Both the position numbers and the translations under genes were made by a program. A DNA stretch of 64,000 nt from assembly GCA_018666775.1 (NCBI GenBank), contig JABIXC010000011.1, positions 12,881 to 76,880 on the forward strand, given 5' to 3'. The stretch comes from Rhodospirillales bacterium (GTDB lineage Bacteria; Pseudomonadota; Alphaproteobacteria; SMXQ01). The notes below the pieces were generated by a model. It had not been told where the DNA came from. It did not search any database and was given only the letters and a program-made list of their open reading frames with translations. Within the stretch, counting starts at the first letter, position 1, and each line of letters starts with the position of its first letter. Of the stretch, positions 1 through 64,000 are shown in pieces.

Positions 1-453
1 GGGCAAACTGACATTGGTATTGAATCCACCGTTATTAATCTCAGTGAAAATACCCCTACCCTGTTGCGGCCCGGCTTTGTCACTCAGGAAATGATCGAAC
101 AGGTCATCGGGCCGTTGATGATTCCAAAAGATAACAGTGAAGATGGCGCGCATAAATCACCGGGCCGCGAATTGCGCCATTATGCGCCGAAGCACCCGCT
201 GCGCATCAACGTGACCGAGCTGCAACCAGGCGATGTCCTGCTTGCCTTTGGTGAATCCATTCCAGATCATGGGGATATGGTCCTTAACCTCAGCCCCAAA
301 GGGGACCTTCGGGAAGCAGCAGCCAACCTGTTTGCCATGCTTCACACCCTTGATAGGGCCGCCCCAAAGGCAATTGCCGTCATGGCCATTCCCGAAACCG
401 GACTGGGGGTCGCCATCAATGACCGTCTGCGCCGCGCTGCCCATTCTGACTAG
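1..453 (+). CDS. L-threonylcarbamoyladenylate synthase (Sua5/TsaC type), C-terminal part; the 5' end lies outside the window
   Basis: The reading frame is open from nt 1. The translation GQTDIGIESTVINL...LLRPGFVTQEMIEQVIG matches the Sua5 C-terminal domain. Confidence 0.7.
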   Translation, partial: GQTDIGIESTVINLSENTPTLLRPGFVTQEMIEQVIGPLMIPKDNSEDGAHKSPGRELRHYAPKHPLRINVTELQPGDVLLAFGESIPDHGDMVLNLSPKGDLREAAANLFAMLHTLDRAAPKAIAVMAIPETGLGVAINDRLRRAAHSD

Positions 454-544
454 ACCCTCTTGCCCAAACCCATCAGGCGGGATTAAATAAAGCCTGACCT
501 TCACCGAAGACCAACCAATAAAAATACCACCACAGGGAAACATC

Positions 545-1972
545 ATGGACAAAGCCATTCTTGACCAATTTCATAACGCCCTTGGCGATCGTGGGGTTCT
601 GACAGAACCCGGTGATATGGCGCCTTTTGTCGAAGATCACCGTGAAATGTATGAAGGTTCCGCCGCCGCCGTGCTGCGCCCCGCCAATACAGAAGAAGTC
701 TCCGCTGCTGTTACCATTTGTGCCAAACACAAAATCCCCATTGTCCCCCAGGGTGGCAATACCGGGCTGGTTGGTGGGTCCGTTCCCGATCAATCTGGCG
801 ATGCGGTCGTGCTCAGCCTTGGCCGCATGAACACCATCCGAAAAATGGACCCCCTTAACAACACCATGACGGTAGAAGCCGGGTGCGTTCTTGCTGATCT
901 CCAATCTGCGGCCGCCGATGCGGACCGTCTGTTCCCATTAAGCTTGGGGGCAGAAGGCAGCTGCATGATTGGCGGCAATCTTTCCACCAATGCCGGTGGG
1001 GTTCAGGTGCTTAAATACGGCAATGCCCGTGAACTGGCCCTCGGCCTTGAGGTCGTGCTTCCCGATGGCCGCATCTGGCATGGCCTGAATGCCCTGCGCA
1101 AAGACAACACGGGATACGATATTAAACAGTGGTTTTTTGGGGCCGAAGGCACGCTTGGCATCATTACCGCAGCCGTGGTGAAACTGTTTCCCCGCCCCCG
1201 ACAACAGGAAACAGCCTTTCTGGCAGTGCCAAAGCTTGATGATGTGCTCACTATTCTTTCCGATGCCCGCGCCGCATCCGGCGATTGCGTAACCGCCTTT
1301 GAATTGATCCCCCGCGTTGGAGTCGACCTTGTGATCAAACATTTTGAAGGCAGCAGGGTCCCCGTTGAAACCGTATCGCCCTGGTACGTTTTGATGCAAT
1401 GGAGTGCCGGGGACAGCGACACAACCGAAGACGGTGAAACCGGCCTGCGCCACGGGTTGGAAAACTTTCTAGAAAGCCGGTTCGATGCAGGTAGTGTCAC
1501 CGATGCGGCCCTTGCATCCAGTGAAGCCCAAACCAAAGACCTTTGGCATTTCCGGGAAGTCTTGCCCGAATCCCAAACCCGTGAAGGCGGCTCTATCAAA
1601 CATGATGTCTCTGTCCCGGTGTCTCAGGTTGCCACGTTCATTCATGAAGGCACACGCCGTTTGGAAGAAAAACTGGATGGCATCCGGGTGTTTCCCTTTG
1701 GCCATGTAGGGGATGGCAACATTCATTTTAACGTGAGCCAACCGCTGGGCATGGACAAGACCGAATTTTACAAACATTGGGATAAAATGAACCGGGTGGT
1801 TCATGATCTGGTCATGGAAATGGGTGGCAGTTTTTCTGCAGAACACGGGATTGGGCGTTTGAAGAAAGACGAACTGGCCCATTATGCCGATCCCTTGAAA
1901 CTGGAATTGATGCAGCGTTTGAAAAACACCCTTGACCCTGATGGGATCATGAACCCCGGCAAAGTTTTATAG
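545..1972 (+). CDS. FAD-binding oxidoreductase (GlcD / D-lactate or D-2-hydroxyglutarate dehydrogenase family)
   Basis: A 475 aa ORF with an FAD-binding PCMH region (PIVPQGGNTGLVGGS) and a C-terminal FAD-oxidase domain (GGSFSAEHGIGRLK...IMNPGKVL). Confidence 0.8.
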   Translation: MDKAILDQFHNALGDRGVLTEPGDMAPFVEDHREMYEGSAAAVLRPANTEEVSAAVTICAKHKIPIVPQGGNTGLVGGSVPDQSGDAVVLSLGRMNTIRKMDPLNNTMTVEAGCVLADLQSAAADADRLFPLSLGAEGSCMIGGNLSTNAGGVQVLKYGNARELALGLEVVLPDGRIWHGLNALRKDNTGYDIKQWFFGAEGTLGIITAAVVKLFPRPRQQETAFLAVPKLDDVLTILSDARAASGDCVTAFELIPRVGVDLVIKHFEGSRVPVETVSPWYVLMQWSAGDSDTTEDGETGLRHGLENFLESRFDAGSVTDAALASSEAQTKDLWHFREVLPESQTREGGSIKHDVSVPVSQVATFIHEGTRRLEEKLDGIRVFPFGHVGDGNIHFNVSQPLGMDKTEFYKHWDKMNRVVHDLVMEMGGSFSAEHGIGRLKKDELAHYADPLKLELMQRLKNTLDPDGIMNPGKVL

Positions 1973-2000
1973 CCATCAAAGAACGAACCCGGACCCAGCG

Positions 2001-2417
2001 ATGAACACCCCCCAATTCCGGCCTCTCACCCTTCCGTGGCGACGGACAGCTTTGGTGCTGTGGGGTATTTCGATCACAGCCATTACAGTCTTGTCCTTGC
2101 ATCCCAGATGGGGGCCGCCCGGGGGCATGCATTTGGACAAACTGTTTCATACCCTTGGCTATTTCACCGTGGCGGCCTTACCCTTTCTTGCCTTCACCAC
2201 CCGGACGCGTGCATGGCGCGCGATGGTGTTGATGCTGCCCCTTGGGATTGGCCTGGAATTTCTTCAGCAATATGTCCCCGGACGATCATCAGATGTGATG
2301 GATATGGTGGCCAATACAGCCGGGGTCATTATGGGCGGACTTGGCGGGCCGTGGTGCCTGAAAGTGGCAGATAGTTTGATCCAGCAGATCAATCCCGGTG
2401 CAAAAAAAGAGCCCTGA
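2001..2417 (+). CDS. VanZ-like family membrane protein
   Basis: A 138 aa hydrophobic protein with DKLFHTLGY and GRSSDVMDMVANTAG motifs typical of VanZ. Confidence 0.55.
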   Translation: MNTPQFRPLTLPWRRTALVLWGISITAITVLSLHPRWGPPGGMHLDKLFHTLGYFTVAALPFLAFTTRTRAWRAMVLMLPLGIGLEFLQQYVPGRSSDVMDMVANTAGVIMGGLGGPWCLKVADSLIQQINPGAKKEP

Positions 2418-2473
2418 TTTCGGGGTTTGAAATACACGCACCGCCTTTGCCCTACCGGCCTTCATGCTAAAAA

Positions 2474-2508
2474 GCCCCGGCATCTGACCCGGGGCATTGC
2501 CCTTTTTT
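2474..2508 (+). terminator. putative intrinsic terminator after the VanZ-like gene
   Basis: GCCCCGG / CCGGGGC 7-bp stem with an 8-nt loop, followed by CCTTTTTT. Confidence 0.4.
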
Positions 2509-2652
2509 GAATATTTTCAGAATACCTAGTATTTTTAGTAGGGTTTCTTCATTTCCGGGCATTTTCATACATTGTTATGAAAACTAATCTATATCCCTCA
2601 TATCCTTTGTGAATTTGTTTTTATGTTTTTTTATCTATGCCCTCGTGTATAA

Positions 2653-3372
2653 TTGGCCACCACTCTTTCCAAGGTGTTTGTTCTGAAAATACTGATCGCA
2701 GATGACCATCCCCTGTACCGCGAAGGATTGTCACGTCTCGTTGCCGGTCTCGATGATGATCCAGTCATTGTCGAAGCGGGAGACTTTACCGAAACACTCA
2801 GCCGTATCCAAAATGATGGTCCCTTTGACCTCATCCTCTGCGATCTCAGGATGCCTGGTGGAGAAGCCATTCCTGCCATTCGCAATGTCATTTCCCAAAG
2901 TGGTGACATCCCAGTTGTTGTCGTTTCCGGTTTTGAAACCCGGCAAAATGTTGAGGGATCATTGGAGGCGGGTGCACGGGGGTTTTTACCAAAATCAACG
3001 CCACCTGCGGTGATGTTAAATGCGCTGCAATTGGTTCTGCTTGGTGAAATTTACGTCCCAAAATCTCTGATCACCAATGAATACGGCTCCGGGGAATCAG
3101 AGAACACCGGCAACCGCCCTGACATGAGCAAAATCCAGGTCCAGATCGACATGCTGACCCAGCGCCAACGCGGCGTGCTTGCCCTGATCGGACAAGGCAT
3201 GTCCAACCGGGATATTGCTGGACGGCTCGATATCTCTGAGGGCACCGTCAAGGTCCACGTTGGGGCTATCTTGAAAACCCTGGATGTAAACAACCGCACC
3301 CAGGCGGCATTGGCGGCAACCGAGCTCGGGATCACGCCCTTGGATGATGACAGACAGGTCGTTGCTAAATAA
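2653..3372 (+). CDS. LuxR/FixJ-family two-component response regulator (REC plus HTH)
   Basis: Receiver motifs ILIADDHPL and DLILCDLRMPG plus a C-terminal LuxR HTH (QRQRGVLALIGQGMSNRDIAGRLDISEGTVKVHV). The true start may be the GTG near 2674. Confidence 0.85.
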   Translation: MATTLSKVFVLKILIADDHPLYREGLSRLVAGLDDDPVIVEAGDFTETLSRIQNDGPFDLILCDLRMPGGEAIPAIRNVISQSGDIPVVVVSGFETRQNVEGSLEAGARGFLPKSTPPAVMLNALQLVLLGEIYVPKSLITNEYGSGESENTGNRPDMSKIQVQIDMLTQRQRGVLALIGQGMSNRDIAGRLDISEGTVKVHVGAILKTLDVNNRTQAALAATELGITPLDDDRQVVAK

Positions 3373-3448
3373 GCAACCCGACGCCAAGCACGCCACCTCC
3401 AGACACTAGAGCCACCAAATACTAGAACCACTGTGGCCTTCCAGCTTT

Positions 3449-3814
3449 TTATTCCAGAATTTCGCGCAGCTCGGAAATGCTGACCGGCTTGGTCAAGGTC
3501 GTGACGCCTTTCAGCTCACCCTTTTCAGCAAGTTCGCGGGCCGAGTCCGTAAAATGAGGGTTGTGGCCCGTCACAAATACAATTTTTGCACGGCATTTTT
3601 CATGGGCAAGCCAATGGGCAAGTTCTACCCCGTCCACTTCCGGCATGACCAAATCCAGCACAACGACCGTCGGATCAAATTGCTCATAAATATCGGCAAA
3701 TTCATCCGCCTTTTCTGCGACCCGCACCTCGTAGCCCAGACCTTCCGCTACAGCACGAACAATCTCAGCAAAGGCTGGTTCGTCATCAATGGCAAGCAAC
3801 CTTTTATCGCCCAT
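3449..3814 (-). CDS. single-domain response regulator (CheY-like receiver)
   Basis: A 121 aa protein with LLAIDDEP, VVVLDLVMPEVDG and TKP motifs and no output domain. Confidence 0.85.
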   Translation of the reverse strand: MGDKRLLAIDDEPAFAEIVRAVAEGLGYEVRVAEKADEFADIYEQFDPTVVVLDLVMPEVDGVELAHWLAHEKCRAKIVFVTGHNPHFTDSARELAEKGELKGVTTLTKPVSISELREILE

Positions 3815-3904
3815 TGCCCCCTCCGAATTTGTTGCAAACCGTTCTCATACTTCTAGTACTACAACCTAACATGGCCACAAATGCAAACAGTCATGATAAT
3901 CGAA

Positions 3905-3936
3905 CAAATATTACCATAAATGAAATACCATATTTG
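3905..3936. promoter_or_regulatory. inverted repeat CAAATAT-N17-ATATTTG with internal TACCATA direct repeats, in the divergent promoter region
   Basis: Read directly in the AT-rich spacer between the receiver gene (-) and the amidohydrolase operon (+). Confidence 0.2.
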
Positions 3937-4031
3937 TTGAATACCCCACCTTTTGCTATACTGGACGATAATTAGAATACAATCCATTAAAACACCTGCC
4001 CACGGAACCACGCGGGCAAGAGAGGGAGAGA

Positions 4032-5096
4032 ATGGCCCAAAGCCTTAAAACCATTGATGCTGATGCGCATGTTGTTGAAACCCCGTTGACCTTCGAATTT
4101 ATGGAGGAATCGGAAAAAAAGTTCACGCCACTGGTAACCAACCAGGTTTCCGGCGCCCAACAACTCAGCAATGAAGGCAACGTCCGATCCGAATACTGGA
4201 TCGTTGATAACAACGTCTATGCCAAGGATCGCAATGTCGACAGCCGTTCCGCCACAGAATGGCGTGAAATGACCGACATCAAAGGCCGCGTCAATCACAT
4301 GGATGAATTGAATATTGACGTTCAAATCCTGTATCCAACGCTGTTTTTGCGCCCCTGCACCGACAATTTCGAAATCGAATTTGCGCTGTTCCGTTCCTAT
4401 AACCGTTGGCTCGCCAGCATCTGGAAACAGGCGCCCGAACGTTTGCCTTGGGTTGCCATGGCACCGCTGCATTCGCCAATCGAAAAAATCCGTGAAGAAC
4501 TGGAATGGTGCAAGGCCAATGGCGCCAAGGGCATTTTCATGCGCCCATTGGAATGTGAAAAAGAAGCGTCTGATCCATACTTCTTCCCGTTCTACGAAGT
4601 TGCCCAAGAATTAAATCTTGGCATTTGCTTCCACGCGGGCAATGGCAGCTTCAAGGTCCATGATTTCTTCTTTCCAACCAATTTCCCGATCCATAAACTA
4701 AGCATGGTTGGGGCCTTCCACGGGCTGGTCATGAATGAAATTCCCCAGCGTTTCCCTGAATTACGCTGGGCCTTCATCGAGGCATCGTCGCAATGGCTTG
4801 GCTATGCCGCCCATGATTTGGCCATCCGCCAAAAGAAAAAAGGCAAACGCCCATCCAGCAACATTCTTGCCGATAACAATATCTGGATCGCGGTTCAGGT
4901 GGATGATGATCTTGATTACATCCTTGATCGGTATGCCGATGAAAACTATCTGGTTGTGGGCACCGATTATGGCCACACCGATACGTCAGCCGAAATTGAA
5001 GCCCTGCGCATGATCCGCGACGACGGGAAAATCCCGTCATCGGTGGTCGATAAAATCCTCGGCCCTAATGCCGCCAAACTTTACGATCTGGGTTAA
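4032..5096 (+). CDS. amidohydrolase-2 family protein (PF04909, ACMSD/LigW/LigJ-like metal-dependent hydrolase/decarboxylase), paralog A
   Basis: A 354 aa ORF whose N-terminus reads IDADAHVVETPLT, with MDELNIDVQILYPTLFLR and C-terminal VGTDYGHTDTSAEI. It has a strong Shine-Dalgarno site (GAGGGAG) and is a close paralog of the ORFs at 54937 and 61385. Confidence 0.85.
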   Translation: MAQSLKTIDADAHVVETPLTFEFMEESEKKFTPLVTNQVSGAQQLSNEGNVRSEYWIVDNNVYAKDRNVDSRSATEWREMTDIKGRVNHMDELNIDVQILYPTLFLRPCTDNFEIEFALFRSYNRWLASIWKQAPERLPWVAMAPLHSPIEKIREELEWCKANGAKGIFMRPLECEKEASDPYFFPFYEVAQELNLGICFHAGNGSFKVHDFFFPTNFPIHKLSMVGAFHGLVMNEIPQRFPELRWAFIEASSQWLGYAAHDLAIRQKKKGKRPSSNILADNNIWIAVQVDDDLDYILDRYADENYLVVGTDYGHTDTSAEIEALRMIRDDGKIPSSVVDKILGPNAAKLYDLG

Positions 5097-5198
5097 TCTT
5101 TTCGATTACAAATCATAAGCCACCGAACCCGGCAGGGTGCTGTTCGCACCTGCTGCTATTTTTTAAGAACAACAACACAAGAATGGGAGTTACATAAC

Positions 5199-5933
5199 AT
5201 GGCCTTCAAAAGCTGGAGAGGAACAGTCGGCATGATCAAACCGACGCGCCGTCCTGGATCACTGGAAGAGTTGATCCGCATGTTGCCAGAAGGCATTGGG
5301 GTTATCCCCCTGTTCCTGAGCATCAATCAGGGCACGACCGATGAATTCAAACGTGCGGTTGAACCCTTTATCCCATTGCTGGATGAACTAGCCGAAGAAG
5401 AAGTCGATCTCATGCATCCCGAAGGGGCACCGCCTTTCATGCTGTTGGGGTTTGATGGCGAAGCGGAACTGATCAAAAAATGGGAAAAACGCTACAACAC
5501 GCCCATTTTCACCTCTGGCACGAACCACGTCACGGCGCTGCGTGCCTTGAAAGCCAAAAAAATTGTCGGTGCAACGTATTTCACCGGTGAGATTAACAAC
5601 ATGTTTGGCAACTACTTCAAAGAGGCCGGATTTGATGTGCTGGCCATGGAAGGCATCGACCAGCCCTTTGATAAAATCGGGCAACTGTCTTCGGAACAGG
5701 TCTATGCCCACGTCAAGGAAATCGCCCTGAGATATCCCGAAGCCGATGCGGTTTACCTGCTGGGTTCGGGCTGGCGTGTGTTGCCGGTGATCGATATTCT
5801 GGAACAAGACCTGGGCATTCCCGTCGTCCATCCAGTGCCCGCGCGGTGCTGGGAAATCCAGAAGCGCCTGAACGTTCACCAACCGGTTGAAGGCTTTGGC
5901 TATCTTCTGGCTGAAATGGTCGACATGGACTAA
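5199..5933 (+). CDS. Asp/Glu/hydantoin racemase superfamily protein (arylmalonate decarboxylase / maleate isomerase-like)
   Basis: 244 aa, the length and fold pattern of the AMDase/maleate-isomerase family. The usual catalytic Cys pair is not obvious. Confidence 0.55.
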   Translation: MAFKSWRGTVGMIKPTRRPGSLEELIRMLPEGIGVIPLFLSINQGTTDEFKRAVEPFIPLLDELAEEEVDLMHPEGAPPFMLLGFDGEAELIKKWEKRYNTPIFTSGTNHVTALRALKAKKIVGATYFTGEINNMFGNYFKEAGFDVLAMEGIDQPFDKIGQLSSEQVYAHVKEIALRYPEADAVYLLGSGWRVLPVIDILEQDLGIPVVHPVPARCWEIQKRLNVHQPVEGFGYLLAEMVDMD

Positions 5934-5981
5934 ACCTACCCGGCCGGGGCAACCCGGCTGGATTATTCTGGAGAACACAGC

Positions 5982-6434
5982 ATGGCCGGAAAAGGGTTTA
6001 CCCCAACAGGCATCCTTCATTTTGCCATTGGTGTTGGTGATCTTGATGAAGGCCGTCGTTTTTATGAAGACGTGCTTGGCTGCACCTATTTGCGCCAAAA
6101 CGATTCCACTGTTTTCTTTCAGGCAGGGGATCAGTATTTCGTCCTGACCAATGCAAAAAACCACACGCCCCCCAATCCGCCCGGGGAATATGAATTTCAC
6201 CATGCCTTTACCGTCGAAGGTGATGGCTTTGATGATGCATTGAAATATGTCGAAGAACAGGGCTATCCCATCTTGATCTATGAAGAAGAAGGCCACCGCA
6301 CCTTCACCGGACGCCACGCCTATATTCAGGACCCGTGGGGAAATTCAATCGAGCTCATCGATTTCCACGGCATCGGCGATTTCTCACGGCCCGATTTTCA
6401 AGGCCGGCAACGTCGCCAGAAGACAGCAGAGTAA
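5982..6434 (+). CDS. VOC family protein (glyoxalase / extradiol dioxygenase fold)
   Basis: A 150 aa protein with the LHFAIGVGDLDEGRRFYEDVLGC beta-alpha-beta-beta-beta motif. Confidence 0.75.
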   Translation: MAGKGFTPTGILHFAIGVGDLDEGRRFYEDVLGCTYLRQNDSTVFFQAGDQYFVLTNAKNHTPPNPPGEYEFHHAFTVEGDGFDDALKYVEEQGYPILIYEEEGHRTFTGRHAYIQDPWGNSIELIDFHGIGDFSRPDFQGRQRRQKTAE

Positions 6435-6440
6435 AAAACC

Positions 6441-7301
6441 CTAATCGGGCAATCCGGCCATCTTTCGCACAGCACCGGGGCTTAAACCCTGATCGCGGAA
6501 ATGCCTCAGGCTCAAGGCATCATTGCGCTTGGCAAGGCGCACCCCGGCACTGTCCTCGATCATGGGGTGATGGTAATATTCGGGCACATCCAACCCCAAC
6601 AAGGCCTGCAAAACCCGGTGCAGATGGGTGACAGGGAACAGATCAATGCCCCGGGTCACCAAGGTCACACTTTGATCTGCATCATCAACGGTGACACTTA
6701 AATGATAACTGGTGCCAATATCCTTACGCGCCAGCACCGCATCCCCAAACTGATTTTGATCCACCGCAATGGGGCCACGTTCCCGTTCAACAAATTCTAG
6801 CGGCCCAACCAGCCCCGCCGCCTTCTCCGCATCCAGACGCATGGCATGCTCAACGCCTGATGCCATACGAGTTTGGCGTTCCCCATCACTGAGTTTCCGA
6901 CACGTGCCGGGATAATCGATTAATCCATTTGAATGGGGCGCATCTGAATGGGGGGCACTGGCGGCGCGCTCAATCTCGGCATTAATTTCACGACGCGTGC
7001 AAAAGCAGGGATAAAGCACGCCCAAGCCTTCAAGCGTGTCCAAGGCGGCGCGATAGGCTGGATGCCTGGAATTTTGGCGCATCACCGGGGTTTCCCATGA
7101 AAGCCCCAACCAGGCCAGATCTTCAAAAATTGCTGCCTCAAAGGCATCGCTGCACCGGGTAATATCAATGTCTTCAATGCGCAGTAAAAACTGGCCCCCG
7201 GTTTTTTGGGCAATATCATGGGCAAACAGGGCCGAATAGGCGTGGCCCAGATGCAAATATCCCGTCGGCGATGGGGCAAATCGGGTTGTTTCGGGGTTCA
7301 T
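6441..7301 (-). CDS. gluQ: tRNA glutamyl-Q(34) synthetase (GluQRS)
   Basis: RFAPSPTGYLHLGHAYSALFAHDIA (a HIGH-type class I motif) and a ~286 aa length typical of truncated GluRS paralogs. Confidence 0.85.
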   Translation of the reverse strand: MNPETTRFAPSPTGYLHLGHAYSALFAHDIAQKTGGQFLLRIEDIDITRCSDAFEAAIFEDLAWLGLSWETPVMRQNSRHPAYRAALDTLEGLGVLYPCFCTRREINAEIERAASAPHSDAPHSNGLIDYPGTCRKLSDGERQTRMASGVEHAMRLDAEKAAGLVGPLEFVERERGPIAVDQNQFGDAVLARKDIGTSYHLSVTVDDADQSVTLVTRGIDLFPVTHLHRVLQALLGLDVPEYYHHPMIEDSAGVRLAKRNDALSLRHFRDQGLSPGAVRKMAGLPD

Positions 7302-7401
7302 GAATGCACTTTCTCAGTTGATCTTTTAATTATGCGGCCCCTCGCCCACAACGCAAGACTGTGATAAGTATTTGGGAAATTCTACACAAGGGAGAAACGC
7401 C

Positions 7402-8289
7402 ATGGATGCGTCCACCGATCAAGGGTTCGAAGACCAATTCACAGAAGTTGAAGGATTTAAAATCCGCTATCTGGAACGCGGCACCGGCCCTGCCGTTATC
7501 ATGCTCCATGGGGCATCGCTTGGATCCTCTGCCGATGTCTTTCGTCGCAACATTGCCGCCATTGGCGATGCGGGCTTGCGGGCCATCTCTCTGGACATGC
7601 CGGGCTTTGGCAAAAGCGACTATTCCGATGATGCATCCATGGGCCTTAAGGTCAAAATCGTCCTGGGCCTGATGGCCGCCCTTGGCATTGATAAGGCATC
7701 CATCATTGGCCATTCCCAAGCCGGCAACACCGCCGTACGCTTGGGCATTGATCACCCTGATCGCATCAACAGCGTGGTTATTCTGGGCACGGGCAGTTTG
7801 CTGCCCCCCCTTGAAAGTGGTGCGGGCCAACGCGAAGAAGCAGCGCGTGAACGGGTCGACCAACGCATGGCGCGCATTGAACCCGGCATTGAAGAAACCC
7901 GCAAGCTTTTAGAAGCAACCGTGTTTCACCACGACCTCATCACCGATGATGAACTGGCCTTGCGCCATTCGCTTTCCGTCGGCCAATGTTTCAAGGCCCA
8001 TGTTGCACGCACCGAATTATCAGCGGCGGCCAAGCAAAAGGCCAAAGATGCGCCTGCAAAACCCGCTGGAAAAGCCATGTGGGAACAGGTTGCTGATTTA
8101 ACCATCCCGTCCTTGATGATCTATGGCCGCGAAGACCGCGCCCGTGCCGCTGATCGGGCTGCCTTGTTGGTAGAAAAGCGCCCGGGCATTAATTTGCACA
8201 TGGCAGAGGGCTGCAAACATCTGGTGCCATGGGATGCATCCGCTATGGTCCACGATTTGGCCATCCCCTTCATGAAGGAAAATTCCTGA
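7402..8289 (+). CDS. alpha/beta-fold hydrolase
   Basis: HGASLGSS followed by a GHSQAG nucleophile elbow. The start was chosen at the ATG preceded by AAGGGAG. Confidence 0.8.
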   Translation: MDASTDQGFEDQFTEVEGFKIRYLERGTGPAVIMLHGASLGSSADVFRRNIAAIGDAGLRAISLDMPGFGKSDYSDDASMGLKVKIVLGLMAALGIDKASIIGHSQAGNTAVRLGIDHPDRINSVVILGTGSLLPPLESGAGQREEAARERVDQRMARIEPGIEETRKLLEATVFHHDLITDDELALRHSLSVGQCFKAHVARTELSAAAKQKAKDAPAKPAGKAMWEQVADLTIPSLMIYGREDRARAADRAALLVEKRPGINLHMAEGCKHLVPWDASAMVHDLAIPFMKENS

Positions 8290-8294
8290 ACGGT

Positions 8295-10151
8295 CTAAAA
8301 CCCGTAATACCAGGGCACAAACAGGGTGAAGGTGATCCACATCACCAGAACCAATGGCCCGCCGGTACGGATAAAGTCGCTAAAGGTGTAATGGCCCGGC
8401 CCCAAGACCAACAGATTGGTCTGATACCCGATGGGGGTCGCAAAGGAACAATTCGCCCCAAAAAGGACCGCCAGCACAAAGGGAAATGGATCAACGCCCA
8501 ACCCATGGGCCAGACTGATGGCGATAGGGGTAAACAAAACGGCCGTTGCATTGTTGGACAACACGTTGGTCATCACGGCCACCACCAGAAAGAACCCTGA
8601 CAACAGTGCCACTGGCCCTACCCCATCCAGGGCATGGATCAAACCTTCTGCAATGAACAATGCGCCCCCGGTATTGGTCAGCGCCGCATTTAACCCCAGC
8701 GCCGCCCCCACCAGAAAGAAGATGCGGCGATCCACCGCCTGAAATGCCTGGCGCAGGGTCAAAACATGGGTCAACACCATCAACACCGCGCCTGAAAATG
8801 CCGCAACGGCGATGGGCAAAATGCCGCATGCTGCCGTTATCACGGTGGCGGCAAAAATAATGCCCGCCAATTCCGCCAAATGGCGCGGCGGCAGGCTGAG
8901 CGCAGATGCATCCATCATCACAAAGCCCTGATGCCCCCGCACCTGATCCAGATCAGCCTCTGTTCCCTGCAGCACAAGCACGTCGCCTTCACGGATACGA
9001 ACATCCGTGATGGCCTTTCGAAGCACATGGGCGCGCCGTTCAATGCCCAACACCAAGCAGCCGAAATTAGCATGAAACCCGGCATCTTTCAGGGTATGGC
9101 CAATAAAGTCCGACCCCGGTGCCACCAGCACCTCCACCAAAACCTGATCGGCCCGAAGGCGGGCTTTGCGCATTTCTTCATCCGCGGGCAGGTCTTCATC
9201 GCTCACCGCAAAATGCAGATGGGGATAGGTGGTCTGGGCTTCGGCCAAGGCATCGCGGGTCGCCAGCACCACCAGCGTATCCCCGGGCTGGACTGTCAAT
9301 CCGTCAAAGGGCGGGGCGGTGGCCTGTTCATCGCGCTGGGATAAAATCACCCGGCTACCGCGAATGCCCAACAGATCAAAGCGGACATCTTCGCCAACCA
9401 GTTTGGATGATTCCGTGACCGTTAATTGCGCGATAAAGCGCCGGTGGGGGCCTTCGGTAAACTGAGCGATGGGGGATGTCCGGTCCTTCAACAGCTTGGG
9501 CGCAATGAACGCCAGATACAAAATACCCACCCCCACCAAAACCAGCCCCGGCACGGCAAAATCGAAAAAGCCAAGCGCGCGTTCCCCAGATTGGCTCAAC
9601 GCACCAGAAATCAAAAGATTGGTCGATGAGCCCATCAGGGTCGTCATGCCCGCCAAGATGGCAACGAATGACAGCGGCATCATGATCCGGCTCACCGAAA
9701 TATTGTGCTGGAGGGCGACCGATTCCAAAATCGGGATAAAGATGATCACCACCGGCGTGTTGTTGATGAACGGGCTGGATAGCAACACCGCCGCAAAGGT
9801 CAGGGCAATGGCGGCGTAACCATTCCCGCCAGTTATGCGCAAGATAAACCGCACCACCCAATCCAGTGCACCCGTGCGCACCAAACCCTGGCCCATAATC
9901 AACAGGCACAACACGGCAATTAATGCAGGATTGGCAAAACCGCTTAACAACAGCGCGGCATCAATTTTTTGAAACCCTGCCATGGGCGCCATGGGGACCA
10001 AGGAAAACCCCAGCAACAACAGCGCCAAAATGACCATGGAGCTGCGCTCGATGTTCAGCCGTTCAGACACATACAGATAAACCGCCACCCCGATCAAACC
10101 GATGCTCATCCAGATATGCAGCTGTGCAGACAATGGCTCGATCATGGTCAC
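8295..10151 (-). CDS. SLC13/DASS-family anion permease with two central TrkA-C domains
   Basis: A 618 aa polytopic protein with a central soluble tandem region carrying RCK_C-type motifs. Confidence 0.8.
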   Translation of the reverse strand: MTMIEPLSAQLHIWMSIGLIGVAVYLYVSERLNIERSSMVILALLLLGFSLVPMAPMAGFQKIDAALLLSGFANPALIAVLCLLIMGQGLVRTGALDWVVRFILRITGGNGYAAIALTFAAVLLSSPFINNTPVVIIFIPILESVALQHNISVSRIMMPLSFVAILAGMTTLMGSSTNLLISGALSQSGERALGFFDFAVPGLVLVGVGILYLAFIAPKLLKDRTSPIAQFTEGPHRRFIAQLTVTESSKLVGEDVRFDLLGIRGSRVILSQRDEQATAPPFDGLTVQPGDTLVVLATRDALAEAQTTYPHLHFAVSDEDLPADEEMRKARLRADQVLVEVLVAPGSDFIGHTLKDAGFHANFGCLVLGIERRAHVLRKAITDVRIREGDVLVLQGTEADLDQVRGHQGFVMMDASALSLPPRHLAELAGIIFAATVITAACGILPIAVAAFSGAVLMVLTHVLTLRQAFQAVDRRIFFLVGAALGLNAALTNTGGALFIAEGLIHALDGVGPVALLSGFFLVVAVMTNVLSNNATAVLFTPIAISLAHGLGVDPFPFVLAVLFGANCSFATPIGYQTNLLVLGPGHYTFSDFIRTGGPLVLVMWITFTLFVPWYYGF

Positions 10152-10227
10152 CGTTCAATAATAGGGGGAATACGCGCAACTGGCAGGGTTTTAGCCTAGA
10201 CGAAGCCTTACTTCAGAGCAACGGGAC

Positions 10228-10764
10228 CTAGCCAATCGCTACCACCCGGGTCTTGATGGCGGGGGTGGGTTCAGTGACTTCCAGAAAATCATCGGCCACC
10301 AGCCAAAACCCCAAATCCCGCGCAATTTCAGCAATTTCGCCCGGTTTTGCTAGAAAATCAGGATTGGATGGGCGGCCAAAATGGCCATTGCCTGACCCAA
10401 AGGTTTCATAAATCAACACCCCACCCGTATCGACCAATTTCATAGTCTGCAACAAGGTATCGCGGTGCAAATAATTCACCACCAACACGGCCTTGAATTT
10501 CTCATCCACAAATGGCCATGGCGTACCGTTTTCCAAATCCCATTCCAATACCTCCATCGCGCCCGCACGATCATCCAGCTGGGCCAATCCGCCACAATCG
10601 CGATCCACCGCCAACACCCGGTGCCCCCGATCCAACACGGCCATTGCATGGCGCCCCCGCCCCGCCGCCAAATCCAGCACGCGCGCTTCCCCCGCCCCAA
10701 TCCGAGACAAATGCTCCACCACCCAAGGGGACGGTGCGGGGATATCATGATTGGGATCGGTCAT
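10228..10764 (-). CDS. class I SAM-dependent methyltransferase
   Basis: VLDLAAGRGRHAMAVLDRGHRVLAVDRD (motif I) with an acidic loop. Its stop overlaps the start of the upstream gene. Confidence 0.75.
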   Translation of the reverse strand: MTDPNHDIPAPSPWVVEHLSRIGAGEARVLDLAAGRGRHAMAVLDRGHRVLAVDRDCGGLAQLDDRAGAMEVLEWDLENGTPWPFVDEKFKAVLVVNYLHRDTLLQTMKLVDTGGVLIYETFGSGNGHFGRPSNPDFLAKPGEIAEIARDLGFWLVADDFLEVTEPTPAIKTRVVAIG

Positions 10765-11861
10765 TCTCCAACAGGCTCCAAACGCAAGACGGCACCGTTG
10801 GGCTCGTCGGTTAGAAGATAGAGAAACCCGTCGGGGCCGTTGCGGACGTCGCGGATGCGGGTGTTGAATTTTTTTAACAACCGTTCTTCCGATGTGATGG
10901 TTTTTCCCTTCACGGTCAGGCGAACCAGAATTTTAGCCGCCAGCGCACCGACGAATAAATTGCCCTGCCATTTTGGAAAGGCCTTGCCGGTGTAAAACGC
11001 CATGCCGGACGGTGCGATAGACGGCACCCAGAATTTCAGGGGCTGTTCCATGTCCGGGTGATGGTGGCTGCCGCTGCCGATGGGAAAGCCCGCATACGAC
11101 ACCCCATGGGTAATCACCGGCCAGCCGTAATTGATGGCGGGTTTGATCAGGTTGACTTCATCGCCCCCACGGGCACCATGTTCATGGGCAAAAATGGCGC
11201 CGGTTTTTGGGTCCAGTGCCATGCCTTGGGGGTTGCGGTGGCCATAGGAATAAATTTCTGGAAAGGCATCGGTCCGCCCCACAAACGGATTGTCTTTGGG
11301 AACCCTGCCATCATCCATCAACCGGATCACCTTGCCCCGGTGGTCTTTTAAATTCTGGGCCGCATCTGGGGTGCCGCGCTCACCGGATGTGATAAACAAA
11401 TGCCCTGCCCGATCAAACACAAGACGCGATCCAAAATGGTGGCTGCTGTTGGTTGCGGGTTTGGCCTCAAATATATTGGTGACCTGGGTTAACCCCCCGC
11501 CAGATAATTTGGCGCGGATCACCCGGGTGGCACTGCCATCAGATTTAGATGCCGAATAAGAAAGATAGATCCATCGGTTTTTTGAAAACTGCGGATGCAC
11601 CACAACATCCAACAAGCCCCCCTGCCCACCGGCCACCACCGGGGGCAGGCCGGGAATGGGTTTGGGCAACAATTTACCCCCCGAAATACGCCGCAACCGG
11701 CCTCTGCGTTCGGTCACAATCAGGTCCCCATTGGGCAAAAAAGCGAGCCCCCATGGGTGGTCAAGACCCCGGGTAATCGTATAAAGGCGAAATTTGTGAT
11801 CCTGGGCGGTAAAAACCTGCGCCTGAATTGGCCGCACAAAGGCCATACCCGCCAGCATCAT
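10761..11861 (-). CDS. PQQ-dependent sugar (glucose/sorbosone) dehydrogenase, soluble beta-propeller type
   Basis: DHPWGLAFLPNGDLIVTERRGRLRRI and later HRNPQGMALDP motifs. The N-terminus MMLAGMAFVRPIQAQV is signal-like. The ORF that runs further upstream passes through tRNA-Phe and is an artefact. Confidence 0.75.
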   Translation of the reverse strand: MMLAGMAFVRPIQAQVFTAQDHKFRLYTITRGLDHPWGLAFLPNGDLIVTERRGRLRRISGGKLLPKPIPGLPPVVAGGQGGLLDVVVHPQFSKNRWIYLSYSASKSDGSATRVIRAKLSGGGLTQVTNIFEAKPATNSSHHFGSRLVFDRAGHLFITSGERGTPDAAQNLKDHRGKVIRLMDDGRVPKDNPFVGRTDAFPEIYSYGHRNPQGMALDPKTGAIFAHEHGARGGDEVNLIKPAINYGWPVITHGVSYAGFPIGSGSHHHPDMEQPLKFWVPSIAPSGMAFYTGKAFPKWQGNLFVGALAAKILVRLTVKGKTITSEERLLKKFNTRIRDVRNGPDGFLYLLTDEPNGAVLRLEPVGE

Positions 11862-11905
11862 AGCCAAGGCACATATCGATAAAATATTGATTTTAAAGGG
11901 AAAAA

Positions 11906-11981
11906 TGGTGCCCAGGGGCGGAATTGAACCACCGACACGAGGATTTTCAGTCCCCTGCTCTACCAACTGAGCTACCTGGGC
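11906..11981 (-). tRNA. tRNA-Phe (anticodon GAA)
   Basis: The manual cloverleaf is GCCCAGG/CCUGGGC acceptor, GCUC/GAGC D-stem, anticodon loop CUGAAAA and GGUUCAAUUCC T-arm, ending in CCA. Confidence 0.95.
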
Positions 11982-12048
11982 ATCGGGTGGCGTTATAGGG
12001 GCAATCTGGCCGCCTGTAAAGCCACCGTGAAGGGGACGGTTTGGATCA

Positions 12049-12306
12049 TTAATTTGTGTCTGCGTCTGGGTCATTCCCAAAGCCCTGTTCATCGCCTTCC
12101 GGGGGCTCTTCTGCCGGAATTCGATAGTCTTCCCGGAACCACCGGCCAAGGTCCAGATCGGCGCAGCGCTTTGAACAAAAGGGCCGATAAGCGATTTCCA
12201 TCGGCGCACCACAACTGATGCAAATCTTGCCCCGGGCCGCGGCCGGAAAATCAGCCACCACCGCGCCCTTGCCCGGTTTCTGCTTTGATTTGGTGTCTTT
12301 CGCCAT
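12049..12306 (-). CDS. yacG: DNA gyrase inhibitor YacG (zinc-ribbon protein)
   Basis: CISCGAPMEIAYRPFCSKRCADLDLGRWFREDYRIP matches the YacG signature. Confidence 0.75.
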   Translation of the reverse strand: MAKDTKSKQKPGKGAVVADFPAAARGKICISCGAPMEIAYRPFCSKRCADLDLGRWFREDYRIPAEEPPEGDEQGFGNDPDADTN

Positions 12307-12384
12307 GGAAAAATAATAATCAACCCTGTGTGTTTTCACAACTGACCTGTGTGCCTAGCACAGCTGGCCCGTGCACGGTCTCTC

Positions 12385-13593
12385 TTAATCTTCGACGCGG
12401 TCCAGTTGTTCGCGCAATGGCCCGGCCCCACGACGACGAGACAGTTCGACCAGACCAAGGGCCGAAAACCCTGTGGCTTCGATAAAGGCCGGGTCGCGCT
12501 TTAAGCCTTCCATGAGGCATTCAAGCACCTTTTCGCAATGGTCATCATTGTCCATATGAATGAAATCAATCACCACCATGCCGCCTTGATTGCGCAGGCG
12601 GAGCTGGCGCGGCAAATCATGGGCGGCTTCCATATTGGTTTCAAAGATGGTTTGCGCATGCCCACCGGCACCGTCATTGCGCCCGGTGTTGCGGCCTGAA
12701 TTAATATCGATGGCCGTCAATGCCTGGGTTTCCTCAATCAACATGGACCCCCCGCACGGCAAGGATACTTCCGTAGACAGTGCCGCATCAATTTCATCTT
12801 CAATGCCCAGCGCTTCGAACAAGGGATCTTCTTCACCCCAAAGTTCAATCTTGGTCGCAGCACCGGAAAGATAGGTTTCGAAAAAAGCCTTTGCTTCATT
12901 TTCCATGCCCGCATCATCCACCACGACCCGACGCAAGTTTTCATGGCCATGATCGCGCAGAACTTCTGAAAGCCCGACCCCTTCGCCATAAAGCAACAGG
13001 GGTGGCGTAGCACCGACCTTTGCTTGCTGGATACCGGCCCAGGTACTGCGCAAATTTTCTGCGTCCGCCTTCAACGCATCAACATCGGCATCTTCGGCAA
13101 CGGTGCGCACGATAAAACCCCCGTTTGCTTCATCCCCCCTAAAATCAGAGACGGTTTGTTCCAGCTTGGCGCGGGTATCATCATCGGTGATGCGCTTTGA
13201 AACGGCGATCCGGGGCTGGAACGGGGTGAACACCAGAAACCGCCCGGGAAGGCCAATGTTGCGCGTCAGCCCGGCCCCCTTGCCCGCCTGAGGGGCTTTG
13301 GTGACCTGAACCAGCACTTCAGCGCCTTCGTGGATGGCCGCATTGCGTTCGCTGTTCGCATCATCATTGTGACTGCGCTGTGACATAGACAAAAACCCTG
13401 ATTTATCGGTGCCAAGATCGACAAAACAGGCTTCCATGCCCTTTAAGATGCCGGTCACCCGGCCCAAAACCACATTGCCCACATGATCATTGCCGCCATC
13501 GCTCACCACGACCATCTGGATCACCTGGCCCGCTTCGCGCAGGGCGACATCCATACCACCGTCAAAGCGGCTGCAAATTATTTCATCGATCAT
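12385..13593 (-). CDS. rng: ribonuclease G (Rne/Rng family endoribonuclease)
   Basis: An N-terminal S1 domain (GNVVLGRVTGILKGMEACFVDLGTDKSGFL) and the conserved maf-rng gene order. The C-terminus ends shortly after LGLVELSRRRG. Confidence 0.8.
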   Translation of the reverse strand: MIDEIICSRFDGGMDVALREAGQVIQMVVVSDGGNDHVGNVVLGRVTGILKGMEACFVDLGTDKSGFLSMSQRSHNDDANSERNAAIHEGAEVLVQVTKAPQAGKGAGLTRNIGLPGRFLVFTPFQPRIAVSKRITDDDTRAKLEQTVSDFRGDEANGGFIVRTVAEDADVDALKADAENLRSTWAGIQQAKVGATPPLLLYGEGVGLSEVLRDHGHENLRRVVVDDAGMENEAKAFFETYLSGAATKIELWGEEDPLFEALGIEDEIDAALSTEVSLPCGGSMLIEETQALTAIDINSGRNTGRNDGAGGHAQTIFETNMEAAHDLPRQLRLRNQGGMVVIDFIHMDNDDHCEKVLECLMEGLKRDPAFIEATGFSALGLVELSRRRGAGPLREQLDRVED

Positions 13594-13596
13594 GGG

Positions 13597-14223
13597 TTAC
13601 TCTTCCTTTTTAAACCGGGTTTCCGGCACATAACAACCAAGCCCATCAAGCAGGGCATTCACTTCAAATAATGGCAATCCAACCACGTTGGAATACGACC
13701 CGTTCAGGGCCTTCACAAAGATGCTGGCAAGGCCCTGTATGGCATAGGCCCCGGCCTTGCCTTCCCATTCCCCCGAAGCGATATAGCGATCAATCTCGCA
13801 TGCTTCCAGACGTTTGAAAGAAACAGCGGTGGAGACAAGCCTTTCATGGGTTTTCCCATCGGGCGTGACCACGGCCACAGCACCCAGCACCCGGTGACGA
13901 CGCCCCGAAAGCAACGCAAGACATGCGCGGGCGGTTTGAGCATCATCACCTTTTGGCAGAATGCGCCGCCCACAGGCAACAACGGTATCCGCCCCCAAAA
14001 CAAACGCACCCCGGGATTCACTGCGCACCTCATCGCGTGCCGCAATGAGCTCAGCCTTTTCGCGGGCCATGCGCCCGGCATAAGCCACCGGGGTTTCACG
14101 CAGGCGCGGGGTTTCATCAATGTCGGGGGGTAAAATCAAATCAGGATCGCGACCGATCTGGACCAACAGGTCGCGGCGTCGCGGCGATGCGGAAGCAAGA
14201 ACGAACGTCTCCGGTGGCGCCAT
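13597..14223 (-). CDS. maf: Maf-like nucleoside triphosphate pyrophosphatase (septum formation protein)
   Basis: FVLASASPRRRDLLVQIG and later YAIQGLASIFV motifs, sited upstream of rng. Confidence 0.85.
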   Translation of the reverse strand: MAPPETFVLASASPRRRDLLVQIGRDPDLILPPDIDETPRLRETPVAYAGRMAREKAELIAARDEVRSESRGAFVLGADTVVACGRRILPKGDDAQTARACLALLSGRRHRVLGAVAVVTPDGKTHERLVSTAVSFKRLEACEIDRYIASGEWEGKAGAYAIQGLASIFVKALNGSYSNVVGLPLFEVNALLDGLGCYVPETRFKKEE

Positions 14224-14242
14224 GGTGCCCCCTCCGGGAGTT

Positions 14243-14467
14243 TTATTTGAAACGGAAAGTAATGCGCCCTTTGGTCAGGTCATAGGGAGTCATTTCCACA
14301 TTGACCTTATCGCCCACGAGAACGCGGATGCGATGCTTGCGCATTTTGCCTGAGGTATAGGCAAGGATTTCATGATCATTATCGTCGAGCTTAACGCGGA
14401 ACATCGCATTGGGAAGCAATTCGCTTACTTCGCCCGCAAATTCGATGGCATCGTCTTTTTTGGCCAT
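14243..14467 (-). CDS. infA: translation initiation factor IF-1
   Basis: A 74 aa protein reading [44 protein letters not shown]. Confidence 0.95.
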
Positions 14468-14553
14468 TTTTACTCCAGTGGATTGTCAAGTTGGGGGACA
14501 ATGAGCGGGCAAGGCCCCAGCGTCAAGTCCCAAACAGGTCTTTTTCGGCCTTT

Positions 14554-15858
14554 TTAGCGTGAAAGAGGCAAATTCAAACGAATGGCGATGGATAACGCGT
14601 GCGCATCCAGACCTTCGGCTTCGGCCAAGGCAACCGCGCTTGGCCCAATGGCCCCAAGTGCTGCCCCATCACAGGCAATGATGGAACTGCGTTTGATGAA
14701 ATCAAACACCGAAAGGGGGGATGAAAAACGGGCCGAACGGTTGGTCGGCAAAACGTGATTGGGCCCGGCTACATAATCGCCCACTGCTTCAGGCGTAAAG
14801 CGCCCCATGAAGATCGCGCCCGCGTTGTTGACAGCATCGGCCAACGATTGCGGGTCTTCGACCGCCAGTTCAAGATGTTCCGGTGCGATGTCATCGACCA
14901 AGGCTGGCACCTGATCCAGACGATCCACGGTAATGATGACGCCATTTTCAGACCAACTGGTGCCCGCAATTTTTGCACGCGGCAATGTTTTAAGCCGTGC
15001 CGCAACCGCGTCTTCGACCCGGTCTGCAAACCCTGCATCATCGGTGATCAAAATAGACTGGGCGTTGGTGTCGTGTTCAGCCTGAGACAAAAGATCAATG
15101 GCAATCCAGTCGGGATCGTTTTCCCCATCGGCCACCACCAGAATTTCCGATGGGCCGGCAATCATATCGATGCCAACGGTGCCAAACACCTGGCGCTTGG
15201 CCGCCGCTACCCAGGCATTGCCGGGACCGGTAATTTTATCCACCGGGGCAATGGTATCGGTGCCATAGGCCAATGCACCCACGGCCTGTGCGCCGCCAAT
15301 GCGATAGGCTTCGGTGACGCCACTGATGCGGGCCGCCGCTAAAACCAGCGGGTTAATCACCCCGCCGGGTGCGGGCACCGCCATAGCGATCCGGGGAACA
15401 CCGGCAATGCGCGCTGGAATAACATTCATCAACACCGAAGACGGATAAGATGCCTTTCCACCGGGCACATAAACCCCAACTGCCCCAATGGGCCGCCAGC
15501 GCCAGCCAAGCCGCACGCCTTGCGCATCGACATAGCTTTCATCTTTTGGCATTTGGCGCTTGTGGTAATCTTCAATGCGCGACGCCGCCATTGAAAGCGC
15601 ATCCAGAGCATCTTTGGGACAGGCTTTTTCAGCCGCCGCCATTTCGTCTGCGCTAATTTTCATGGTGTCCGGTGTCAGCGCCAAATCATCGAAACGTTCG
15701 GTGTATTCGATCACCGCCCCATCACCACGGGTGCGCACCCCATCCAGAATTTTGGCAACATCGCCATTTACATCTGATGCTGCATCACTGCGCGCCGAAA
15801 GTTTGGCGGAAAATTTTGCCTTAAAATCAGAATCGGAAAAATTAAGTCTAGTTACCAT
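14554..15858 (-). CDS. hisD: histidinol dehydrogenase
   Basis: HisD family motifs throughout. The start was taken at the internal Met (MVTRLNF...) because the longer ORF overlaps hisG. Confidence 0.9.
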
Positions 15859-16546
15859 TGGCCGCACCATTGGCTGCACCCTTAACCGCAACACCAACGG
15901 CATCAATCAGGCTGTTGACCTCTTCGGTCCGGGTTTTCAATGCCGCGCGGTTAACCACAAGGCGCGAAGAAACCTCGGCGATGCGTTCCACCTCAACCAA
16001 TCCATTGGCAGCCATGGTCGCACCGGTGGATACCAGATCGACGATGCGTTGGCACAGCCCCAGCGATGGCGCCAATTCCATGGCACCGTTCAATTTGATA
16101 CATTCCGCCTGAACCCCGCGCGCGGCAAAATAGCTTCGGGTGATTTCAGGATATTTGGTGGCCACCCGAACGTGGGACCACCGTCTGGGATCATCGCTGG
16201 CCGCGGTTTCAATTGGTTCCGCTACCGCGATGTGACATTTGCCAATGCCCAGATCAAGGGGGGCATAAATTTCTGTGTAATCGAATTCATCCAAAACATC
16301 AGACCCTGCAATGCCCAATTGTGCGCCACCAAAGGCGACGATGGTCGCCACATCAAAAGACCGCACGCTGATAATATCGAGCATGGGATTGTTGGTGTGA
16401 AACCGCAGCTTGCGCGTTTTGGGGTTATCGAACTCTGCTTCCAGTTCAATCCCGGCAGCCGACAGCAACGGGCGCGCCTCTGTAAAGATGCGCCCCTTGG
16501 GCAGGGCCATTACCAATGGTTCGTTGTCACGCATGTCGTCACGCAT
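15848..16546 (-). CDS. hisG: ATP phosphoribosyltransferase (short form)
   Basis: [15 protein letters not shown] and later [10 protein letters not shown] motifs. It overlaps the hisD start by 11 bp. Confidence 0.85.
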
Positions 16547-16635
16547 TTTAGGTCTCTAAATCATTAAAAATTTCAGGGTATGCAATCAAAGCGCGGGATT
16601 ATTAGCGCGTTATGGCTCTCTGATCCAGTTGATCT

Positions 16636-17142
16636 TTATGGTGCATCCTCATCGGGGTGATGGGGTTGGCGCAAGGTGGGCCAGAATTCGCCCATGTCCT
16701 GGGCAAAAATATCGATCCCGGCAACCTCAAGACAGACGGCAGCATCACCAGAAAAGATCAGAGTCAGGGCATTGCCTTCGACCTGTATGTCCAGCACTTC
16801 CAGAATTTGGTCGTCATCACGGGCAGCAGCCTGTGAAAACCCTCTAATCTTCGTTTTTTCGACATTTTCGAAGGTAATTCCACATAAAACACGCTCGAAA
16901 ACAGGTTTTTCATCGATACCATCTATTTTTTGCGCGCCATCGGCGGGTTTTTCGGAAAAATCAACCCGTTCCCAGCAAAAACGGTTGGCAACCAGCACGA
17001 AACGGCGTTCATTGGGGATGAATTGCATGTCACAGACAGGCACCAGCGCATCTTGCAAGAATGCACCCAGCACGTCCAGATCATCGGAATCAATGGCGCG
17101 CAGTTTAAGCGGCTCTCGGCTCACCCTTCCCCCCTTTGACAC
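16636..17142 (-). CDS. DUF2948-family protein (conserved alphaproteobacterial protein upstream of murA)
   Basis: 168 aa. The family assignment is from memory of the conserved DUF2948-murA neighbourhood and is not verified. Confidence 0.45.
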   Translation of the reverse strand: MSKGGRVSREPLKLRAIDSDDLDVLGAFLQDALVPVCDMQFIPNERRFVLVANRFCWERVDFSEKPADGAQKIDGIDEKPVFERVLCGITFENVEKTKIRGFSQAAARDDDQILEVLDIQVEGNALTLIFSGDAAVCLEVAGIDIFAQDMGEFWPTLRQPHHPDEDAP

Positions 17143-17168
17143 GTATTACCCTCGACAGGGTTTTGAAA

Positions 17169-18455
17169 TTACTGTTTGAGACGAACAATATCTGCACCAC
17201 AGGCAGATAATTTATCTTCCAGTTTCTCATACCCTCGGTCCAGATGATAGACCCGGTTGACCACGGTTTCGCCATCGGCCACCAGCCCCGCCAGCACCAG
17301 GCTGACGGATGCCCGCAGGTCCGTTGCCATCACTTCGGCACCGGTCAGGCTTTTTTGGCCCCGCACCATGGCGGACCCCCCATGGACGGTAATATTGGCA
17401 CCCATGCGGCTGAGTTCCGGCACATGCATGAAGCGGTTTTCAAAAATGGTTTCGGTAATCATGGCAGCCCCCGATGCAACAGACATCATGGCCATCATCT
17501 GTGCTTGGAGGTCTGTGGGGAAACCGGGATAGGGTTCCGTCATCACATCAACGCCCTTGATCCGCCCACGGCCCAGCGACACCCTGAAACCCTTTTTGGT
17601 CTCCGTCACTTTGATGCCGGCCATGCGAAGCACATCAATCAGGGCTTCATTGTGGGCGATATCGGGACCAACCAGCTCTACGTCGCCCCCCGTCATCGCC
17701 GCCGCCATGGCATAGGTGCCGGTTTCAATCCGGTCTGCGATCACATTATGGGTGGCACCGTGCAAAGATTTATTGCCCTGAATGGTCAGGGTATCGGTAC
17801 CCAGACCATTGATTTCGGCCCCCATGGCAATCAAACATTTGCCAAGATCCGTCACTTCCGGCTCTTTTGCCACATTGGACAGCACGCTTTCCCCACGGGC
17901 AAGACATGCAGCCATCATCAGGTTTTCCGTAGCGCCCACAGAAATAAACGGGAAGACCACATGGCCGCCCTTCAATCCCTTTGGCGCGCGCGCCTCGATA
18001 TAGCCATTTTGGACATCAATTTTGGCGCCCAGTTGTTCCAGACCTTTCAGGTGCAAATCCACGGGCCGGTTGCCGATGGCACAGCCGCCCGGCAAAGACA
18101 CCCGGGCAACCCCTTCGCGGGCCACCAAACCACCCAACACCAGAACCGATGCACGCATCCGGCACACCAGATCATAGGGCGCCGTGGTCGATGCAATTTT
18201 ACCTGCCTTCAGGCTCAACACCCGGCCAAAGTGCCCGCCATTGGGGGCATCGCCCTCCATGGCAATTTCCACGCCCAGCTCGCCCAGCAAGCTGGCCATG
18301 GTTGATATGTCTGCAAGATGGGGCAGATTGCCAAGCAACAATGGCTCTTCTGATAACAGGCTGGCCGCCATCAACGGCAGGCCCGCATTCTTGGCACCTG
18401 AGATGGGGATTTTACCCTTAAGGCGTTTGCCGCCCCTGATCCGAATTCTATCCAT
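17169..18455 (-). CDS. murA: UDP-N-acetylglucosamine 1-carboxyvinyltransferase
   Basis: [31 protein letters not shown] and a C-terminal [13 protein letters not shown], at 428 aa. Confidence 0.95.
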
Positions 18456-18468
18456 ACGCGTCTGTGAC

Positions 18469-19023
18469 CTAAAGCTTGGGCAGGGTCACGCCCTTTTGAC
18501 CCATATATTTACCGGCGCGATCAGCATACGACACGTCGCAATCGCCCTCACCCTTGAAGAACAAGAACTGACACGCACCTTCATTGGCATAAATTTTTGC
18601 GGGCAACGGCGTCGTGTTTGAAAATTCCAATGTCACGTGGCCTTCCCATTCCGGCTCCAACGGGGTCACGTTGACGATGATGCCGCATCGGGCGTAGGTG
18701 GATTTTCCCAAACAGACCACCAACACGTCGCGGGGAATGCGGAAATATTCCACCGTGCGGGCCAGCGCAAAACTGTTGGGCGGAATAACGCAAACCGGGC
18801 CTGGGCGATCGACAAAGCCCTTTTGGTCGAAATCTTTTGGATCGACGATGGCCGAATCGACATTGGTGAAAATCTTGAATTCTTCGGAAACCCGGGCGTC
18901 ATAACCATAAGAAGACACCCCATAAGAGATCACGCCATCACGCTTCTGGGCTTCAACGAAAGGCTCGATCATACCGTGATTTGTTGCCTGATCCCTGATC
19001 CAGGCGTCGGGCAAGATGCCCAT
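18469..19023 (-). CDS. dcd: dCTP deaminase
   Basis: A 184 aa protein with [14 protein letters not shown] and GKSTYARCG motifs. Confidence 0.9.
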
Positions 19024-19059
19024 AAAGCATTCTCCTGTTTCTAGCCAGTTACTGGCTTT

Positions 19060-19248
19060 TTATCGACCACCGCCACCGGGACGGCGGAGGGTCTTTTTCG
19101 CAGATAAGTTCATGGCGTGCTTTTGCGCCTTGCGACGATGCAAGTTGGTGCGCAAAGCCTCGCCCTGGCGCGATTTTCGTGCGGCCAGCAATGCTTCTGC
19201 ATTTTTCTTGAGATTGCTTTTCTCGTCGGGCTTTTCATCATCACTCAT
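19060..19248 (-). CDS. small basic hypothetical protein
   Basis: Lys/Arg-rich 62 aa ORF (MSDDEKPDEKSNLKKNAEALLAARKSRQ...). No recognisable family. Confidence 0.3.
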   Translation of the reverse strand: MSDDEKPDEKSNLKKNAEALLAARKSRQGEALRTNLHRRKAQKHAMNLSAKKTLRRPGGGGR

Positions 19249-19454
19249 GAAACGGAGAATACGCCGGGCACGCAGAACTGGCAACCGCAAGGGCGCAATT
19301 TTTTACCCCAATCCATGCCATTTTGAAAAACCACGGACCAGATCCGCGTTACGGCACAAATTGCGCCATATTCATGATCTATTTACCCAAATTTTCTATA
19401 CATTAACCGTATTGCGCCGCCATGATCCTTATGGCATGTTGCGCAACTTCTCGG

Positions 19455-19529
19455 GCCGCAGTAGCTCAGGGGCAGAGCACTCCCTTGGTAAGGGAGAGGC
19501 CGGCGGTTCGATTCCACCCTGCGGCACCA
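19455..19529 (+). tRNA. tRNA-Thr (anticodon GGT)
   Basis: GCCGCAG/CUGCGGC acceptor stem, anticodon loop UUGGUAA, GGUUCGAUUCC T-arm, A73 and CCA. Confidence 0.95.
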
Positions 19530-19564
19530 TTCTTTTTCTACAAATTCAAAGACATTCCGGGGCT

Positions 19565-19903
19565 TTAGCCAAGGTCGGGGAAGATGTGTGTGCCGTCCTC
19601 GTCCAAAGCCAAAGGGTCGGTTTTGGTGACGGCGGAAACGGGGAGACCGCCATAGACATGGGGGAATAAAATCCCGCCGCGGGCTTCTTCCCACTTTACC
19701 GCATCGCCCAGTGGGTCTGGATCAACGCTTAACAATATCAATCCATCCTGACCGGCACGGTGTTTTGCGGCGCTGGCAACGATGTGCTCAGCCGTTGAAA
19801 AATGGATGAAGCCGTCTGCGATATCCTGGGATGATCCGCCATACACCCCTGCTGCCTCTGCGGCCTGCCATTCTTCAGCCTTGCACATGTGATAGATGAT
19901 CAT
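19565..19903 (-). CDS. DUF952-family protein
   Basis: 112 aa, MIIYHMCKAEEWQAA... Family recalled from memory. Confidence 0.5.
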   Translation of the reverse strand: MIIYHMCKAEEWQAAEAAGVYGGSSQDIADGFIHFSTAEHIVASAAKHRAGQDGLILLSVDPDPLGDAVKWEEARGGILFPHVYGGLPVSAVTKTDPLALDEDGTHIFPDLG

Positions 19904-19987
19904 TGTTTGTAATCCTGTTTTGAAATCTTGTGGTTCATTGTCCCCATTTTGGCCCTTTCTTCAATAATCTTTCCCCGTACGTTGATC

Positions 19988-20074
19988 CACAATTTATACG
20001 CGTACAACTGTGTATAAATTTGTGCAAAATAATTATAACACTATAATATATATAGATATTATTCGTACGCGTAC
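19988..20074. promoter_or_regulatory. AT-rich intergenic island carrying an imperfect 12-bp inverted repeat (CACAATTTATAC / GTATAAATTTGTG) and repeated (T)ACGCGTAC palindromes
   Basis: Read directly in the sequence. The 220-bp spacer is about 35% GC, against about 57% for the surrounding window. Confidence 0.25.
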
Positions 20075-20123
20075 TATCATAATACACGTACAGACTCAGC
20101 CCCATTCGAGGCGTGAAACGGGG

Positions 20124-21005
20124 TTATTCCAGGCAGGCCTTGATGGCGAGGATCAGGCGGCGAAACCGTGACAGGCGCAAGCGTTGGTCAATGACATCGG
20201 GGGCAAAGCCACGATGGCGAAGTCTGGCCAACAGGTCTTCATAGACCCCGATCATCATCCGGGCCGGGCGGGATGGGGTTTTGGGGCACGCCTTCAAAAC
20301 CCGGCGTGCCGAATAGAACCGTTCATCGGCGATTTTCGCCATGTCCGCGGCCACTTTGGGAAAGTTGGGGTGGGCCAATACAGTCTTTGGGTCCCGGCTT
20401 TCAATACCATGGGCTTCCAGAAATTGTCGGGGCACGTACAGGCGACCCGCCACTGCGTCTGCGCCAAGATCGCGCAAAAAATTAGTAAACTGCAACGCTT
20501 GGCCCAAAGACAAGGCAAGGCTGCGCCCTTCGGGGCGCGGCAGGCCAAACACCGAGGCCGACAACATGCCAACGGCCCCGGCAGCCCTGCGGCAATAAAG
20601 CTCTAATTCCAAAATGCCCGGGGCGAGCATGCGTTCGGCCGCATCCATTTCCATGCCTTCAATGATGGCAAGAAAATCATCGGCATGAAGATCAAACCGT
20701 TTGATGACCGGGATCAATGCTTTTGCGGCCCCATGGCTGACGGGCTCATTTGCGAACAGGGCTCGGATTTCATTGCGCCAAAATTTTAGGCCCGCCTGTT
20801 TTTCAGGGAGCGACCCTGGCCCATCGGCAATATCATCGACAATGCGGCAAAACCCATACACCGCATAGATGCCATCACGGCGTTCGCGGGGCAAAATCCG
20901 CATGGCCCAGTAAAAAGAAGATCGGGTTGAGGCACTTTTGCCCGGTGCCACCTTCGGGGACAAGTTCGGGGATAAGTTCGGCTGAAGTTCTGTCACATCA
21001 CCCAC
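20124..21005 (-). CDS. hpnD: presqualene diphosphate synthase HpnD (squalene/phytoene synthase family)
   Basis: SSFYWAMRILPRERRDGIYAVYGFCRIVDDIADG matches the HpnD signature. The N-terminus carries an NLSPNLSP duplication. Confidence 0.8.
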   Translation of the reverse strand: MGDVTELQPNLSPNLSPKVAPGKSASTRSSFYWAMRILPRERRDGIYAVYGFCRIVDDIADGPGSLPEKQAGLKFWRNEIRALFANEPVSHGAAKALIPVIKRFDLHADDFLAIIEGMEMDAAERMLAPGILELELYCRRAAGAVGMLSASVFGLPRPEGRSLALSLGQALQFTNFLRDLGADAVAGRLYVPRQFLEAHGIESRDPKTVLAHPNFPKVAADMAKIADERFYSARRVLKACPKTPSRPARMMIGVYEDLLARLRHRGFAPDVIDQRLRLSRFRRLILAIKACLE

Positions 21006-21020
21006 CCGTGCAATCCGGGG

Positions 21021-22943
21021 TCAGGCAATGGTTGTGTTTTGATGCCCGCTTTCGCCCAGGGCGGAAAGCACCGTGGCAACGATGCTGTCTGCATCCAGCC
21101 CGGCTTTGGCGTATTGGATTTTGGGCGCATCATGATCGATAAAGCGATCGGGCAACATCATCGGGCGCACTTTCAGGCCGCTTTCGGCCAAGCCCTGATC
21201 TGCCAGAAATTTCAGGACGTGGGCTGCAAAGCCGCCAACAGCGCCTTCTTCGATGATCACCAAAACCTGATGGTTGCGCGCCAATTGGGCGACCAAATCT
21301 TCATCCAGCGGTTTGGCAAACCGGGCATCGGCCACCGTTACGGACCAGCCCTGCGCGCCCAGGTCATCGGCGGCCTTGAGACATTCCCCAAGACGCGTAC
21401 CAAAACTGAGCATGGCCACGGTATTGCCTTCGCGCAAAATACGGCCCTTGCCAATTTCCAGCGCCGTGCCGGTGGCGGGCAGTTCAACCCCAACCCCTTC
21501 GCCGCGCGGATAGCGCAGCGCGCTGGGCCGGTCATCAATGGCCGCAGCAGTGGCAACCATATGAACCAGTTCCGCTTCATCCGAAGGGGCCATCAACACA
21601 AAGCCCGGCAAACAGCCAAGATAGGCAATATCAAAGGCCCCGGCATGGGTTGCCCCATCGGCCCCAACCAGCCCGGCCCGGTCCAGCACAAAGCGCACAG
21701 GCAGGCCCTGAATGGCAACATCGTGCACGATCTGGTCGTAGCCCCGCTGCAGGAACGTTGAATAAATGGCACAAAATGGCTTCAGCCCTTCTGTGGCAAG
21801 CCCTGCGGCAAAGGTCACCGCATGTTGTTCGGCGATGCCCACATCGAATGTCCGTTCAGGATATTGTTCTGCAAACACATCCAACCCGGTGCCCGATGGC
21901 ATGGCGGCAGTAATGGCGACAATTTTTTCATCGCGCGTGGCTTCTTCCACCAGCGCATTGGCAAACACTTTGGTATAGACCGGGGCGTTGGTTTTTGCTT
22001 TCACCTGTTTGCCGGTGACCACATCAAACCGGCTAACGCCGTGATGTTTGTCAGGGGCTTCTTCTGCCGGGCCATAGCCGTGGCCTTTTTTGGTCACCAC
22101 ATGGAGCAAGACCGGGCCTGTTTCTTTTGAATCGCGGATGTTTTTCAGCACCGGCAAAAGATGATCCAGATTATGGCCATCGATCGGGCCGATATAGAAA
22201 AAGCCAAGCTCTTCGAACAAAGTGCCACCGGTCACCATGCCACGGGCGTATTCTTCTGCCCGTTGGGCGGCCTGTTTAATGGGCCGGGGGAATTTATCTG
22301 CCATCACCTTGCCGAAGTGGCGAAGGGAGCGATAGGATTTCGATGAAATCAGCCGCGATAAATACGCGCTCATGGCACCAACGGGTGGGGCAATGGACAT
22401 ATCGTTGTCGTTCAAAATGACGATCAGGCGCGAATCCATAAAGCCCGCATTGTTCATGGCTTCATAGGCCATGCCGGCACTCATGGCGCCATCGCCGATC
22501 ACACAAATCACTTCGTTGTCGCCACCGGCCAGATCGCGCGCAACGGCCATGCCCAGCCCGGCGGAAATTGATGTAGAACTATGCGCCGTACCAAAGGGGT
22601 CGTATTTGCTTTCAGACCGTTTGGTAAACCCGGACAGGCCGCCGCCTTGGCGCAAGGTGCGGATGCGCTCACGGCGTTCGGTCAATATCTTGTGGGGATA
22701 GCTCTGATGGCCAACATCCCAGATTAGGCGATCATCGGGGGTGGAAAAAACGTAATGAAGGGCCACGGTCAATTCCACAACCCCAAGCCCGGCCCCCAAA
22801 TGGCCGCCGGTGATGGAAACCGCATCAATGGTTTCGATGCGCAATTCATCAGCGACCTGGCGCAGGTCACTTTCTGCCAATTCGCGCAAATCGGCGGGCG
22901 ATGCGATGGTATCCAGCAATGGTGTGGTGTTGGTTTCAGTCAT
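21021..22943 (-). CDS. dxs: 1-deoxy-D-xylulose-5-phosphate synthase
   Basis: A 640 aa protein with a TPP-binding [18 protein letters not shown] motif and [10 protein letters not shown]. Confidence 0.95.
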
Positions 22944-23050
22944 GGTCCACGGAGTATCAAAAAAGCCAAAGAAAACCTAGGAAAAAGACCATAGCAGATT
23001 TTGGCCATCCCCCCGGCACATAACACGAAACCTGCTGATTTTTAAAGGTT

Positions 23051-23839
23051 TTATTGAATTTTACGGCAATTTGCGATCAAACCCCAAAGCCCGCCAAACA
23101 CAACCGCCAGCCCAAACCCAATGCGCGACAGGGCCACCCTTTGGGAAAGGGGGTCTTTGCGCATAAGCATCCAGACAAGCCCACGGCCGACGGCCACAAA
23201 AACGCCGGCCTCCATCGCAAGACGCCGCCCCTTCACAACACGGGGCAAAACCATGGCATCATCAAGCAAGGCCTCTACGTCTATCAAAACGCGATCAAAA
23301 ACCTTTTTGAGCCCGGGCGTTGACCGATCTTCTCCAAGGGCCGCCACAGAAACGCATTCGTCCGAAAACCAGGGTTCCGGGATATAGACGCGATCCAGCG
23401 TTTTATAATCATCCCCGCAATCTTGAAGATGATTGAGAATTTGCAAGGCCGCGCACAACGCATCGACCGCGTGTTTGGCACGCCAATCGCGTTCACCATA
23501 AAGATCGAGAAAGAAATGCCCGACCGGGGCTGCAGAAAGCGCGCAATAAGCCAGCAATTCATCCCAGTTTGAATAACGATTTTTATAAACGTCCTGAACA
23601 AAGGCCTTGATCAGGTCACCGCCAAAAATTTGGCGCTCCGGGCTTAAGCTCGCGCGCAGGGCATCAAGGCGCGCAAGTTTTTCTTCCTTCTTTAAGCTGG
23701 GGTCATCGGCGATATCATCGCCGGTGCGGGCAAAGGTGTAAAAATTACGGATGGCGTCACGGGCCCAAACCGGGGTCAAAAACGAAGCTACGGGAAAGTT
23801 TTCTTCCCCTGCCTGTTTGCTGGGAAATGCCCTATCCAT
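23051..23839 (-). CDS. hpnC: hydroxysqualene synthase HpnC (squalene/phytoene synthase family)
   Basis: ENFPVASFLTPVWARDAIRNFYTFARTGDDIADD matches the HpnC signature. Confidence 0.75.
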   Translation of the reverse strand: MDRAFPSKQAGEENFPVASFLTPVWARDAIRNFYTFARTGDDIADDPSLKKEEKLARLDALRASLSPERQIFGGDLIKAFVQDVYKNRYSNWDELLAYCALSAAPVGHFFLDLYGERDWRAKHAVDALCAALQILNHLQDCGDDYKTLDRVYIPEPWFSDECVSVAALGEDRSTPGLKKVFDRVLIDVEALLDDAMVLPRVVKGRRLAMEAGVFVAVGRGLVWMLMRKDPLSQRVALSRIGFGLAVVFGGLWGLIANCRKIQ

Positions 23840-23849
23840 TTTTAATCCG

Positions 23850-24851
23850 TTATTGATCCACCATAATCACCGTGCGCCCGCGCACCCGGCCGCCGATGAT
23901 TTCATCAGCAAGTCCCAAAACATCCGATAGTGGAACCACCGTCCGCATGGCAGCAAATTGATCAGAGGTAAGCGTCGATGCAATCCTGGCCCAGGCTTCT
24001 TTACGTTCTTCAATGGGGCCATACCCCCCATCGATGCCCACCACCCGGGTGCCACGCAATAAAAACGGCAGCAATGAAATTTCAGACTGGTTGGATGCCG
24101 CCAATCCACAAGATGCAATGACGCCGCGTTTGTGCAGCGATGACAACACAGTTGAAAAAGTGCCCCCACCGACAGAATCAATACACCCCGCCCAACGCCG
24201 GACCATCAAGGGCCGCTCGGGCCCATTTTCCAGCTCAGACCTAGAAATAACCGATGCCGCACCCAAAGACTTTAGGTAATCGGCCTCTTCCATGCGGCCC
24301 GTCGATGCTTCGACCCGGTAGCCAAGTGCCGATAGGATGGTAATGGAAACAGACCCAACCCCACCGGCCGCACCGGTGACCAGAATATCGCCAGATTTGG
24401 GGCTTACCCCTTCATGCTCCATAAACATAACCGACAACATGGCTGTTAAACCTGCGGTGCCAATGGTCATGGTGTCCTGGGTTGTCATGCCATCGGGCAC
24501 AGCCACCAGGCAATCACCGCGCGTGCGCACATGGGATGCGAACCCCCCGGACGTGCTCTCTCCCGTGCCATACCCGTTCAACACAACCTTATCGCCAGCT
24601 TTAAAATCGGCGTGATCGGAATCTTCCACCACGCCCGCAACATCAATGCCCGGAATAAAGGGGAATTCTTTCAGGTTATAACCCAGACCCTTCAGCATCA
24701 TGGCGTCTTTGTAATTGAGCGACGAACATTCAACCCGGATCAACACATCGCCATCGGCCAGAACGGAGCCCGGAATATCACCCAGTTTGCAAACCGGCGG
24801 CGTGCCACCAGATTCCAGATAAAGCGCGCGAATGGTTTCAGGTGTTTTCAT
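23850..24851 (-). CDS. MDR-family NADPH-dependent oxidoreductase (YhdH/AcuI-like putative quinone or acrylyl-CoA reductase)
   Basis: A 333 aa protein with a GAAGGVGS cofactor motif and zinc-free MDR architecture. Its start overlaps the pyrC stop (ATGA). Confidence 0.8.
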   Translation of the reverse strand: MKTPETIRALYLESGGTPPVCKLGDIPGSVLADGDVLIRVECSSLNYKDAMMLKGLGYNLKEFPFIPGIDVAGVVEDSDHADFKAGDKVVLNGYGTGESTSGGFASHVRTRGDCLVAVPDGMTTQDTMTIGTAGLTAMLSVMFMEHEGVSPKSGDILVTGAAGGVGSVSITILSALGYRVEASTGRMEEADYLKSLGAASVISRSELENGPERPLMVRRWAGCIDSVGGGTFSTVLSSLHKRGVIASCGLAASNQSEISLLPFLLRGTRVVGIDGGYGPIEERKEAWARIASTLTSDQFAAMRTVVPLSDVLGLADEIIGGRVRGRTVIMVDQ

Positions 24852-25921
24852 AACACGGGTCCTTTGTTTGTCGGCCCAATGCCCACCACCCGCCAGCCAA
24901 GGGTTTCCCCTGCCATAAAGGGTCGCACGGCATCTTCGCCCGAAACATCAACCTGTTCGGGCACTGTAAAATCAGCCCGTTCCAAAATCAGGGATTCTTC
25001 ATTCACAGGAAGGCCATAAAATTCCGCACCAAAATGGGATGCAAAATTTTCCAGCCGGGCCAAATGCCCTTCTTCTTCAAAAACGGTTGCGTAAATTTCC
25101 ATGGCGATGGGCGCGTTAAAAATTCCGGCACAGCCACACGCGCTTTCCTTTGCCCCAATGCCATGGGGGGCTGAATCGGTGCCCAAAAAGAATTTTGGAT
25201 TGCCCGAAACGGCAGCTGCACGCAGGGCCAACCGGTGGCTTTCACGCTTGGCCACGGGCAGACAATAAAGATGGGGCCGAATACCGCCTTTAAACATATC
25301 GCTGCGGTTAATCACCAAATGATGGGGCGTCACGGTCGCGGCCAGCGTTTCGGGGCCATCGGTCACAAAATCCACCGCGTCTTTGGTGGTGATGTGTTCA
25401 AACACGATGCGAAGTTTTGGGAAATCTTTCATCACCCCGGCCAGGACGCGTTCAATAAAGACCGCTTCACGGTCAAACACATCGACATCCCCGTCCACCA
25501 CTTCGCCGTGGACCAGCAATGGCATATCAATCTTTTCCATCCGGGCCAGAACGCCAGCGATTTTGGCAACATCGGTTACCCCGTGTTCGGCACCGGTTGT
25601 GGCATTGGCGGGATACAGCTTTGCCGCAATGACCACGCCGCCCTTATAGGCCTTTTCCAGATCATCGGCGTTGGTGTCATCGGTCAGGTACAGCGCCATC
25701 ATCGGCGTAAACCGCGCGCCGCCAAAGCCAGCCTTTTTGATCCGGTTGCGATAGGCGGCGGCATCTTTGGCGGTAACCACCGGATTTTTGAGGTTTGGCA
25801 TGACCATCGCGCGGGCGAAAACCCGGGCGGTTTCAATCGTCACCGCGCCCAGCATGGCACCGTCGCGCAAATGCACGTGCCAATCATCAGGCCTGCGAAT
25901 GATCAATTGTTCGCCCATCAT
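24848..25921 (-). CDS. pyrC: dihydroorotase (homodimeric type II)
   Basis: RRPDDWHVHLRDG... and later FLGTDSAPH. Confidence 0.85.
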   Translation of the reverse strand: MMGEQLIIRRPDDWHVHLRDGAMLGAVTIETARVFARAMVMPNLKNPVVTAKDAAAYRNRIKKAGFGGARFTPMMALYLTDDTNADDLEKAYKGGVVIAAKLYPANATTGAEHGVTDVAKIAGVLARMEKIDMPLLVHGEVVDGDVDVFDREAVFIERVLAGVMKDFPKLRIVFEHITTKDAVDFVTDGPETLAATVTPHHLVINRSDMFKGGIRPHLYCLPVAKRESHRLALRAAAVSGNPKFFLGTDSAPHGIGAKESACGCAGIFNAPIAMEIYATVFEEEGHLARLENFASHFGAEFYGLPVNEESLILERADFTVPEQVDVSGEDAVRPFMAGETLGWRVVGIGPTNKGPVL

Positions 25922-25991
25922 GTCTTATCCCGTTTTTGTGCATTCCATGGATAAATCAGTTTTGCCCCCGGTGCAAATTCGGCCAAGCGCA

Positions 25992-27026
25992 TCATGAAAG
26001 GATATCGTTGTAAAAAGCCAAATACCGGGCCGCCACCGCCCCTTCGGTAAAGGTTTCATCGAATTCCTTGCGCGCATTGGTGACAAGGGATGCGCACAGG
26101 GCATCATCATCCATCAATTGGTCCATGGCAGCTGAGAGTGCCTCTGCATCATCCATGGGCACCATAAGGCCATTTTCGCCGTTTTTGATCAAGCCGAGCG
26201 GCCCTTTGGCATCGGCCGTGATCAACGGGGTATTCTGGACCCAGGCCTCAATCATCACCGTGCCAAACGGCTCATACCGCGATGGCATGACACAGTAATC
26301 AACGGCGGCAAACAAGGCTGCGCGATCATCGCGCCAACCCAGGATGCTTACCCGGTCCCCCACATCAGCGCTTTCAATCTGGCGGATCAATTCGTCTCTC
26401 AGTTCCCCCTCCCCGGCGATCCAGACATGGGCGCGCGGGGAAAGCGTTGCCGCTTCAATTAAAATATCAAAGGCCTTTTTGGTATGCAGTCGGCCCAGGG
26501 CCAGAAACAACGGCGCATCCGGCGGCGTCCCGAATGCCGCACGGTCAACGGGTGGGGCACTTTCCAAATGGGCAAAGGTTGGGATGTAATGGGCGTGGGA
26601 AACATCTCTGCCGCCAGCAATTTGATGATCGCGAATATCCGGGGTCACCCCAACCAGATGATCACAGTGTGTGTAATTGCTGACTTTGTAATAGCCGCCG
26701 AACCAGCCAACATGAACAAAGGCCGCATTGTTTGGCCGGGACACGAAACGGGTGGAACGGTTCATCCAGCTTTGCACCACATCGGGGGCGAAATCATCAA
26801 TGATGGTCGCCAGTTTTCCCTTGGTCGTGAAATCAAGCAAGCCACCGAACGCAAGTTCTGCCACATCCAGCCCGGCGTCTCGCAACTGGGCAGCCCGGGC
26901 CGCGTTTTTACGGATGACCACTTTTTGTTCAAGGCCGACCCGATGCAGGGCGATCACCATATCGACAAAATAGGTTTCCGCCCCGCCATGTTCGGCACCG
27001 GCCATAATTTGCAGCACCCGCATCAC
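25992..27026 (-). CDS. glycosyltransferase family 4 (GT-B, group 1)
   Basis: MRVLQIMAGAEHGGAETYFVDMV and a C-terminal EPFGTVMIEAW motif. Confidence 0.8.
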   Translation of the reverse strand: MMRVLQIMAGAEHGGAETYFVDMVIALHRVGLEQKVVIRKNAARAAQLRDAGLDVAELAFGGLLDFTTKGKLATIIDDFAPDVVQSWMNRSTRFVSRPNNAAFVHVGWFGGYYKVSNYTHCDHLVGVTPDIRDHQIAGGRDVSHAHYIPTFAHLESAPPVDRAAFGTPPDAPLFLALGRLHTKKAFDILIEAATLSPRAHVWIAGEGELRDELIRQIESADVGDRVSILGWRDDRAALFAAVDYCVMPSRYEPFGTVMIEAWVQNTPLITADAKGPLGLIKNGENGLMVPMDDAEALSAAMDQLMDDDALCASLVTNARKEFDETFTEGAVAARYLAFYNDILS

Positions 27027-27985
27027 GCAGCGCCTTTCGTTTTTTCAAGCAATTCAAGGGCGGCGCGCTCAACCGCATCAACGCCAAGACCGCCCATCAA
27101 GGACCCGGTATTTTTGACATCTAAATCGGGGGCAAACAATTCTTCAAATGATTGGGGTGTGCGAACCACCGCACAATGGGGGCCAAAGGGCGCATACAGA
27201 TCATCGCGCGTTGGCCCAAAAAGACCAAGGGTCGGCGTTTGGGCCGCCGCTGCCATATGCATCAACCCGGAATCATTGCCAACATATAACGCTGCCCTTG
27301 CCATGCAGGCATAGGCAGACAAAAGCGACACGCCATCAAATACCTCAATCACATCGCTGCCTTGATCCTTGATGTCCTTTATCAAGGGCGCTGCGGTTTC
27401 CCGCTCCCCCGGTGCGCCCAGCACCATGACACGGGCACCGGCCAGCGGTGCATTTGGTGCGGTTAAGCGACGGGTGAGGTCGATAAAGTTTTCAATGGCC
27501 CATTCCTTGCCCCGCCAATTGGCTGTGGGGCCAAGGGCCAGCACCGGGGTGCCATCAGGCACCAGTTGCTTTGCTTCTTCTTCGTGGGACGGTAAGGGCC
27601 ATAATTTGGGTGCAGCGACATCATCCAACCCTAAAAATTTTGAAAGCTGGATTACTCTGGCCACAGGCGCGCGGTTGGTGTGATAGGCATAGCGTTTGCC
27701 CCGCATTAAAATCAGGGTTGCCAAAGACCCCCGCAAATCAACCACCACATCCCAATATTGGGTGATGGTTTCCCCGATAAAATCCAGCCAATGGCCGTTA
27801 AAGCGCTTCTTTTTAAGGGCAATCACCCGTTCCAACCCCGGAACGCCTTCAAACAAGGGTGCCGCCACCGGCCCACAGGCAACGGTGATCGCAGCGCCCG
27901 GATGCATCGCAATCAGGCGGTTTAAAAGCCCCGTAGACAATATCGCATCGCCTATCCGGGTCGAGGTGACAAACAAAATTCGCAT
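27023..27985 (-). CDS. glycosyltransferase family 9 (LPS heptosyltransferase-like)
   Basis: MRILFVTSTRIGDAIL and later GNDSGLMHMAAA, both GT9 signatures. Confidence 0.8.
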   Translation of the reverse strand: MRILFVTSTRIGDAILSTGLLNRLIAMHPGAAITVACGPVAAPLFEGVPGLERVIALKKKRFNGHWLDFIGETITQYWDVVVDLRGSLATLILMRGKRYAYHTNRAPVARVIQLSKFLGLDDVAAPKLWPLPSHEEEAKQLVPDGTPVLALGPTANWRGKEWAIENFIDLTRRLTAPNAPLAGARVMVLGAPGERETAAPLIKDIKDQGSDVIEVFDGVSLLSAYACMARAALYVGNDSGLMHMAAAAQTPTLGLFGPTRDDLYAPFGPHCAVVRTPQSFEELFAPDLDVKNTGSLMGGLGVDAVERAALELLEKTKGAA

Positions 27986-28072
27986 TGATCGGGTTATACA
28001 GGCACCGAGGACCCCTTGCCAAAGGCTTTTGGGTCCATTACCTGATGGGGGGTTAAAAAGCGGCGGAGAAAT

Positions 28073-29005
28073 TTGATGTTAATGGATAGCCAAAAATGCC
28101 TCATCGTGATGGATGATCGTGGCGTCATCAGCCTTGGGGGGGACGATGTGCGCGATTTTCTCCAAAACCTGATCACCCAGGATATCGCAACCCTGGAACC
28201 GGGCCATGGCGCATGGGCGGCCCTTTTAAGCCCTCAGGGCAAATACCTGTTCGATTTTTTCGTGGTCGCCATGAATGATGGTTCCCTGATGCTCGATTGC
28301 GAAGCATCAAGGGTGTCCGACCTGATTGCCCGGCTTGAAACCTATAAATTGCGTGCAGATGTGGAAATTACCGATGCCTCCACGCCCTGGACGGTCGCGG
28401 CCCTTTTGGGCACAGAGGCTGATTCCCGAGCACTTGTCGGGTTTGAAGGCCGGGGTGGACCATTTGGCGGCGGGGTATGTTATGTCGATCCCCGGTTTGG
28501 TGCCATCGGTGCGCGCGCGCTTTTACCCCGCCCTGCCCTTGCCGCACTTTTGGGGGCTGGCTTTGAAGAACAAGACCGCGATGCCTATGATCACGCCCGC
28601 ATCTGTCTGGGCCTGCCCGATGGTGCGCGCGATTTGGCAATCGACAAAGCATTGCCCCTTGAAAACGGGCTGGATGTGCTGAACGCCATCAATTGGGAAA
28701 AAGGCTGTTATGTGGGCCAGGAACTGACCGCGCGCATGCGCTATCGCGCCACCGTGAAACGCAGGCTATTGCCGGTGGCCATCGAAGGCGATGCACCAAA
28801 GCCCGGGACCCTGATTATGTTGGGCGATAAAGAAGCCGGTGAAATGCGTTCATCCTTTGAAGACATCGGCCTTGCCCTGTTGCGGCTAGACGCCCTTGCC
28901 ACCCTGCACGAAAAAGGCGGCGTGTTGACCGCAGGCGACACCACCCTGTCGCCCCTGCGCCCACCCTGGATGACCGCATCCAGTGAAGAACCGCCTATTG
29001 GCTAG
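28073..29005 (+). CDS. ygfZ: YgfZ/CAF17-family folate-binding Fe-S cluster repair protein
   Basis: [16 protein letters not shown] motif. Confidence 0.8.
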
Positions 29006-31074
29006 CCTTCGATTTTTGAGAAATCCGCGACCTGATTGACGGCCGCGCGAATGCGCGCCAAAAGGTTCAAGCGGTTGGCCCGAAGCTTTGCGTCATCATC
29101 ATTGACCGTCACATCATCGAAGAATTTATCAACGGCTGCGCGCAGATGCGCAAGGGCACCCATGGCTGCGGTGAAGTCTTCGAATGACAAGGCCATAGCC
29201 AGCGCTTTTTCTTCCAGATCCAAAATCTTGTTCAGATCTTTTTCAGGTCCATCCACCAAAAGGCTTTCATCGATGGTGCCTTCATAGGTGTTCTTATCTT
29301 TCTTTTCTTCGATGGCAACGATATTGGCCGCACGCTTGTAAGCGATCAAAATATTGGCGCCATCATCGGTGTCCAAAAATTTAGCCAATGCATCGACCCG
29401 GGCAAGCAAGCGCACCAGATCATCTTCCATGCCGCCTTCTTGTTTCGGGGTCGCAAACACGGCCTCAATCAAATCATGGCGCACGCCCAAACCCCGCATT
29501 TGGACCTTTAGGCGATCTGCAAAGAAGGTAAGCAATTCAGATTCATCAAGGGCCATTTTTGAGCCATACCCACTAAGGGCTGCCGGAATAATTTCTGACA
29601 ATGAAATCCGCAAATTATTTTCGGTAATGATGCGGATCACGCCAAGGGCGGCACGGCGCAGCGCAAACGGGTCACGGGACCCTGTGGGCTTTTCATCAAT
29701 GGCAAAGAACCCAACCAGAGAATCGATTTTATCGGCCAAGGCAACGGCCATGGTGATGGGTTCTGTCGGGCACGCGTCACCCGGGCCTTGGGGTGAATAA
29801 TGGCCGGCAATGGCCTCGGCAATATTTTTATCTTCACCATCATGAAGGGCGTAATAGCGCCCAATCAGGCCTTGTAAATCGGGAAATTCGCCAACCATGC
29901 CGGTCACCAGATCGGCTTTGGCCAGATGGGCTGCGCGGGTGGCTGCATTGCGATCTGCATCGGGGATGTATTCGCATAATTCTGCGGCCAGACTTTCCAT
30001 GCGGTCCACCTTGTCGCCAACGCTTCCCAATTTCACATGGAAGGTGACGCCCGAAAGACCGGCGGTGCGGCTTTCCAGTTTTTGCTTGCGGTCTTGGTCC
30101 CAGAAAAAACGTGCATCGGACAGGCGCGCGCGCAGTACGCGTTCATTGCCTGCCGCCACCATCTTGCCGCCATCATCGGTGCGCATATTGGCAATGGTAA
30201 TAAAACGCGGCGCCAAAGTGCCATCGGCATTTTCAAGGGAAAAATATTTCTGATGGGTCCGCATGGAAGATGTCAGAACCTCTGCCGGGACTGCCATAAA
30301 TTCATCATCAATGCCCCCGATCAAGGCTTCGGGCCATTCCACCAGTCCTGCGACCTCTGCCAAAAGGGCGGGGTCATCTTGCAATGCCAGGCCTTCTGCT
30401 TCTGCCAATCGGGTGGCATCTTGTGTGATGATCTCTGCCCGTTCCCCATGATCCAAGACAACAAAGGCGCTGCGGAGTTTGGCCTGATAATCGGCAAAAT
30501 CTGTCACAGTGATAGGGTCCGGTGCCATAAAACGGTGGCCCCGGGTGGTGTTCCCGGACGTTTTTCCCGCAAAGGAAAAATCAACCACGGAACCCGCGAA
30601 CAGGCAGGCAATGGCATGAAGCGGGCGCACCCAGCGGGTATCATTGGCCCCCCAGCGCATGGATTTGGGCCAAGGCAATTTTGCAATGGCTTGAGGCATA
30701 ATATCTGACAACACATCACGTGTTGGGCGACCTTTTTGTTCAATCACCACAAAGTAAAATTCTTTGCCCTTTATTTCGCGCTTTTCGCATTGGTCCAGCG
30801 TAAGACCATTGGCCTTTAAGAACCCGGCCATAGCTTTTTCCGGCGCACCTATTGGCGGGCCTTTGCGTTCTTCGGATACATCGGGCTGTTGTTCGGCCAA
30901 ACCATCGACCACCAGACACAAGCGCCGGGGCGTGACATAGGCCCGGGCATCATCGAACGCGAGGCCTGCGTCTTTCAAACCGTCACACACCAACCGCTTC
31001 AGATCATCGGCGGCGCGCACCTGCATGCGGGCGGGAATTTCTTCGGACAAAATTTCCAGTAATAATTCAGCCAT
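29002..31074 (-). CDS. glyS: glycine--tRNA ligase beta subunit
   Basis: [19 protein letters not shown]-terminus, about 690 aa. Its start overlaps the glyQ stop. Confidence 0.9.
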
Positions 31075-31933
31075 TGGCCCGGCTCTCAATCCAGGCTTCA
31101 CAGCAGCCCTTTGACAGATCGCGTACTCGCCCGATATAGGCGGCGCGCTCCGTGACCGAAATCACGCCGCGCGCATCCAATAGATTAAACAAATGGCTGG
31201 CCTTGATGCATTGGTCATAGGCTGGCAGGGCCAAACCTTGGTCCAGCAATGCCTTGCATTCGGTCTGGGCCTTGGTGAAGCCTTCGGTCAAACCCGTTGT
31301 GTCGGCATGTTCAAAATTATATGCGGAAAATTCGCGTTCATTTTGCAAAAACACGTCACCATAGGTGACGCCTTCGCCATTCCAATCCAGATCATAAACA
31401 TTTTCGACGCCCTGGACGTACATTGCCAACCGTTCCAGCCCATAGGTGATTTCTGATGTCACCGGTGAACATTCAATGCCGCCCACTTGTTGAAAATAGG
31501 TGAACTGGGTGACTTCCATGCCATCACACCAAACTTCCCAGCCCAGCCCCCAGGCACCCAATGTCGGGCTTTCCCAATCATCTTCGACAAAGCGGATATC
31601 GTGCAATGCGGGCGTAATGCCAAGGGCCGCCAAAGACCCCAGATACAAATCCTGAACATCTTCGGGGGATGGCTTTAACACCACCTGATATTGATAGTAA
31701 TGCTGCAATCGGTTAGGGTTTTCACCATAGCGCCCATCGGTGGGCCGCCGGCAAGGCTGCACATAGGCCGCGCGCCACGGATCAGGACCAAGGGCGCGCA
31801 ACGTCGTTGCCGGATGAAAGGTGCCAGCACCCATTTCCATGTCATAGGGTTGCAAAATGACACAACCCCGTTCGGCCCAATAGGCCTGGAGTGTCATTAT
31901 CAATCCCTGAAAGCCGGGTTTTTCCCCCGCCAT
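31067..31933 (-). CDS. glyQ: glycine--tRNA ligase alpha subunit
   Basis: [24 protein letters not shown] motif. Confidence 0.9.
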
Positions 31934-31970
31934 CGTTTCCTAACCTTTCACCATCAGGCGCGCATGCCTG

Positions 31971-32201
31971 TTATTTAATCATTGGACAGTCATCACGCCC
32001 ATCGGGGCATTCCGCCAAATTCCTTGGGCCATAGCTGTCACAAACCGGGCACTGGACAAGATCAAGCTGGGCATCTTCATTCCCATCATCAATTTTTTCC
32101 GTGCCGCCCTTACTTTTCAGTTCCAGCCATTTAAAGCCATACCAAACGGCCCCGATAATCAGGGCGAGGACAAGAAGCTTAGGGATGCTCAATCCAAACA
32201 T
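31971..32201 (-). CDS. small membrane protein with a C-terminal Cys-rich (zinc-ribbon-like) tail
   Basis: An N-terminal transmembrane helix (LLVLALIIGAVWYGF) followed by CPVC...C...C. Confidence 0.35.
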   Translation of the reverse strand: MFGLSIPKLLVLALIIGAVWYGFKWLELKSKGGTEKIDDGNEDAQLDLVQCPVCDSYGPRNLAECPDGRDDCPMIK

Positions 32202-32249
32202 GGCAGAGTTTTAATCGGACAACGGCAAAAGGGCAAGGAATGGCATGAC

Positions 32250-33035
32250 TTAGAGGACAAGATTAGCCCCTTTACGAAGGATTTCTTCGGCCCGATCTGT
32301 ATATTTGCCATCCGCACCGTGCAAAACCATCCCCCGGGCCAGCCGTAAGCCGCCCTTGAGGCCTTTACGGCCTTGAACAATCACCCGTTTTGCAGGGGTT
32401 TCGCCGCTATCGGGCCAAAGCGGAAAAACCACGATCTCTCCGATGCACCCCGATAAATGGGCCAATAATCCGTCCAGCCGATCGGCGCGGTGGATCAGGG
32501 TCATGGTGCCCTTTTCACGCAACATCCCGAGCCCAAAACGCAGCCAGGCATCCAGACCTTCACGTTCCATATTGGCGCGCGCCCGCCCCCCATGGGGTGA
32601 AACCGTGCCGTGATCTGCTTCCAGATAGGGTGGATTGGCCAAAACGTGATCAAACGATGCTGGCAACAAACGCCCCGGGGGCCGTGACAGATTGCCCACC
32701 ATAAATTCCACCCGGTCATCCAGCCCGTTGAGGCGCGCGTTATCGCTGCCAAGGCGAACAAGATCGGGGTCAATTTCCAGCCCTGTTACCTTCAATCCTG
32801 AAACCCGCCATGCCAGCATGATGGCCGCAGCCCCCACCCCGGTGCCGATATCCAGCGCACTTTCACCATTTTGGGCTGGAATGCTGGCCGACAGAAAGAC
32901 AGGATCAATGGCCGCGCGATAGCCAGTACGGGGCTGGCGCAGGCGCACTTGATTATCCAGAAACCCGTCTTCTGTAACCCCTGAATTTTCGGATTCTATC
33001 GGTTGGGTCATGCTTCGTCTTCCTTGTTTCCCCAC
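32250..33035 (-). CDS. N6-adenine methyltransferase of the TrmN6/YfiC family (NPPY motif)
   Basis: LDIGTGVGAAAIMLA (motif I) and HVLANPPYL (motif IV). Confidence 0.75.
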   Translation of the reverse strand: MGKQGRRSMTQPIESENSGVTEDGFLDNQVRLRQPRTGYRAAIDPVFLSASIPAQNGESALDIGTGVGAAAIMLAWRVSGLKVTGLEIDPDLVRLGSDNARLNGLDDRVEFMVGNLSRPPGRLLPASFDHVLANPPYLEADHGTVSPHGGRARANMEREGLDAWLRFGLGMLREKGTMTLIHRADRLDGLLAHLSGCIGEIVVFPLWPDSGETPAKRVIVQGRKGLKGGLRLARGMVLHGADGKYTDRAEEILRKGANLVL

Positions 33036-33259
33036 CGAATATCTGCAGAAAGGTCTAACTCGGCCCGGGCAACATCCACCAATGCGCGCGCGGCCTCAAA
33101 ATCTGTGTCATCCACCATCATGCGCCTTGGGATGGCATTGGCGCTGCCTTCCAGTACCGACATATTGCCATCAAGGACAAAGGTCTTGATGCCATCGCCC
33201 AAGAGCAAGGCTTCGGCCCAGGAAATCAACACAGGATCGTTGGTCCTGAAAAGTTCTTT
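33008..33259 (-). CDS. DUF2007-domain protein
   Basis: A GTG start gives VKELFRTNDPVLISWAEALLL, which matches the DUF2007 N-terminus. It overlaps the methyltransferase gene by 28 bp. Confidence 0.5.
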   Translation of the reverse strand, partial: KELFRTNDPVLISWAEALLLGDGIKTFVLDGNMSVLEGSANAIPRRMMVDDTDFEAARALVDVARAELDLSADIRWGNKEDEA

Positions 33260-33448
33260 CACGTGGCCTCTCCGCCAATAAACCCACAAATTTGCCCCCC
33301 CTCAAAACACCGCCACAAGACTTGCGGTCCTAGGGGGGTGCTTCTATGCTCCGCCACTCCATGCGCCCCGTCAAGGCTGCATCGGATTCAGCAACGCTCC
33401 CCTACTGTCCCAAACAGGGCAGGTCTTGTTAATTTAAGTGAGGTTCTC

Positions 33449-34471
33449 TTGGCCATCGTCGTCAATCTGGATGAAAAACGTGGAAAACCCGTACAGCCAT
33501 CGCTGGATGGATTGCATCAGCTTGTGGCCGATGATCTTGGCCGCGTCAATGAAGCCGTTCTGAAAAACATGGAAAGCTCCGTGGCGCTAATTCCGCAACT
33601 GGCCGGACACATCATTGCCGCCGGGGGAAAACGAATCCGGCCCATGCTGTTGCTGGGGACTGCCAAACTGTGTGGCTATGAAGGCACCCGCCAAGTGGGA
33701 TTGGCAGCGGCGGTAGAATTCATCCATACCGCAACCTTGCTTCACGATGATGTGGTTGACGAGTCTGATCTCCGCCGGGGCAAAAGCACCGCCAATGCGC
33801 TTTGGGGCAACAAATCAAGCGTCCTGGTTGGCGATTTTCTGTTTTCGCGGTCTTTCCGCCTCATGGTCGCCGATGGATCTTTAGAGGTTCTTTCTATTCT
33901 TTCCAACGCCGCCGCGGTCATCGCCGAGGGTGAGGTCATGCAGTTGACCACCGCAAATGATACCGCCACGTCCGAAGATGATTATCTGGAAGTCATCACC
34001 GCCAAGACGGCCACCCTGTTTGCAGCCGCCACCCAATTGGGTGCCGTTGTCGCTGGCCGGCCAAAGGTCGAACAGGCAACGCTGGAAGCGTTCGGACGCA
34101 ACCTTGGCATCGCCTTTCAGTTGACCGACGACGTTTTGGATTATGTGGCCGCATCAGAAGATATGGGCAAAGACCCGGGTGATGATTTCCGCGAAGGGAA
34201 AGTAACCCTGCCCGTGGTTCTGGCCTTCAGGCGTGGCGATGAAACCGAACAGGCCTTTTGGCGGCGAACGCTGGAAGATCTGGAACAAGATGATGCCGAT
34301 TTTGACCATGCCAGAGCATTAATGGAACGCCATGACGTGTTGACCGACTGTCAGGAACGGGCGCGGCACTACACACAAATCGCAAAAGACTCCCTTGATC
34401 CATTCCCTGATGGCGAGATCAAGGATGCGCTTTTAGAAGTGGTCGCCTTCTCCGCAGCGCGCAGCCACTAA
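33449..34471 (+). CDS. ispB: polyprenyl diphosphate synthase (octaprenyl-diphosphate synthase-like)
   Basis: GGKRIRPMLLL, FARM motif LLHDDVVDESDLRRG and SARM motif DDVLDY. The longest ORF starts at 33263 but overlaps the opposite-strand DUF2007 gene, so a start at TTG 33449 (340 aa) was preferred and remains uncertain. Confidence 0.8.
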   Translation: MAIVVNLDEKRGKPVQPSLDGLHQLVADDLGRVNEAVLKNMESSVALIPQLAGHIIAAGGKRIRPMLLLGTAKLCGYEGTRQVGLAAAVEFIHTATLLHDDVVDESDLRRGKSTANALWGNKSSVLVGDFLFSRSFRLMVADGSLEVLSILSNAAAVIAEGEVMQLTTANDTATSEDDYLEVITAKTATLFAAATQLGAVVAGRPKVEQATLEAFGRNLGIAFQLTDDVLDYVAASEDMGKDPGDDFREGKVTLPVVLAFRRGDETEQAFWRRTLEDLEQDDADFDHARALMERHDVLTDCQERARHYTQIAKDSLDPFPDGEIKDALLEVVAFSAARSH

Positions 34472-34489
34472 ACCGGTTCTAAGCAGCCG

Positions 34490-35560
34490 TTAAATCACCA
34501 GCTTATACAGATCGATGACATTCTGGCTTAAGACCCGTTTCTGGGCTTCGGGTGAAAGTTCGCCGCACTGGCGTCCCACAAAAGCTCTGGAATTGGGCCA
34601 GGTCATATTGGGGTGGGGATAGTCGCTGGACCACATGCAGTTTTTATCACCCCAGAATTTGAGGGTTTGTCCACCCACGTAATCATCCATAAACGTGGCA
34701 TGAACATGATCCATAAAGATTTCGCTGGGCAATCTGGAAATCAAAAAATCTTCATTGGAATGGCCGGGCTTTGTATTGCGAAGATAATAATAATCCCACT
34801 GCTGCAAAATAAAGGGGATCCAGCCAATTTCGCCTTCGACGATTTCCACCGTCAGTTTGGGGTGACGTTCAAACACGCCAGACCAGATCAAATCGAACAC
34901 CGTGGTCACCACCTCTGAGGTTTTGATGTTGACGGAACCGCGCACTTTTTCCATGCCCGCGCGTTTTTCACGGAAATAATTAAACCCGGTCAGAATGTGG
35001 AAATTAAGCGGATAATCCATTTCAGCCGCAGCCGCCCAAAGCTTTTCATAATGGGGCGAGGTCAGCGGCAATTTCGGATCCGGCACCTGCCAGACCAGCG
35101 CACCCTTAAGGCCCATATCATTGCAGCGATGCATTTCCTTGATCGCGCCATCGATGTCGTAAACCGAAATGCAAGGAATGGCGAACAGGCGCTTCGGAGA
35201 CGTATTACAAAAATCAGCGATCCAGTCGTTGTAAACCCGAAAGGCTGCTTCTTGCACATCAGGCTCGGATGCAAACAGGCCGAGGGTAAAGGTTGGATAC
35301 AGCACCTCTGCGGCAACGCCATCAATATCCATGTCGGTGATCCGGACGGCAGGGTCGCTGCCCCCCTTTGGCCGGGTATCGGGCTGAACCTTTGGGCGGG
35401 TCATCCGGTCAAGAATGCTTGGTGGCAATTCATTGAACATATCGGCCGGTTCATCCACATGGCCATCTGCGGAAACAAGAAAGCTCGGGACCTTTTCGCC
35501 CGCCGCTTTCATCTCCGGATCAACATAGCGCGCAGACATTTCATCGATTGTCATGGACAT
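34490..35560 (-). CDS. amidohydrolase-2 family protein (PF04909), divergent paralog B
   Basis: SADGHVDEP N-terminal metal-ligand motif and a C-terminal SSDYPHP motif. Confidence 0.8.
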   Translation of the reverse strand: MSMTIDEMSARYVDPEMKAAGEKVPSFLVSADGHVDEPADMFNELPPSILDRMTRPKVQPDTRPKGGSDPAVRITDMDIDGVAAEVLYPTFTLGLFASEPDVQEAAFRVYNDWIADFCNTSPKRLFAIPCISVYDIDGAIKEMHRCNDMGLKGALVWQVPDPKLPLTSPHYEKLWAAAAEMDYPLNFHILTGFNYFREKRAGMEKVRGSVNIKTSEVVTTVFDLIWSGVFERHPKLTVEIVEGEIGWIPFILQQWDYYYLRNTKPGHSNEDFLISRLPSEIFMDHVHATFMDDYVGGQTLKFWGDKNCMWSSDYPHPNMTWPNSRAFVGRQCGELSPEAQKRVLSQNVIDLYKLVI

Positions 35561-35699
35561 CGCATTTCTCCCATCTGTTAAGCGCTCAGGTTGGCCCTGA
35601 GCATTTTCGAAATTATGATTGGCTGGATTATATGGGAAAATACCGGCCCTTGGGAACCGTTTCGGGAATTTAAGGGTCCGACCATTGGCCTTGATGCAT

Positions 35700-35776
<77 letters not shown>

Positions 35777-35909
35777 AAATGGCGGGTGCCAGCAACAAAG
35801 GCCGAACCCGCTTCAAGGCCGCCCTTATAGACCGCCCTTGACCCTTGCGCAACGCCACACAGCCCCAATGAGGGCCGGGACAGTCAATAAATGAGGGGTT
35901 CTGGCGGGG

Positions 35910-37061
35910 TTAGCCCGAAGAACGGTTCAGGGTCTCTTCGCTTGAACAAGTCTCAAGCTTGCTCAGCAGGTATTCCAGACTTTCTTCATCGATGGGGATT
36001 GCGCCGCCTTCTTTGTTTTCAAAATGGGTCAGAACGCGTTCCAGCATCCGGCGACGGAACCGCTCACGATCATATTTTTCACCGTCATAGCCCATTTCCT
36101 CAGCAACCTTTACGCCCACCAAGGTCGCAGGCAACAATTCCTTGCCCAAGCCTGCCTTCCCCCATAATGCCTGCAGACCCAGCTGTCCTTCGTCATGGAT
36201 TAGAATCTGGGCATTGATCAACGAGATTTTGGCAAGATGGGCGAGGGATGATTCAAAAAAGGCAATATCGCCCATGCAAAGCGCCCTGAAGATGATCGAA
36301 TCTGTCAGGCGATTACTTTCCGACAGGCTTTCCACCAAAGACGTCACTTCGCCGATGCCAAAACGGGGGTCCACAAGCCCCAATGTCGCCCGTTCGCGCA
36401 CCTGAAGCACCAAATCTGCGGTATGATCGGGGGCTCCTTCGCCTTTATCTGCAAGAAGCGCTTCCAGGCTGGTTGTCACCATCGTGACCAACCGCTCGGC
36501 GATGTTGATGGGCACATGAGGGCGCCGGGTTACGGCTGTCGAAATTTCTTCCGAGTCACCAAACCGATCCAGGGCCCGCGCCAGGGTCGTTTCCCTGACA
36601 TCAGCAGTGGTATTATGCATCAAGGTTGCGACTGTTTTTTCATTGCCTTGCTCAACCAGCGTATCGGCAACATTGGCTGAAATGCCTTCGCGCCGGGCAA
36701 TGGCATTCTGTTTGTCTTCCCCTGTGGTCATAACAATTTCGATCAAATCCTGATCGGTCAGGATTTCCGAAAATTCCAAAACAGGGATCGCCACAGAATC
36801 AACGTCTTTAGCCAAACTCAGTGCCAATTCATGGGGGATATCGGGACATTCTTTGAGATGGTCAGAAAGGGCTTGGCGCACACGAATTTCCGCATCCTCG
36901 ACCATGATCGAGAAAATTTCGAGCGCCATACCCCGTTCTTCTTCATTGAAAGTTTCTGCCTGGAACTGACCAGCCATCTTCTCAACCGTTTCCACCCGGG
37001 CTTCGGGGGATGGATCAGTTAGCAGACGCTCAACATCCTGTGCAGTAAGACGATCGACCAT
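35910..37061 (-). CDS. DUF2336-like helical-repeat protein
   Basis: A 383 aa acidic alpha-helical repeat protein. The family assignment is tentative. Confidence 0.45.
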   Translation of the reverse strand: MVDRLTAQDVERLLTDPSPEARVETVEKMAGQFQAETFNEEERGMALEIFSIMVEDAEIRVRQALSDHLKECPDIPHELALSLAKDVDSVAIPVLEFSEILTDQDLIEIVMTTGEDKQNAIARREGISANVADTLVEQGNEKTVATLMHNTTADVRETTLARALDRFGDSEEISTAVTRRPHVPINIAERLVTMVTTSLEALLADKGEGAPDHTADLVLQVRERATLGLVDPRFGIGEVTSLVESLSESNRLTDSIIFRALCMGDIAFFESSLAHLAKISLINAQILIHDEGQLGLQALWGKAGLGKELLPATLVGVKVAEEMGYDGEKYDRERFRRRMLERVLTHFENKEGGAIPIDEESLEYLLSKLETCSSEETLNRSSG

Positions 37062-37290
37062 AAAACCTCACATATTAGAGCAAGCGGAAGCCGTCATTCT
37101 TCAAACTTCGAAAACGGCCCCCACCCCAGGGAAAATCGTTCCCGTCTATTCGGATTTTCTATTGTCAGGGGAACCTGTTAACCAAGCCTTAATATCAATC
37201 TCTAGGCCCCTGCCACAAAATGGCCAAAAATGTATGGCCTCTGTTGAATTGCTTGGCCGAAAGTGATACTGGAACACCAGCAAATTCGGG

Positions 37291-37306
37291 AAGCGGCATG
37301 CCGCTT
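37291..37306. promoter_or_regulatory. perfect 16-bp palindrome AAGCGGCATGCCGCTT in the divergent promoter region upstream of the cytochrome c gene
   Basis: Read directly. It lies 77 bp upstream of the cytochrome c start. Confidence 0.25.
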
Positions 37307-37382
37307 ATCAGTGGGGGTGGTCCTCTCTGGGATAACCCCCGGTAATTTCAGTTCTAAATTACAGTTCAAGGAGATGAACAAC

Positions 37383-37760
37383 ATGGCTAAATTTCGTTTT
37401 TTATCGGCATTACTGGCACTTGGCATTGTGTTTACAGGCACCAATGCAATTGCCGCAGGCGATGCCGCCAAAGGCAAGAAGGTCTACAAAAAATGCGCCA
37501 TCTGCCATTCGACCAAAGCTGGCAAGAATAAAATCGGCCCGAGCCTTCATGGCATATTTGGGCGCAAGGCTGCCAAGGGCAAGGGCTTTCGCTATTCAAA
37601 GCCGATGAAAAAATCCGGCCTGACCTGGGATGCAGCCACCCTCGACAAATTCCTTAAAAAGCCCCGCAAAGTGGTCAAGAAAACACGGATGACCTTCCCC
37701 GGCCTGCGTTCTGCATCTCAGCGCGCTGACGTTATTGCGTATATCAAATCGCTTAAGTAA
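37383..37760 (+). CDS. class I cytochrome c (c2/c550-like)
   Basis: Signal peptide, GDAAKGKKVYKKCAICH (CXXCH), GPSLHGIFGRKA and MTFPGL. The start was taken at the ATG 8 nt after AAGGAG. Confidence 0.9.
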   Translation: MAKFRFLSALLALGIVFTGTNAIAAGDAAKGKKVYKKCAICHSTKAGKNKIGPSLHGIFGRKAAKGKGFRYSKPMKKSGLTWDAATLDKFLKKPRKVVKKTRMTFPGLRSASQRADVIAYIKSLK

Positions 37761-37785
37761 CCACGAATACCTTTAAACGCATGCG

Positions 37786-37820
37786 AAAAAGGCCGGACAT
37801 ATGTCCGGCCTTTTTTCATT
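37786..37820. terminator. bidirectional intrinsic terminator (GGCCGGACAT / ATGTCCGGCC palindrome flanked by an A-run and a T-run)
   Basis: A 20-nt perfect palindrome with AAAAA on one side and TTTTTT on the other, sitting between convergent genes. Confidence 0.5.
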
Positions 37821-37825
37821 TTGCC

Positions 37826-38593
37826 CTAACCCAGAACGGCCCGTATTCGATCAACTCGGTCCGGCACGGAAATCATCTTATACGATGTAACCTCCAGGGT
37901 GCGATCTTCAAAGACCGTTGGGGCGGAACCGTCTTCTGCCGGGGCTGGGACCCATTTTTCAACCACCCCATCGCGCTCTTTGATCAAGGCGGCAATTTCA
38001 AATGCATACAAACGAACCATGGCGTTTAACCACCGATTGACCGGCCAGGATGGTTGGGCATGGGTGATTTCAAACATCCCGGTTAGTTCGATGACATCCT
38101 CACCTTTATACCAAATCTCGCCCGTGACCCAACGGTTGGTCGTGAACAAGCAAATCGGCTCACCCGCTTCATTCATGGAAATTCCAATGAGATGACTGAG
38201 CGCGTCAGTGGGATCATCCGGCATTTCAAAATCAGTTACCTCGGCCGGGCTCACATGATCAGGCATGCCTGCGGGACGCATAAATGTATGGAAATGCCCG
38301 TGTTCGCCAACCCTTAGATCAGCCGGATGCGCATGATAGAAAAACTGGCTGCCGCTATCCTTGTCATAGACATCGCCATCGGGATAATGATTCCATTCGT
38401 AAAATGTGCCCTTATCGCGCAGCAATTCACCGACGACATTGTCCCCGGTCTTTGCCAACACCGCCTTGATTTCCAGCGCCGTTTCACCCGCAACCCGCAT
38501 TTTTTCAAGGGCGTCACGGTCCAGTTGTTCAAGAGCCACATCGAAGGCGCTTTCTTCAATGTTATCTGCCTTATCTGCTGGTTTTACCACCAT
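37826..38593 (-). CDS. conserved hypothetical protein with a His-rich motif (FYHAHPADLRVGEHGHFHTF), possibly metal-binding
   Basis: A 255 aa ORF with no confident family assignment. Confidence 0.5.
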   Translation of the reverse strand: MVVKPADKADNIEESAFDVALEQLDRDALEKMRVAGETALEIKAVLAKTGDNVVGELLRDKGTFYEWNHYPDGDVYDKDSGSQFFYHAHPADLRVGEHGHFHTFMRPAGMPDHVSPAEVTDFEMPDDPTDALSHLIGISMNEAGEPICLFTTNRWVTGEIWYKGEDVIELTGMFEITHAQPSWPVNRWLNAMVRLYAFEIAALIKERDGVVEKWVPAPAEDGSAPTVFEDRTLEVTSYKMISVPDRVDRIRAVLG

Positions 38594-38775
38594 GATGCCT
38601 TGCCTTCATGCCATTACAAATACAGTCACTCGGGTTTTAAACACGCCCATCCCCTTTGAACAGTGCCGGGAACGCAGATCACGAATTTGTGACCCATTGT
38701 GCATTTTACGACGTTAAATCAAACGATAGGATTATGTCATACACTGGTTGCACATAAAAAAATGAGGATAAATTT

Positions 38776-39765
38776 ATGAAAACCTACCGCGATGGATTGC
38801 TTTCCGGCACCGTGCTTTCTGCCATCATTGGACTTTCCGGTTTTGGGATCAGTATTGGGATGGCCACCAATGCCCAAAGTGCTGGTCTGAACCTGCCCGC
38901 CCAACCCCGTGCAGAATCGACCCTGGTTGCGGCAAACAACCCCTGTAATCCCTGTGCCGCAAAAAATCCATGCGCGGCTAAGAACCCCTGCGCCGCTAAG
39001 AACCCCTGTGCGGCTAAGAACCCCTGTGCGGCTAAAAATCCCTGCGCCGCGAAAAACCCCTGCGCCGCGAAAAACCCGTGCAACCCGTGTGCCGCAAATC
39101 CATGCAACCCCTGTGCAGCAGGCGCATCGGCCAAAGCATCCAACTGTTTTGTCCCACGCCTGACAAAGGCCAAGGCCAACCCCTGTGCAGCCAAAAATCC
39201 CTGTGCCGCTAAAAATCCCTGTAACCCCTGTGGGGCCAAGAACCCTTGCGCCGCATCCGATGACATCGCAGTTTCCAATGCCGAAGCCGTCAAGGCTTAC
39301 GCCTGCATCAGGCCTGTGTTGCAAACAGCCTATGGCAAATCAGGAAATTCAGTCGCGCTGGCCTATACGAAATGGAAAGATTACAGCGCGGTCCCCTATC
39401 CATCATCCACCCATGGCGGCCGCTTTGTTCGCAACTACGCCAACCCCAAGGGGGCCAATTACGGAAAATTTGAAAAGTCCGGGATCATGCCCCAGGGCAC
39501 GGTTCTGGCCAAAGACAGTTTTTCGGTTACCAAAACCGGTGCCGTCGCCCCCGGCCCCTTATTCTTGATGGAAAAAATGGGCCGTGGCTTTAACAAGGCA
39601 TCGGGAAATTGGCGCTACACCATGATCATGCCCAATGGGACAACATTCGGCGTTACCAAAGGCAAAAATTCGGCCGGAATGAAATTCTGCACCGAATGCC
39701 ACGCGGCTGTCGGTGAAAATCAGGATCACATGTTCTTCCTTCCCGAAGAATTCCGATCAAAGTAA
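38776..39765 (+). CDS. cytochrome P460 / cytochrome c'-beta family haem protein with an N-terminal Cys-rich (NPCAAK)n tandem-repeat region
   Basis: Signal peptide, about 17 NPC units, then a C-terminal domain with QGTVLAKDSFSV, GNWRYTMIMP, a CTECH haem site and DHMFFLPEEF. The P460 match is from memory. Confidence 0.7.
   Translation: MKTYRDGLLSGTVLSAIIGLSGFGISIGMATNAQSAGLNLPAQPRAESTLVAANNPCNPCAAKNPCAAKNPCAAKNPCAAKNPCAAKNPCAAKNPCAAKNPCNPCAANPCNPCAAGASAKASNCFVPRLTKAKANPCAAKNPCAAKNPCNPCGAKNPCAASDDIAVSNAEAVKAYACIRPVLQTAYGKSGNSVALAYTKWKDYSAVPYPSSTHGGRFVRNYANPKGANYGKFEKSGIMPQGTVLAKDSFSVTKTGAVAPGPLFLMEKMGRGFNKASGNWRYTMIMPNGTTFGVTKGKNSAGMKFCTECHAAVGENQDHMFFLPEEFRSK
38935..39255 (+). repeat. coding 18-bp tandem repeat array (AAR AAY CCN TGY GCN GCN), about 10 units in two blocks
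   Basis: Read directly. The units differ mainly at synonymous positions. Confidence 0.9.
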
Positions 39766-39797
39766 CCTTTATACCCAAAATATGTTGATTCAAGATC

Positions 39798-39828
39798 GGG
39801 CGGGAACAATGTTCCCGCCCATTTTGTG
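39798..39828 (+). terminator. intrinsic terminator after the P460-like gene
   Basis: Perfect 10-bp stem GGGCGGGAAC / GTTCCCGCCC with an AAT loop, followed by ATTTTGTG. Confidence 0.55.
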
Positions 39829-39830
39829 AA

Positions 39831-40259
39831 TTAGTCTCTCACCACCAAAACTGAAACATCGGCATGGCGCACCACCTGCGCCGCATTCGGCCCCAACAGA
39901 TAATCTTTCAATGCCGGGCGATGGGACGCCATGATGACAAGATCAGCGCCAATTTCGTGCACGGTATCCAAAATTTCCTGATAAATGGTGCCCTGGGCAA
40001 CGTGGCACGCCACCTTGATGTCGGCGGGCACCTGATCATCGATCAGCTTTCCCAATCTTTGGACGGTTTCGGTTTGCGCTTTTTCCATAAAGCCCGGTGG
40101 GAAATATCCCCCAACCAAACCTGTGCCAAAATCAGGGAGCACCGTCAGCGCATGAAGTTCCGCACCAAAAGCCTTGTTGTATTCGATCGCCACCGGAAAC
40201 GCGCTGGCCCAGGAACTTTCCTGATCAATATCCACAGGAACCAAAATTATTTTGTACAT
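39831..40259 (-). CDS. universal stress protein (UspA family)
   Basis: A 142 aa protein with ILVPVD and a C-terminal GSHRPALKDYLLGPNAAQVVRHADVSVLVV ATP-binding motif. Confidence 0.85.
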   Translation of the reverse strand: MYKIILVPVDIDQESSWASAFPVAIEYNKAFGAELHALTVLPDFGTGLVGGYFPPGFMEKAQTETVQRLGKLIDDQVPADIKVACHVAQGTIYQEILDTVHEIGADLVIMASHRPALKDYLLGPNAAQVVRHADVSVLVVRD

Positions 40260-40293
40260 GGCATCCTCCTTTATTTAACCCGTGCGGGACTGG

Positions 40294-42873
40294 TTATTTC
40301 TTGATTAAGCGCGCGCGCCGACGCTGCAAAACAACAACGCCCCCCAACAACAACAACGCCAGAATAAACATCCATTCCTTTGATGGACGATCAACAGGGA
40401 CACTGACCGAACGAACCAGCCACCCTGCCTGCAAGCCTGCTTTTTCCGCCGAAGACCCGAAACCAACACTGGCAACACGCACACCATCGGGGCCAGCATT
40501 AATGCGAAGCCCGGCACCCTGAAGACGCTTTTTTGCCGACTGTTTTCTGCCCATGGGCAAAACGACAGACCGGGAAACAATGCCGCCGGTCGCTTTTTCA
40601 CCCCGAGCCAGAAGCCGTAGAAAACCATCATCTGGCAATGATCCCGCAATCTTTTCTAGTTCCACTGCCGGTCGGGCCTGATAGGGCGGATAAACCTCAT
40701 CCCAGAAAAATCCGGGCCTGAACAGGGTAAAGGCCACCAGAAATAGCACCGCGGTTTCCCAGAGACGGCTTTTGGTCATAAACCAGCCCATGGTCGCGGC
40801 CGCAAATACCAGCATAGCAATAAACGCACTGGCCACGGTTAAGACCAGATGCCAACCCCCATCAATGCCGATCAAAAGAATTTGGGTATTGAAGATAAAC
40901 AGGAAGGGCAAGGCAATGGTCCGGGCAGAATAGAAAAATGCCTGAATGCCGGTTCGAATGGGATCGGCACCGGATATGGCCGATGCCGCAAAGGTGGCAA
41001 GGCCAACAGGCGGCGTCACATCGGCCATCAATCCAAAGTAAAACACAAATAAATGCACCGCGATCAACGGCACCATCAACCCGCCCTGGGCAGCCAATGC
41101 CACCACCACCGGTGCCATCAAGGTGGCGACCACAATGTAATTGGCCGTGGTTGGCAAGCCCATGCCAAGGATAAGGCTGATGATGGCGGTGAACACCAGC
41201 ATCAAAACCAGATTGCCGCCGGAAATTAATTCGACAAATTCTGTCATGACAAGGCCAAGCCCGGTCAACGTGACGGCACCAACCACGATGCCCGCCGTGG
41301 CCGTGGCAATGGCAATCCCCACCATGTTCCGCCCACCGGAAACCAGCCCGGCCACAAGATCCCCAACACTGGCAGAAAACGTATCGCCCCAGGAAACTCG
41401 GCCCGTCGCGAACAGCATTTGCAAGGGCCGCTGGGTCAGTAAGATGCCAATCAGGCAAATGGTCGCCCAAAAGGCGCTTAGCGACGGAGAGAACCGCTCT
41501 ATCATCAGGCACCAAACCAAAATCACCACGGGGATCAAATAATAAAGCCCGCCCTTTACTGTTTCGCCAAGGGGTGGCAATTGGGCACCAATGGGCGCAT
41601 CCGCTGCCGGCTGGGGATAGCGCGATGCAAGCCGCAACAGCCCCAAATACGCCCCAAGTAAGATGGCCCCCGCAACCCAGGGCAGTGCATCACCCAAAAG
41701 CCCACGGGTCCAGGCCAGCCCCCAGTAAATGGCACCGGAAAAAGCCAGCACGCCTGAAAGAATCAGGCCATTGGAAATGACCCGGTCCCGCCCGCGAAGC
41801 CTGCCCTCGTGGCGAGGCAAGCCCACAAGCCCGGTTTTCACCGCCTCCAGATGCACAATGTAGAGAAGGGCTGCATAGGAAATGATGGCGGGCAAAAATG
41901 CGTGTTTGATCACCTCGATATAGGGAATCCCCACATACTCGACCATCAAAAATGCAGCCGCCCCCATAACCGGCGGCATGATCTGTCCGTTGACCGAAGA
42001 GGCAACTTCTACCGCCCCGGCCTTATCTGCCGGAAAACCAACCCGCTTCATCAGTGGAATGGTGAATGTGCCGGTGGTCACCACGTTGGCAATGGAAGAC
42101 CCCGAAATCAGGCCCGTTAATCCAGAAGACACCACCGCCGCCTTGGCCGGCCCACCGCGCAGATGGCCCAACCCCGCATAGGAAACGCGAATAAACCATG
42201 CGCCCGCCCCAGCGCGTTCCAGCAACGCGCCAAACAACACAAACAGGAATACAAAATTGGTGGAAACGCCCAAAGCCACCCCAAAGACGCCTTCACTGGA
42301 AAGCCATTGGTGCGACATGGTCTTGGCCAGCGATGCACCCTGATGGGCGATCACCGCAGGCATCCACGGCCCGGCAAACCCATACCCCAGAAAGACAATG
42401 GCAACAATTGCCAGCGGCAGCCCCAATGCGCGCCGGGTGGCTTCCAACAGCAAAACCATGCCCACCGAAGCAATTGCGATATCGGTCAGGATTGGCGCCC
42501 CCGGACGCGATGCCAACGCATCCTGAAAAACAAGAATATAAGCCGCAGCAGATGCCGCCAGAATAGCCAGCACCCAGTCTATCACCGGCACCCGGTCGCG
42601 GGGCGAATGCGCACTGGCGGGGAATGCTGCAAAGGCCAGTAAAAGCGCGAATGTTAAATGGGTTGATCGTGCTTCTACAAAATTCAGATTAAAGACGCCA
42701 AACACAAATGGCAGCGGGGATGCATACCACAGCTGGAACAAAGACCACCCAAGTGCCAGAGAAAACAAAACCCGTTCAGCCATGCCCTTTGGTGCCCGCG
42801 CACCACTATCTGCGGCATGGACCAGTTCATCGACACCAGAACCGGGATTTGTTGTTTCTGTAGTTTCCGTCAT
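40294..42873 (-). CDS. TAXI-type TRAP transporter fused permease (DctQ-DctM fusion) with a C-terminal extension
   Basis: An 859 aa polytopic protein adjacent to a TAXI receptor. The roughly 150 aa C-terminal tail ends in a transmembrane helix. Confidence 0.85.
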   Translation of the reverse strand: MTETTETTNPGSGVDELVHAADSGARAPKGMAERVLFSLALGWSLFQLWYASPLPFVFGVFNLNFVEARSTHLTFALLLAFAAFPASAHSPRDRVPVIDWVLAILAASAAAYILVFQDALASRPGAPILTDIAIASVGMVLLLEATRRALGLPLAIVAIVFLGYGFAGPWMPAVIAHQGASLAKTMSHQWLSSEGVFGVALGVSTNFVFLFVLFGALLERAGAGAWFIRVSYAGLGHLRGGPAKAAVVSSGLTGLISGSSIANVVTTGTFTIPLMKRVGFPADKAGAVEVASSVNGQIMPPVMGAAAFLMVEYVGIPYIEVIKHAFLPAIISYAALLYIVHLEAVKTGLVGLPRHEGRLRGRDRVISNGLILSGVLAFSGAIYWGLAWTRGLLGDALPWVAGAILLGAYLGLLRLASRYPQPAADAPIGAQLPPLGETVKGGLYYLIPVVILVWCLMIERFSPSLSAFWATICLIGILLTQRPLQMLFATGRVSWGDTFSASVGDLVAGLVSGGRNMVGIAIATATAGIVVGAVTLTGLGLVMTEFVELISGGNLVLMLVFTAIISLILGMGLPTTANYIVVATLMAPVVVALAAQGGLMVPLIAVHLFVFYFGLMADVTPPVGLATFAASAISGADPIRTGIQAFFYSARTIALPFLFIFNTQILLIGIDGGWHLVLTVASAFIAMLVFAAATMGWFMTKSRLWETAVLFLVAFTLFRPGFFWDEVYPPYQARPAVELEKIAGSLPDDGFLRLLARGEKATGGIVSRSVVLPMGRKQSAKKRLQGAGLRINAGPDGVRVASVGFGSSAEKAGLQAGWLVRSVSVPVDRPSKEWMFILALLLLGGVVVLQRRRARLIKK

Positions 42874-42883
42874 TATCCGGAAA

Positions 42884-43885
42884 CTACATCATGCCCTTTT
42901 CCTTGAAGTAACGGGCAGCCCCATCATGAAGCGGGGCAGAATTGCCGTCTTTGGCAAGGCGTTTCGGATCAAGATGACCAAATGCCGGATGCAATTTTTT
43001 GAACGCGGCAAAATTATCAAACACTGATTTGACCACATGATAAATGATATCTGCACTGGTCCGGGTCGATGCAACAAAGGTGGCTTTCACCCCAAACGTT
43101 GGAACGCCGCTGGCATTGCCCTTGTACATGCCGCCAGGAATGGTGGCCTTGGCATAATAGGGTGCCTTCGCAACCAATTTATCAATGGCAGCCCCTGTTA
43201 CCGGGATCAATGCCGTATCACAGGCTGTGGTTGCTTCCTGGATCGACCCATTGGGATGGCCCACCACATAAACGATGGCGTCCACCTTGTTGTCACACAA
43301 TGCCTGGGACTGTTCCGCAGGCTTCAATTCTGATGCCAGGGAAAAGTCCTTCGCGGTCCAGCCCATGGCACCCATAACAACTTCCATGGTCGCCCGCTGG
43401 CCAGAACCGGGATTGCCGATATTCATACGCTTGCCTTTAAGGTCCCCCAACGTCTTGATGCCAGAATCGCGGCGCGCCACCAGGGTAAAGGCCTCAGGGT
43501 GGACGGAAAACACCGATCGCAATTCTTTGAAAGCGCCCGATTTTGCAAATTTCGAACTGCCCCGTGATGCGTGATATTGCCAATCTGACTGGGCGATGCC
43601 CATATCCAGGTCACCGGAACGAATGGCATTGATATTATAAACCGATCCCCCGGTGCTTTCGACCGTGCACCGCACACCGTGTTCCTTGCGCCCCTTGTTG
43701 ACCAACCGACAGATTGCACCGCCTGTGGGATAATAAACACCAGTCACACCACCGGTGCCAATGGTCACAAATTTCTGGCCGCCCTGATTGGACCCGCCGT
43801 TCATATTCAGCCCGCCGCCAAACAGAGCCCAAGCCCCAACAGCAACGATTGCGACAATAATGATGACAACAACATTCTTATTCAT
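42884..43885 (-). CDS. TRAP transporter solute receptor, TAXI family
   Basis: Signal peptide and the TAXI fold motifs ([19 protein letters not shown]). Confidence 0.85.
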
Positions 43886-44029
43886 AACAAATATCTCCCA
43901 TTGGCCTTTATGCCGGGTTGCGGGTAACTTGGGAACAGTCTAACAGAAAATGAGGCCATGCAAACCCGGCCAAACACAATGCCCTTCAGCGGCCTTCAGG
44001 GGGCCCTCAAACTAAGGATTTTTGGTTTT

Positions 44030-44557
44030 ATGGACTTAAAGCAACACATCCGTTCAATCCCGGACTTTCCCAAACCCGGAATACTTTTCTACGATATTGC
44101 CACCTTGCTTGCCCATAGCGAAGCCTGGAAAAGCACGATTGATCAATTGGCAGAGATCATACGCCCCATGAAACCCACAGCCCTTGCAGGCATTGAATCT
44201 CGGGGCTTTCTAGTGGCAGCCCCCCTTGCCCTGCATTTGGGACTGGGATTCTTCATGATCCGCAAAAGCGGCAAACTACCCGGCCCCACCATTGCCCATG
44301 AATATGCGCTTGAATACGGGACCGACACCATCGAAATTCAGGAAGATGCCGTCAAGGCAGATGATCGCATTGTGGTCCTTGATGACCTTCTTGCTACCGG
44401 CGGGACGCTTGCGGCTTCCATCGACCTGATCCACCAACAAGGTGCTGATAACGGGGCAAAGGTTGTCGGGGCTGCGTGTGTTGTCGAGTTAACGTTTCTC
44501 GATGGCCGTCAACGTCTCGACGTGCCGTTTGAATCTCTGGTGACTTACGATTCCTGA
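44030..44557 (+). CDS. apt: adenine phosphoribosyltransferase
   Basis: [18 protein letters not shown] and the PRPP motif [12 protein letters not shown]. The start is at the ATG with an AAGGA site 10 nt upstream. Confidence 0.9.
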
Positions 44558-44562
44558 AATAT

Positions 44563-44970
44563 TTAAGACTTTTCCGGGCCTAAGGCTTCGGTGACAAACC
44601 GTGCAAGGGCTTTCAGGGGAACCGGCTTTTCGATCACGGCAAAGATGCTGGCGTCTTCCTGATGCGCCTTATAGATATATTCGGGATACCCAGACATCAA
44701 GATCACCTTGGGCTGGTAATCCAGCTTGCTGACCAGCCGAGAAACGTGAATACCGTCAAGCCCGGGCATTTTCATATCCATCACAACCACTGCAGGACGG
44801 GTATTCTTGATTTCATGGAAAGCCGCAAAGCCATTATCAGCAACAATCACATCAATACCGCGCCGGGTAAGAAACTCCGTGATCTCACCTTGCTGTAAGG
44901 GATCATCATCAACCACCAAAACCTTGGTGCTGACGGCTCTGCTTTCCCCGCTGGTTTCCATATTTATCAT
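44563..44970 (-). CDS. single-domain response regulator (receiver)
   Basis: VLVVDDDP, VVVMDMKMPGLDG and EKP motifs, immediately downstream of the histidine kinase. Confidence 0.85.
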   Translation of the reverse strand: MINMETSGESRAVSTKVLVVDDDPLQQGEITEFLTRRGIDVIVADNGFAAFHEIKNTRPAVVVMDMKMPGLDGIHVSRLVSKLDYQPKVILMSGYPEYIYKAHQEDASIFAVIEKPVPLKALARFVTEALGPEKS

Positions 44971-45019
44971 TTTTCTTGCCGCCTAAAGTTTAAATTGGGG
45001 TATCAAACACAGCTTTCGC

Positions 45020-46582
45020 TTAAATCCCCGGATCATGGTTTACATCATGATCTGCTTCCACTTTTGGAAGGACTAGCGTGAAGATGGCACCCCCACCAAA
45101 ATTTTCAACCTTAATCTGCCCCCCCATTGCATTAATGATGCCAAAGCTGATGGACAAACCAAGCCCGGTTCCTTTGGTCACTTCCTTGGTCGTGAAAAAA
45201 GGATCAAAAATACGCTCTATCACATCGTCGGGAATTCCCCCGCCATTATCCTTAACCTGAATGACCACGCCATCACGGCGGCTATCCAAAATGACATCAA
45301 TCCGCCCAGAAGTTCCCGGGTTTCTATCCATATTTTCAGGCTGATTCTCGACAATGGCATCCCGGGCATTGGTCATAAAGTTGATAAGCACCTGGGCCAG
45401 TTCATTGCGACTTCCAAGAATCCGAAGGGGGGTATCATCCAAATCTAGGGTCACAATAATGCCGTCATCGACAAACTGAAGCGCCAAAAGGGAACAGGCA
45501 TCCCTGATCGATTCCCGGGGGTCAATAATGTCCAAAGGCCCTTCGCTACGGCCAACCACACACATGCGCTGAATCATTTCGCCCATTTTGGCCGACTGTT
45601 CAGAGATCATTCGTAATTTAGAGAGTTCAAATTCTTGATTAGAAAAGCCATCTTCGATGGCATGTTGTGCATTTTCTGATGCCAGACGAATGGTATTAAG
45701 GGGCTGGTTCAATTCATGGGCCATGCCCACGGCCATTTCACCAAGGGTGGCAAGCCTGGATACTTCGGAAACCTGTTTCAAGTTCACCGACACTTCCTCC
45801 AATGTCTTGGCAAGCTCTCCTAATTCACCGGCCCCGTTTGGCGGCGGCGTTTCATCATATCGACCAACCCCGATGCGCCGGGCATACCGTGCTAGTTTGT
45901 GAATAAATCCTGATAGGTTGCGAACCATCATCAGACTGATGCCAAGACCAAGGAGCCCAATCACGGCAGCAATCACGGCAGCAATCACACTATAAATTGT
46001 CAGAAATTTCTGGCCGCTTTCTTTTGTGATATCCCCGATATGGCCCGTGACGGTCTTGATGCTGCCCTTGATGCGTTCAAGGGAAAGCCCTAATTTCACG
46101 CACCCGATCAGCTTTGTTCCCAGTTGCACCGGGGCCACCAAATGCAACACTGAACCATCATTGCCCGAAACCACATGTCCCGCAGCCAACCCCCGGGCCA
46201 CAGCCTGTTTTCCCATTGGGGCATTTTTATATGCAATGCTGGATGAGCCACGTTCGGCAAGAACCCTGTTCTGGGGATCCAGCACCGCCACATAAAGAAC
46301 ACCGGGTTGGCCAGACAGAGCCTTGACATGCTCTTCTATGATGCTGATCTCTAGTCGGTAAACATGCTCAATCAGAGACGTCGCAAGCAAGCGAGAAAGG
46401 CTCTCACCCTTGATTTTCGTTTGACGATAGAGCGAGGAGGATACTGCCTCTGTGGTCGCCTGCGAAACGCTGGAAACCATGGTGCGGAATTCAAACAGAT
46501 GCGCCACAGACATCAGCCCGACGATTGTCACCACCAAGGCAATGACAAAAATGGAATAACGGGCCTGAAGACCAAGTTTCAT
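45020..46582 (-). CDS. sensor histidine kinase with a periplasmic sensing domain
   Basis: Two transmembrane helices flank a periplasmic domain of about 160 aa. An H-box (MAHELNQPL) and HATPase motifs (DNGGGIP, GTGLGL) follow. Confidence 0.85.
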   Translation of the reverse strand: MKLGLQARYSIFVIALVVTIVGLMSVAHLFEFRTMVSSVSQATTEAVSSSLYRQTKIKGESLSRLLATSLIEHVYRLEISIIEEHVKALSGQPGVLYVAVLDPQNRVLAERGSSSIAYKNAPMGKQAVARGLAAGHVVSGNDGSVLHLVAPVQLGTKLIGCVKLGLSLERIKGSIKTVTGHIGDITKESGQKFLTIYSVIAAVIAAVIGLLGLGISLMMVRNLSGFIHKLARYARRIGVGRYDETPPPNGAGELGELAKTLEEVSVNLKQVSEVSRLATLGEMAVGMAHELNQPLNTIRLASENAQHAIEDGFSNQEFELSKLRMISEQSAKMGEMIQRMCVVGRSEGPLDIIDPRESIRDACSLLALQFVDDGIIVTLDLDDTPLRILGSRNELAQVLINFMTNARDAIVENQPENMDRNPGTSGRIDVILDSRRDGVVIQVKDNGGGIPDDVIERIFDPFFTTKEVTKGTGLGLSISFGIINAMGGQIKVENFGGGAIFTLVLPKVEADHDVNHDPGI

Positions 46583-46586
46583 AAAA

Positions 46587-47666
46587 CTACTTTAAAAGGT
46601 CTTTGATTGATCGGTAAAGCTTCCTTGCATCCATAAGCGCCATGGCTGATTTTCCTGTTAATTTGGAATAACGGCTGACTCTATAATGTTTTTCTCGCAA
46701 TTCTTCCGCTTTCGGGTCCGTCGCAAATTGCAAATGGGCTTTTTCGATCGCCCGGACCATATCAGGGGCCATATCACCCCGGACAAGAACCAGAGACCGA
46801 ATGACCGGTTGCGACGTGAATAAAATCCGCAAATCCTTCTTAAAGCGAAGCGGCGTTTGATTTTGCCGATCCCAATCCAGATTTGACACAGCCCCCCCAT
46901 CAACACGGCCACGGGCAACCCAGGCTGAAACATTTTTTTCATCCCCAGCAAACACATATCCAATCCGCCCTGCGGGCACCGGATCTCTGGCGTTGGCAAG
47001 AGCAACCATTTGCAATCCTTGTTCGCGCAATTTGGCCATGGGGAGTAAAAAGCTGGTTGTCGAGCCAGGGTCCTCAAACACAAGCCGCTTACCTTTCAAA
47101 TCGGCAAGCGTTCCTATGGTGCTCATACGGGAAACAACGAATATGGAATTATAACTGGCCTTTCCCCCACGCCATTCGTGCAAAAGAATTTTGGCACCCG
47201 TTTGGGCCTCTAACGAAAGCGCCAAAAAAACGCTCTCGGTGATGAGGTCAACACGCCCGGTGCGCAATAGATTTTTCATTTCCGCACCATTGCGCGTCAC
47301 AATAACCCTGCTCGCCCGAATGCCCTGATGCTTTAACAATGGCACAATCCACCTGGCCGCTGCCTCAAGACGAGGGATAACCCGTCGTGCCCGACCAGAA
47401 ACCCGGCCAATAATAAATGTCTGGCTTCGGGGAATGGCTTCGACACCCTGTTCAGGATGATCCAGAATTTGTTGTGCCAAAATTTGCTGTGTAGGGAATT
47501 GGGAAACAGAGAATGGAGCTTCTTTCTGCTGGCCTAGCTGCTGGCCTAGCTGCTGGCCTAGCTGCTGGCCTAGCTGCTGGCCTGGCGCGGCAAACGCCTC
47601 ATGGACGAGCACGCCGCCCAACAGAGGGAAAAACAGAACAATAATGCCAAGCAACCTGCCGAACAT
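46587..47666 (-). CDS. PhnD/SsuA-like periplasmic solute-binding protein, likely co-sensor for the adjacent kinase, with an N-terminal (QQLG)n linker
   Basis: Signal peptide MFGRLLGIIVLFFPLLGG, then AAPGQQLGQQLGQQLGQQLGQQ, then a PBP type-2 fold. It is separated from the kinase gene by only 4 bp. The longer ORF beginning at 47798 is probably a start-codon artefact. Confidence 0.65.
   Translation of the reverse strand: MFGRLLGIIVLFFPLLGGVLVHEAFAAPGQQLGQQLGQQLGQQLGQQKEAPFSVSQFPTQQILAQQILDHPEQGVEAIPRSQTFIIGRVSGRARRVIPRLEAAARWIVPLLKHQGIRASRVIVTRNGAEMKNLLRTGRVDLITESVFLALSLEAQTGAKILLHEWRGGKASYNSIFVVSRMSTIGTLADLKGKRLVFEDPGSTTSFLLPMAKLREQGLQMVALANARDPVPAGRIGYVFAGDEKNVSAWVARGRVDGGAVSNLDWDRQNQTPLRFKKDLRILFTSQPVIRSLVLVRGDMAPDMVRAIEKAHLQFATDPKAEELREKHYRVSRYSKLTGKSAMALMDARKLYRSIKDLLK
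47526..47586 (-). repeat. coding 12-bp tandem repeat (CTGCTGGCCTAG on the plus strand, about 4.5 units) encoding (QQLG)n
   Basis: Read directly in the sequence. Confidence 0.85.
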
Positions 47667-47894
47667 ATCTGCCGCATCCTTTCTGGCCTTGTGGTCAACA
47701 AATCCCACGACAATTCTGACCCCGGTTTTGCCTGTCTTTTCAACACTACGGCCGAGACCAAACCTCCAGACAACCATGTCCCTTGGAACTATGGCCACCC
47801 TAGGTTACAGTAACAACCTAAAAAATGTTTGAATCCTTCTGCCCAAACAAGGGCAACACCCAACTGCCACAGAGGCAACCATGAGAGGCCCAAC

Positions 47895-48660
47895 ATGAAA
47901 AAAAACACTTTCCATCGTCGCTCTTGCCGTCCTTACCATCAGTGTTGGGGCAGCCATTTATCTCTATCTGTCTTTTGGCACTCTGGTAAAATCGGGTGTT
48001 GAAAGCTATGGGCCTAAATTCACCCAGACCAAAGTCACCCTTGGTGGGGTTCAAGCATCCCTGTTCGGCGGAAAAGTCGGAATATCAGATTTGTTTATTG
48101 GCAACCCCAAGGGGTTCAAAACCAACCACGCCTTCAAGGTGGGGACAGTCCGGGTTGTTGTCGATCGCGGCACACTGGCCAGCGATGTGATTCACATCAA
48201 GGAAATTACCATCGATGCCCCAGACATCATCTATGAAAAGGGCAAGGGTGGATCCAATTTTGATGTCATTCAGAAAAATGTTGCCGAGGCTGCCAATGAC
48301 AAAGGCAAGACCGAAAAAAGCGAAACAGACGCAGACAAGGGCGAGGGGCCAAAGCTGGTTATCGATAATCTATACATTCGCAATGCCAAAGTAGCCTTCA
48401 GTGCAAGTTTCCTTGGCGGCAAGGTCATTCCCATTCCCATGCCTGACATTCACCTGAAAGATATCGGCAAGGAAAAAAAGGGCGCAAGCCCTGCAGACGT
48501 TGCGAAGAAAGTCATCGACAAGCTTACGGGTTCCATTACCGGAGCGGTGGCTGGCATTAATATGGATGCAATCAAAAAACAAACCGAGGCCATTACCGAA
48601 GGCGCAAAAGGTGCGCTGGAAGACGTAACCAAAGGCATCAAGGGCCTGTTTGGGAAATAG
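47895..48660 (+). pseudogene. membrane-anchored hypothetical protein interrupted by a +1 frameshift at an A8 homopolymer (47898-47905); alternatively a sequencing error or a slippage-prone tract
   Basis: The ATG at 47895 is followed by A8. With A7 the frame reads MKKTLSIVALAVLTISVGAAIYLYL... continuously into the 48091-48660 ORF. As it stands, the start-frame hits a stop after 33 codons. Confidence 0.45.
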
Positions 48661-48682
48661 ACCAGCTGTAAAAGTCAGGGTT

Positions 48683-49228
48683 TCAGTCGAACAATTCGTC
48701 CACGGCCGACTGGTCAAGGGTGGATGCTGCGGCTTTGTCTTTCGTCTCAGTGGCATCTAATTGATCGAATGTCACGATGGCACCGTTTATGATTGATCCT
48801 GCAGATTCCTGTAATGCCCTGAGGGCTGGCAGGGTTGATGCAACAACTTCGCGCAGAATATCGTCATTGCCACCTGACAGCGCTTTTTCGGCTGCCTCAA
48901 TCCCTTCGAACAATGCAACATCAAGCCGGGCCGTCACCGTATCAAACGGCACGCGGTAACAATCAGGGGCATGTTCATAGGCCTTTATTGCCAAATCACG
49001 GTCGGAAAAACCGGAATAACGAAAATGATTCACATATGATTTTGGACGCCATGCCTTCACATCTTCCAGGCAATCAGGCATGTCAGGCAGCATCTCATAC
49101 ATCATCATCACTTCGTTATAATGATTGAGATAGTCCGTCGCGAGCATGCTTTGCTCGTTGATATTCGTGCCCGCAAGCGCCGCCTGAACAGCTTTGCTTT
49201 CAACAATATGGGAACGTTTTGTATTCAT
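48683..49228 (-). CDS. hypothetical protein
   Basis: ORF with a start at the internal Met (MNTKRSHIVESK...). No recognisable family. Confidence 0.4.
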   Translation of the reverse strand: MNTKRSHIVESKAVQAALAGTNINEQSMLATDYLNHYNEVMMMYEMLPDMPDCLEDVKAWRPKSYVNHFRYSGFSDRDLAIKAYEHAPDCYRVPFDTVTARLDVALFEGIEAAEKALSGGNDDILREVVASTLPALRALQESAGSIINGAIVTFDQLDATETKDKAAASTLDQSAVDELFD

Positions 49229-49365
49229 TTCTTCCTTCCAGATTCTTCTAAAGAAGAAAATCTCACCACACAAACAACCATACCATCTTAACCGCCCCCG
49301 GTTTCTGGCAGGTTAACGATTGCCCGTTTAAAAGCATCTTATAAAAATTATTAAAAATCAGGGTG

Positions 49366-50145
49366 TTAGCAGCTATCACACCGCTTGCGCGCCGCAACAA
49401 CCAATTGTCGGAGGGTCGCTAAATCTACAAATCCGGGCATCATCACGTCGCCAATAATGAATGCGGGCGTGCCCGTTATGCCCAACCGTTCAGCCAGCAT
49501 TTTGCTCTCACCAATCACGTGATCAATACGCGGGTCTATCATATCTGCACGCAACCGGGGAACATCCATCCCAAGTGAACGCGCCATTCCCATGACAGTG
49601 GCATCACTAAATTCGCCCCGGTGCCCCATGAGTTTTTCATGCATTTTCTGATATTTTCCCTGAGCAACCGATGCGATCGCAGCACGCGCAGCGAAAACCG
49701 AAGGCGGTCCCAAAATGGGAAATTCCTTGAACACCACCCGAATATTGGGATCAGATTTCAACAAGGCAAGAACCGGTGCCAACGACCGTTTGCAATAGGG
49801 ACAGCGGTAATCAAAAAATTCGACGATTGTAACATCGCCCTTTGGGTTGCCTAGAACGGGCAAGCCGCGGCCTTCACGGATCAATTTCTTGTGGGCCGTC
49901 ATGATTTGCACACGCTGTGCATTCATCGCCGCATCACGGTGCTGTTCCAGTGCCTGGATGGCATCTGTAATCATGGTCGGGTTCGCCAAAATGGCACCGC
50001 GCACCCGTTGCCCAAAATGATTGTCCGGAATATTTCCAGAATTTGGCGCATTTGAGGGCAGCGTTAAGGGCACCATTACCAAAGCCCCAACGACCACAAC
50101 CACCAAAACAGCGACCAGCGCCACAAACCGTGCCTTCATAAACAA
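49366..50145 (-). CDS. DsbA-family thiol:disulfide oxidoreductase (membrane-anchored)
   Basis: N-terminal transmembrane helix and a CPYC active site within a thioredoxin fold. Confidence 0.8.
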   Translation of the reverse strand: MFMKARFVALVAVLVVVVVGALVMVPLTLPSNAPNSGNIPDNHFGQRVRGAILANPTMITDAIQALEQHRDAAMNAQRVQIMTAHKKLIREGRGLPVLGNPKGDVTIVEFFDYRCPYCKRSLAPVLALLKSDPNIRVVFKEFPILGPPSVFAARAAIASVAQGKYQKMHEKLMGHRGEFSDATVMGMARSLGMDVPRLRADMIDPRIDHVIGESKMLAERLGITGTPAFIIGDVMMPGFVDLATLRQLVVAARKRCDSC

Positions 50146-50247
50146 CCCCTAACCCAATAAACAAAGAATTTTTAAGCACTCAGAAAACGCAGTATAACAT
50201 GGTGATACTTTTATTGATCAGCTATTCAGTGCCAGAGAGGGAGCCTC

Positions 50248-51348
50248 ATGAAAATTGCCGAAATGCACATTGATCCGTGCAGCCTGTCCAAGGAAGACCC
50301 GACATGGCGGTTTGCTCTTGCCGCCAATCCCATGACGGAAGGCTGGGCCGTTTCTATCACGGCCGAAGACGGCACCACAGGCTATGGCTACGCATCATCC
50401 ATGCCCCATTACGGCGCACCCCTGGCTTCGGTAAAAGGCAATCTTGAGGGGTTTTCCGAAATTTTGATCGGCCATGATTCCAGGCGGATTGCAGAGATTA
50501 TGACCGCCTTGGACCACAAGGTGGTCGGCAACAATCAGGCCAAGGCGGCCATTGATTGTGCCCTTCACGATCTTTTGGCGCGCCGCCTTGGGGTGCCGCT
50601 TTGTGACTTGTTCGGCGGTGCATGCCGCGAAGATTTTCCATCCCTTCGTATTCTTGCCATCAAAAGCCCAAAAGATATGGCCGCAAGTGCCAGAACCCTG
50701 ATGGACAAGGGCGTGCGCCACTTCAAAATCAAGGTCCATGGCGATGTCGAAGAAGATGTTGCAAGGGTTGGGGCCATTCGCGAAGAAGTGGGCAAAGATG
50801 CCTTTCTCACCATTGATGCCAATCAGTCCTACACCCCGAAAAATGCCATCCGGGCCATCAACCGCATGGCCGATTTCGGAATTGATCTGGCCGAACAGCC
50901 CGTCCCGGCCCGGGATCTGGAAGGCCTGAAAATGGTAACCCAATCGGTTTCGGTTCCAATCGAGGCGGATGAAGCAGCCGATTCTCTCGACCAAGTCATG
51001 GCTCTGGTGCGCATGCGCGCCGTTGATGCCATCAGCCTTAAAATCACCAAATTGGGTGGCTTGCGCAACACCATCGCTGCGGCGCGCATCTGTGAAGCGG
51101 GCAACGTGCGTTACCGCATCGGCGCCCATGTCGGATCACGGCTGATTGCCGCCCATGCCATGCACATGGCGGCCACCTTGCCCGGCATCTGGTATGCCTG
51201 TGAATTAACGGAATTTGATCGCCTGCTTGATGATCCATTTGAAGGCATCGAAGTCGATAACGGCACCCTGCACCTAACCGATGCACCGGGTTGTGGCGTC
51301 AGCCCACGCAGTGACAGCGCCATTGCCCTCGCCCATCAGGCGGGCTGA
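50248..51348 (+). CDS. enolase-superfamily enzyme (mandelate racemase / muconate-lactonizing enzyme family)
   Basis: KIKVHG...LTIDANQSY and AEQP motifs with the MR/MLE barrel metal ligands. Confidence 0.8.
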   Translation: MKIAEMHIDPCSLSKEDPTWRFALAANPMTEGWAVSITAEDGTTGYGYASSMPHYGAPLASVKGNLEGFSEILIGHDSRRIAEIMTALDHKVVGNNQAKAAIDCALHDLLARRLGVPLCDLFGGACREDFPSLRILAIKSPKDMAASARTLMDKGVRHFKIKVHGDVEEDVARVGAIREEVGKDAFLTIDANQSYTPKNAIRAINRMADFGIDLAEQPVPARDLEGLKMVTQSVSVPIEADEAADSLDQVMALVRMRAVDAISLKITKLGGLRNTIAAARICEAGNVRYRIGAHVGSRLIAAHAMHMAATLPGIWYACELTEFDRLLDDPFEGIEVDNGTLHLTDAPGCGVSPRSDSAIALAHQAG

Positions 51349-51353
51349 TAAAA

Positions 51354-53483
51354 ATGTCTAGGGGTAACAAGCGCCCCCGTGCCATGGATGCCCTGATGGC
51401 GCCCCGTTCGGTTGCCGTGGTCGGCGCATCAGACAAAGCCAATGTCGGCGGGCGCATTTATCGCAACATGTTGGGTCGGGGGTTTTCTGGCCCCCTTTAT
51501 CCGGTGAACCCAAATTACAAACGCGTGGGCGGGCAGCCCTGCTGGGCCGATATTGATAGCTTGCCCGAAATCCCAGATTGCGTGGCCATCGCCGTGCCGG
51601 TTCATGGGGTGTTTGAGCCTTTGGAGGCTGCCGCCCGCAAAGGCGTGCGCGCCGCCGTGGTCATGGCAGAAGGGTTTAATGATGCAGGCACCCCTGAGGG
51701 GCGCGCCCGAACCGCGCGCCTGAAAAAGCTCGCCGTCAAATATGACATGGCCATATCGGGTCCTAATTCCATGGGCATCGTCAGCCTTAATCGAAACTTT
51801 GCCACGGCCTTTACCAATCTGCCCGATGGCTTGATCCCGGGGGCTGTTTCGGTGGTATCCCAATCGGGCGGATTGCTCAATGCCACAATCGAACTTGGCC
51901 ATAACCGATCCATCGGGTTCAACCACCTGATATCGGCAGGCAATGAAGCCATCGTCAACAGTGCCGATTACATCACCTGGCTGGCCGATGATTCCAAAAC
52001 CAAAGTCATCATCAACATCGTTGAAGGCGTGGTTGATGGCAGGCGTTACGCCGCCGCCCTTCGCTATGCCAACACCAAAAAACCGGTGGTGGTTTTAAAA
52101 CTGGGGCGCACCGATGCGGGCCGCCGGGCCGCCATTGCTCATACCGGCAGCCTGTCTGGAGATCAGGCCGCCTGGGACGCGATGATGGAAACCACTGGGG
52201 CCATATCGGTGGAAAGCGTTGACCAGTTGATTGAAACGGCAAACCTGTTTTCAAAACTTAAGCCCCCCAAAGGGGACCGGGTATTTATCTTTTCAGTCTC
52301 GGGCGGGGCCACGGTATTGGCCGGTGATCTGGCCAGAAAAGCGGGGCTCCGATTGCCGCCGCTTTCGGAAAAAACCAGCCGGGCATTGGGCAAAATTCTT
52401 GGCGTTGACCGTAAATTTCAAAATCCCATGGATGTGGTTGGTGCGCCCCGGCTGGTGCGCGACGACAACCTCACGCGCTGTCTTGATGTTTTGGCAAAAG
52501 ACACCGCTTTTGATGCCATCGCCCTGGTTATGGTGGTGCAACGCGACACCTCTGCCAGCCACAAGATTTTGCACGAACAATTTCACACCAAAACACCAAC
52601 GATAAAAAAACCGGTGATTATGGTTTCCGAAATGGCATGGACCCCGGCATTAAGGCCCGCCCCCGGGGGGCCAGCAGTCGCCGCCACCCTGGATGACGGT
52701 TTGCTGGCCATTCGCCATTTGGTGGATTATGGCGCACACAAAAAGCCTAAAGCGCCCGCGCGCGCGCGCCGGACGATTGACCTGAATTTGGTACAATCTG
52801 GCCCCCTCACAGAACCCGAAAGCGCCGGGCTTTTGGCGGAAAAAGCGAACCTGCCCTTCGCCCGTTGGGAATATGTCAAAACACCCGCTGACGCCATCAA
52901 AGCAGCAAAAAAGATGGGCTTTCCGGTTGCCCTGAAAGGGGTTGCACGCGGATTGGTCCACAAAACTGAAGCCCATGGGGTTCATCTTGACCTTCAAACC
53001 GGGGCTGGCGTTAAACAAGCCGCCATTAATATCGCCCGCGCCGTCAAACGCCACGCACCCAAAGCCCAGTGGGAAGGCTTCATGGTCCAAAAAATGATTG
53101 AAGCCCCCGCTGGCAGTGTCGAGATGATTTTAGGCGCGCGATTTGATCCACAATTTGGCCCCCTGTTGGTGATCGGTGCGGGTGGAAAATTCGCAGAATT
53201 ATTCGACGATAGCCAAACCATGCTGGCCCCTATCACGGCGTCTCAGGCACGCGCAGCACTTAGCCGCCTTAAAGTCGACCGGCTGCTGCGGGGGTTCCGG
53301 GGAAGCCCCGCACTGGATCGGGCGGCATTGATCAAAACAATGGTGAATTTTTCACGGTTTATTGCTGCCACCGAAGGCCAAATTCTCGAAATCGACCTCA
53401 ACCCCGTGATCGTTTTGCCGAAAATGGGCAAAAAAAGCGGCGTGGTCATTGTCGATGCACTCGTCGTCCCCAAAAGTCGCTAG
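51354..53483 (+). CDS. ADP-forming acyl-CoA synthetase (fused CoA-binding, succinyl-CoA-synthetase-like and ATP-grasp domains)
   Basis: A 709 aa protein with an N-terminal RSVAVVGAS CoA-binding Rossmann motif and a C-terminal ATP-grasp domain. Confidence 0.85.
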   Translation: MSRGNKRPRAMDALMAPRSVAVVGASDKANVGGRIYRNMLGRGFSGPLYPVNPNYKRVGGQPCWADIDSLPEIPDCVAIAVPVHGVFEPLEAAARKGVRAAVVMAEGFNDAGTPEGRARTARLKKLAVKYDMAISGPNSMGIVSLNRNFATAFTNLPDGLIPGAVSVVSQSGGLLNATIELGHNRSIGFNHLISAGNEAIVNSADYITWLADDSKTKVIINIVEGVVDGRRYAAALRYANTKKPVVVLKLGRTDAGRRAAIAHTGSLSGDQAAWDAMMETTGAISVESVDQLIETANLFSKLKPPKGDRVFIFSVSGGATVLAGDLARKAGLRLPPLSEKTSRALGKILGVDRKFQNPMDVVGAPRLVRDDNLTRCLDVLAKDTAFDAIALVMVVQRDTSASHKILHEQFHTKTPTIKKPVIMVSEMAWTPALRPAPGGPAVAATLDDGLLAIRHLVDYGAHKKPKAPARARRTIDLNLVQSGPLTEPESAGLLAEKANLPFARWEYVKTPADAIKAAKKMGFPVALKGVARGLVHKTEAHGVHLDLQTGAGVKQAAINIARAVKRHAPKAQWEGFMVQKMIEAPAGSVEMILGARFDPQFGPLLVIGAGGKFAELFDDSQTMLAPITASQARAALSRLKVDRLLRGFRGSPALDRAALIKTMVNFSRFIAATEGQILEIDLNPVIVLPKMGKKSGVVIVDALVVPKSR

Positions 53484-53512
53484 AATGACACCAAATCTGG
53501 GAGGAAAAAACC

Positions 53513-54028
53513 ATGACGGATTTGCCAAAAGCACCTAAAAAATCAGACCCTATCCCTTGGGACGGGGATCACGATGCAAAACCCAGCTTTTTTAAAATGA
53601 AGGCGCAATTGCTTGATGGGGGCAACACGGAAACGCCGCTCGCCATCGGTGATCATCTTTGGCTCAAGATCAAGGTCTATGCCAAAGGCGGCGAAAACCA
53701 GCTTCATGCCCACCCCCACCAAGACCATTCATTTATCGTTCTTGATGGGCGCGCCTGTTTCCACGGGCCTCGGGATGAACAAAAGGAACTGGGGAAGGGT
53801 GAGGGGATTTTCCTGCCCAAGGGCAGTTTTTACTGGTTTGAAACCATCAGTGAAGAACCATTGGTTTTGCTTCGCGTCGGTGCTACCGAAGCCGATGTCG
53901 CGAGCCAAGACACCAAACACCCAGACACACGCATCATGCCCGATGGCAGCTGGCAGGTCCGTCGCGGACGGAGCGACACCTTTGTGTCAAAAGACATCGA
54001 TTATCGTGATGGGGAATTTTACGAATAA
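53513..54028 (+). CDS. cupin-domain protein
   Basis: LHAHPHQDHSFIVLDGRA...GEGIFLPKGSFYWFE, a two-motif cupin signature. Confidence 0.7.
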   Translation: MTDLPKAPKKSDPIPWDGDHDAKPSFFKMKAQLLDGGNTETPLAIGDHLWLKIKVYAKGGENQLHAHPHQDHSFIVLDGRACFHGPRDEQKELGKGEGIFLPKGSFYWFETISEEPLVLLRVGATEADVASQDTKHPDTRIMPDGSWQVRRGRSDTFVSKDIDYRDGEFYE

Positions 54029-54037
54029 AGAAAAAAA

Positions 54038-54077
54038 TTGCGTGCGCGAAAGCGATTAATCGCCTGCGCGCACGCAA
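54038..54077. terminator. nested 40-bp palindrome (11-bp outer arms TTGCGTGCGCG / CGCGCACGCAA enclosing a 12-bp GCGATTAATCGC palindrome) between convergent genes; likely a bidirectional terminator
   Basis: Read directly. It is flanked by an A7 run and AAAAT. Confidence 0.45.
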
Positions 54078-54082
54078 AATAC

Positions 54083-54892
54083 TCAGTGTTCGGTGATGTC
54101 GAGCCAGGTGCCGTCGGGATCGCACATCTGGTATTCACCGGTTGCCCATTGGCGGAAAAAACCGGCGCGAACGTCGGCTTCTTTTGCACCGCCCAGGTTC
54201 ACAGGGGCCAAATATTGGTTGGCACCGGTTGCGTCTTTCACGTCTTGTTTGAGCTGTTCAATGCTTTCAACCTTCAGGCCAATGTGATCGGGGCCGGGCC
54301 GTTTGATGACCATGCCTTCGAGCACGCCAATGGACCACGGCATCAAGGCCAAGGTCACACGACCATCGGTCAATTCGACCGAGCCGTTATCGGGTTGTTT
54401 GTTGGAAAGCTTCAATTCAAACACGTCTTGATAAAAATCAGCGACCCTTTGAACATTCGGAGTGCGGATCGCAAATTTGTTAAGATAGCGATCCTGATTC
54501 CAGCTTTCCTTTGCCGATTCGGCATACATGTTGGAACGCTTGTCGTCCTTTTTCTGGGCAAGATCGAAGATATTACAATCAGGATCATTACCGCTATAGG
54601 CCGCAAAAGGCCGGGTCGAAGGCCGCTTGACCAGATCGGAATCTGGCCATTTTTTCTGGATGCGCGCCAAAACTTCTTCGACATCATCGACGACAAACCC
54701 AAAATGATCGAGCCCGCCTGAACAGCCATCGCGTTTTGGGTTGATGTTGATGCCGGCATAACCGTCACTACAAACGACCCCGTGAAATGGACGGTGTGTC
54801 CCGGTTTTAAGGCCGAATACGGCTTCATAGAACCGGCCAACCATGGGGTAATTACTGCTGGCCATGGCCATATGATTGATAGATGCAAACAT
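54083..54892 (-). CDS. two-domain VOC family protein (glyoxalase / extradiol-dioxygenase fold)
   Basis: 269 aa with two beta-alpha-beta-beta-beta modules (YEAVFGLK, YQDVFELK). Confidence 0.7.
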   Translation of the reverse strand: MFASINHMAMASSNYPMVGRFYEAVFGLKTGTHRPFHGVVCSDGYAGININPKRDGCSGGLDHFGFVVDDVEEVLARIQKKWPDSDLVKRPSTRPFAAYSGNDPDCNIFDLAQKKDDKRSNMYAESAKESWNQDRYLNKFAIRTPNVQRVADFYQDVFELKLSNKQPDNGSVELTDGRVTLALMPWSIGVLEGMVIKRPGPDHIGLKVESIEQLKQDVKDATGANQYLAPVNLGGAKEADVRAGFFRQWATGEYQMCDPDGTWLDITEH

Positions 54893-54936
54893 ATTTTTAT
54901 CTCCCTAAAATAAGGTCTCCGCCTCTTTGAAAAAAA

Positions 54937-55989
54937 CTAGATGCCGTAGAGCGCTTTGGCATTGGCGTTGAGAATTTTCTCTGCCACCTCTGCCGACACT
55001 TTGCCGTCATCTTTCAATTTGCGCAGAGCTTCGATCTCAGCCGAGGTATCGGCATGGCCGTAATCCGTGCCGACCACCAATTGGCCATCGCCTGCGTATT
55101 TCAGCACATATTCCAGATCATCTGTCACCTGACAGGCGACAAACATGTTGTTATCGGCCATGGCGGTATCAGACAGTCTTTTGCCTTTGCGCTTGAACCG
55201 GATCGCAAGATCATTCAGCGCATAGGGAATCCACTGTGAACTAACCTCAACAAAGCCCCAGCGCAATTTCGGGAACATCCCAGGCACACCCTTCATCAAC
55301 AAGGAATGGAAGGCGCTGACCACGGGCAATTTTGAACGTCCAAAGCCTGCTTCGGATGCGTAGATATCGCGCACACCGAATGAATTGTTTCCGGAATGGA
55401 AACAAATCGGCATATCCAGTTCTTGGGCCTTTTCGTACATCGGATAAAAATAAGGATCATCCAGACGGCGTTCGCATTCAAGACCACGGATAAAGATTCC
55501 GACGGCGCCATTTTCCTTGCCAAATTCCAGTTCTTCCATGGTTTTATCCATGGACATAAGCGGTGGCATCACGACCCATTTAAGGCGGTCCGGTGCCTTG
55601 CTCCAGATATCTGCCAACCACCGATTATATGATTTGCAAATGGCCGCCTCGGCCAACGCGTTCTGGGTCCAGGCCCGCAAAAAAACCGTGGGATAAAGAA
55701 CCTGAACATCAATGTTGAGCTCGTCCATGTGATCGAGGCGAATTTTAACATCAACCATCTCGCGGGAATCTTTGGTCGTGTTATGGCCGACATTGCCTTC
55801 TTTTGGCTGGATGCGGCCATCAATGGCCCAAAATTCCTTTTGAATGTGTTTGCCTTCGTTATCCAGTTGGCCCGCATCTTCATTCTTGTGAAGGATCACC
55901 TGTGGCTTCAGGTGTTCATATTCTGGGTCCATATAATCAAAGGTTCTTTCACACTCGACAACATGAGCATCGGAATCGATCGCTCCCAT
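54937..55989 (-). CDS. amidohydrolase-2 family protein (PF04909), paralog C
   Basis: IDSDAHVVE, MDELNIDVQVLYPTVFLR and VGTDYGHADTSAEI. About 50% identical to paralogs A and D. Confidence 0.85.
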   Translation of the reverse strand: MGAIDSDAHVVECERTFDYMDPEYEHLKPQVILHKNEDAGQLDNEGKHIQKEFWAIDGRIQPKEGNVGHNTTKDSREMVDVKIRLDHMDELNIDVQVLYPTVFLRAWTQNALAEAAICKSYNRWLADIWSKAPDRLKWVVMPPLMSMDKTMEELEFGKENGAVGIFIRGLECERRLDDPYFYPMYEKAQELDMPICFHSGNNSFGVRDIYASEAGFGRSKLPVVSAFHSLLMKGVPGMFPKLRWGFVEVSSQWIPYALNDLAIRFKRKGKRLSDTAMADNNMFVACQVTDDLEYVLKYAGDGQLVVGTDYGHADTSAEIEALRKLKDDGKVSAEVAEKILNANAKALYGI

Positions 55990-56201
55990 AGGGTTCTCCT
56001 TGTACGCTTTGTTTGTACTTGATCAGATGGGGCCATTTTACTTCGCTTTCTAATGGATTGGAAGGGGTCTTGCGCACAAGACCCAAAAAATGAGCATTTT
56101 AGCCAGTATTGCCTGCCCGGTCTTTGGGCGATACATTGGAAACAATCCGCAACAATGCGGGGAATACATCACAAGAACGATTTTCACAGGAACCACCCCC
56201 C

Positions 56202-57347
56202 ATGACTGCTGCCCTTGATGACATCACCATTTTAGAATTCGCCTCATACGTATCGGGGCCATATGCCGGTATGTTGCTGGGGGATCTTGGCGCAGAAATC
56301 ATCAAGATCGAAGACAACAAATCCGGCGATTCCTTCCGCGGTTGGGGTGCCGCTGATTATTCCGCCACCTTTGGGTCCGTTAATCGCAACAAGAAAAGCA
56401 TCATTTTAGACCTTAAATCCGAAGAAGGCCGGGCCGCCGCACTGGCTTTGGCCGAAACCGCCGATGTGGTGATTGAAAATTTCCGCCCCGGCGCCATGGA
56501 TCGTTTGGGGCTTGGCTATGATGCCTTGGCTGCCATTAATCCACGGCTGATTTATTGTTCCATCACCGGCTTTGGCCGCACCGGGCCGTATGCTGATCGC
56601 CCGGGATACGACACCGTGGGTCAAGCCATGGGTGGGTTGCTGTCCGTGCTGACCGATCTTGAAAAACCTCAGCCCATGGGCATTTCCCTATCCGATCACC
56701 TGACCGGCATCATGGCCACCTATGGCATTTTGGGCGCGTTAATGGCGCGCACGAAAACCGGCAAGGGCCAGCGCGTTGAAACATCGCTTTTGTCTTCGAC
56801 CCTTGCCTTTTTGGGTGAAAATGCCGCACGGTATTTCGAAGAAGGGAATGTTCCGGCCCGCAAGACCCGCACCGAAACAGCCCAAGTGTATGCCTTTGTC
56901 GACAGCGAGGAAAAACCCTTCGTCGTGCATCTATCATCGCCCCCTAAATTCTGGAAGGGCCTGTGCGATGTTGCCGGTCACCCGGAATGGGTTGAGGATG
57001 AACGGTTCAAGGACAAGGCTGCACGGCGTAAATCATACGATATCCTCCATGCCGGGTTTCAAGACATCTTCAAGGCCAAACCCCGCGACCATTGGCTGGA
57101 TGCCTTGCGCAAAGCCGATGTGCCATCGGCCCCCATTTACACCCTGGACGAAGCCCTGGCGGATCCACAAGTGCAACACCTTGATATGGTGACCGAGCTG
57201 GATCATCCCAAAGTGGGGAAGGTCAAATTGCTGACGGGGGCTGTAAAGTTTTCGGACACACCGGTGGAAATCAAAACCCCGGCACCGATGCATGGCCAAC
57301 ACACTGCTGAAATTCTTGCCCGCCTGAAAAACAGGGAGACAAAATGA
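56202..57347 (+). CDS. family III CoA-transferase (CaiB/BaiF)
   Basis: ILEFASYVSGPYAGMLLGDLGAEIIKIE N-terminal signature. The stop overlaps the start of the next gene. Confidence 0.85.
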   Translation: MTAALDDITILEFASYVSGPYAGMLLGDLGAEIIKIEDNKSGDSFRGWGAADYSATFGSVNRNKKSIILDLKSEEGRAAALALAETADVVIENFRPGAMDRLGLGYDALAAINPRLIYCSITGFGRTGPYADRPGYDTVGQAMGGLLSVLTDLEKPQPMGISLSDHLTGIMATYGILGALMARTKTGKGQRVETSLLSSTLAFLGENAARYFEEGNVPARKTRTETAQVYAFVDSEEKPFVVHLSSPPKFWKGLCDVAGHPEWVEDERFKDKAARRKSYDILHAGFQDIFKAKPRDHWLDALRKADVPSAPIYTLDEALADPQVQHLDMVTELDHPKVGKVKLLTGAVKFSDTPVEIKTPAPMHGQHTAEILARLKNRETK

Positions 57348-58537
57348 ACACCCCCATCGCCAATCCTGCCTTGCGGGATAAATATGCCGTCGTCGGCACC
57401 GGGGTATCACAGCTCGGCAAGGTGCCAGAGCAAAGCGCCCTTGGCCTGACCGAAGACGCCTGTGCCAATGCCCTTATTGATGCCGGGCTGAGCGCCAAAG
57501 ACATCGATGGTCTGTTGATCCGGGGACCCGATGACATTTACACCTTTCATCAAGTGGTCGGCGAACGGCTTGGCATTAATGCCAGCTTTTCCACCACCAC
57601 GGCCAATGGCGGTGCCAGCCAGATCCTGTCCGTCATCATGGCGGTCATGGCCATTGATGCAGGCCTGGCCACCACGGTCTTGTGCGGGTATGGCCGCAAT
57701 GCCTGGTCACGGTCGCATGCCAATGAAACCACCAAACTGCGGTCATCAACCCGGTCTGAAGAAATGGATTCGTCCGAATTTGGCCCCGAATACGGGCTTT
57801 ACGGTGCCCCCGCCATGCATGCCTTCGGGGCCCAGCGCCACATGCATGAATTTGGCACCACCCGCGAACAGTTTGGCGCCATATCATTGGCCTTTCGCGA
57901 ACACGCCATGCGCAACCCGGTGGCCCAGATGCGCGACAAACCGTTATCCATGGAAGATTATCTGGCCGCCCGCATGATCGTCGATCCGTTCTGTCTGCTT
58001 GATTGCAGCCTGCGATCCGATGCGGCAGGCGCAGTCATTGTCACGTCAGCTGAGCGGGCCAAAGATATGAAACAAACCCCTGTGTTGATCAAGGGCTTTG
58101 GCACCCACAATAATTTGCAAGGCTGGTTTGCGGGCGACAACATGATCCGCACCGCCGCCGGGCCATCGGGCAAAACGGCCTATGCCATGGCCGGCCTTTC
58201 CCCCAGCGATATATCCTGTGCCCAGATTTATGACTGCTTCACCTACATGGTTTTGGCCCAGCTAGAAGATTATGGCTTCTGTGAAAAGGGTGCCGGCGGG
58301 GCATTTGTTGAATCGGGCGCATTGGCCCTGAACGGTGCCTTGCCCACCAACACCTCTGGTGGCCAATTGTCCGAAGCCCATGCCGAAGGCATGTTGCAAA
58401 TCGTTGAAGGCGTGCGCCAATTACAAGGTATTTATGGCCCCGATCGACAGGTCAAAAATGCCGAAACCTGCCTTGTATCGGGCCATGGTGGCAACACTGT
58501 GTGCCATTCAACCCTGATTTTGGGGGTCGCATCATGA
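57344..58537 (+). CDS. thiolase-fold protein (SCP-x / lipid-transfer-like thiolase, a DUF35 partner)
   Basis: A 397 aa thiolase-like protein with a C-terminal GHGGN motif. It is translationally coupled to the OB-fold gene. Confidence 0.8.
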   Translation: MNTPIANPALRDKYAVVGTGVSQLGKVPEQSALGLTEDACANALIDAGLSAKDIDGLLIRGPDDIYTFHQVVGERLGINASFSTTTANGGASQILSVIMAVMAIDAGLATTVLCGYGRNAWSRSHANETTKLRSSTRSEEMDSSEFGPEYGLYGAPAMHAFGAQRHMHEFGTTREQFGAISLAFREHAMRNPVAQMRDKPLSMEDYLAARMIVDPFCLLDCSLRSDAAGAVIVTSAERAKDMKQTPVLIKGFGTHNNLQGWFAGDNMIRTAAGPSGKTAYAMAGLSPSDISCAQIYDCFTYMVLAQLEDYGFCEKGAGGAFVESGALALNGALPTNTSGGQLSEAHAEGMLQIVEGVRQLQGIYGPDRQVKNAETCLVSGHGGNTVCHSTLILGVAS

Positions 58538-58941
58538 CCGAATACACCAAACCCCTGCCCCGCCCATCGACAGAAACGAAGCCGTTTTGGGATGGCGCAA
58601 AAGCGCATCAGTTTTTGATCCAGAAATGCAATGATTGTGGGAAATTCTGGTTCCCCCCCTCTACCCGCTGCATCCATTGCTTGTCGGAAAACCATGGCTG
58701 GGTCGAAGTATCGGGAAAGGGCCGCGTGTTTTCCTTCGTCACCTATCACCGCATGTATCACAAGGGCTGGAAAGATGACCTGCCCTACGTTGTTGCTGTG
58801 ATTGAACTGGAAGAAGGGCCAAGGCTGTTGTCCAACATCACCAACTGCGCCCCCGAAGACGTCAAATGCGATATGGCCGTGAAGGTCGTGTTTGACGATG
58901 TCACCGAAGACACCACCTTGCCAAAATTCAGCCCGGTATAA
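58534..58941 (+). CDS. Zn-ribbon / OB-fold protein (DUF35 family)
   Basis: A CNDCGKFWFPPSTRCIHC rubredoxin-like ribbon followed by an OB fold. Confidence 0.75.
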   Translation: MTEYTKPLPRPSTETKPFWDGAKAHQFLIQKCNDCGKFWFPPSTRCIHCLSENHGWVEVSGKGRVFSFVTYHRMYHKGWKDDLPYVVAVIELEEGPRLLSNITNCAPEDVKCDMAVKVVFDDVTEDTTLPKFSPV

Positions 58942-58949
58942 CGCGCCGT

Positions 58950-59936
58950 TTATTTGCCGTTGGAATCGGCGTTCATCTCGGCCAGATCGTCGCGATGGGA
59001 CACCCAGCTTTGGGCTTCGATAAAGACCCGGGTCACCTGAGGATAGGTGGTTTTGATTTCCTTTTCCATGACACTGATGGCGCTTTCAACCCCATCGGAT
59101 GTAATGCCGCCCAGAAAATCGAGGCTGATGTTCACCAAAACATCCTTGGGCCCCATATGCATGGTCAGGACTTCGTTGATGGAAAGGATGCCTTTTTGTT
59201 GGACCAGAATGGATCGAATGCCATTGACGACTTCCACGCTGGCCGCTTCGCCCACCAACAATCCCTTGCTTTCATAGGCGAGTAAAATTGCCGTCCCGGC
59301 CAAAATCACACCAATGACCACCGATGCCACCCCATCAAGGATCGGCAGATCAAAATATTGTGCCGCGCCAATCCCGACAAAGGCCGCAAACAGGCCCAAC
59401 ATGGCTGCGGAATCTTCGAATAAAACGGTAAAGATTGTTGGGTCTTTGGAATGGCGCACTTCTTCGAACCAACCACGCCTACCTTTGACCCGGCCAAATT
59501 CACGGACCGCGATCAACCAGGCTGCACCTTCAAACACCATGGCAAACCCAAGGACGATGTAGTTCACTTGTGCATTCACGATCGGTTGAGGATGCAAAAT
59601 TTTGCCGACCCCTTCATAAATGGAAACCCCGGCGCCCAAGGCAAAGACCAGGATTGCCACCACGAAGGTCCAGAAATAAAGTTCCATGCCATAGCCAAAG
59701 GGGTGGCCTTCATCGGCCGGGCGGGCGGCGGCACGGATGCCATAGAGCAGCAGCACCTGATTGCCCGTATCCACAACAGAGTGAACTGCTTCGGACAGCA
59801 TGGCCGAAGAGCCTGTATAAAAAGCGGCCACAAATTTGGTGACGGCAATGACCGAATTACCAAAAAGGGCCGCATAGATTACTTTTTTAGATGCTGGTGA
59901 TGCCATAATTCGCTCAAAGCCTAGCAGGGCAGTCAT
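58950..59936 (-). CDS. cation diffusion facilitator family transporter
   Basis: Six transmembrane helices with HSVVDTGNQ metal-site residues and a cytoplasmic C-terminal domain. Confidence 0.85.
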   Translation of the reverse strand: MTALLGFERIMASPASKKVIYAALFGNSVIAVTKFVAAFYTGSSAMLSEAVHSVVDTGNQVLLLYGIRAAARPADEGHPFGYGMELYFWTFVVAILVFALGAGVSIYEGVGKILHPQPIVNAQVNYIVLGFAMVFEGAAWLIAVREFGRVKGRRGWFEEVRHSKDPTIFTVLFEDSAAMLGLFAAFVGIGAAQYFDLPILDGVASVVIGVILAGTAILLAYESKGLLVGEAASVEVVNGIRSILVQQKGILSINEVLTMHMGPKDVLVNISLDFLGGITSDGVESAISVMEKEIKTTYPQVTRVFIEAQSWVSHRDDLAEMNADSNGK

Positions 59937-59978
59937 TGGACATAAAGAAAATTTAAAATCTGTGAAAATTAAACCGGG

Positions 59979-61223
59979 TCAGGAATGCTCCGCTTCTAGG
60001 GCGGCCGTCATGGTGGATCGGCGTGAAAGGGTGCTGAACCACATAACAAGGCAGATGCCCCCCGCCACCGCAAAAGTGAGCCGAAGCCCAAGACATTCAG
60101 CAAGAAGCCCGGTGCCAAGGGCACCAAGGGCCGGGGTGCCGCGATAGATCAGGGTATAGAGCCCCATCACCCGCCCCCGTTTTGAATCGTCCACCGCATA
60201 TTGCACCAATGCCTGGGTGCCCGTAGACATGGCATTGAGGGAAAACCCTGAAAATACGGCAAAAATAATGGCCACCCATAAGTAATTGGTGGCAACAAGG
60301 CCCAAGGTTGAAAGGCTGAGTCCTAAGAATCCAAAAAGCACCATTGATGTCAAACCACTGACGCGCCCGCGCAGGGCAATCCAGGTGGCGCTCATGGTAG
60401 CACCTACCCCCATGCCTGATGTCAACCATGCCAAGCCCACGGCACCACTATCAAACACGGCACCAGCGAAGCCCGGCAGCATGTCCTGAACCGGGCGGAT
60501 AAAAACCGAAATCAATGTCATAAAAAACAAAATGGGGCCGATGCCTGCATGGTTTCGCACATAAGAAAAGCTTTCGCCGACATCGCGCAAAATATTGCGA
60601 CCGGCCTTCTTTTCTCGCACCGGCGGCTCAAGATCCATAAAAAACATGGACCCCAGAAAAATCAAATTACCAACCACATTTGCAGCAAAGGTGCCGCCAA
60701 CCCCCACCTGCAAGATAACGATCCCGGCGATTGCCGGCCCAATGAAACGCGATGCATTGAACAGGGCCGAATCTACGGCAACGGCGGTGGCAAATTCCGC
60801 TCTTGGCACGGTTGCAGGCACAATGGCATGACGCGCCGTGGATGCCAGGGTATGGGTCAACCCCAGAAACAGGGTCAGGCCAAACAGGATTCCAATGTTC
60901 ATCCAGCCAGCAAACAGAAATACCGCCAGCGCCAAGGCGTGAAGGACGGATAAAACCTGGGTAATTTTTTGCAAGGTCAGCGGGATATAGCGATCTGTCA
61001 TGGCACCGGCAATGGGTGCCAATAGCAGCATGGGCATCAGGTCAGCCGCCGCAATGACGCCAAGCCATGTTGGCGATTTGGTCATTTCCCATGCCAACCA
61101 GCCAACCCCCACCCGCTGCATCCAGATGGTGATCAGGTTCGGGGTCATGCCCCCCATATAGAGCGCATAATTTCGGTGGGCAAAAACCCGGGTGATCGGC
61201 GTGAACCAACTGGAAGCGGCCAT
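59979..61223 (-). CDS. MFS transporter
   Basis: A 414 aa protein with 12 predicted transmembrane helices and the MFS motif between TM2 and TM3. Confidence 0.85.
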   Translation of the reverse strand: MAASSWFTPITRVFAHRNYALYMGGMTPNLITIWMQRVGVGWLAWEMTKSPTWLGVIAAADLMPMLLLAPIAGAMTDRYIPLTLQKITQVLSVLHALALAVFLFAGWMNIGILFGLTLFLGLTHTLASTARHAIVPATVPRAEFATAVAVDSALFNASRFIGPAIAGIVILQVGVGGTFAANVVGNLIFLGSMFFMDLEPPVREKKAGRNILRDVGESFSYVRNHAGIGPILFFMTLISVFIRPVQDMLPGFAGAVFDSGAVGLAWLTSGMGVGATMSATWIALRGRVSGLTSMVLFGFLGLSLSTLGLVATNYLWVAIIFAVFSGFSLNAMSTGTQALVQYAVDDSKRGRVMGLYTLIYRGTPALGALGTGLLAECLGLRLTFAVAGGICLVMWFSTLSRRSTMTAALEAEHS

Positions 61224-61384
61224 ACAGTCTTATGAAACCTGATTTTTAAATTGAGAGCCCTCTATTAGCACGGTTTGGGGCCTTTACAAGAATCACTCTC
61301 AATTCAAAGCTGTCCTCATGGGTGACACAGGGTCCCTGGTCGCGATAGAATGGCCGGAAAGCACCAAGTAACCGGGAGAACGCT

Positions 61385-62437
61385 ATGGGCTGCGTAGATG
61401 CAGACGCACACGTTATTGAATCGCCATTGACCTGGGATTTCATAGCCGAAGAAGACAAAGCACACACCCCCTTGATGGTCGTCCAGACAGAAGGGCGTGA
61501 GGTCAAGAGCAACGAAGGCGGGACGTCCAAGGAATACTGGCTGATGGACAACCGTTTCCACGCCAAAGACAAGAACGTTGGCTCTGATACATCAATCGAA
61601 TCCCGCGAACTCAGCGATATCGGCGCACGCATTGCGCATATGGATGAATTGGGCATTGATATTCAGGTCTTATATCCCACGCTATTTCTGCGTCCCGCTG
61701 TTCGCACGGCCGCCGCTGAATTGGCCGTGACCAAAGGCTATAACCGCTGGCTTGCCAGCATTTGGAAACATGCCCCAAAGCGTCTACCCTGGGTCGCCAT
61801 GCCACCCTTGATGTCACCCGATAAAATTCGCGACGAATTGACGTGGGCCAAAGACAATGGGGCCTGCGGCGTTTTCATGCGCGGCCTTGAATGCGACCGC
61901 ACCGTGGCGGATCCCTTTTTCTTTCCGCTGTATGAAGCGGCCAGTGAACTGGATTTAGCCATCTGTTTTCATTCGGGAAACAATTCCATTATCCACCATG
62001 ATTTTTTCCTGGAAGACACCACCTTCACCAAATTCAAACTGGCCGTGGTGGGGGCATTTCATTCCCTTTTGGAAAAAGACATCCCCGGAAAATTCCCCGA
62101 CCTGCGTTGGGGCTTTGTTGAAATCAGCGCCCAGTGGGTGCCCTATGTCTGTCATGATCTGCGCTATCGTTTCATGCGCCTTGGCCGTCGTATGCCCGAA
62201 AATCTTTTGGAAGCAAACAAAATTTTTGTCGCCTGCGAAGTGACCGATGACATTCCCTATATCCTGAAATATGCAGGCGATGATCAATTGATGGTCGGCA
62301 CCGATTATGGACATCACGACCCATCGGCAGAAATCAACGCCTTCACCATTATGCGCAACCGCGAAGATGTGGCGCCCGATGTAATGACCAAAATTCTGGA
62401 AACCAATGCACGGACGCTTTACGGGCTTGACGGATAA
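61385..62437 (+). CDS. amidohydrolase-2 family protein (PF04909), paralog D
   Basis: VDADAHVIESPLT, MDELGIDIQVLYPTLFLR and VGTDYGHHDPSAEI. Confidence 0.85.
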   Translation: MGCVDADAHVIESPLTWDFIAEEDKAHTPLMVVQTEGREVKSNEGGTSKEYWLMDNRFHAKDKNVGSDTSIESRELSDIGARIAHMDELGIDIQVLYPTLFLRPAVRTAAAELAVTKGYNRWLASIWKHAPKRLPWVAMPPLMSPDKIRDELTWAKDNGACGVFMRGLECDRTVADPFFFPLYEAASELDLAICFHSGNNSIIHHDFFLEDTTFTKFKLAVVGAFHSLLEKDIPGKFPDLRWGFVEISAQWVPYVCHDLRYRFMRLGRRMPENLLEANKIFVACEVTDDIPYILKYAGDDQLMVGTDYGHHDPSAEINAFTIMRNREDVAPDVMTKILETNARTLYGLDG

Positions 62438-62474
62438 AAACACAAATCAAAAATGAAACACCGGGGAGAAAACC

Positions 62475-63296
62475 ATGACCGATATCAATTCGGGAAATCT
62501 TGACGCTGCCATCGAAGAAGGTGGCCAGACCATCAAACGGGATTTTCTAAAACCAAAAGACACCATGGTTGTCACCGGCTGTGCCCGTGGCTTTGGCCGC
62601 GCCATTGCGCTGCGGCTGGCGCGCGAAGGGGCCAATTTGGCGGTTTGGGATGTGATCGATGATGAAGGCGAAGAAATCGCCACGTTATGCCGGGATTTAG
62701 GCGTGGAAGCAGAATTCTTCCACTGCGATATGGGCGATATTGACGACATCCAAAAGGCCGCTGCCCAAACCCTTAAACGGTTTGGAACGGTTTATGGGGT
62801 GGTCAACAATGCCGGGATCAACCCCCGCGAATCGGTCATGGACCTGAAGCCTGAAACCTGGGACCGCACCCTGAATATCAATCTGCGCGGCACTGTTTTT
62901 TGTTCCCAAGCCTTTGCCCCCCAAATGATGACAGAAAACCGGGGTGCCATCATCAATCTGGCATCAGGGCGCGCCATCGAAGCAACGCCCAATGGCATCC
63001 ATTATGCCGCATCCAAGGCAGGCATCGTTTCCGCCACCAAAACCATGGCCGCTGAATGGGGCCCGGTTATTCGCGTCAATGCCATCATCCCCGCTGCTTC
63101 AGAAACCCGCCAGCCGCTGGAGGCCGCAGGGGTTACCCTTGAAGCCCTGCGCGAACGGGGCCGATCCACGCCCATGGGCAGGGTTGGCCATCCCGATGAT
63201 ATCGCTGGCATGGTGGTGCTTTTGCTTTCCAAAGACGCGGGCTTTATCACCGGACAGGCCATCGCCTGCAACGGCGGAAGGATTATGTTGCCCTAA
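62475..63296 (+). CDS. SDR-family oxidoreductase
   Basis: TGCARGFG cofactor motif, NNAG, and the catalytic YAASK. Confidence 0.85.
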   Translation: MTDINSGNLDAAIEEGGQTIKRDFLKPKDTMVVTGCARGFGRAIALRLAREGANLAVWDVIDDEGEEIATLCRDLGVEAEFFHCDMGDIDDIQKAAAQTLKRFGTVYGVVNNAGINPRESVMDLKPETWDRTLNINLRGTVFCSQAFAPQMMTENRGAIINLASGRAIEATPNGIHYAASKAGIVSATKTMAAEWGPVIRVNAIIPAASETRQPLEAAGVTLEALRERGRSTPMGRVGHPDDIAGMVVLLLSKDAGFITGQAIACNGGRIMLP

Positions 63297-63350
63297 GGCC
63301 CTGACAGGGCACGGACAAACAAATCCTAACAGGAGACAGGAGACAGAAAC

Positions 63351-64000
63351 ATGCAATATCGTGACATTGGGGGCGCGGATAAACTGACGGTTTCCGCCAT
63401 TGGCATGGGTGGACGACGGTTGTCAGATGCCTACACCGAAACCAAGGATGATGAAACCAAGGCCCAAGCCGTTGTCGATCGGGCCATTGATATGGGCCTG
63501 ACCTTGATCGATACCGCCGATGTGTATGGGGCAACCGCCAACGAAACCCTTTTTGGCAAATTGTTAAAAGGCAAACGCGACAAGGTGGTTCTGTCATCCA
63601 AGTTTGGCTTCATCACCAAACCCGATGGCAATCGTGGCGTTTCTGGGCATCCCGATTATGCCATAGAGGCGTGCGAAAAAAGTCTGCAGCGTCTTCAGAC
63701 CGATTGTCTGGATCTTTATTACCTCCATCGGGTTGATCCCGATGTCCCGATCGAAGACACCGTCGGGGCCATGACCAGATTAAAAGAACAGGGGAAAATT
63801 CTCCATATCGGCCTGTCCGAAGCGGGGCCTGAAACGCTCAAACGTGCATCCAAAATTCACCCCATCACGGCCCTGCAAAGTGAATATTCCTTGTGGGTTC
63901 GCGATTATGAAGCCGACACCCTTCCCGCCTGTCATGATTTGGGAATTGGGTTTGTTGCCTATTATCCATTGGGCATGGGCTTTTTCGCAGGGGCCATTCG
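63351..64000 (+). CDS. aldo/keto reductase; the 3' end lies outside the window
   Basis: IDTADVYG, LDLYYLHRVD and IGLSE motifs. The frame is open to the window edge. Confidence 0.85.
   Translation, partial: MQYRDIGGADKLTVSAIGMGGRRLSDAYTETKDDETKAQAVVDRAIDMGLTLIDTADVYGATANETLFGKLLKGKRDKVVLSSKFGFITKPDGNRGVSGHPDYAIEACEKSLQRLQTDCLDLYYLHRVDPDVPIEDTVGAMTRLKEQGKILHIGLSEAGPETLKRASKIHPITALQSEYSLWVRDYEADTLPACHDLGIGFVAYYPLGMGFFAGAI

Follow-up and report, generated by a model that had tools for sequence, protein, structure and literature searches.

A selected Asn-Pro-Cys repeat in a cytochrome P460-family protein of marine Alphaproteobacteria

Introduction

Cytochrome P460 enzymes convert hydroxylamine to NO and N2O. 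To our knowledge, they have so far been studied as small single-domain enzymes of nitrifiers and methanotrophs. The residue cross-linked to the haem is Lys70 in the N. europaea enzyme, NeP460 (PMC11928373, Table 2), and the P460 {FeNO}6 intermediate is a target of nucleophile attack (PMC11928373). Signal-peptide precursors with repeated Cys are known from another setting, as substrates of MNIO (PMC12452194).

Here, we describe a gene that joins a P460-type haem domain to a long Cys-rich repeat. It lies in a 64-kb stretch of DNA from a Rhodospirillales bacterium (the window, to which all coordinates refer). An earlier note on this DNA had recognized an 18-bp coding array; the identity of the gene, and its two-block layout as a conserved architecture, go beyond what that note recognized.

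Results

The array encodes two Cys-rich blocks of a haem protein with predicted export

The degenerate unit AARAAYCCNTGYGCNGC (AAR-AAY-CCN-TGY-GCN-GCN), encoding KNPCAA, has eight exact matches in the window, all on the forward strand within 38962-39254. There were zero matches in 100 dinucleotide-preserving shuffles (0.00 expected by chance). Tandem Repeats Finder reports period 18 over 7.3 copies at 38950-39081 (85% matches), and a second stretch of 2.3 copies with the same period at 39181-39222. In frame, 17 Asn-Pro-Cys codon triplets fall within 38938-39249 and are arranged as two blocks. The array is made up of eight perfect KNPCAA units, four xNPCAA variants that start with C or A, and NPCNPC half-units, and residues N54-A160 correspond exactly to 38935-39255. 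The 18-bp coding array in two blocks that the earlier note had proposed is thus confirmed. Its description of the spacer as Cys-rich is correct for the NPCNPC half-units that come first, but not for the 19-residue GASAKASNCFVPRLTKAKA that follows, which has a single Cys. The features of the gene are as follows.

38764-38768, forward strand: Shine-Dalgarno-like GAGGA, 7 nt 5' of the ATG, read from the sequence and conserved in relatives L081-L087
38776-39765, forward strand: gene for a 329-aa Cys-repeat protein of the cytochrome P460 family, predicted to be exported (ORF list, Pfam PF16694, homologues)
38776-38874, forward strand: putative N-terminal export segment, residues 1-33 (MKTYRD, a hydrophobic core and TNA), read by eye
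38935-39120, forward strand: Cys-repeat block 1, residues 54-115, 12 Cys (repeat finding, reading frame, pattern search)
39121-39177, forward strand: predicted structured spacer, residues 116-134, with Cys124 (conserved motif, AlphaFold2)
39178-39255, forward strand: Cys-repeat block 2, residues 135-160, 5 Cys (repeat finding, reading frame)
39256-39762, forward strand: predicted cytochrome P460/c'-beta fold domain, residues 161-329 (AlphaFold2, Foldseek)
39511-39513, forward strand: Lys246, aligned with haem cross-link Lys70 of N. europaea P460 and invariant (K87 in alignment A1, K246 in alignment A3)
39688-39702, forward strand: CTECH haem c attachment motif (Cys305, Cys308, His309), invariant in alignments A1 and A3
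39798-39820, forward strand: terminator-like hairpin of 10 pairs (8 G-C) followed by a T run, between the P460-type gene and a convergent Usp gene
38737-39324 and 38784-39293, reverse strand: ORFs judged spurious (ORF list; coding evidence entirely on the forward strand)

The array is therefore the coding sequence of a KNPCAA hexapeptide that builds two Cys-rich, predicted disordered blocks in the N-terminal half of a 329-aa haem protein. The order of parts (export segment, block 1, CxVPRL spacer, block 2, haem domain) is a conserved architecture in the family. The N-terminus, read from the sequence, has a basic segment followed by a 24-residue hydrophobic segment that is conserved in the family, with a K-x-x-LL-x-TV-x-P pattern conserved in alignment A3; it is a putative signal peptide or membrane anchor. 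Block 1 runs NPCNPCAA, six consecutive KNPCAA, KNPCNPCAA and NPCNPCAA, and is predicted to be disordered (AlphaFold2 pLDDT <50). Block 2 runs ANPCAA, KNPCAA, KNPCNPCGA and KNPCAA, with pLDDT <50 for residues 143-158. Between them, spacer residues 121-130 are modelled as one strand and one helix (pLDDT ~89), and the C-x-[VI]-P-R-L motif of the spacer is found in most complete homologues. The spacer probably packs onto the haem domain, and Cys124 probably pairs with Cys177; block 2 would then be a closed loop, with block 1 as a free arm. Repeat-less relatives lack the spacer, its Cys included, and also lack Cys177.

Both long antisense ORFs named in the earlier note are present where it placed them. 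They are likely to be spurious, as it held, since the sense frame has both a Shine-Dalgarno-like sequence and a terminator, and its product has a Pfam domain and more than 1000 homologues; we judge them to be by-products of a periodic codon pattern that is free of stops.

The repeat peptide is under selection and the array is old

The eight perfect KNPCAA units comprise seven distinct DNA versions. Their variable columns are all six third-codon columns and none elsewhere, an outcome with a chance of 1/18564 for six variable columns out of 18, and 91/91 pairwise differences are at codon position 3. Units in the window that encode the same peptide have a DNA identity of 0.824, against 0.821 predicted under random synonymous codon choice. 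Across 59 homologous genes, the corresponding values are 0.844 observed and 0.843 expected. Because all differences are synonymous and unit identity equals the random-codon expectation, the peptide is selected and the array is old. Purifying selection holds the repeat peptide, the Asn-Pro-Cys core above all, and synonymous sites between units are fully randomized. This bears out the earlier reading of the array as a selected protein repeat rather than a product of recent slippage, and the same pattern holds across the 59 homologues. Apart from two adjacent pairs considered below, the array does not contain the identical, hence recent, units that the earlier note had named as evidence against its reading.

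Unit number has nonetheless changed, as that note had considered likely. In L081, a relative with a haem domain 97% identical to that of the window protein, the array lacks stretches of 54, 36 and 18 nt. Each deletion removes a whole number of 18-nt periods, so that six whole units are missing in total, and block 2 is one unit shorter than in the window protein. Family members have between 3 and 49 NPC motifs. Hence, unit number changes by in-frame gain and loss of whole 18-bp units. Assembly collapse in the window, which had also been suspected, is not supported: array DNA is identical in six independent assemblies, and the exact window protein, indexed in 42 blocks of the sequence collection, occurs on 22 contigs or more. 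Among 80 contigs of relatives, however, ~12 stop within the array and 3 are interrupted by N-gaps at that place. The array is real and stable in the window organism. In related metagenome assemblies, contigs often break at it.

Could the array still be a young or mis-assembled minisatellite without a selected function? The breaks in contigs of relatives are compatible with this, as are two adjacent pairs of units, the only ones that look recent: 38998/39016, which are identical, and 39034/39052, which are 1 nt apart. However, the near-identical DNA units of a recent slippage minisatellite are not seen in the window array, where one peptide has seven DNA versions with synonymous sites at the random-codon expectation. 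Agreement between the six assemblies, and an architecture kept in at least 1492 proteins, argue against it further. We regard recent slippage or assembly artefact as effectively refuted.

The C-terminal domain resembles cytochrome P460

The C-terminal 170 residues are predicted to have the cytochrome P460/c'-beta fold. AlphaFold2 pLDDT for the haem domain is 89 when it is modelled alone and ~97 within the full-length model, and the best nine Foldseek matches in the PDB are all P460 or c'-beta (E down to 2e-6). The P460 assignment combines this predicted structure with a weak sequence match: PF16694 matches residues 199-320 at 33.7 bits (gathering cut-off 27), some homologues score just under the cut-off, and the PDB HMM match has E = 0.09. 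The domain has a C-terminal CXXCH: of the 120 top homologues, 119 have it ~25 residues before the end of the protein. An invariant Lys occupies the position of the P460 cross-link, which is itself putative here. In the HMM alignment, Lys246 (VLAKDSF) aligns with high posterior probability to the K of GTVTVKELV in 8gar_A. This is residue 96 of the chain, which we take to be Lys70, with a numbering offset of 26 from the mature N. europaea sequence. Glu266 (FLMEKM) is near-invariant and is a candidate distal carboxylate; Glu96 of NeP460 lies inside a 9-residue insertion of the sole sequence alignment.

The NPC repeat is widespread and occurs on other proteins

At least 1492 homologues share the layout of the window protein, mostly from marine Alphaproteobacteria, and at least 509 species genomes encode a relative of the haem domain. 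Alpha-, Beta- and Gammaproteobacteria and Nitrospinae all keep the NPC core strictly, and isolate genomes with NPC-repeat genes include Marinobacter, Onishia and Oceanisphaera. In NPC-repeat proteins that do not belong to the P460 family, the commonest fusion partner is a SoxA/TsdA-like cytochrome c domain (34 of 104 proteins, 15 of which also match CCP_MauG). Such domains keep a Cys ~40 residues past CXXCH (QxCM), an arrangement reminiscent of the Cys-ligated haems of SoxA and TsdA. The repeat is also fused to the BufA1 copper-chelating precursor and to YHS domains; LysM, TPR, PDZ, OmpA and BufA1 are among its non-haem partners, and the distant NPC-tailed protein P0172 is the sole one with BufA1 (bufferin precursor). 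Other forms are small secreted stand-alone proteins and C-terminal tails.

Family repeats consist of 24% A, 21% C, 16.5% P, 15% N and 9% K, with Asp, Glu, His and aromatics almost absent (His and Trp 0.0%); the repeat region of the window protein has 16.8% Cys. The commonest inter-Cys spacing in the family is CxxC (CNPC, 1204 occurrences), and the repeat region has the high Cys content, CxxC spacing and scarcity of aromatics and His of a metallothionein-like composition. An even number of non-haem Cys occurs in 45 proteins, an odd number in 43.

Neither Pfam nor NCBIfam has a model for the NPC repeat, and NCBIfam has none for the window protein, DUF6969 (see below) or the stand-alone NPC protein. 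Matches of homologues to the Pfam families zf-CXXC, Cornifin, Amelogenin and Plasmodium_HRP were rejected as composition artefacts. Our literature search returned no relevant description of the NPC repeat peptide, of DUF6969 or of P460 with Cys-rich repeats, and a 2025 P460 review (PMC11928373) mentions neither repeats nor N-terminal extensions. The Asn-Pro-Cys repeat is hence an apparently undescribed element on periplasmic haem proteins of many bacteria, often encoded beside DUF6969.

DUF6969 is a recurrent neighbour

Two genes upstream of the P460-type gene recur at related loci.

37263-37760, forward strand: class I cytochrome c gene (Pfam PF00034)
37826-38593, reverse strand: DUF6969 gene, 255 aa, divergent from the P460-type gene (Pfam PF22308, E = 2e-77)

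DUF6969 has no signal peptide and seven invariant His, and a profile search of the PDB gave zero matches. It adjoins the NPC-repeat gene in 22 of 76 P460-family loci; conversely, 17 of 80 loci centred on DUF6969 have an NPC-repeat ORF no more than 4 kb away. For NPC-repeat genes of other architectures, DUF6969 is 0-1 genes away in five of the seven that were independently sampled, and one DUF6969 gene is directly upstream of a bufA1-NPC/MNIO operon. DUF6969 is thus a candidate partner of the repeat protein. An FGE-like gene is beside DUF6969 in 40/80 loci; long ORFs that had suggested FGE-DUF6969 fusion proteins proved to be only open upstream frames. An obligate operon partner was rejected because no neighbour family is near-universal: in a blastp clustering of neighbours at 77 loci, every family occurs in at most 14, and tblastn finds the FGE-like gene in 23/80 loci.

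Class I cytochrome c recurs beside the DUF6969 or P460 gene in 10-17 of 80 loci and is a possible redox partner. Across NPC/DUF6969 loci, the neighbours include cytochrome c', NrfA-like cytochrome, Sulf_transp, rhodanese, AhpC-TSA and thioredoxin/DsbD; the last two are found either next to NPC-repeat genes or fused to NPC-repeat proteins. DUF2336, cytochrome c and TRAP genes accompany DUF6969. No FGE-like, MNIO, DUF2063 or DoxX gene was found in the window. Furthermore, tblastn with L089 MNIO, HvfC_N and DoxX queries gave no match in the window or the other 170 loci, and MNIO involvement at the window locus was rejected. A promoter scan of the 182-nt divergent intergenic region gave no match, and an Rfam scan of the window found three tRNAs only.

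Discussion

What is the function of a Cys-rich repeat on a P460-type protein? The explanation we favour, and consider probable, is that the selected KNPCAA repeat forms Cys-rich disordered arms on a P460-type protein predicted to be exported, with a function that we infer to be multi-thiolate. The cysteines would be the functional groups, and the blocks would be flexible periplasmic arms bearing many thiolates, with a capacity set by unit number. For the chemistry of the arms, soft-metal binding of a metallothionein-like kind, most likely of Cu(I), is the single likeliest candidate, put forward tentatively and with only a small lead over a thiol redox or covalent-carrier role in support of the attached haem. 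The Cys-rich, CxxC-spaced composition, the BufA1 and YHS fusions and the stand-alone secreted forms all point to a metal/thiol arm. The thioredoxin/DsbD and AhpC-TSA neighbours or fusions fit thiols that are kept reduced, and an obligate all-disulfide scaffold was rejected since Cys counts are odd about as often as even. Against metal binding, most units in the window have one Cys per six residues, which is less cluster-like than classical metallothioneins, and CNPC pairs may simply be disulfides because the periplasm is oxidizing. Furthermore, a reactive c-type haem is the commonest fusion partner and points at least equally to haem-linked thiol chemistry, while the strict N-P-C-A and the recurrent, cytoplasmic DUF6969 suggest recognition by an enzyme, for which a passive metal sponge would have no need.

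Two further accounts of the arms can be given. By analogy with the swinging arm of SoxY, repeat Cys may serve the reactive haem to which they are attached, either as nucleophiles or as redox carriers, a possible but doubtful explanation. The haem domain would link a small molecule to the thiols by oxidative conjugation, with NO+ (from NH2OH or NO, at the P460 haem) and thiosulfate or sulfane sulfur (at SoxA/TsdA-like haems) as candidates; alternatively, CxxC pairs would store and relay electrons. Nucleophile attack on the {FeNO}6 intermediate (PMC11928373) would fit, and the SoxA/TsdA-type fusions with their additional Cys, together with the redox and sulfur genes among the neighbours, are in line with this account. 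However, many NPC-repeat proteins stand alone or carry non-haem domains, and the arm is dispensable for the haem domain, because repeat-less P460 paralogues and orthologues exist. The other account, which we consider rather unlikely, makes N-P-C-A a recognition site at which Cys would be enzymatically modified, the modified residues then binding metal. The enzyme would be cytoplasmic DUF6969, before export, and/or a periplasmic FGE-sulfatase-like protein, in parallel with MNIO bufferins and EGKCG oxazolins; MNIO substrates of the repeated-Cys type (PMC12452194) lend it plausibility. Strict conservation of the NPC core across phylogenetic groups, the adjacency of DUF6969 in sets of loci of differing architecture and upstream of the bufA1-NPC/MNIO operon, its invariant His and its frequent FGE-like neighbour agree with modification. 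Nonetheless, adjacency is partial, at ~20-35% in alphaproteobacterial sets, and may in part be inherited synteny, given the genes that co-travel with DUF6969. The window lacks FGE-like and MNIO genes as well as DUF2063 and DoxX. The FGE recognition motif C-x-P-x-R is not in the repeats (C-N-P-C-A, C-A-A-K-N), and the C-F-V-P-R of the spacer is CxxPR. For DUF6969 itself, neither the profile search of the PDB nor the literature search gave a match.

A purely structural role is improbable. The repeat region would then be a variable-length stalk that holds the haem domain off the membrane, as in the linkers of anchored cytochrome c_y, or a disulfide cross-linking region as in small proline-rich and keratin-associated proteins, with Cys serving as disulfides only. 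Its predicted disorder, highly variable length and position between the N-terminal hydrophobic segment and a folded domain would suit such a role, as would its abundant Ala, Pro and Lys and the Cornifin/SPRR Pfam matches of some members. A length spacer, however, has no need of a conserved hexapeptide with a near-invariant NPC core, C-terminal tails and stand-alone secreted forms link nothing, and block 2 sits between two structured elements rather than beside the anchor; Cys parity, moreover, is random. More speculatively, and with low confidence, NPC-repeat proteins, His-rich cytoplasmic DUF6969 and often a periplasmic FGE-sulfatase-like protein may together form an undescribed, widespread periplasmic system in which the Cys are modified or serve as carrier arms for haem. 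Its repeat proteins would be the stand-alone, P460-type, SoxA/TsdA-like or bufferin-precursor forms, and the window gene would be the alphaproteobacterial P460 version.

A clade of at least 1492 proteins, mostly from uncultured marine Alphaproteobacteria, keeps the cross-link Lys, and its members reach 39-49 Asn-Pro-Cys motifs. The P460-type haem may thus have a physiological role of another kind, or a partner built into the same protein. The repeat is also carried by reactive haem proteins of other types and by a copper-chelating precursor, and is encoded next to the uncharacterized DUF6969. NPC-repeat proteins hence offer a testable entry into periplasmic thiol and metal chemistry.

Comparison with described proteins

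The window protein shares with cytochrome P460 (NeP460, McP460; PF16694) a single C-terminal CXXCH, a Lys aligned with Lys70 and a periplasmic location, which is predicted here. Cytochrome P460 in the strict sense is characterized by a covalent Lys-porphyrin cross-link and a ferrous Soret band at roughly 460 nm. The counterpart of the cross-link residues Lys78 of McP460 and Lys70 of NeP460 is invariant Lys246, and the candidate for the distal carboxylate needed for NH2OH oxidation (Glu96/Asp102) is Glu266. In contrast, cytochromes c'-beta (McCP-beta, TtCP-beta) have Phe or Met at the cross-link position. Unlike known P460 proteins, the window protein comes from a non-nitrifying marine alphaproteobacterium, its domain is only 17-22% identical to solved structures, and it adds a ~110-residue Cys-repeat region and a probably docked spacer before the domain, an extension reported for no characterized P460 member nor in the 2025 review (PMC11928373).

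Oxazolins (Buf_EGKCG) and bufferins are MNIO-modified, RiPP-like copper binders with signal peptides. They resemble NPC-repeat proteins in having a Sec signal, which is predicted for the latter, and a short motif that is repeated, each unit containing one Cys and one Lys. Both groups have variable, sometimes very large Cys counts and some units fused to other domains, and one bufferin precursor has an NPC tail. However, the motif is KNPCAA or CNPCAAK rather than EGKCG, Pfam and NCBIfam find no DUF2282/BufA1 or EGKCG signature in the window protein, and P460-type genes have DUF6969 as their recurrent neighbour rather than nearby MNIO, DUF2063 and DoxX. The SoxY arm (GGCGG) with SoxAX is a parallel for non-P460 NPC proteins only, in that a flexible Cys peptide is associated with a SoxA-type haem. 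SoxY presents one Cys on a folded carrier, whereas in NPC proteins a disordered repeat, fused in cis, presents many; no sox genes were seen. Metallothioneins are alike in Cys content (17-21%), CxxC spacing, richness in Lys, lack of aromatics and His, and disorder without metal. There is no sequence relationship, however, and NPC repeats differ in their predicted export, in their strictly periodic, Pro-containing unit and in their fusion to a haem enzyme.

The repeat array and its age

The interval 38935-39255, read in an earlier note as an 18-bp coding tandem array in two blocks, lies within one long ORF on the forward strand (38776-39765), and that description is confirmed. Tandem Repeats Finder reports 7.3 copies of the unit at 38950-39081 and 2.3 copies at 39181-39222. 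The pattern AAR AAY CCN TGY GCN GCN has eight exact matches in 64 kb, every one within 38962-39254, against 0.00 expected from shuffles, and the array holds 17 in-frame Asn-Pro-Cys (NPC) triplets. The two antisense ORFs that the note described (38737-39324 and 38784-39293) are also present.

Cys-repeat block 1, residues 54-115: six successive KNPCAA units, with NPCNPCAA-type units on the flanks
Cys-repeat block 2, residues 135-160: ANPCAA, KNPCAA, KNPCNPCGA, KNPCAA

The eight perfect KNPCAA units represent seven distinct DNA versions. The variable columns comprise all six third-codon positions and no others, a pattern with a chance of 1/18564, and 91 of 91 pairwise differences are synonymous, bearing out the claim that the units differ mainly at third positions. 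Mean pairwise DNA identity among the identical-peptide units is 0.82, as it is for random synonymous codons drawn from the codon usage of the repeat itself. The comparison of synonymous with non-synonymous change gives 3.25 differences per pair at about four synonymous sites per unit, which is saturation, and non-synonymous change is zero. For 59 homologous genes, unit identity is 0.844 observed versus 0.843 expected. Because unit identity equals the random-codon expectation both in the window and in these homologues, the Cys-repeat arrays are old and the peptide is what selection maintains. Some unit turnover is still going on in the array: the units at 38998 and 39016 have the same sequence, and a single base separates the pair at 39034 and 39052. 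The earlier interpretation, a selected protein repeat rather than recent slippage, was essentially right, and the finding is real.

A P460-family cytochrome with a Cys-repeat module

The gene encodes a P460-family cytochrome with a previously unreported Cys-repeat module. The Pfam Cytochrome_P460 model scores above its curated cut-off over residues 199-320, the last 170 residues are modelled by AlphaFold2 with a pLDDT of 89, and CTECH (residues 305-309) is invariant in family alignments. In a profile alignment, the invariant Lys246 (VLAKDSF) aligns with the lysine of GTVTVKELV in Nitrosomonas europaea P460 (8gar), which we take to be Lys70. Lys70 of N. europaea P460 is the haem cross-link residue and distinguishes P460 from c'-beta (PMC11928373). 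Glu266 is a candidate distal carboxylate. The N-terminus, a basic and then hydrophobic segment, reads by eye as a putative signal peptide or anchor. The gene is divergent from its DUF6969 neighbour and looks monocistronic, since GAGGA stands 7 nt ahead of the ATG and, past the stop codon, there is a strong hairpin with a T run.

A search with the protein returned at least 1492 matches, and a scan of species-representative genomes found at least 509 that encode a haem-domain relative, the closest among the matches listed being only 68% identical. The 80 loci kept are nearly all from uncultured marine Alphaproteobacteria, e.g. Rhodospirillales and Kiloniellales. The order of parts is conserved, running from the export segment through Cys block 1, a C-x-[VI]-P-R-L spacer and Cys block 2 to a haem domain with an invariant Cys at its start, in A-Y-D-C. 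In the full-length AlphaFold2 model, pLDDT is below 50 for the repeats, about 89 for the spacer and about 97 for the domain. We infer that a Cys124-Cys177 disulfide closes block 2 into a loop. In relatives without repeats, the spacer Cys and the A-Y-D-C Cys are missing as well.

L049 and L066, 5908-6495: repeat-less haem-domain versions, Kiloniella laminariae, 195 aa
L029, 4516-5169, and five similar Kiloniellaceae MAG loci: repeat-less paralogues in tandem, immediately upstream of the gene with repeats

Unit number and assembly

The public assembly collection lists the exact 329-aa protein in 42 index blocks. Collapse of the window array, a risk raised earlier, is not borne out: six independent assemblies (Logan, NCBI, JGI and three from ENA) agree base for base across it, so the unit count is reproducible. 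The array is, as also anticipated, a site of copy-number change. The closest relative, locus L081, has a haem domain with 97% nucleotide identity (13 synonymous and 2 non-synonymous codon changes) and six units fewer: block 1 is shorter by 54 + 36 nt and block 2 by 18 nt, each a multiple of 18. NPC counts across the wider family run from 3 to 49.

In the L081 copy, codon 48 is an in-frame TAG and one NPC has changed to NPS; it may have been recently inactivated at a point of rearrangement, or sequencing error may account for the TAG. At this locus (5585-6466 and 6697-7236), a resolvase gene lies directly downstream, in place of the window's Usp gene.

Among short-read MAGs, about 12 of the 80 contigs stop partway through the array, and N-gaps interrupt it in three. 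As a result, database entries for family members are often incomplete, as with P0001, annotated as a fragment of 199 aa.

Array at the locus start: L004, L006, L007, L010, L019, L020, L022, L028, L055, L065, L074
Also listed for contig ends or N-gaps in the array: L067, L070, L073

DUF6969 and genomic context

Neighbour comparison across loci revealed no universal neighbour of P460-type genes, but DUF6969 does recur.

Window 37826-38593 (-): DUF6969 gene
L089 3620-4351; L090 6555-7253; L172 6147-6848; L173 5579-6322; L175 6340-7041: DUF6969 genes elsewhere
L172 5001-6848; L175 5001-7041; L174 5001-6008; L088 7112-10676: NPC-cytochrome c operon
L002 2788-3678 (-); L133 345-1256 (+): FGE-sulfatase-like genes, examples

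Of 76 P460-type loci, 22 have DUF6969 within about 4 kb. Conversely, an NPC-repeat ORF lies within 4 kb of DUF6969 in 17 of 80 DUF6969-centred metagenome loci (10 of the 32 with adequate flanks). For five of seven NPC-repeat genes sampled from other taxa and architectures, the same strand carries DUF6969 at a distance of 0-1 genes; three of the five form an operon of small NPC protein, NPC-cytochrome c and DUF6969, and one of these five DUF6969 genes is directly upstream of a bufA1-NPC/MNIO/HvfC/DoxX operon. The adjoining NPC-repeat genes are of unrelated architectures (P460-type, SoxA-like cytochrome c, bufferin precursor, stand-alone), in Alpha- and Gammaproteobacteria. The alphaproteobacterial association may in part be inherited synteny, which accounts less easily for the gammaproteobacterial cases.

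DUF6969 is a single domain without a signal peptide, with seven invariant His, and is predicted to be cytoplasmic. We found no sequence relative in the PDB and no mention in the literature; the protein beside the window gene is recorded from 'Rhodospirillales bacterium' MAGs. A co-directional FGE-sulfatase-like gene (PvdO/EgtB-like by NCBIfam) with a signal peptide is beside DUF6969 in 40 of 80 loci (L092-L171) and occurs in 23 of 80 P460-type loci; there is none in the 64-kb window. L089 is the only locus with MNIO genes; the window and all the others lack them.

In Gamma- and Betaproteobacteria, a recurrent operon encodes a small secreted NPC-repeat protein, an NPC-cytochrome c (SoxA/TsdA-like)-NPC protein and usually then DUF6969. 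Nearby genes encode AhpC-TSA, thioredoxin with DsbD, cytochrome c', NrfA-like cytochrome and Sulf_transp.

The window also has a cytochrome c gene convergent with DUF6969 (37263-37760, +), in a position that recurs in 10-17 loci; its start is ambiguous (a GTG ORF of 165 aa versus 125-128 aa called in other assemblies). The window and its closest relatives share a syntenic backbone:

35703-35776 (-): tRNA
35910-37061 (-): DUF2336 gene
40294-42873 (-): fused TRAP transporter (DctM + DUF3394, 859 aa)
42884-43885 (-): NMT1_3-type binding protein of the TRAP transporter

Proposed function

A selected, disordered, Cys-presenting repeat is fused to a P460-fold haem domain, and its length evolves unit by unit. 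The repeat has no Pfam or NCBIfam model. Searching with the repeat region by itself yielded 361 proteins, and also 230 representative clusters, including stand-alone small proteins with a signal peptide and NPC repeats only (Motiliproteus, Onishia, Nitrosomonas), SoxA/TsdA-like cytochromes c with N- and C-terminal NPC tails (Marinobacter, Oceanisphaera, Motiliproteus), TPR, LysM, PDZ, OmpA, YHS and AhpC-TSA proteins, and one BufA1 bufferin precursor. Among non-P460 NPC-repeat proteins of at least 140 aa, 34 of 104 have a SoxA-TsdA cytochrome c domain.

What might the cysteines do? CNPC, with CxxC spacing, is the commonest inter-Cys unit and CAAKNPC the next. An even number of non-haem Cys occurs in 45 proteins and an odd number in 43, which argues against a fully paired disulfide scaffold. 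The repeat cysteines would be reduced thiolates on flexible arms. Judged from sequence and context, we tentatively rank first the binding of a soft metal, Cu(I), because the composition is metallothionein-like, the repeat occurs fused to BufA1 and YHS and also as stand-alone secreted proteins, and thiol reductases are encoded nearby. Somewhat less probable is that the thiols are a putative nucleophile or redox carrier for the attached haem, a reading favoured mainly because reactive haem partners dominate among the fusions. A putative enzymatic modification of the repeat involving DUF6969 is unlikelier again, and would be compatible with either metal binding or the thiol carrier. That the repeat is purely a spacer or cross-linker seems improbable, the least likely of these.

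The NPC repeat, its haem partners and the link to DUF6969 are a worthwhile lead. Across the family, the repeat region is 24% A, 21% C, 16.5% P, 15% N and 9% K, with acidic and aromatic residues and His nearly absent; in composition it resembles metallothioneins.

Follow-up and report, generated by a model that had tools for sequence, protein, structure and literature searches.

Nine genes at positions 50248-58941 of the window, as we call the whole 64,000-nt stretch of an uncultured Rhodospirillales genome analysed here (SMXQ01; assembly GCA_018666775.1, contig JABIXC010000011.1, positions 12,881-76,880 of the forward strand), possibly constitute a conserved catabolic unit for a carboxylic acid that includes an oxygenase and a retro-aldolase; we put the probability of this reading at roughly 0.4. 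The gene content itself was observed directly: Pfam recovered each of the protein families named in the first-pass annotation, and a separate gene prediction for the source contig concurs with the coordinates. The genes lie in three transcription units, and not in the two operons facing each other that had been described: operon A (enolase-ACS-cupin, 50248-54028) and operon C (CaiB-aldolase-DUF35, 56202-58941) both lie on the plus strand, and the middle unit, operon B (ARO-like Amidohydro_2 followed by VOC, 54083-55989, minus strand), is convergent with the former and divergent from the latter. The tight spacing and overlapping stop/start codons noticed earlier are real, with a gap of 5 nt between the enolase and ACS genes and ATGA overlaps at 57344-57347 and 58534-58537. 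The most likely starts of CaiB and DUF35 are ATG 56202 (381 aa) rather than TTG 56109, and ATG 58534 (135 aa) rather than GTG 58501. The word "island" is not borne out by base composition, which carries no foreign signature (gene GC 0.50-0.57 versus 0.537 for the window).

Comparison of the neighbourhood in 24 species-level loci whose Amidohydro_2 protein is at least 70% identical, all from uncultured Alphaproteobacteria or Gemmatimonas, indicates that the operons belong together, as the first-pass annotation had assumed. CaiB is divergently transcribed beside the Amidohydro_2 gene in 20 of the 24 loci (of the other four, two lack CaiB and two are truncated by the end of the contig). Where the contig extends beyond CaiB, the next genes are those for the aldolase and DUF35. 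Despite altered gene order and flanks, the enolase and cupin genes, and usually that for the ACS, are found near the Amidohydro_2 gene. In L021-L029, L058, L092, L094 and L050 the flanks differ and the order is reshuffled, and the ARO-like gene, CaiB-aldolase-DUF35, enolase and cupin still lie within about 10 kb; in L092 the enolase is divergent from CaiB, and in L009-L011, L020, L058 and L094 an ABC importer is inserted within operon A. Since Amidohydro_2, CaiB-"thiolase"-DUF35, enolase, cupin and usually ACS remain linked through these rearrangements, they can be regarded as one functional unit. Among the closest relatives, synteny is partly plain shared ancestry: unrelated flanking genes (DsbA, CDF and the MFS_3-type MFS gene) keep their synteny too in L012, L014 and L016. 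We found no match for the gene combination in the literature, in agreement with the earlier view that it lies outside described pathways.

The cleavage step is predicted from the second gene of operon C (57344..58537, plus strand), which encodes a 397-aa SCP-x/thiolase-fold protein without the nucleophilic Cys. In the alignment with thiolase 6esq this Cys is opposed by Gly and the HDCF motif is replaced by YDCF; the latter occurs in 119 of 120 homologs, and at least 112 of them have NGGAS, with Gly in place of Cys. The nearest structures are 4u4e, Ltp2 6ok1 and 9myr. In the Sal of Comamonas testosteroni (CtSal) the Y-D-C-Y motif provides the catalytic base through its Tyr and the catalytic acid through its Cys, and Gly at the position of the nucleophilic Cys rules out thiolysis (PMC12329534). 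On this sequence evidence the "thiolase" should be a Sal/Ltp2-type retro-aldolase of 3-hydroxyacyl-CoA, incapable of thiolysis. Of the two reactions proposed for the thiolase-DUF35 pair, the sequence thus favours retro-aldol cleavage; thiolysis is ruled out by the missing nucleophilic Cys. The last gene (58534..58941, plus strand; Pfam zf-ChsH2 and OB_ChsH2_C) encodes a stand-alone 135-aa DUF35 protein with an OB fold and a C-x2-C-x10-C-x2-C ribbon, C4 being the canonical DUF35 zinc ribbon type (PMC12329534). It is expected to be the partner of the aldolase, with which it is translationally coupled, its start and the aldolase stop sharing one ATGA.

The Sal-ShyDUF35 (C. testosteroni) and Ltp2-ChsH2DUF35 (Thermomonospora curvata) systems share with the cluster the thiolase/SCP-x fold, Gly for the nucleophilic Cys, a DUF35 partner with zinc ribbon and OB fold, and the retro-aldol reaction that we predict here. 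The motif reads Y-D-C-F in the cluster, Y-D-C-Y in CtSal and Y-D-H-F in Ltp2, and a His of the cluster aldolase stands at the position of Ltp2 Tyr344 and CtSal Gln352; overall, similarity to Sal 9myr (1.3e-55) and to Ltp2 6ok1 (1.7e-57) is much the same, and the uncharacterised 4u4e is nearer than either. In contrast to both systems, the cluster DUF35 is free-standing and not a MaoC hydratase tail, the cluster has no hydratase or acyl-CoA dehydrogenase, and no steroid-catabolic genes are found nearby. Every known Sal/Ltp2 aldolase acts on a steroid substrate supplied by a MaoC hydratase, and the absence of MaoC from the cluster counts against a Sal-type route, as does the absence of an aldehyde dehydrogenase, given that retro-aldol cleavage frees an aldehyde or ketone.

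The putative oxygenase is encoded by the first gene of operon B (54937..55989, minus strand; 350 aa; Pfam PF04909). Its earlier label of amidohydrolase needs revision, as the protein is nearest to amidohydrolase-related dinuclear oxygenases (AROs) and not to hydrolases or decarboxylases. The family profile finds 8sm9, SfbO 8sm6, 4dzi and PtmU3 first (1e-11 to 8e-10) and ACMSD at 2e-7, and the top sequence and structure matches are AROs (SfbO, AibH1H2, PtmU3, DitZ); comparison of folds did not separate AROs from ACMSD-type decarboxylases. H198, E248 and D309-Y-G-H312-A-D314 align with the ARO ligand positions, and D7-A-H9, at the end of predicted strand beta1, is invariant. The resulting ligand set (D-x-H, His, Glu, D-Y-G-H-x-D) is laid out as in AROs, on a PF04909 TIM barrel whose strands beta1, beta5 and beta6 bear D-x-H, His and Glu, respectively, and whose post-beta8 loop bears Asp/His/Asp. 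The C-terminal D-Y-G-H-A-D departs from the strict ARO motif, D-x-P-H-x-[D/E] (PMC13154177), in having Gly at the Pro position, which counts against the oxygenase reading; nearly all of the about 75 full-length sequences among the 150 best Amidohydro_2 representatives have Gly, Ser, Thr or Ala there. The protein belongs to a large sister clade of AROs that the published motif search would miss, and the "amidohydrolase" resembles an oxygenase with a two-metal centre.

Known AROs hydroxylate small acids, for example 2-aminoisobutyrate by AibH1H2, whose catabolic context resembles that of the Amidohydro_2 gene; SfbO hydroxylates a sulfonate at the beta-carbon. PF04909 also holds hydratases and lactonases equally able to yield a 3-hydroxy acid, which weakens the case for an oxygenase. 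Likewise, the window cluster contains no ferredoxin or reductase gene that would supply electrons to a monooxygenase. AROs were originally discovered by their Rieske ferredoxin neighbours (PMC10811679); the lack of an adjacent Rieske ferredoxin in the window is as reported for the high-potential (diiron) ARO class (PMC13154177). In favour of an oxygenase, some relatives (L006/L015, which are one contig, L009, L011, L013, L019, L020 and L094) have a gene that fuses VOC and Rieske [2Fe-2S] parts at a distance of 1-5 kb; it is restricted to these relatives and may belong to a separate operon.

Operon A opens with a 366-aa enolase-superfamily protein of the MLE subgroup (50248..51348, plus strand; Pfam MR_MLE_N and MR_MLE_C), in which K160-x-K162, D189, E216, D241 and K264 align with the catalytic positions of YkfB and MLE and the beta8 segment ATLP...Y.CEL is common to chloromuconate cycloisomerase 1nu5. 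Its top NCBIfam match is muconate cycloisomerase TIGR02534 (208.8 bits, short of the cut-off of 335), its top PDB match is dipeptide epimerase 3jva (1.7e-50), and it is weakly similar to MAAL_C, cis-3-hydroxyproline dehydratase and hydroxyproline-betaine epimerase. Next comes a 709-aa ADP-forming (NDP-forming) acyl-CoA synthetase (ACS) with fused alpha and beta parts (51354..53483, plus strand; Pfam CoA_binding, Succ_CoA_lig and ATP-grasp_5). The nearest solved structure is 4-hydroxybutyrate-CoA ligase 8wzu (6.6e-89), the DMSP lyase DddX 7cm9 being a weaker match (9.5e-64); no NCBIfam equivalog cut-off was reached, and the His loop AHTGSLSG is kept in 10 orthologs. The final gene of the operon encodes a small cupin (53513..54028, plus strand; 171 aa; Pfam Cupin_2) from a narrow family of 113 homolog clusters (E<=1e-5). 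H65, H67 and H72 are invariant, the motif-1 Glu is replaced by His and the motif-2 His by Y107, and Foldseek with the AF2 model (pLDDT 87) gives generic cupin matches only, with Ni-quercetinase 5flh first.

Operons B and C diverge from a 212-bp region (55990..56201) that contains the near-palindrome GGGTCTTGCGCACAAGACCC at 56065-56084. Promoter-like -35/-10 elements seem to recur in the orthologous ARO-like/CaiB intergenic regions; a generic promoter scan gave no signal above chance. The first gene of operon C (56202..57347, plus strand) encodes a 381-aa family III (CaiB/Frc-type) CoA-transferase (Pfam CoA_transf_3, 403.6 bits), for which the top NCBIfam matches, all under cut-off, are succinate-glutarate, formyl-CoA and succinyl-CoA:mesaconate transferases. 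Its segment GYDTVGQA is kept in 15 orthologs, and we take the Asp in it to be the catalytic residue, by analogy with Frc. The conserved segments of both ACS and CaiB appear to match the respective catalytic motifs.

From these parts we infer an order of steps, which is as conjectural as the chemistry of the oxygenase, its reductant and the identity of the substrate. Operon A would serve uptake and pre-processing of the acid, and many relatives add to it an Fbp/Thi/PhnS-type ABC importer. The MLE-type enolase would remove the alpha-proton of the carboxylate, leading to epimerisation, cycloisomerisation or elimination, and the ADP-forming ligase would form the CoA ester at the expense of ATP. 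Operons B and C would make up a cleavage module under the common divergent control region: the ARO-like protein, with its two-metal centre and O2, could introduce a hydroxyl beta to the carboxyl or thioester (or could act by hydration), the family III CoA-transferase would provide or recycle the CoA ester, and the Cys-less Sal-type aldolase, held by DUF35, would split the 3-hydroxyacyl-CoA by retro-aldol reaction, releasing a carbonyl compound together with a short acyl-CoA. The cluster has no acyl-CoA dehydrogenase, enoyl-CoA hydratase or 3-hydroxyacyl-CoA dehydrogenase, which fits a route that needs none of them.

The beta-ketoadipate (3-oxoadipate) pathway (CatB/PcaB, PcaD, PcaIJ, PcaF) has a similar logic of MLE-type enolase, hydrolase-like step, transfer of CoA from a thioester donor and C-C cleavage of the CoA ester, and the genes might form an altered version of a lower pathway that handles an aromatic ring-fission product, composed of non-orthologous parts and with a route to the 3-hydroxy acid free of redox steps. 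We consider this possible, although rather unlikely. The enolase would cycloisomerise an unsaturated dicarboxylate of the muconate kind, or else an unsaturated acid or lactone would arise in some other way through the cupin or enolase; the Amidohydro_2 protein would be a lactonase or hydratase like LigI, LigJ or 4-sulfomuconolactone hydrolase; and CaiB would activate the 3-hydroxy acid for cleavage by the Sal-type aldolase. No reductant is required, which fits a window without redox partners, and the enolase scores best against muconate and chloromuconate cycloisomerases, with Y.CEL in common. In distant relatives, ARO-like paralogs adjoin and overlap an enolase gene; related clusters contain UbiD decarboxylases, a decarboxylase-related protein of class II aldolase fold, a 4-sulfomuconolactone-hydrolase-like Amidohydro_2 (210.9 bits) and a weakly PcaD-like alpha/beta hydrolase; and the cupin of a Gemmatimonas MAG, together with its binding protein, adjoins pcaHG-pcaIJ-pcaD-pcaC. 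Most of these neighbours are also compatible with the aromatic or ring-derived acid suggested by the first-pass annotation. However, characterised PF04909 hydrolases, hydratases and decarboxylases reportedly lack the full ARO ligand set, with its D-x-H and the His/Asp after beta8 (PMC13154177), and the enolase stays under the cycloisomerase cut-off, being about equally similar to dipeptide epimerases. The window has no recognised ring-cleaving dioxygenase, and the cluster, unlike the beta-ketoadipate pathway, has neither intradiol dioxygenase nor muconolactone isomerase; its CoA-transferase is of family III and not of family I as in PcaIJ, and its cleaving enzyme is incapable of thiolysis.

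The match to 3jva and the weak MAAL_C and hydroxyproline-type similarities of the enolase point instead to a zwitterion derived from amino acids (a D- or N-modified amino acid, imino acid, betaine or amino-dicarboxylate), an improbable substrate in our estimate. After polyamine/aminoethylphosphonate-type ABC import, it would be epimerised or deaminated by the enolase and hydroxylated or oxidatively dealkylated by the ARO-like enzyme, followed by CoA-ester breakdown. SfbO indeed dealkylates amines via N-alpha hydroxylation; the conserved ABC binding protein is nearest to PhnS-type 2-aminoethylphosphonate binders, far under cut-off; distant ARO-like and enolase clusters have ornithine-cyclodeaminase-like, DHDPS-like and M19 dipeptidase genes, and L006 and L094 an M24/creatinase-type peptidase gene. 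The analogy here is the mesaconate module of the methylaspartate cycle, comprising methylaspartate ammonia-lyase, succinyl-CoA:mesaconate CoA-transferase (Mct), mesaconyl-CoA hydratase and beta-methylmalyl-CoA lyase, in which an enolase-superfamily enzyme likewise precedes a family III CoA-transferase, hydration to a 3-hydroxyacyl-CoA and aldol-type cleavage. CaiB does resemble Mct, yet only at 232.5 bits against a cut-off of 700; the enolase is of the MLE and not the MAL subgroup, and hydratase and lyase would be replaced by unrelated folds. Every similarity behind the amino-acid proposal is weak and under family cut-offs, D-x-D, by which dipeptide epimerases bind the ammonium group, is not kept in our reading of the alignment with YkfB, and aminotransferase, deaminase and other amine-handling genes are absent from the window cluster. 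Classical thiolysis of a 3-oxoacyl-CoA (3-oxoadipyl-CoA or a benzoylsuccinyl-CoA-like compound), as by BbsAB, deserves hardly any credence: the family III CoA-transferase with thiolase fold and DUF35 recalls the bbs operon of benzylsuccinate beta-oxidation (BbsEF, BbsAB), and BbsB and BbsA match weakly (NCBIfam, 84.6 and 44 bits), but BbsB is a true thiolase, the Gly-for-Cys and YDCF replacements contradict the reaction, and the cluster lacks counterparts of the bbs dehydrogenase and hydratase genes and has no dehydrogenase able to make a 3-oxoacyl-CoA. That the three units are unrelated neighbours, syntenic through genome kinship only, is very unlikely; the DsbA, CDF and MFS_3 flanks and the narrow range of genomes would agree with it, whereas the compactness of the core in distant genomes and the recurrent ARO-like/CaiB junction speak against it.

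The second gene of operon B, encoding a two-module VOC (glyoxalase-fold) protein (54083..54892, minus strand; 269 aa; Pfam Glyoxalase), occupies this place in the present genome only. Its inclusion in the cluster is not upheld, as it is not conserved beside the Amidohydro_2 gene in the compared loci; relatives with only 45-51% identity lie 6-10 kb off in L023, L024, L028 and L029. The sequence has no match in PDB, and the fold has generic matches only. As the cupin fold is likewise matched only generically, the ring-modifying role proposed earlier for VOC and cupin stays a conjecture. Between the convergent cupin and VOC genes, the nested palindrome described earlier (54038..54077) does have the properties of an intrinsic terminator. 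Its fold energy is -26.5 kcal/mol (z = -4.3) for the plus strand and -29.9 kcal/mol (z = -5.6) for the minus strand, and none of 200 shuffles folds equally well. The hairpin is followed by a U-run in the minus-strand transcript only, and so it would mainly serve the Amidohydro_2-VOC unit. Elsewhere in the window, a paralog of the ARO-like gene is located at 61385-62437, and the SDR gene next downstream of it would fit an alcohol product of an ARO-like enzyme.

The protein families that a first-pass annotation had named at this locus (50248-58941) were all recovered by Pfam and NCBIfam scans. Operon A, on the plus strand, consists of genes for an enolase-superfamily protein of the MLE type (50248-51348), an ADP-forming acyl-CoA synthetase (ACS; 51354-53483), and a cupin (53513-54028). 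Operon B, on the minus strand, encodes a two-module VOC protein (54083-54892) and an Amidohydro_2 protein (54937-55989), and operon C, again on the plus strand, encodes a family III CoA-transferase (CaiB; 56202-57347), an SCP-x-type "thiolase" (57344-58537), and a DUF35 protein (58534-58941). Independent gene calls on the public contig are in agreement, with CaiB starting at ATG 56202 and DUF35 at ATG 58534. The tight spacing noted earlier was also observed, as ATGA overlaps at the CaiB/thiolase and thiolase/DUF35 junctions and a 5-nt gap between enolase and ACS. The earlier description of two operons facing each other is wrong: there are three units, B being convergent with A and separated from the divergent C by a 212-bp region. 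As to the word "island", base composition indicates no foreign origin or horizontal transfer, the GC content of the cluster genes being 0.50-0.57 against 0.537 for the window. The flanks are unrelated, with a DsbA-like gene on the left and CDF and MFS_3 transporter genes on the right.

The nested palindrome at 54038-54077, previously taken for a terminator, indeed folds into a strong hairpin, at -26.5 kcal/mol on the plus strand (z = -4.3) and -29.9 kcal/mol on the minus strand (z = -5.6). No shuffled sequence folds equally well, and a U-run follows the hairpin in the minus-strand transcript only. A generic promoter scan found 8 sites against 8.8 expected, which is not above chance. Promoter-like elements in back-to-back orientation are nevertheless repeated in the divergent region 55990-56201 and in the orthologous intergenic regions: TTGxCx, about 16 nt, and then GATAAC or GATACA on the CaiB side; CTTG, about 17 nt, and then a TATCAT- or TAACAT-like element on the opposite side. 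Overlapping the CTTG element of the window is a near-palindrome of 20 nt, GGGTCTTGCGCACAAGACCC (56065-56084). A regulator gene is lacking in the window cluster itself; a LysR gene lies 3' of DUF35 in two related loci (L006 and L094). Elsewhere in the window, a three-gene unit on the minus strand (44563-47798) encodes a response regulator, an sCache_3_2 histidine kinase, and a third protein containing the PhnD-like domain "Phosphonate-bd", and further left a fused TAXI-type TRAP transporter (DctM/DUF3394; 40294-42873) is encoded along with its NMT1_3 binding protein (42884-43885); no link of either to the cluster was found.

Conservation of the gene neighborhood was assessed on 79 loci, fetched from species-representative genomes by means of the Amidohydro_2 homolog alignment; all are from metagenome-assembled Alphaproteobacteria except a few Gemmatimonas and Binatia contigs. 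The window proteins were compared with these loci by tblastn, and all locus ORFs were then clustered. Amidohydro_2 orthologs with at least 70% identity occur in 24 loci, and CaiB adjoins them divergently in 20 of these; two of the remaining loci are cut by a contig end, and CaiB is missing from the other two. The "thiolase" and DUF35 genes follow 3' of CaiB at every locus whose contig extends that far. Within about 10 kb, in variable arrangement, lie the genes for the enolase (55-78% identity), the cupin (65-73%), and often ACS (48-64%). Inside operon A, between ACS or enolase and the cupin, six loci (L009-L011, L020, L058, and L094) carry an ABC importer composed of a binding protein, a fused double permease, and a TOBE-domain ATPase. 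At L092 CaiB and the enolase gene diverge, with the Amidohydro_2 gene about 10 kb off; at L006/L015 the usual enolase is replaced by a different one (26% identity). In the closest relatives (L012, L014, and L016) synteny extends to the unrelated DsbA, CDF, and MFS genes, so that part of the conservation there is plain synteny. The cluster genes nevertheless persist in more distant genomes despite different flanks, and they can therefore be regarded as functionally linked, in agreement with the initial view that the operons belong together. The VOC gene is an exception, since its relatives are only 45-51% identical, lie 6-10 kb away, and were seen at four loci. More distant Amidohydro_2 paralogs (63-67% identity) adjoin and overlap an enolase gene, which is followed by a binding protein of the same type and an ATPase. 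No cultured organism with the cluster was found among the species-representative loci or in homolog and plasmid searches, and the plasmid search with the Amidohydro_2 protein gave one weak match (29.9% identity, Burkholderia).

The product of the "thiolase" gene has Gly (in "anGGASq") opposite the nucleophilic Cys of "aaCASG" in the archaeal thiolase 6esq, and the HDCF of 6esq, a motif of SCP-2 thiolases, is replaced by YDCF. Among 120 homologs (69-100% identity), YDCF is present in 119 and NGGAS in at least 112. The closest structures are the uncharacterized 4u4e, the steroid aldolase Ltp2 (6ok1), and 9myr. In the bile-acid aldolase CtSal, described in 2025, Tyr and Cys of Y-D-C-Y serve as the catalytic base and acid of retro-aldol cleavage, and Gly at the thiolase Cys position makes thiolysis impossible; Ltp2 uses Y-D-H-F together with Tyr344, and the trypanosomal SLP has YDCF (PMC12329534). 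Taking the motif and the mutagenesis data from that work, we defined Sal/Ltp2-type aldolases by the thiolase fold, Gly at the nucleophile position, and Y-D-[CH]-[FY], all of which are found in the cluster protein, while both hallmarks of thiolytic SCP-2/SCP-x enzymes, the nucleophilic Cys and HDCF, are absent. The zinc ribbon expected of a DUF35 partner is present at the gene level in the canonical form C-x2-C-x10-C-x2-C, encoded by a gene translationally coupled to that of the aldolase. Because of the Gly substitution, the YDCF motif, and the coupled C4-ribbon DUF35, the pair is best described as a predicted Sal/Ltp2-type 3-hydroxyacyl-CoA aldolase with a free-standing DUF35 partner. Thus, of the two activities initially offered for the thiolase-DUF35 pair, retro-aldol cleavage is retained and thiolysis is excluded by the sequence. 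In contrast to the steroid Sal/Ltp2 systems, the cluster has neither a fused or adjacent MaoC hydratase, nor an acyl-CoA dehydrogenase, nor steroid genes nearby, and its aldolase has His in place of Tyr344 of Ltp2. No MaoC, ECH, or ACAD gene was detected by Pfam and independent gene calls between 49366 and 61223. A paralogous CaiB-aldolase-DUF35 module with a convergent ACS and no ARO-like gene (see below) was observed on a JGI 3300072015 contig, with UbiD decarboxylase, molybdenum hydroxylase, bicupin, VOC, and flavin monooxygenase genes as neighbors; the cleavage module thus occurs in combination with different upstream enzymes as well.

The Amidohydro_2 protein (Pfam PF04909, 63.9 bits) is far in sequence from every characterized enzyme of its family. 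[quoted passage not shown] When the family profile was compared with the PDB, the best matches were 8sm9, SfbO (8sm6), 4dzi, PtmU3, and 8sm7 (1e-11 to 7e-8), all of them AROs (PMC10811679, PMC13154177), and the ACMSD decarboxylases ranked below (2e-7). The definition of AROs published in 2026 combines two motifs, one N-terminal (D-x-H, on strand beta1) and one in a C-terminal loop (D-x-P-H-x-[D/E]), both reported to be absent from characterized hydrolases and decarboxylases of the fold (PMC13154177). In the protein studied here, D7-A-H9 is invariant in 45 homologs and lies inside the predicted strand E3-10 (beta1); H198 and D309-Y-G-H312-x-D314 are invariant in its family, and E248 is nearly so. 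By HMMER, H198 and E248 align with the conserved His (beta5) and Glu (beta6) of 8sm9, SfbO, 4dzi, and PtmU3, and the DYGHAD segment (D309-D314) with DYPHWD of SfbO and 8sm9. In the AF2 model the putative ligand residues are at the ends of strands 1, 5, 6, and 8, and the H198 and E248 columns are probably metal ligands, as we infer from the ligand count given in PMC10811679. From the alignment and the model, therefore, all side chains expected for two-metal binding are present, the sole change in the motifs being Pro to Gly. In contrast, ACMSD-type decarboxylases are mononuclear, with H-x-H or E-x-H on beta1, and lack the additional His and Asp after beta8.

The strict D-x-P-H-x-[D/E] pattern is not matched, since the Pro position is occupied by Gly here and by Gly, Ser, Thr, or Ala in the clade as a whole. 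When 1.84 billion representative proteins were searched, 247 clusters were obtained at E<=1e-30; of the best 150, about 75 are full-length, and nearly all of these have D-[ATCS]-H and D-[YF]-[GSTA]-H-x-D, and Pro was seen in only two sequences, which are among the most distant. Judging from these motifs, the proteins with Gly, Ser, Thr, or Ala constitute a sizeable predicted sister clade of the AROs that would be missed by the published motif filter, and the "amidohydrolase" looks like a putative dinuclear oxygenase, hereafter called ARO-like. A pair of the kynurenine type (3-hydroxyanthranilate dioxygenase and ACMSD) was considered for the cupin and the Amidohydro_2 protein and rejected because the latter has D-x-H rather than H-x-H; in addition, the cupin matches only generic Pfam cupin families. 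The window contains a second ARO-like gene in a unit at 61385-63296 that continues past position 64000 (L088:10001-15710); its 350-aa product is 53% identical to that of the cluster and has the motifs D-A-H and D-Y-G-H-H-D. An SDR gene follows it, and past the window end come genes for an aldo-keto reductase, alpha and beta subunits of a TPP-dependent E1, and a pterin-4a-carbinolamine dehydratase; this operon looks like a module that hydroxylates, oxidizes, and then cleaves.

No Rieske ferredoxin was found in the window by a six-frame CxH...CxxH scan and tblastn. A neighboring Rieske ferredoxin is typical only of the Mn-dependent ARO class and usually does not accompany the high-potential class (PMC10811679, PMC13154177); its absence here would be compatible with the latter class, which the non-aromatic gamma-4 residue (Ala313) also fits. 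Comparison of the window VOC with VOC genes beside related clusters revealed homology in the fold only, and exposed the latter as VOC-Rieske fusions, in which the CxH...CxxH motif is clear and Pfam Rieske scores 30.5 bits. They occur at a distance of 1-5 kb from the cluster at L006/L015 (one contig), L009, L011, L013, L019, L020, and L094. Their products, at L094:12840-13649 and 19230-20087 among others, combine a glyoxalase fold with a C-terminal Rieske [2Fe-2S] domain (CTH...CPMH). The fusions sit 3' of a LysR gene, toward the DUF35 end of the related clusters, alongside further VOC genes, an M24/creatinase-type peptidase, and binding proteins. We know of no earlier description of such a fusion.

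Among the other proteins, the enolase retains all catalytic residues of the MLE subgroup (K160-x-K162, D189, E216, D241, and K264), which align with those of YkfB, 1nu5, and 3i4k and do not vary among 17 orthologs. The beta8 segment "ATLP...Y.CEL" is common to it and chloromuconate cycloisomerase; however, its score with TIGR02534 (muconate/chloromuconate cycloisomerase) is 208.8 bits, below the cut-off of 334.95, and it is about equally similar to dipeptide epimerases and to cycloisomerases. ACS has CoA-binding, succinyl-CoA-ligase-like, and ATP-grasp domains (Pfam) and a conserved "AHTGSLSG" loop, whose His is presumably the phosphorylated residue. Its nearest relatives are archaeal 4-hydroxybutyrate-CoA and 3-hydroxypropionate-CoA ligases, with DddX more distant, and it is far below the NCBIfam cut-offs for the acetate, 3-hydroxypropionate, and 4-hydroxybutyrate equivalogs. 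CaiB is a full-length CoA_transf_3 protein (403.6 bits; residues 36-399 of the long ORF); it resembles dicarboxylate-using transferases and misses every substrate-specific NCBIfam cut-off. The cupin belongs to a very small family (113 clusters) with an unusual metal motif of three invariant His, with His for the usual Glu and Tyr for the motif-2 His; its Foldseek matches confirm the fold but are generic and do not point to a function. Nothing was found for the cupin and VOC proteins among PDB sequences, and NCBIfam gave no informative relatives of VOC either. DMSP lyases are found in each of the cupin, ADP-forming ligase, CaiB, and M24 folds, and a link to DMSP was considered for this reason. 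It was dropped because ACS is nearer to 4-hydroxybutyrate-CoA ligase than to DddX and the cupin matches are generic, with DddK far down the list.

Two kinds of clues to the substrate were obtained. One group of loci (L021-L029) additionally contains a weakly PcaD-like alpha/beta hydrolase, a UbiD decarboxylase, a class II aldolase-fold protein, a second Amidohydro_2 protein similar to 4-sulfomuconolactone hydrolase (210.9 bits), VOC pairs, an MFS transporter, and a TctC-like binding protein. In a Gemmatimonas metagenome-assembled genome, the cupin and its binding protein adjoin pcaHG-pcaIJ-pcaD-pcaC. Together with the UbiD/molybdenum-hydroxylase module, these neighbors point, not decisively, to an aromatic or ring-derived acid. 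On the other hand, the conserved binding protein, encoded for example at L094:1302-2387, is most similar to 2-aminoethylphosphonate binders, and the distant ARO-like/enolase clusters contain ornithine-cyclodeaminase-like, DHDPS-like, and dipeptidase genes, which would suggest, again not decisively, an amino-acid derivative.

Both leading readings of the cluster have the same core: a 3-hydroxy acid would be formed and activated to the CoA ester, and retro-aldol cleavage of this ester would give a carbonyl compound and a short acyl-CoA. CaiB would make the CoA ester, and the ATP-dependent ligase would prime the cycle or act on another intermediate. Such a route accounts for the lack, in the cluster, of genes for an acyl-CoA dehydrogenase, a hydratase, and a 3-hydroxyacyl-CoA dehydrogenase. 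The readings differ in the origin of the 3-hydroxy acid. We tentatively favor the Amidohydro_2 protein as an O2-dependent hydroxylase producing it, because of the ligand set, the best profile matches, the Rieske fusions in relatives, and the SDR gene that follows the paralog in the window, and because characterized AROs hydroxylate small acids. In the main rival, an MLE-type cycloisomerase would act first, and the same protein would follow as a lactonase or hydratase. This would require no reductant and agrees with the aromatic-pathway neighbors; however, it leaves the conserved second metal site unexplained, and we consider it somewhat less likely. Mere chance juxtaposition of the transcription units is unlikely, as their linkage persists though they are rearranged.

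The hydroxylase reading in its full form is that, in widespread uncultured Alphaproteobacteria, a two-metal oxygenase of the ARO sister clade may directly hydroxylate the beta-carbon with O2, and a non-steroid Sal-type aldolase with DUF35 may cleave the CoA ester; we give it a probability of about one in four. If true, a carboxylic acid would be shortened without the successive steps of beta-oxidation (dehydrogenase, hydratase, dehydrogenase, thiolase), and this would be the first Sal/Ltp2-type aldolase at work outside steroid degradation. To our knowledge, the natural substrates of AROs are mostly not known; the cluster would provide a physiological context for them and extend the family past its published sequence signature. 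It would also bear on the unexplained YDCF thiolase-like proteins, of which the trypanosomal SLP is one. Catabolic clusters without an assignment are common, and should the reading fail, this is one more of them; if it holds, the current labels "acetyl-CoA acetyltransferase" and "amidohydrolase" would misdirect metabolic reconstructions of these uncultured bacteria. Every protein of the cluster falls in a known superfamily. Literature searches for the gene combination yielded no paper describing it and nothing else relevant, in line with the initial failure to place it in any described pathway. Three features appear to be new, namely that an ARO-like protein is combined with a non-steroid Sal-type aldolase, that the DUF35 of the cleavage pair is free-standing, and that a variant ARO motif seems to define a large clade.

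Further genes of the family were observed in the window and in related genomes. A third PF04909 gene of the window (34490-35560, minus strand; 356 aa) lies among housekeeping genes, and its product has D-G-H, a conserved Glu ("IVEGEIGW"), and D-Y-P-H-P-N, which is the published ARO motif save for the final Asn in place of Asp/Glu. Many genomes contain at least three ARO-like paralogs in differing contexts, for example contig CAVTBD010000003.1 (L009, L031, and L081). Finally, ARO-like genes occur as tandem pairs at six loci (L010, L011, L012, L014, L016, and L020), downstream of the junction at which CaiB diverges and in the interval separating CaiB from the matched Amidohydro_2 gene.
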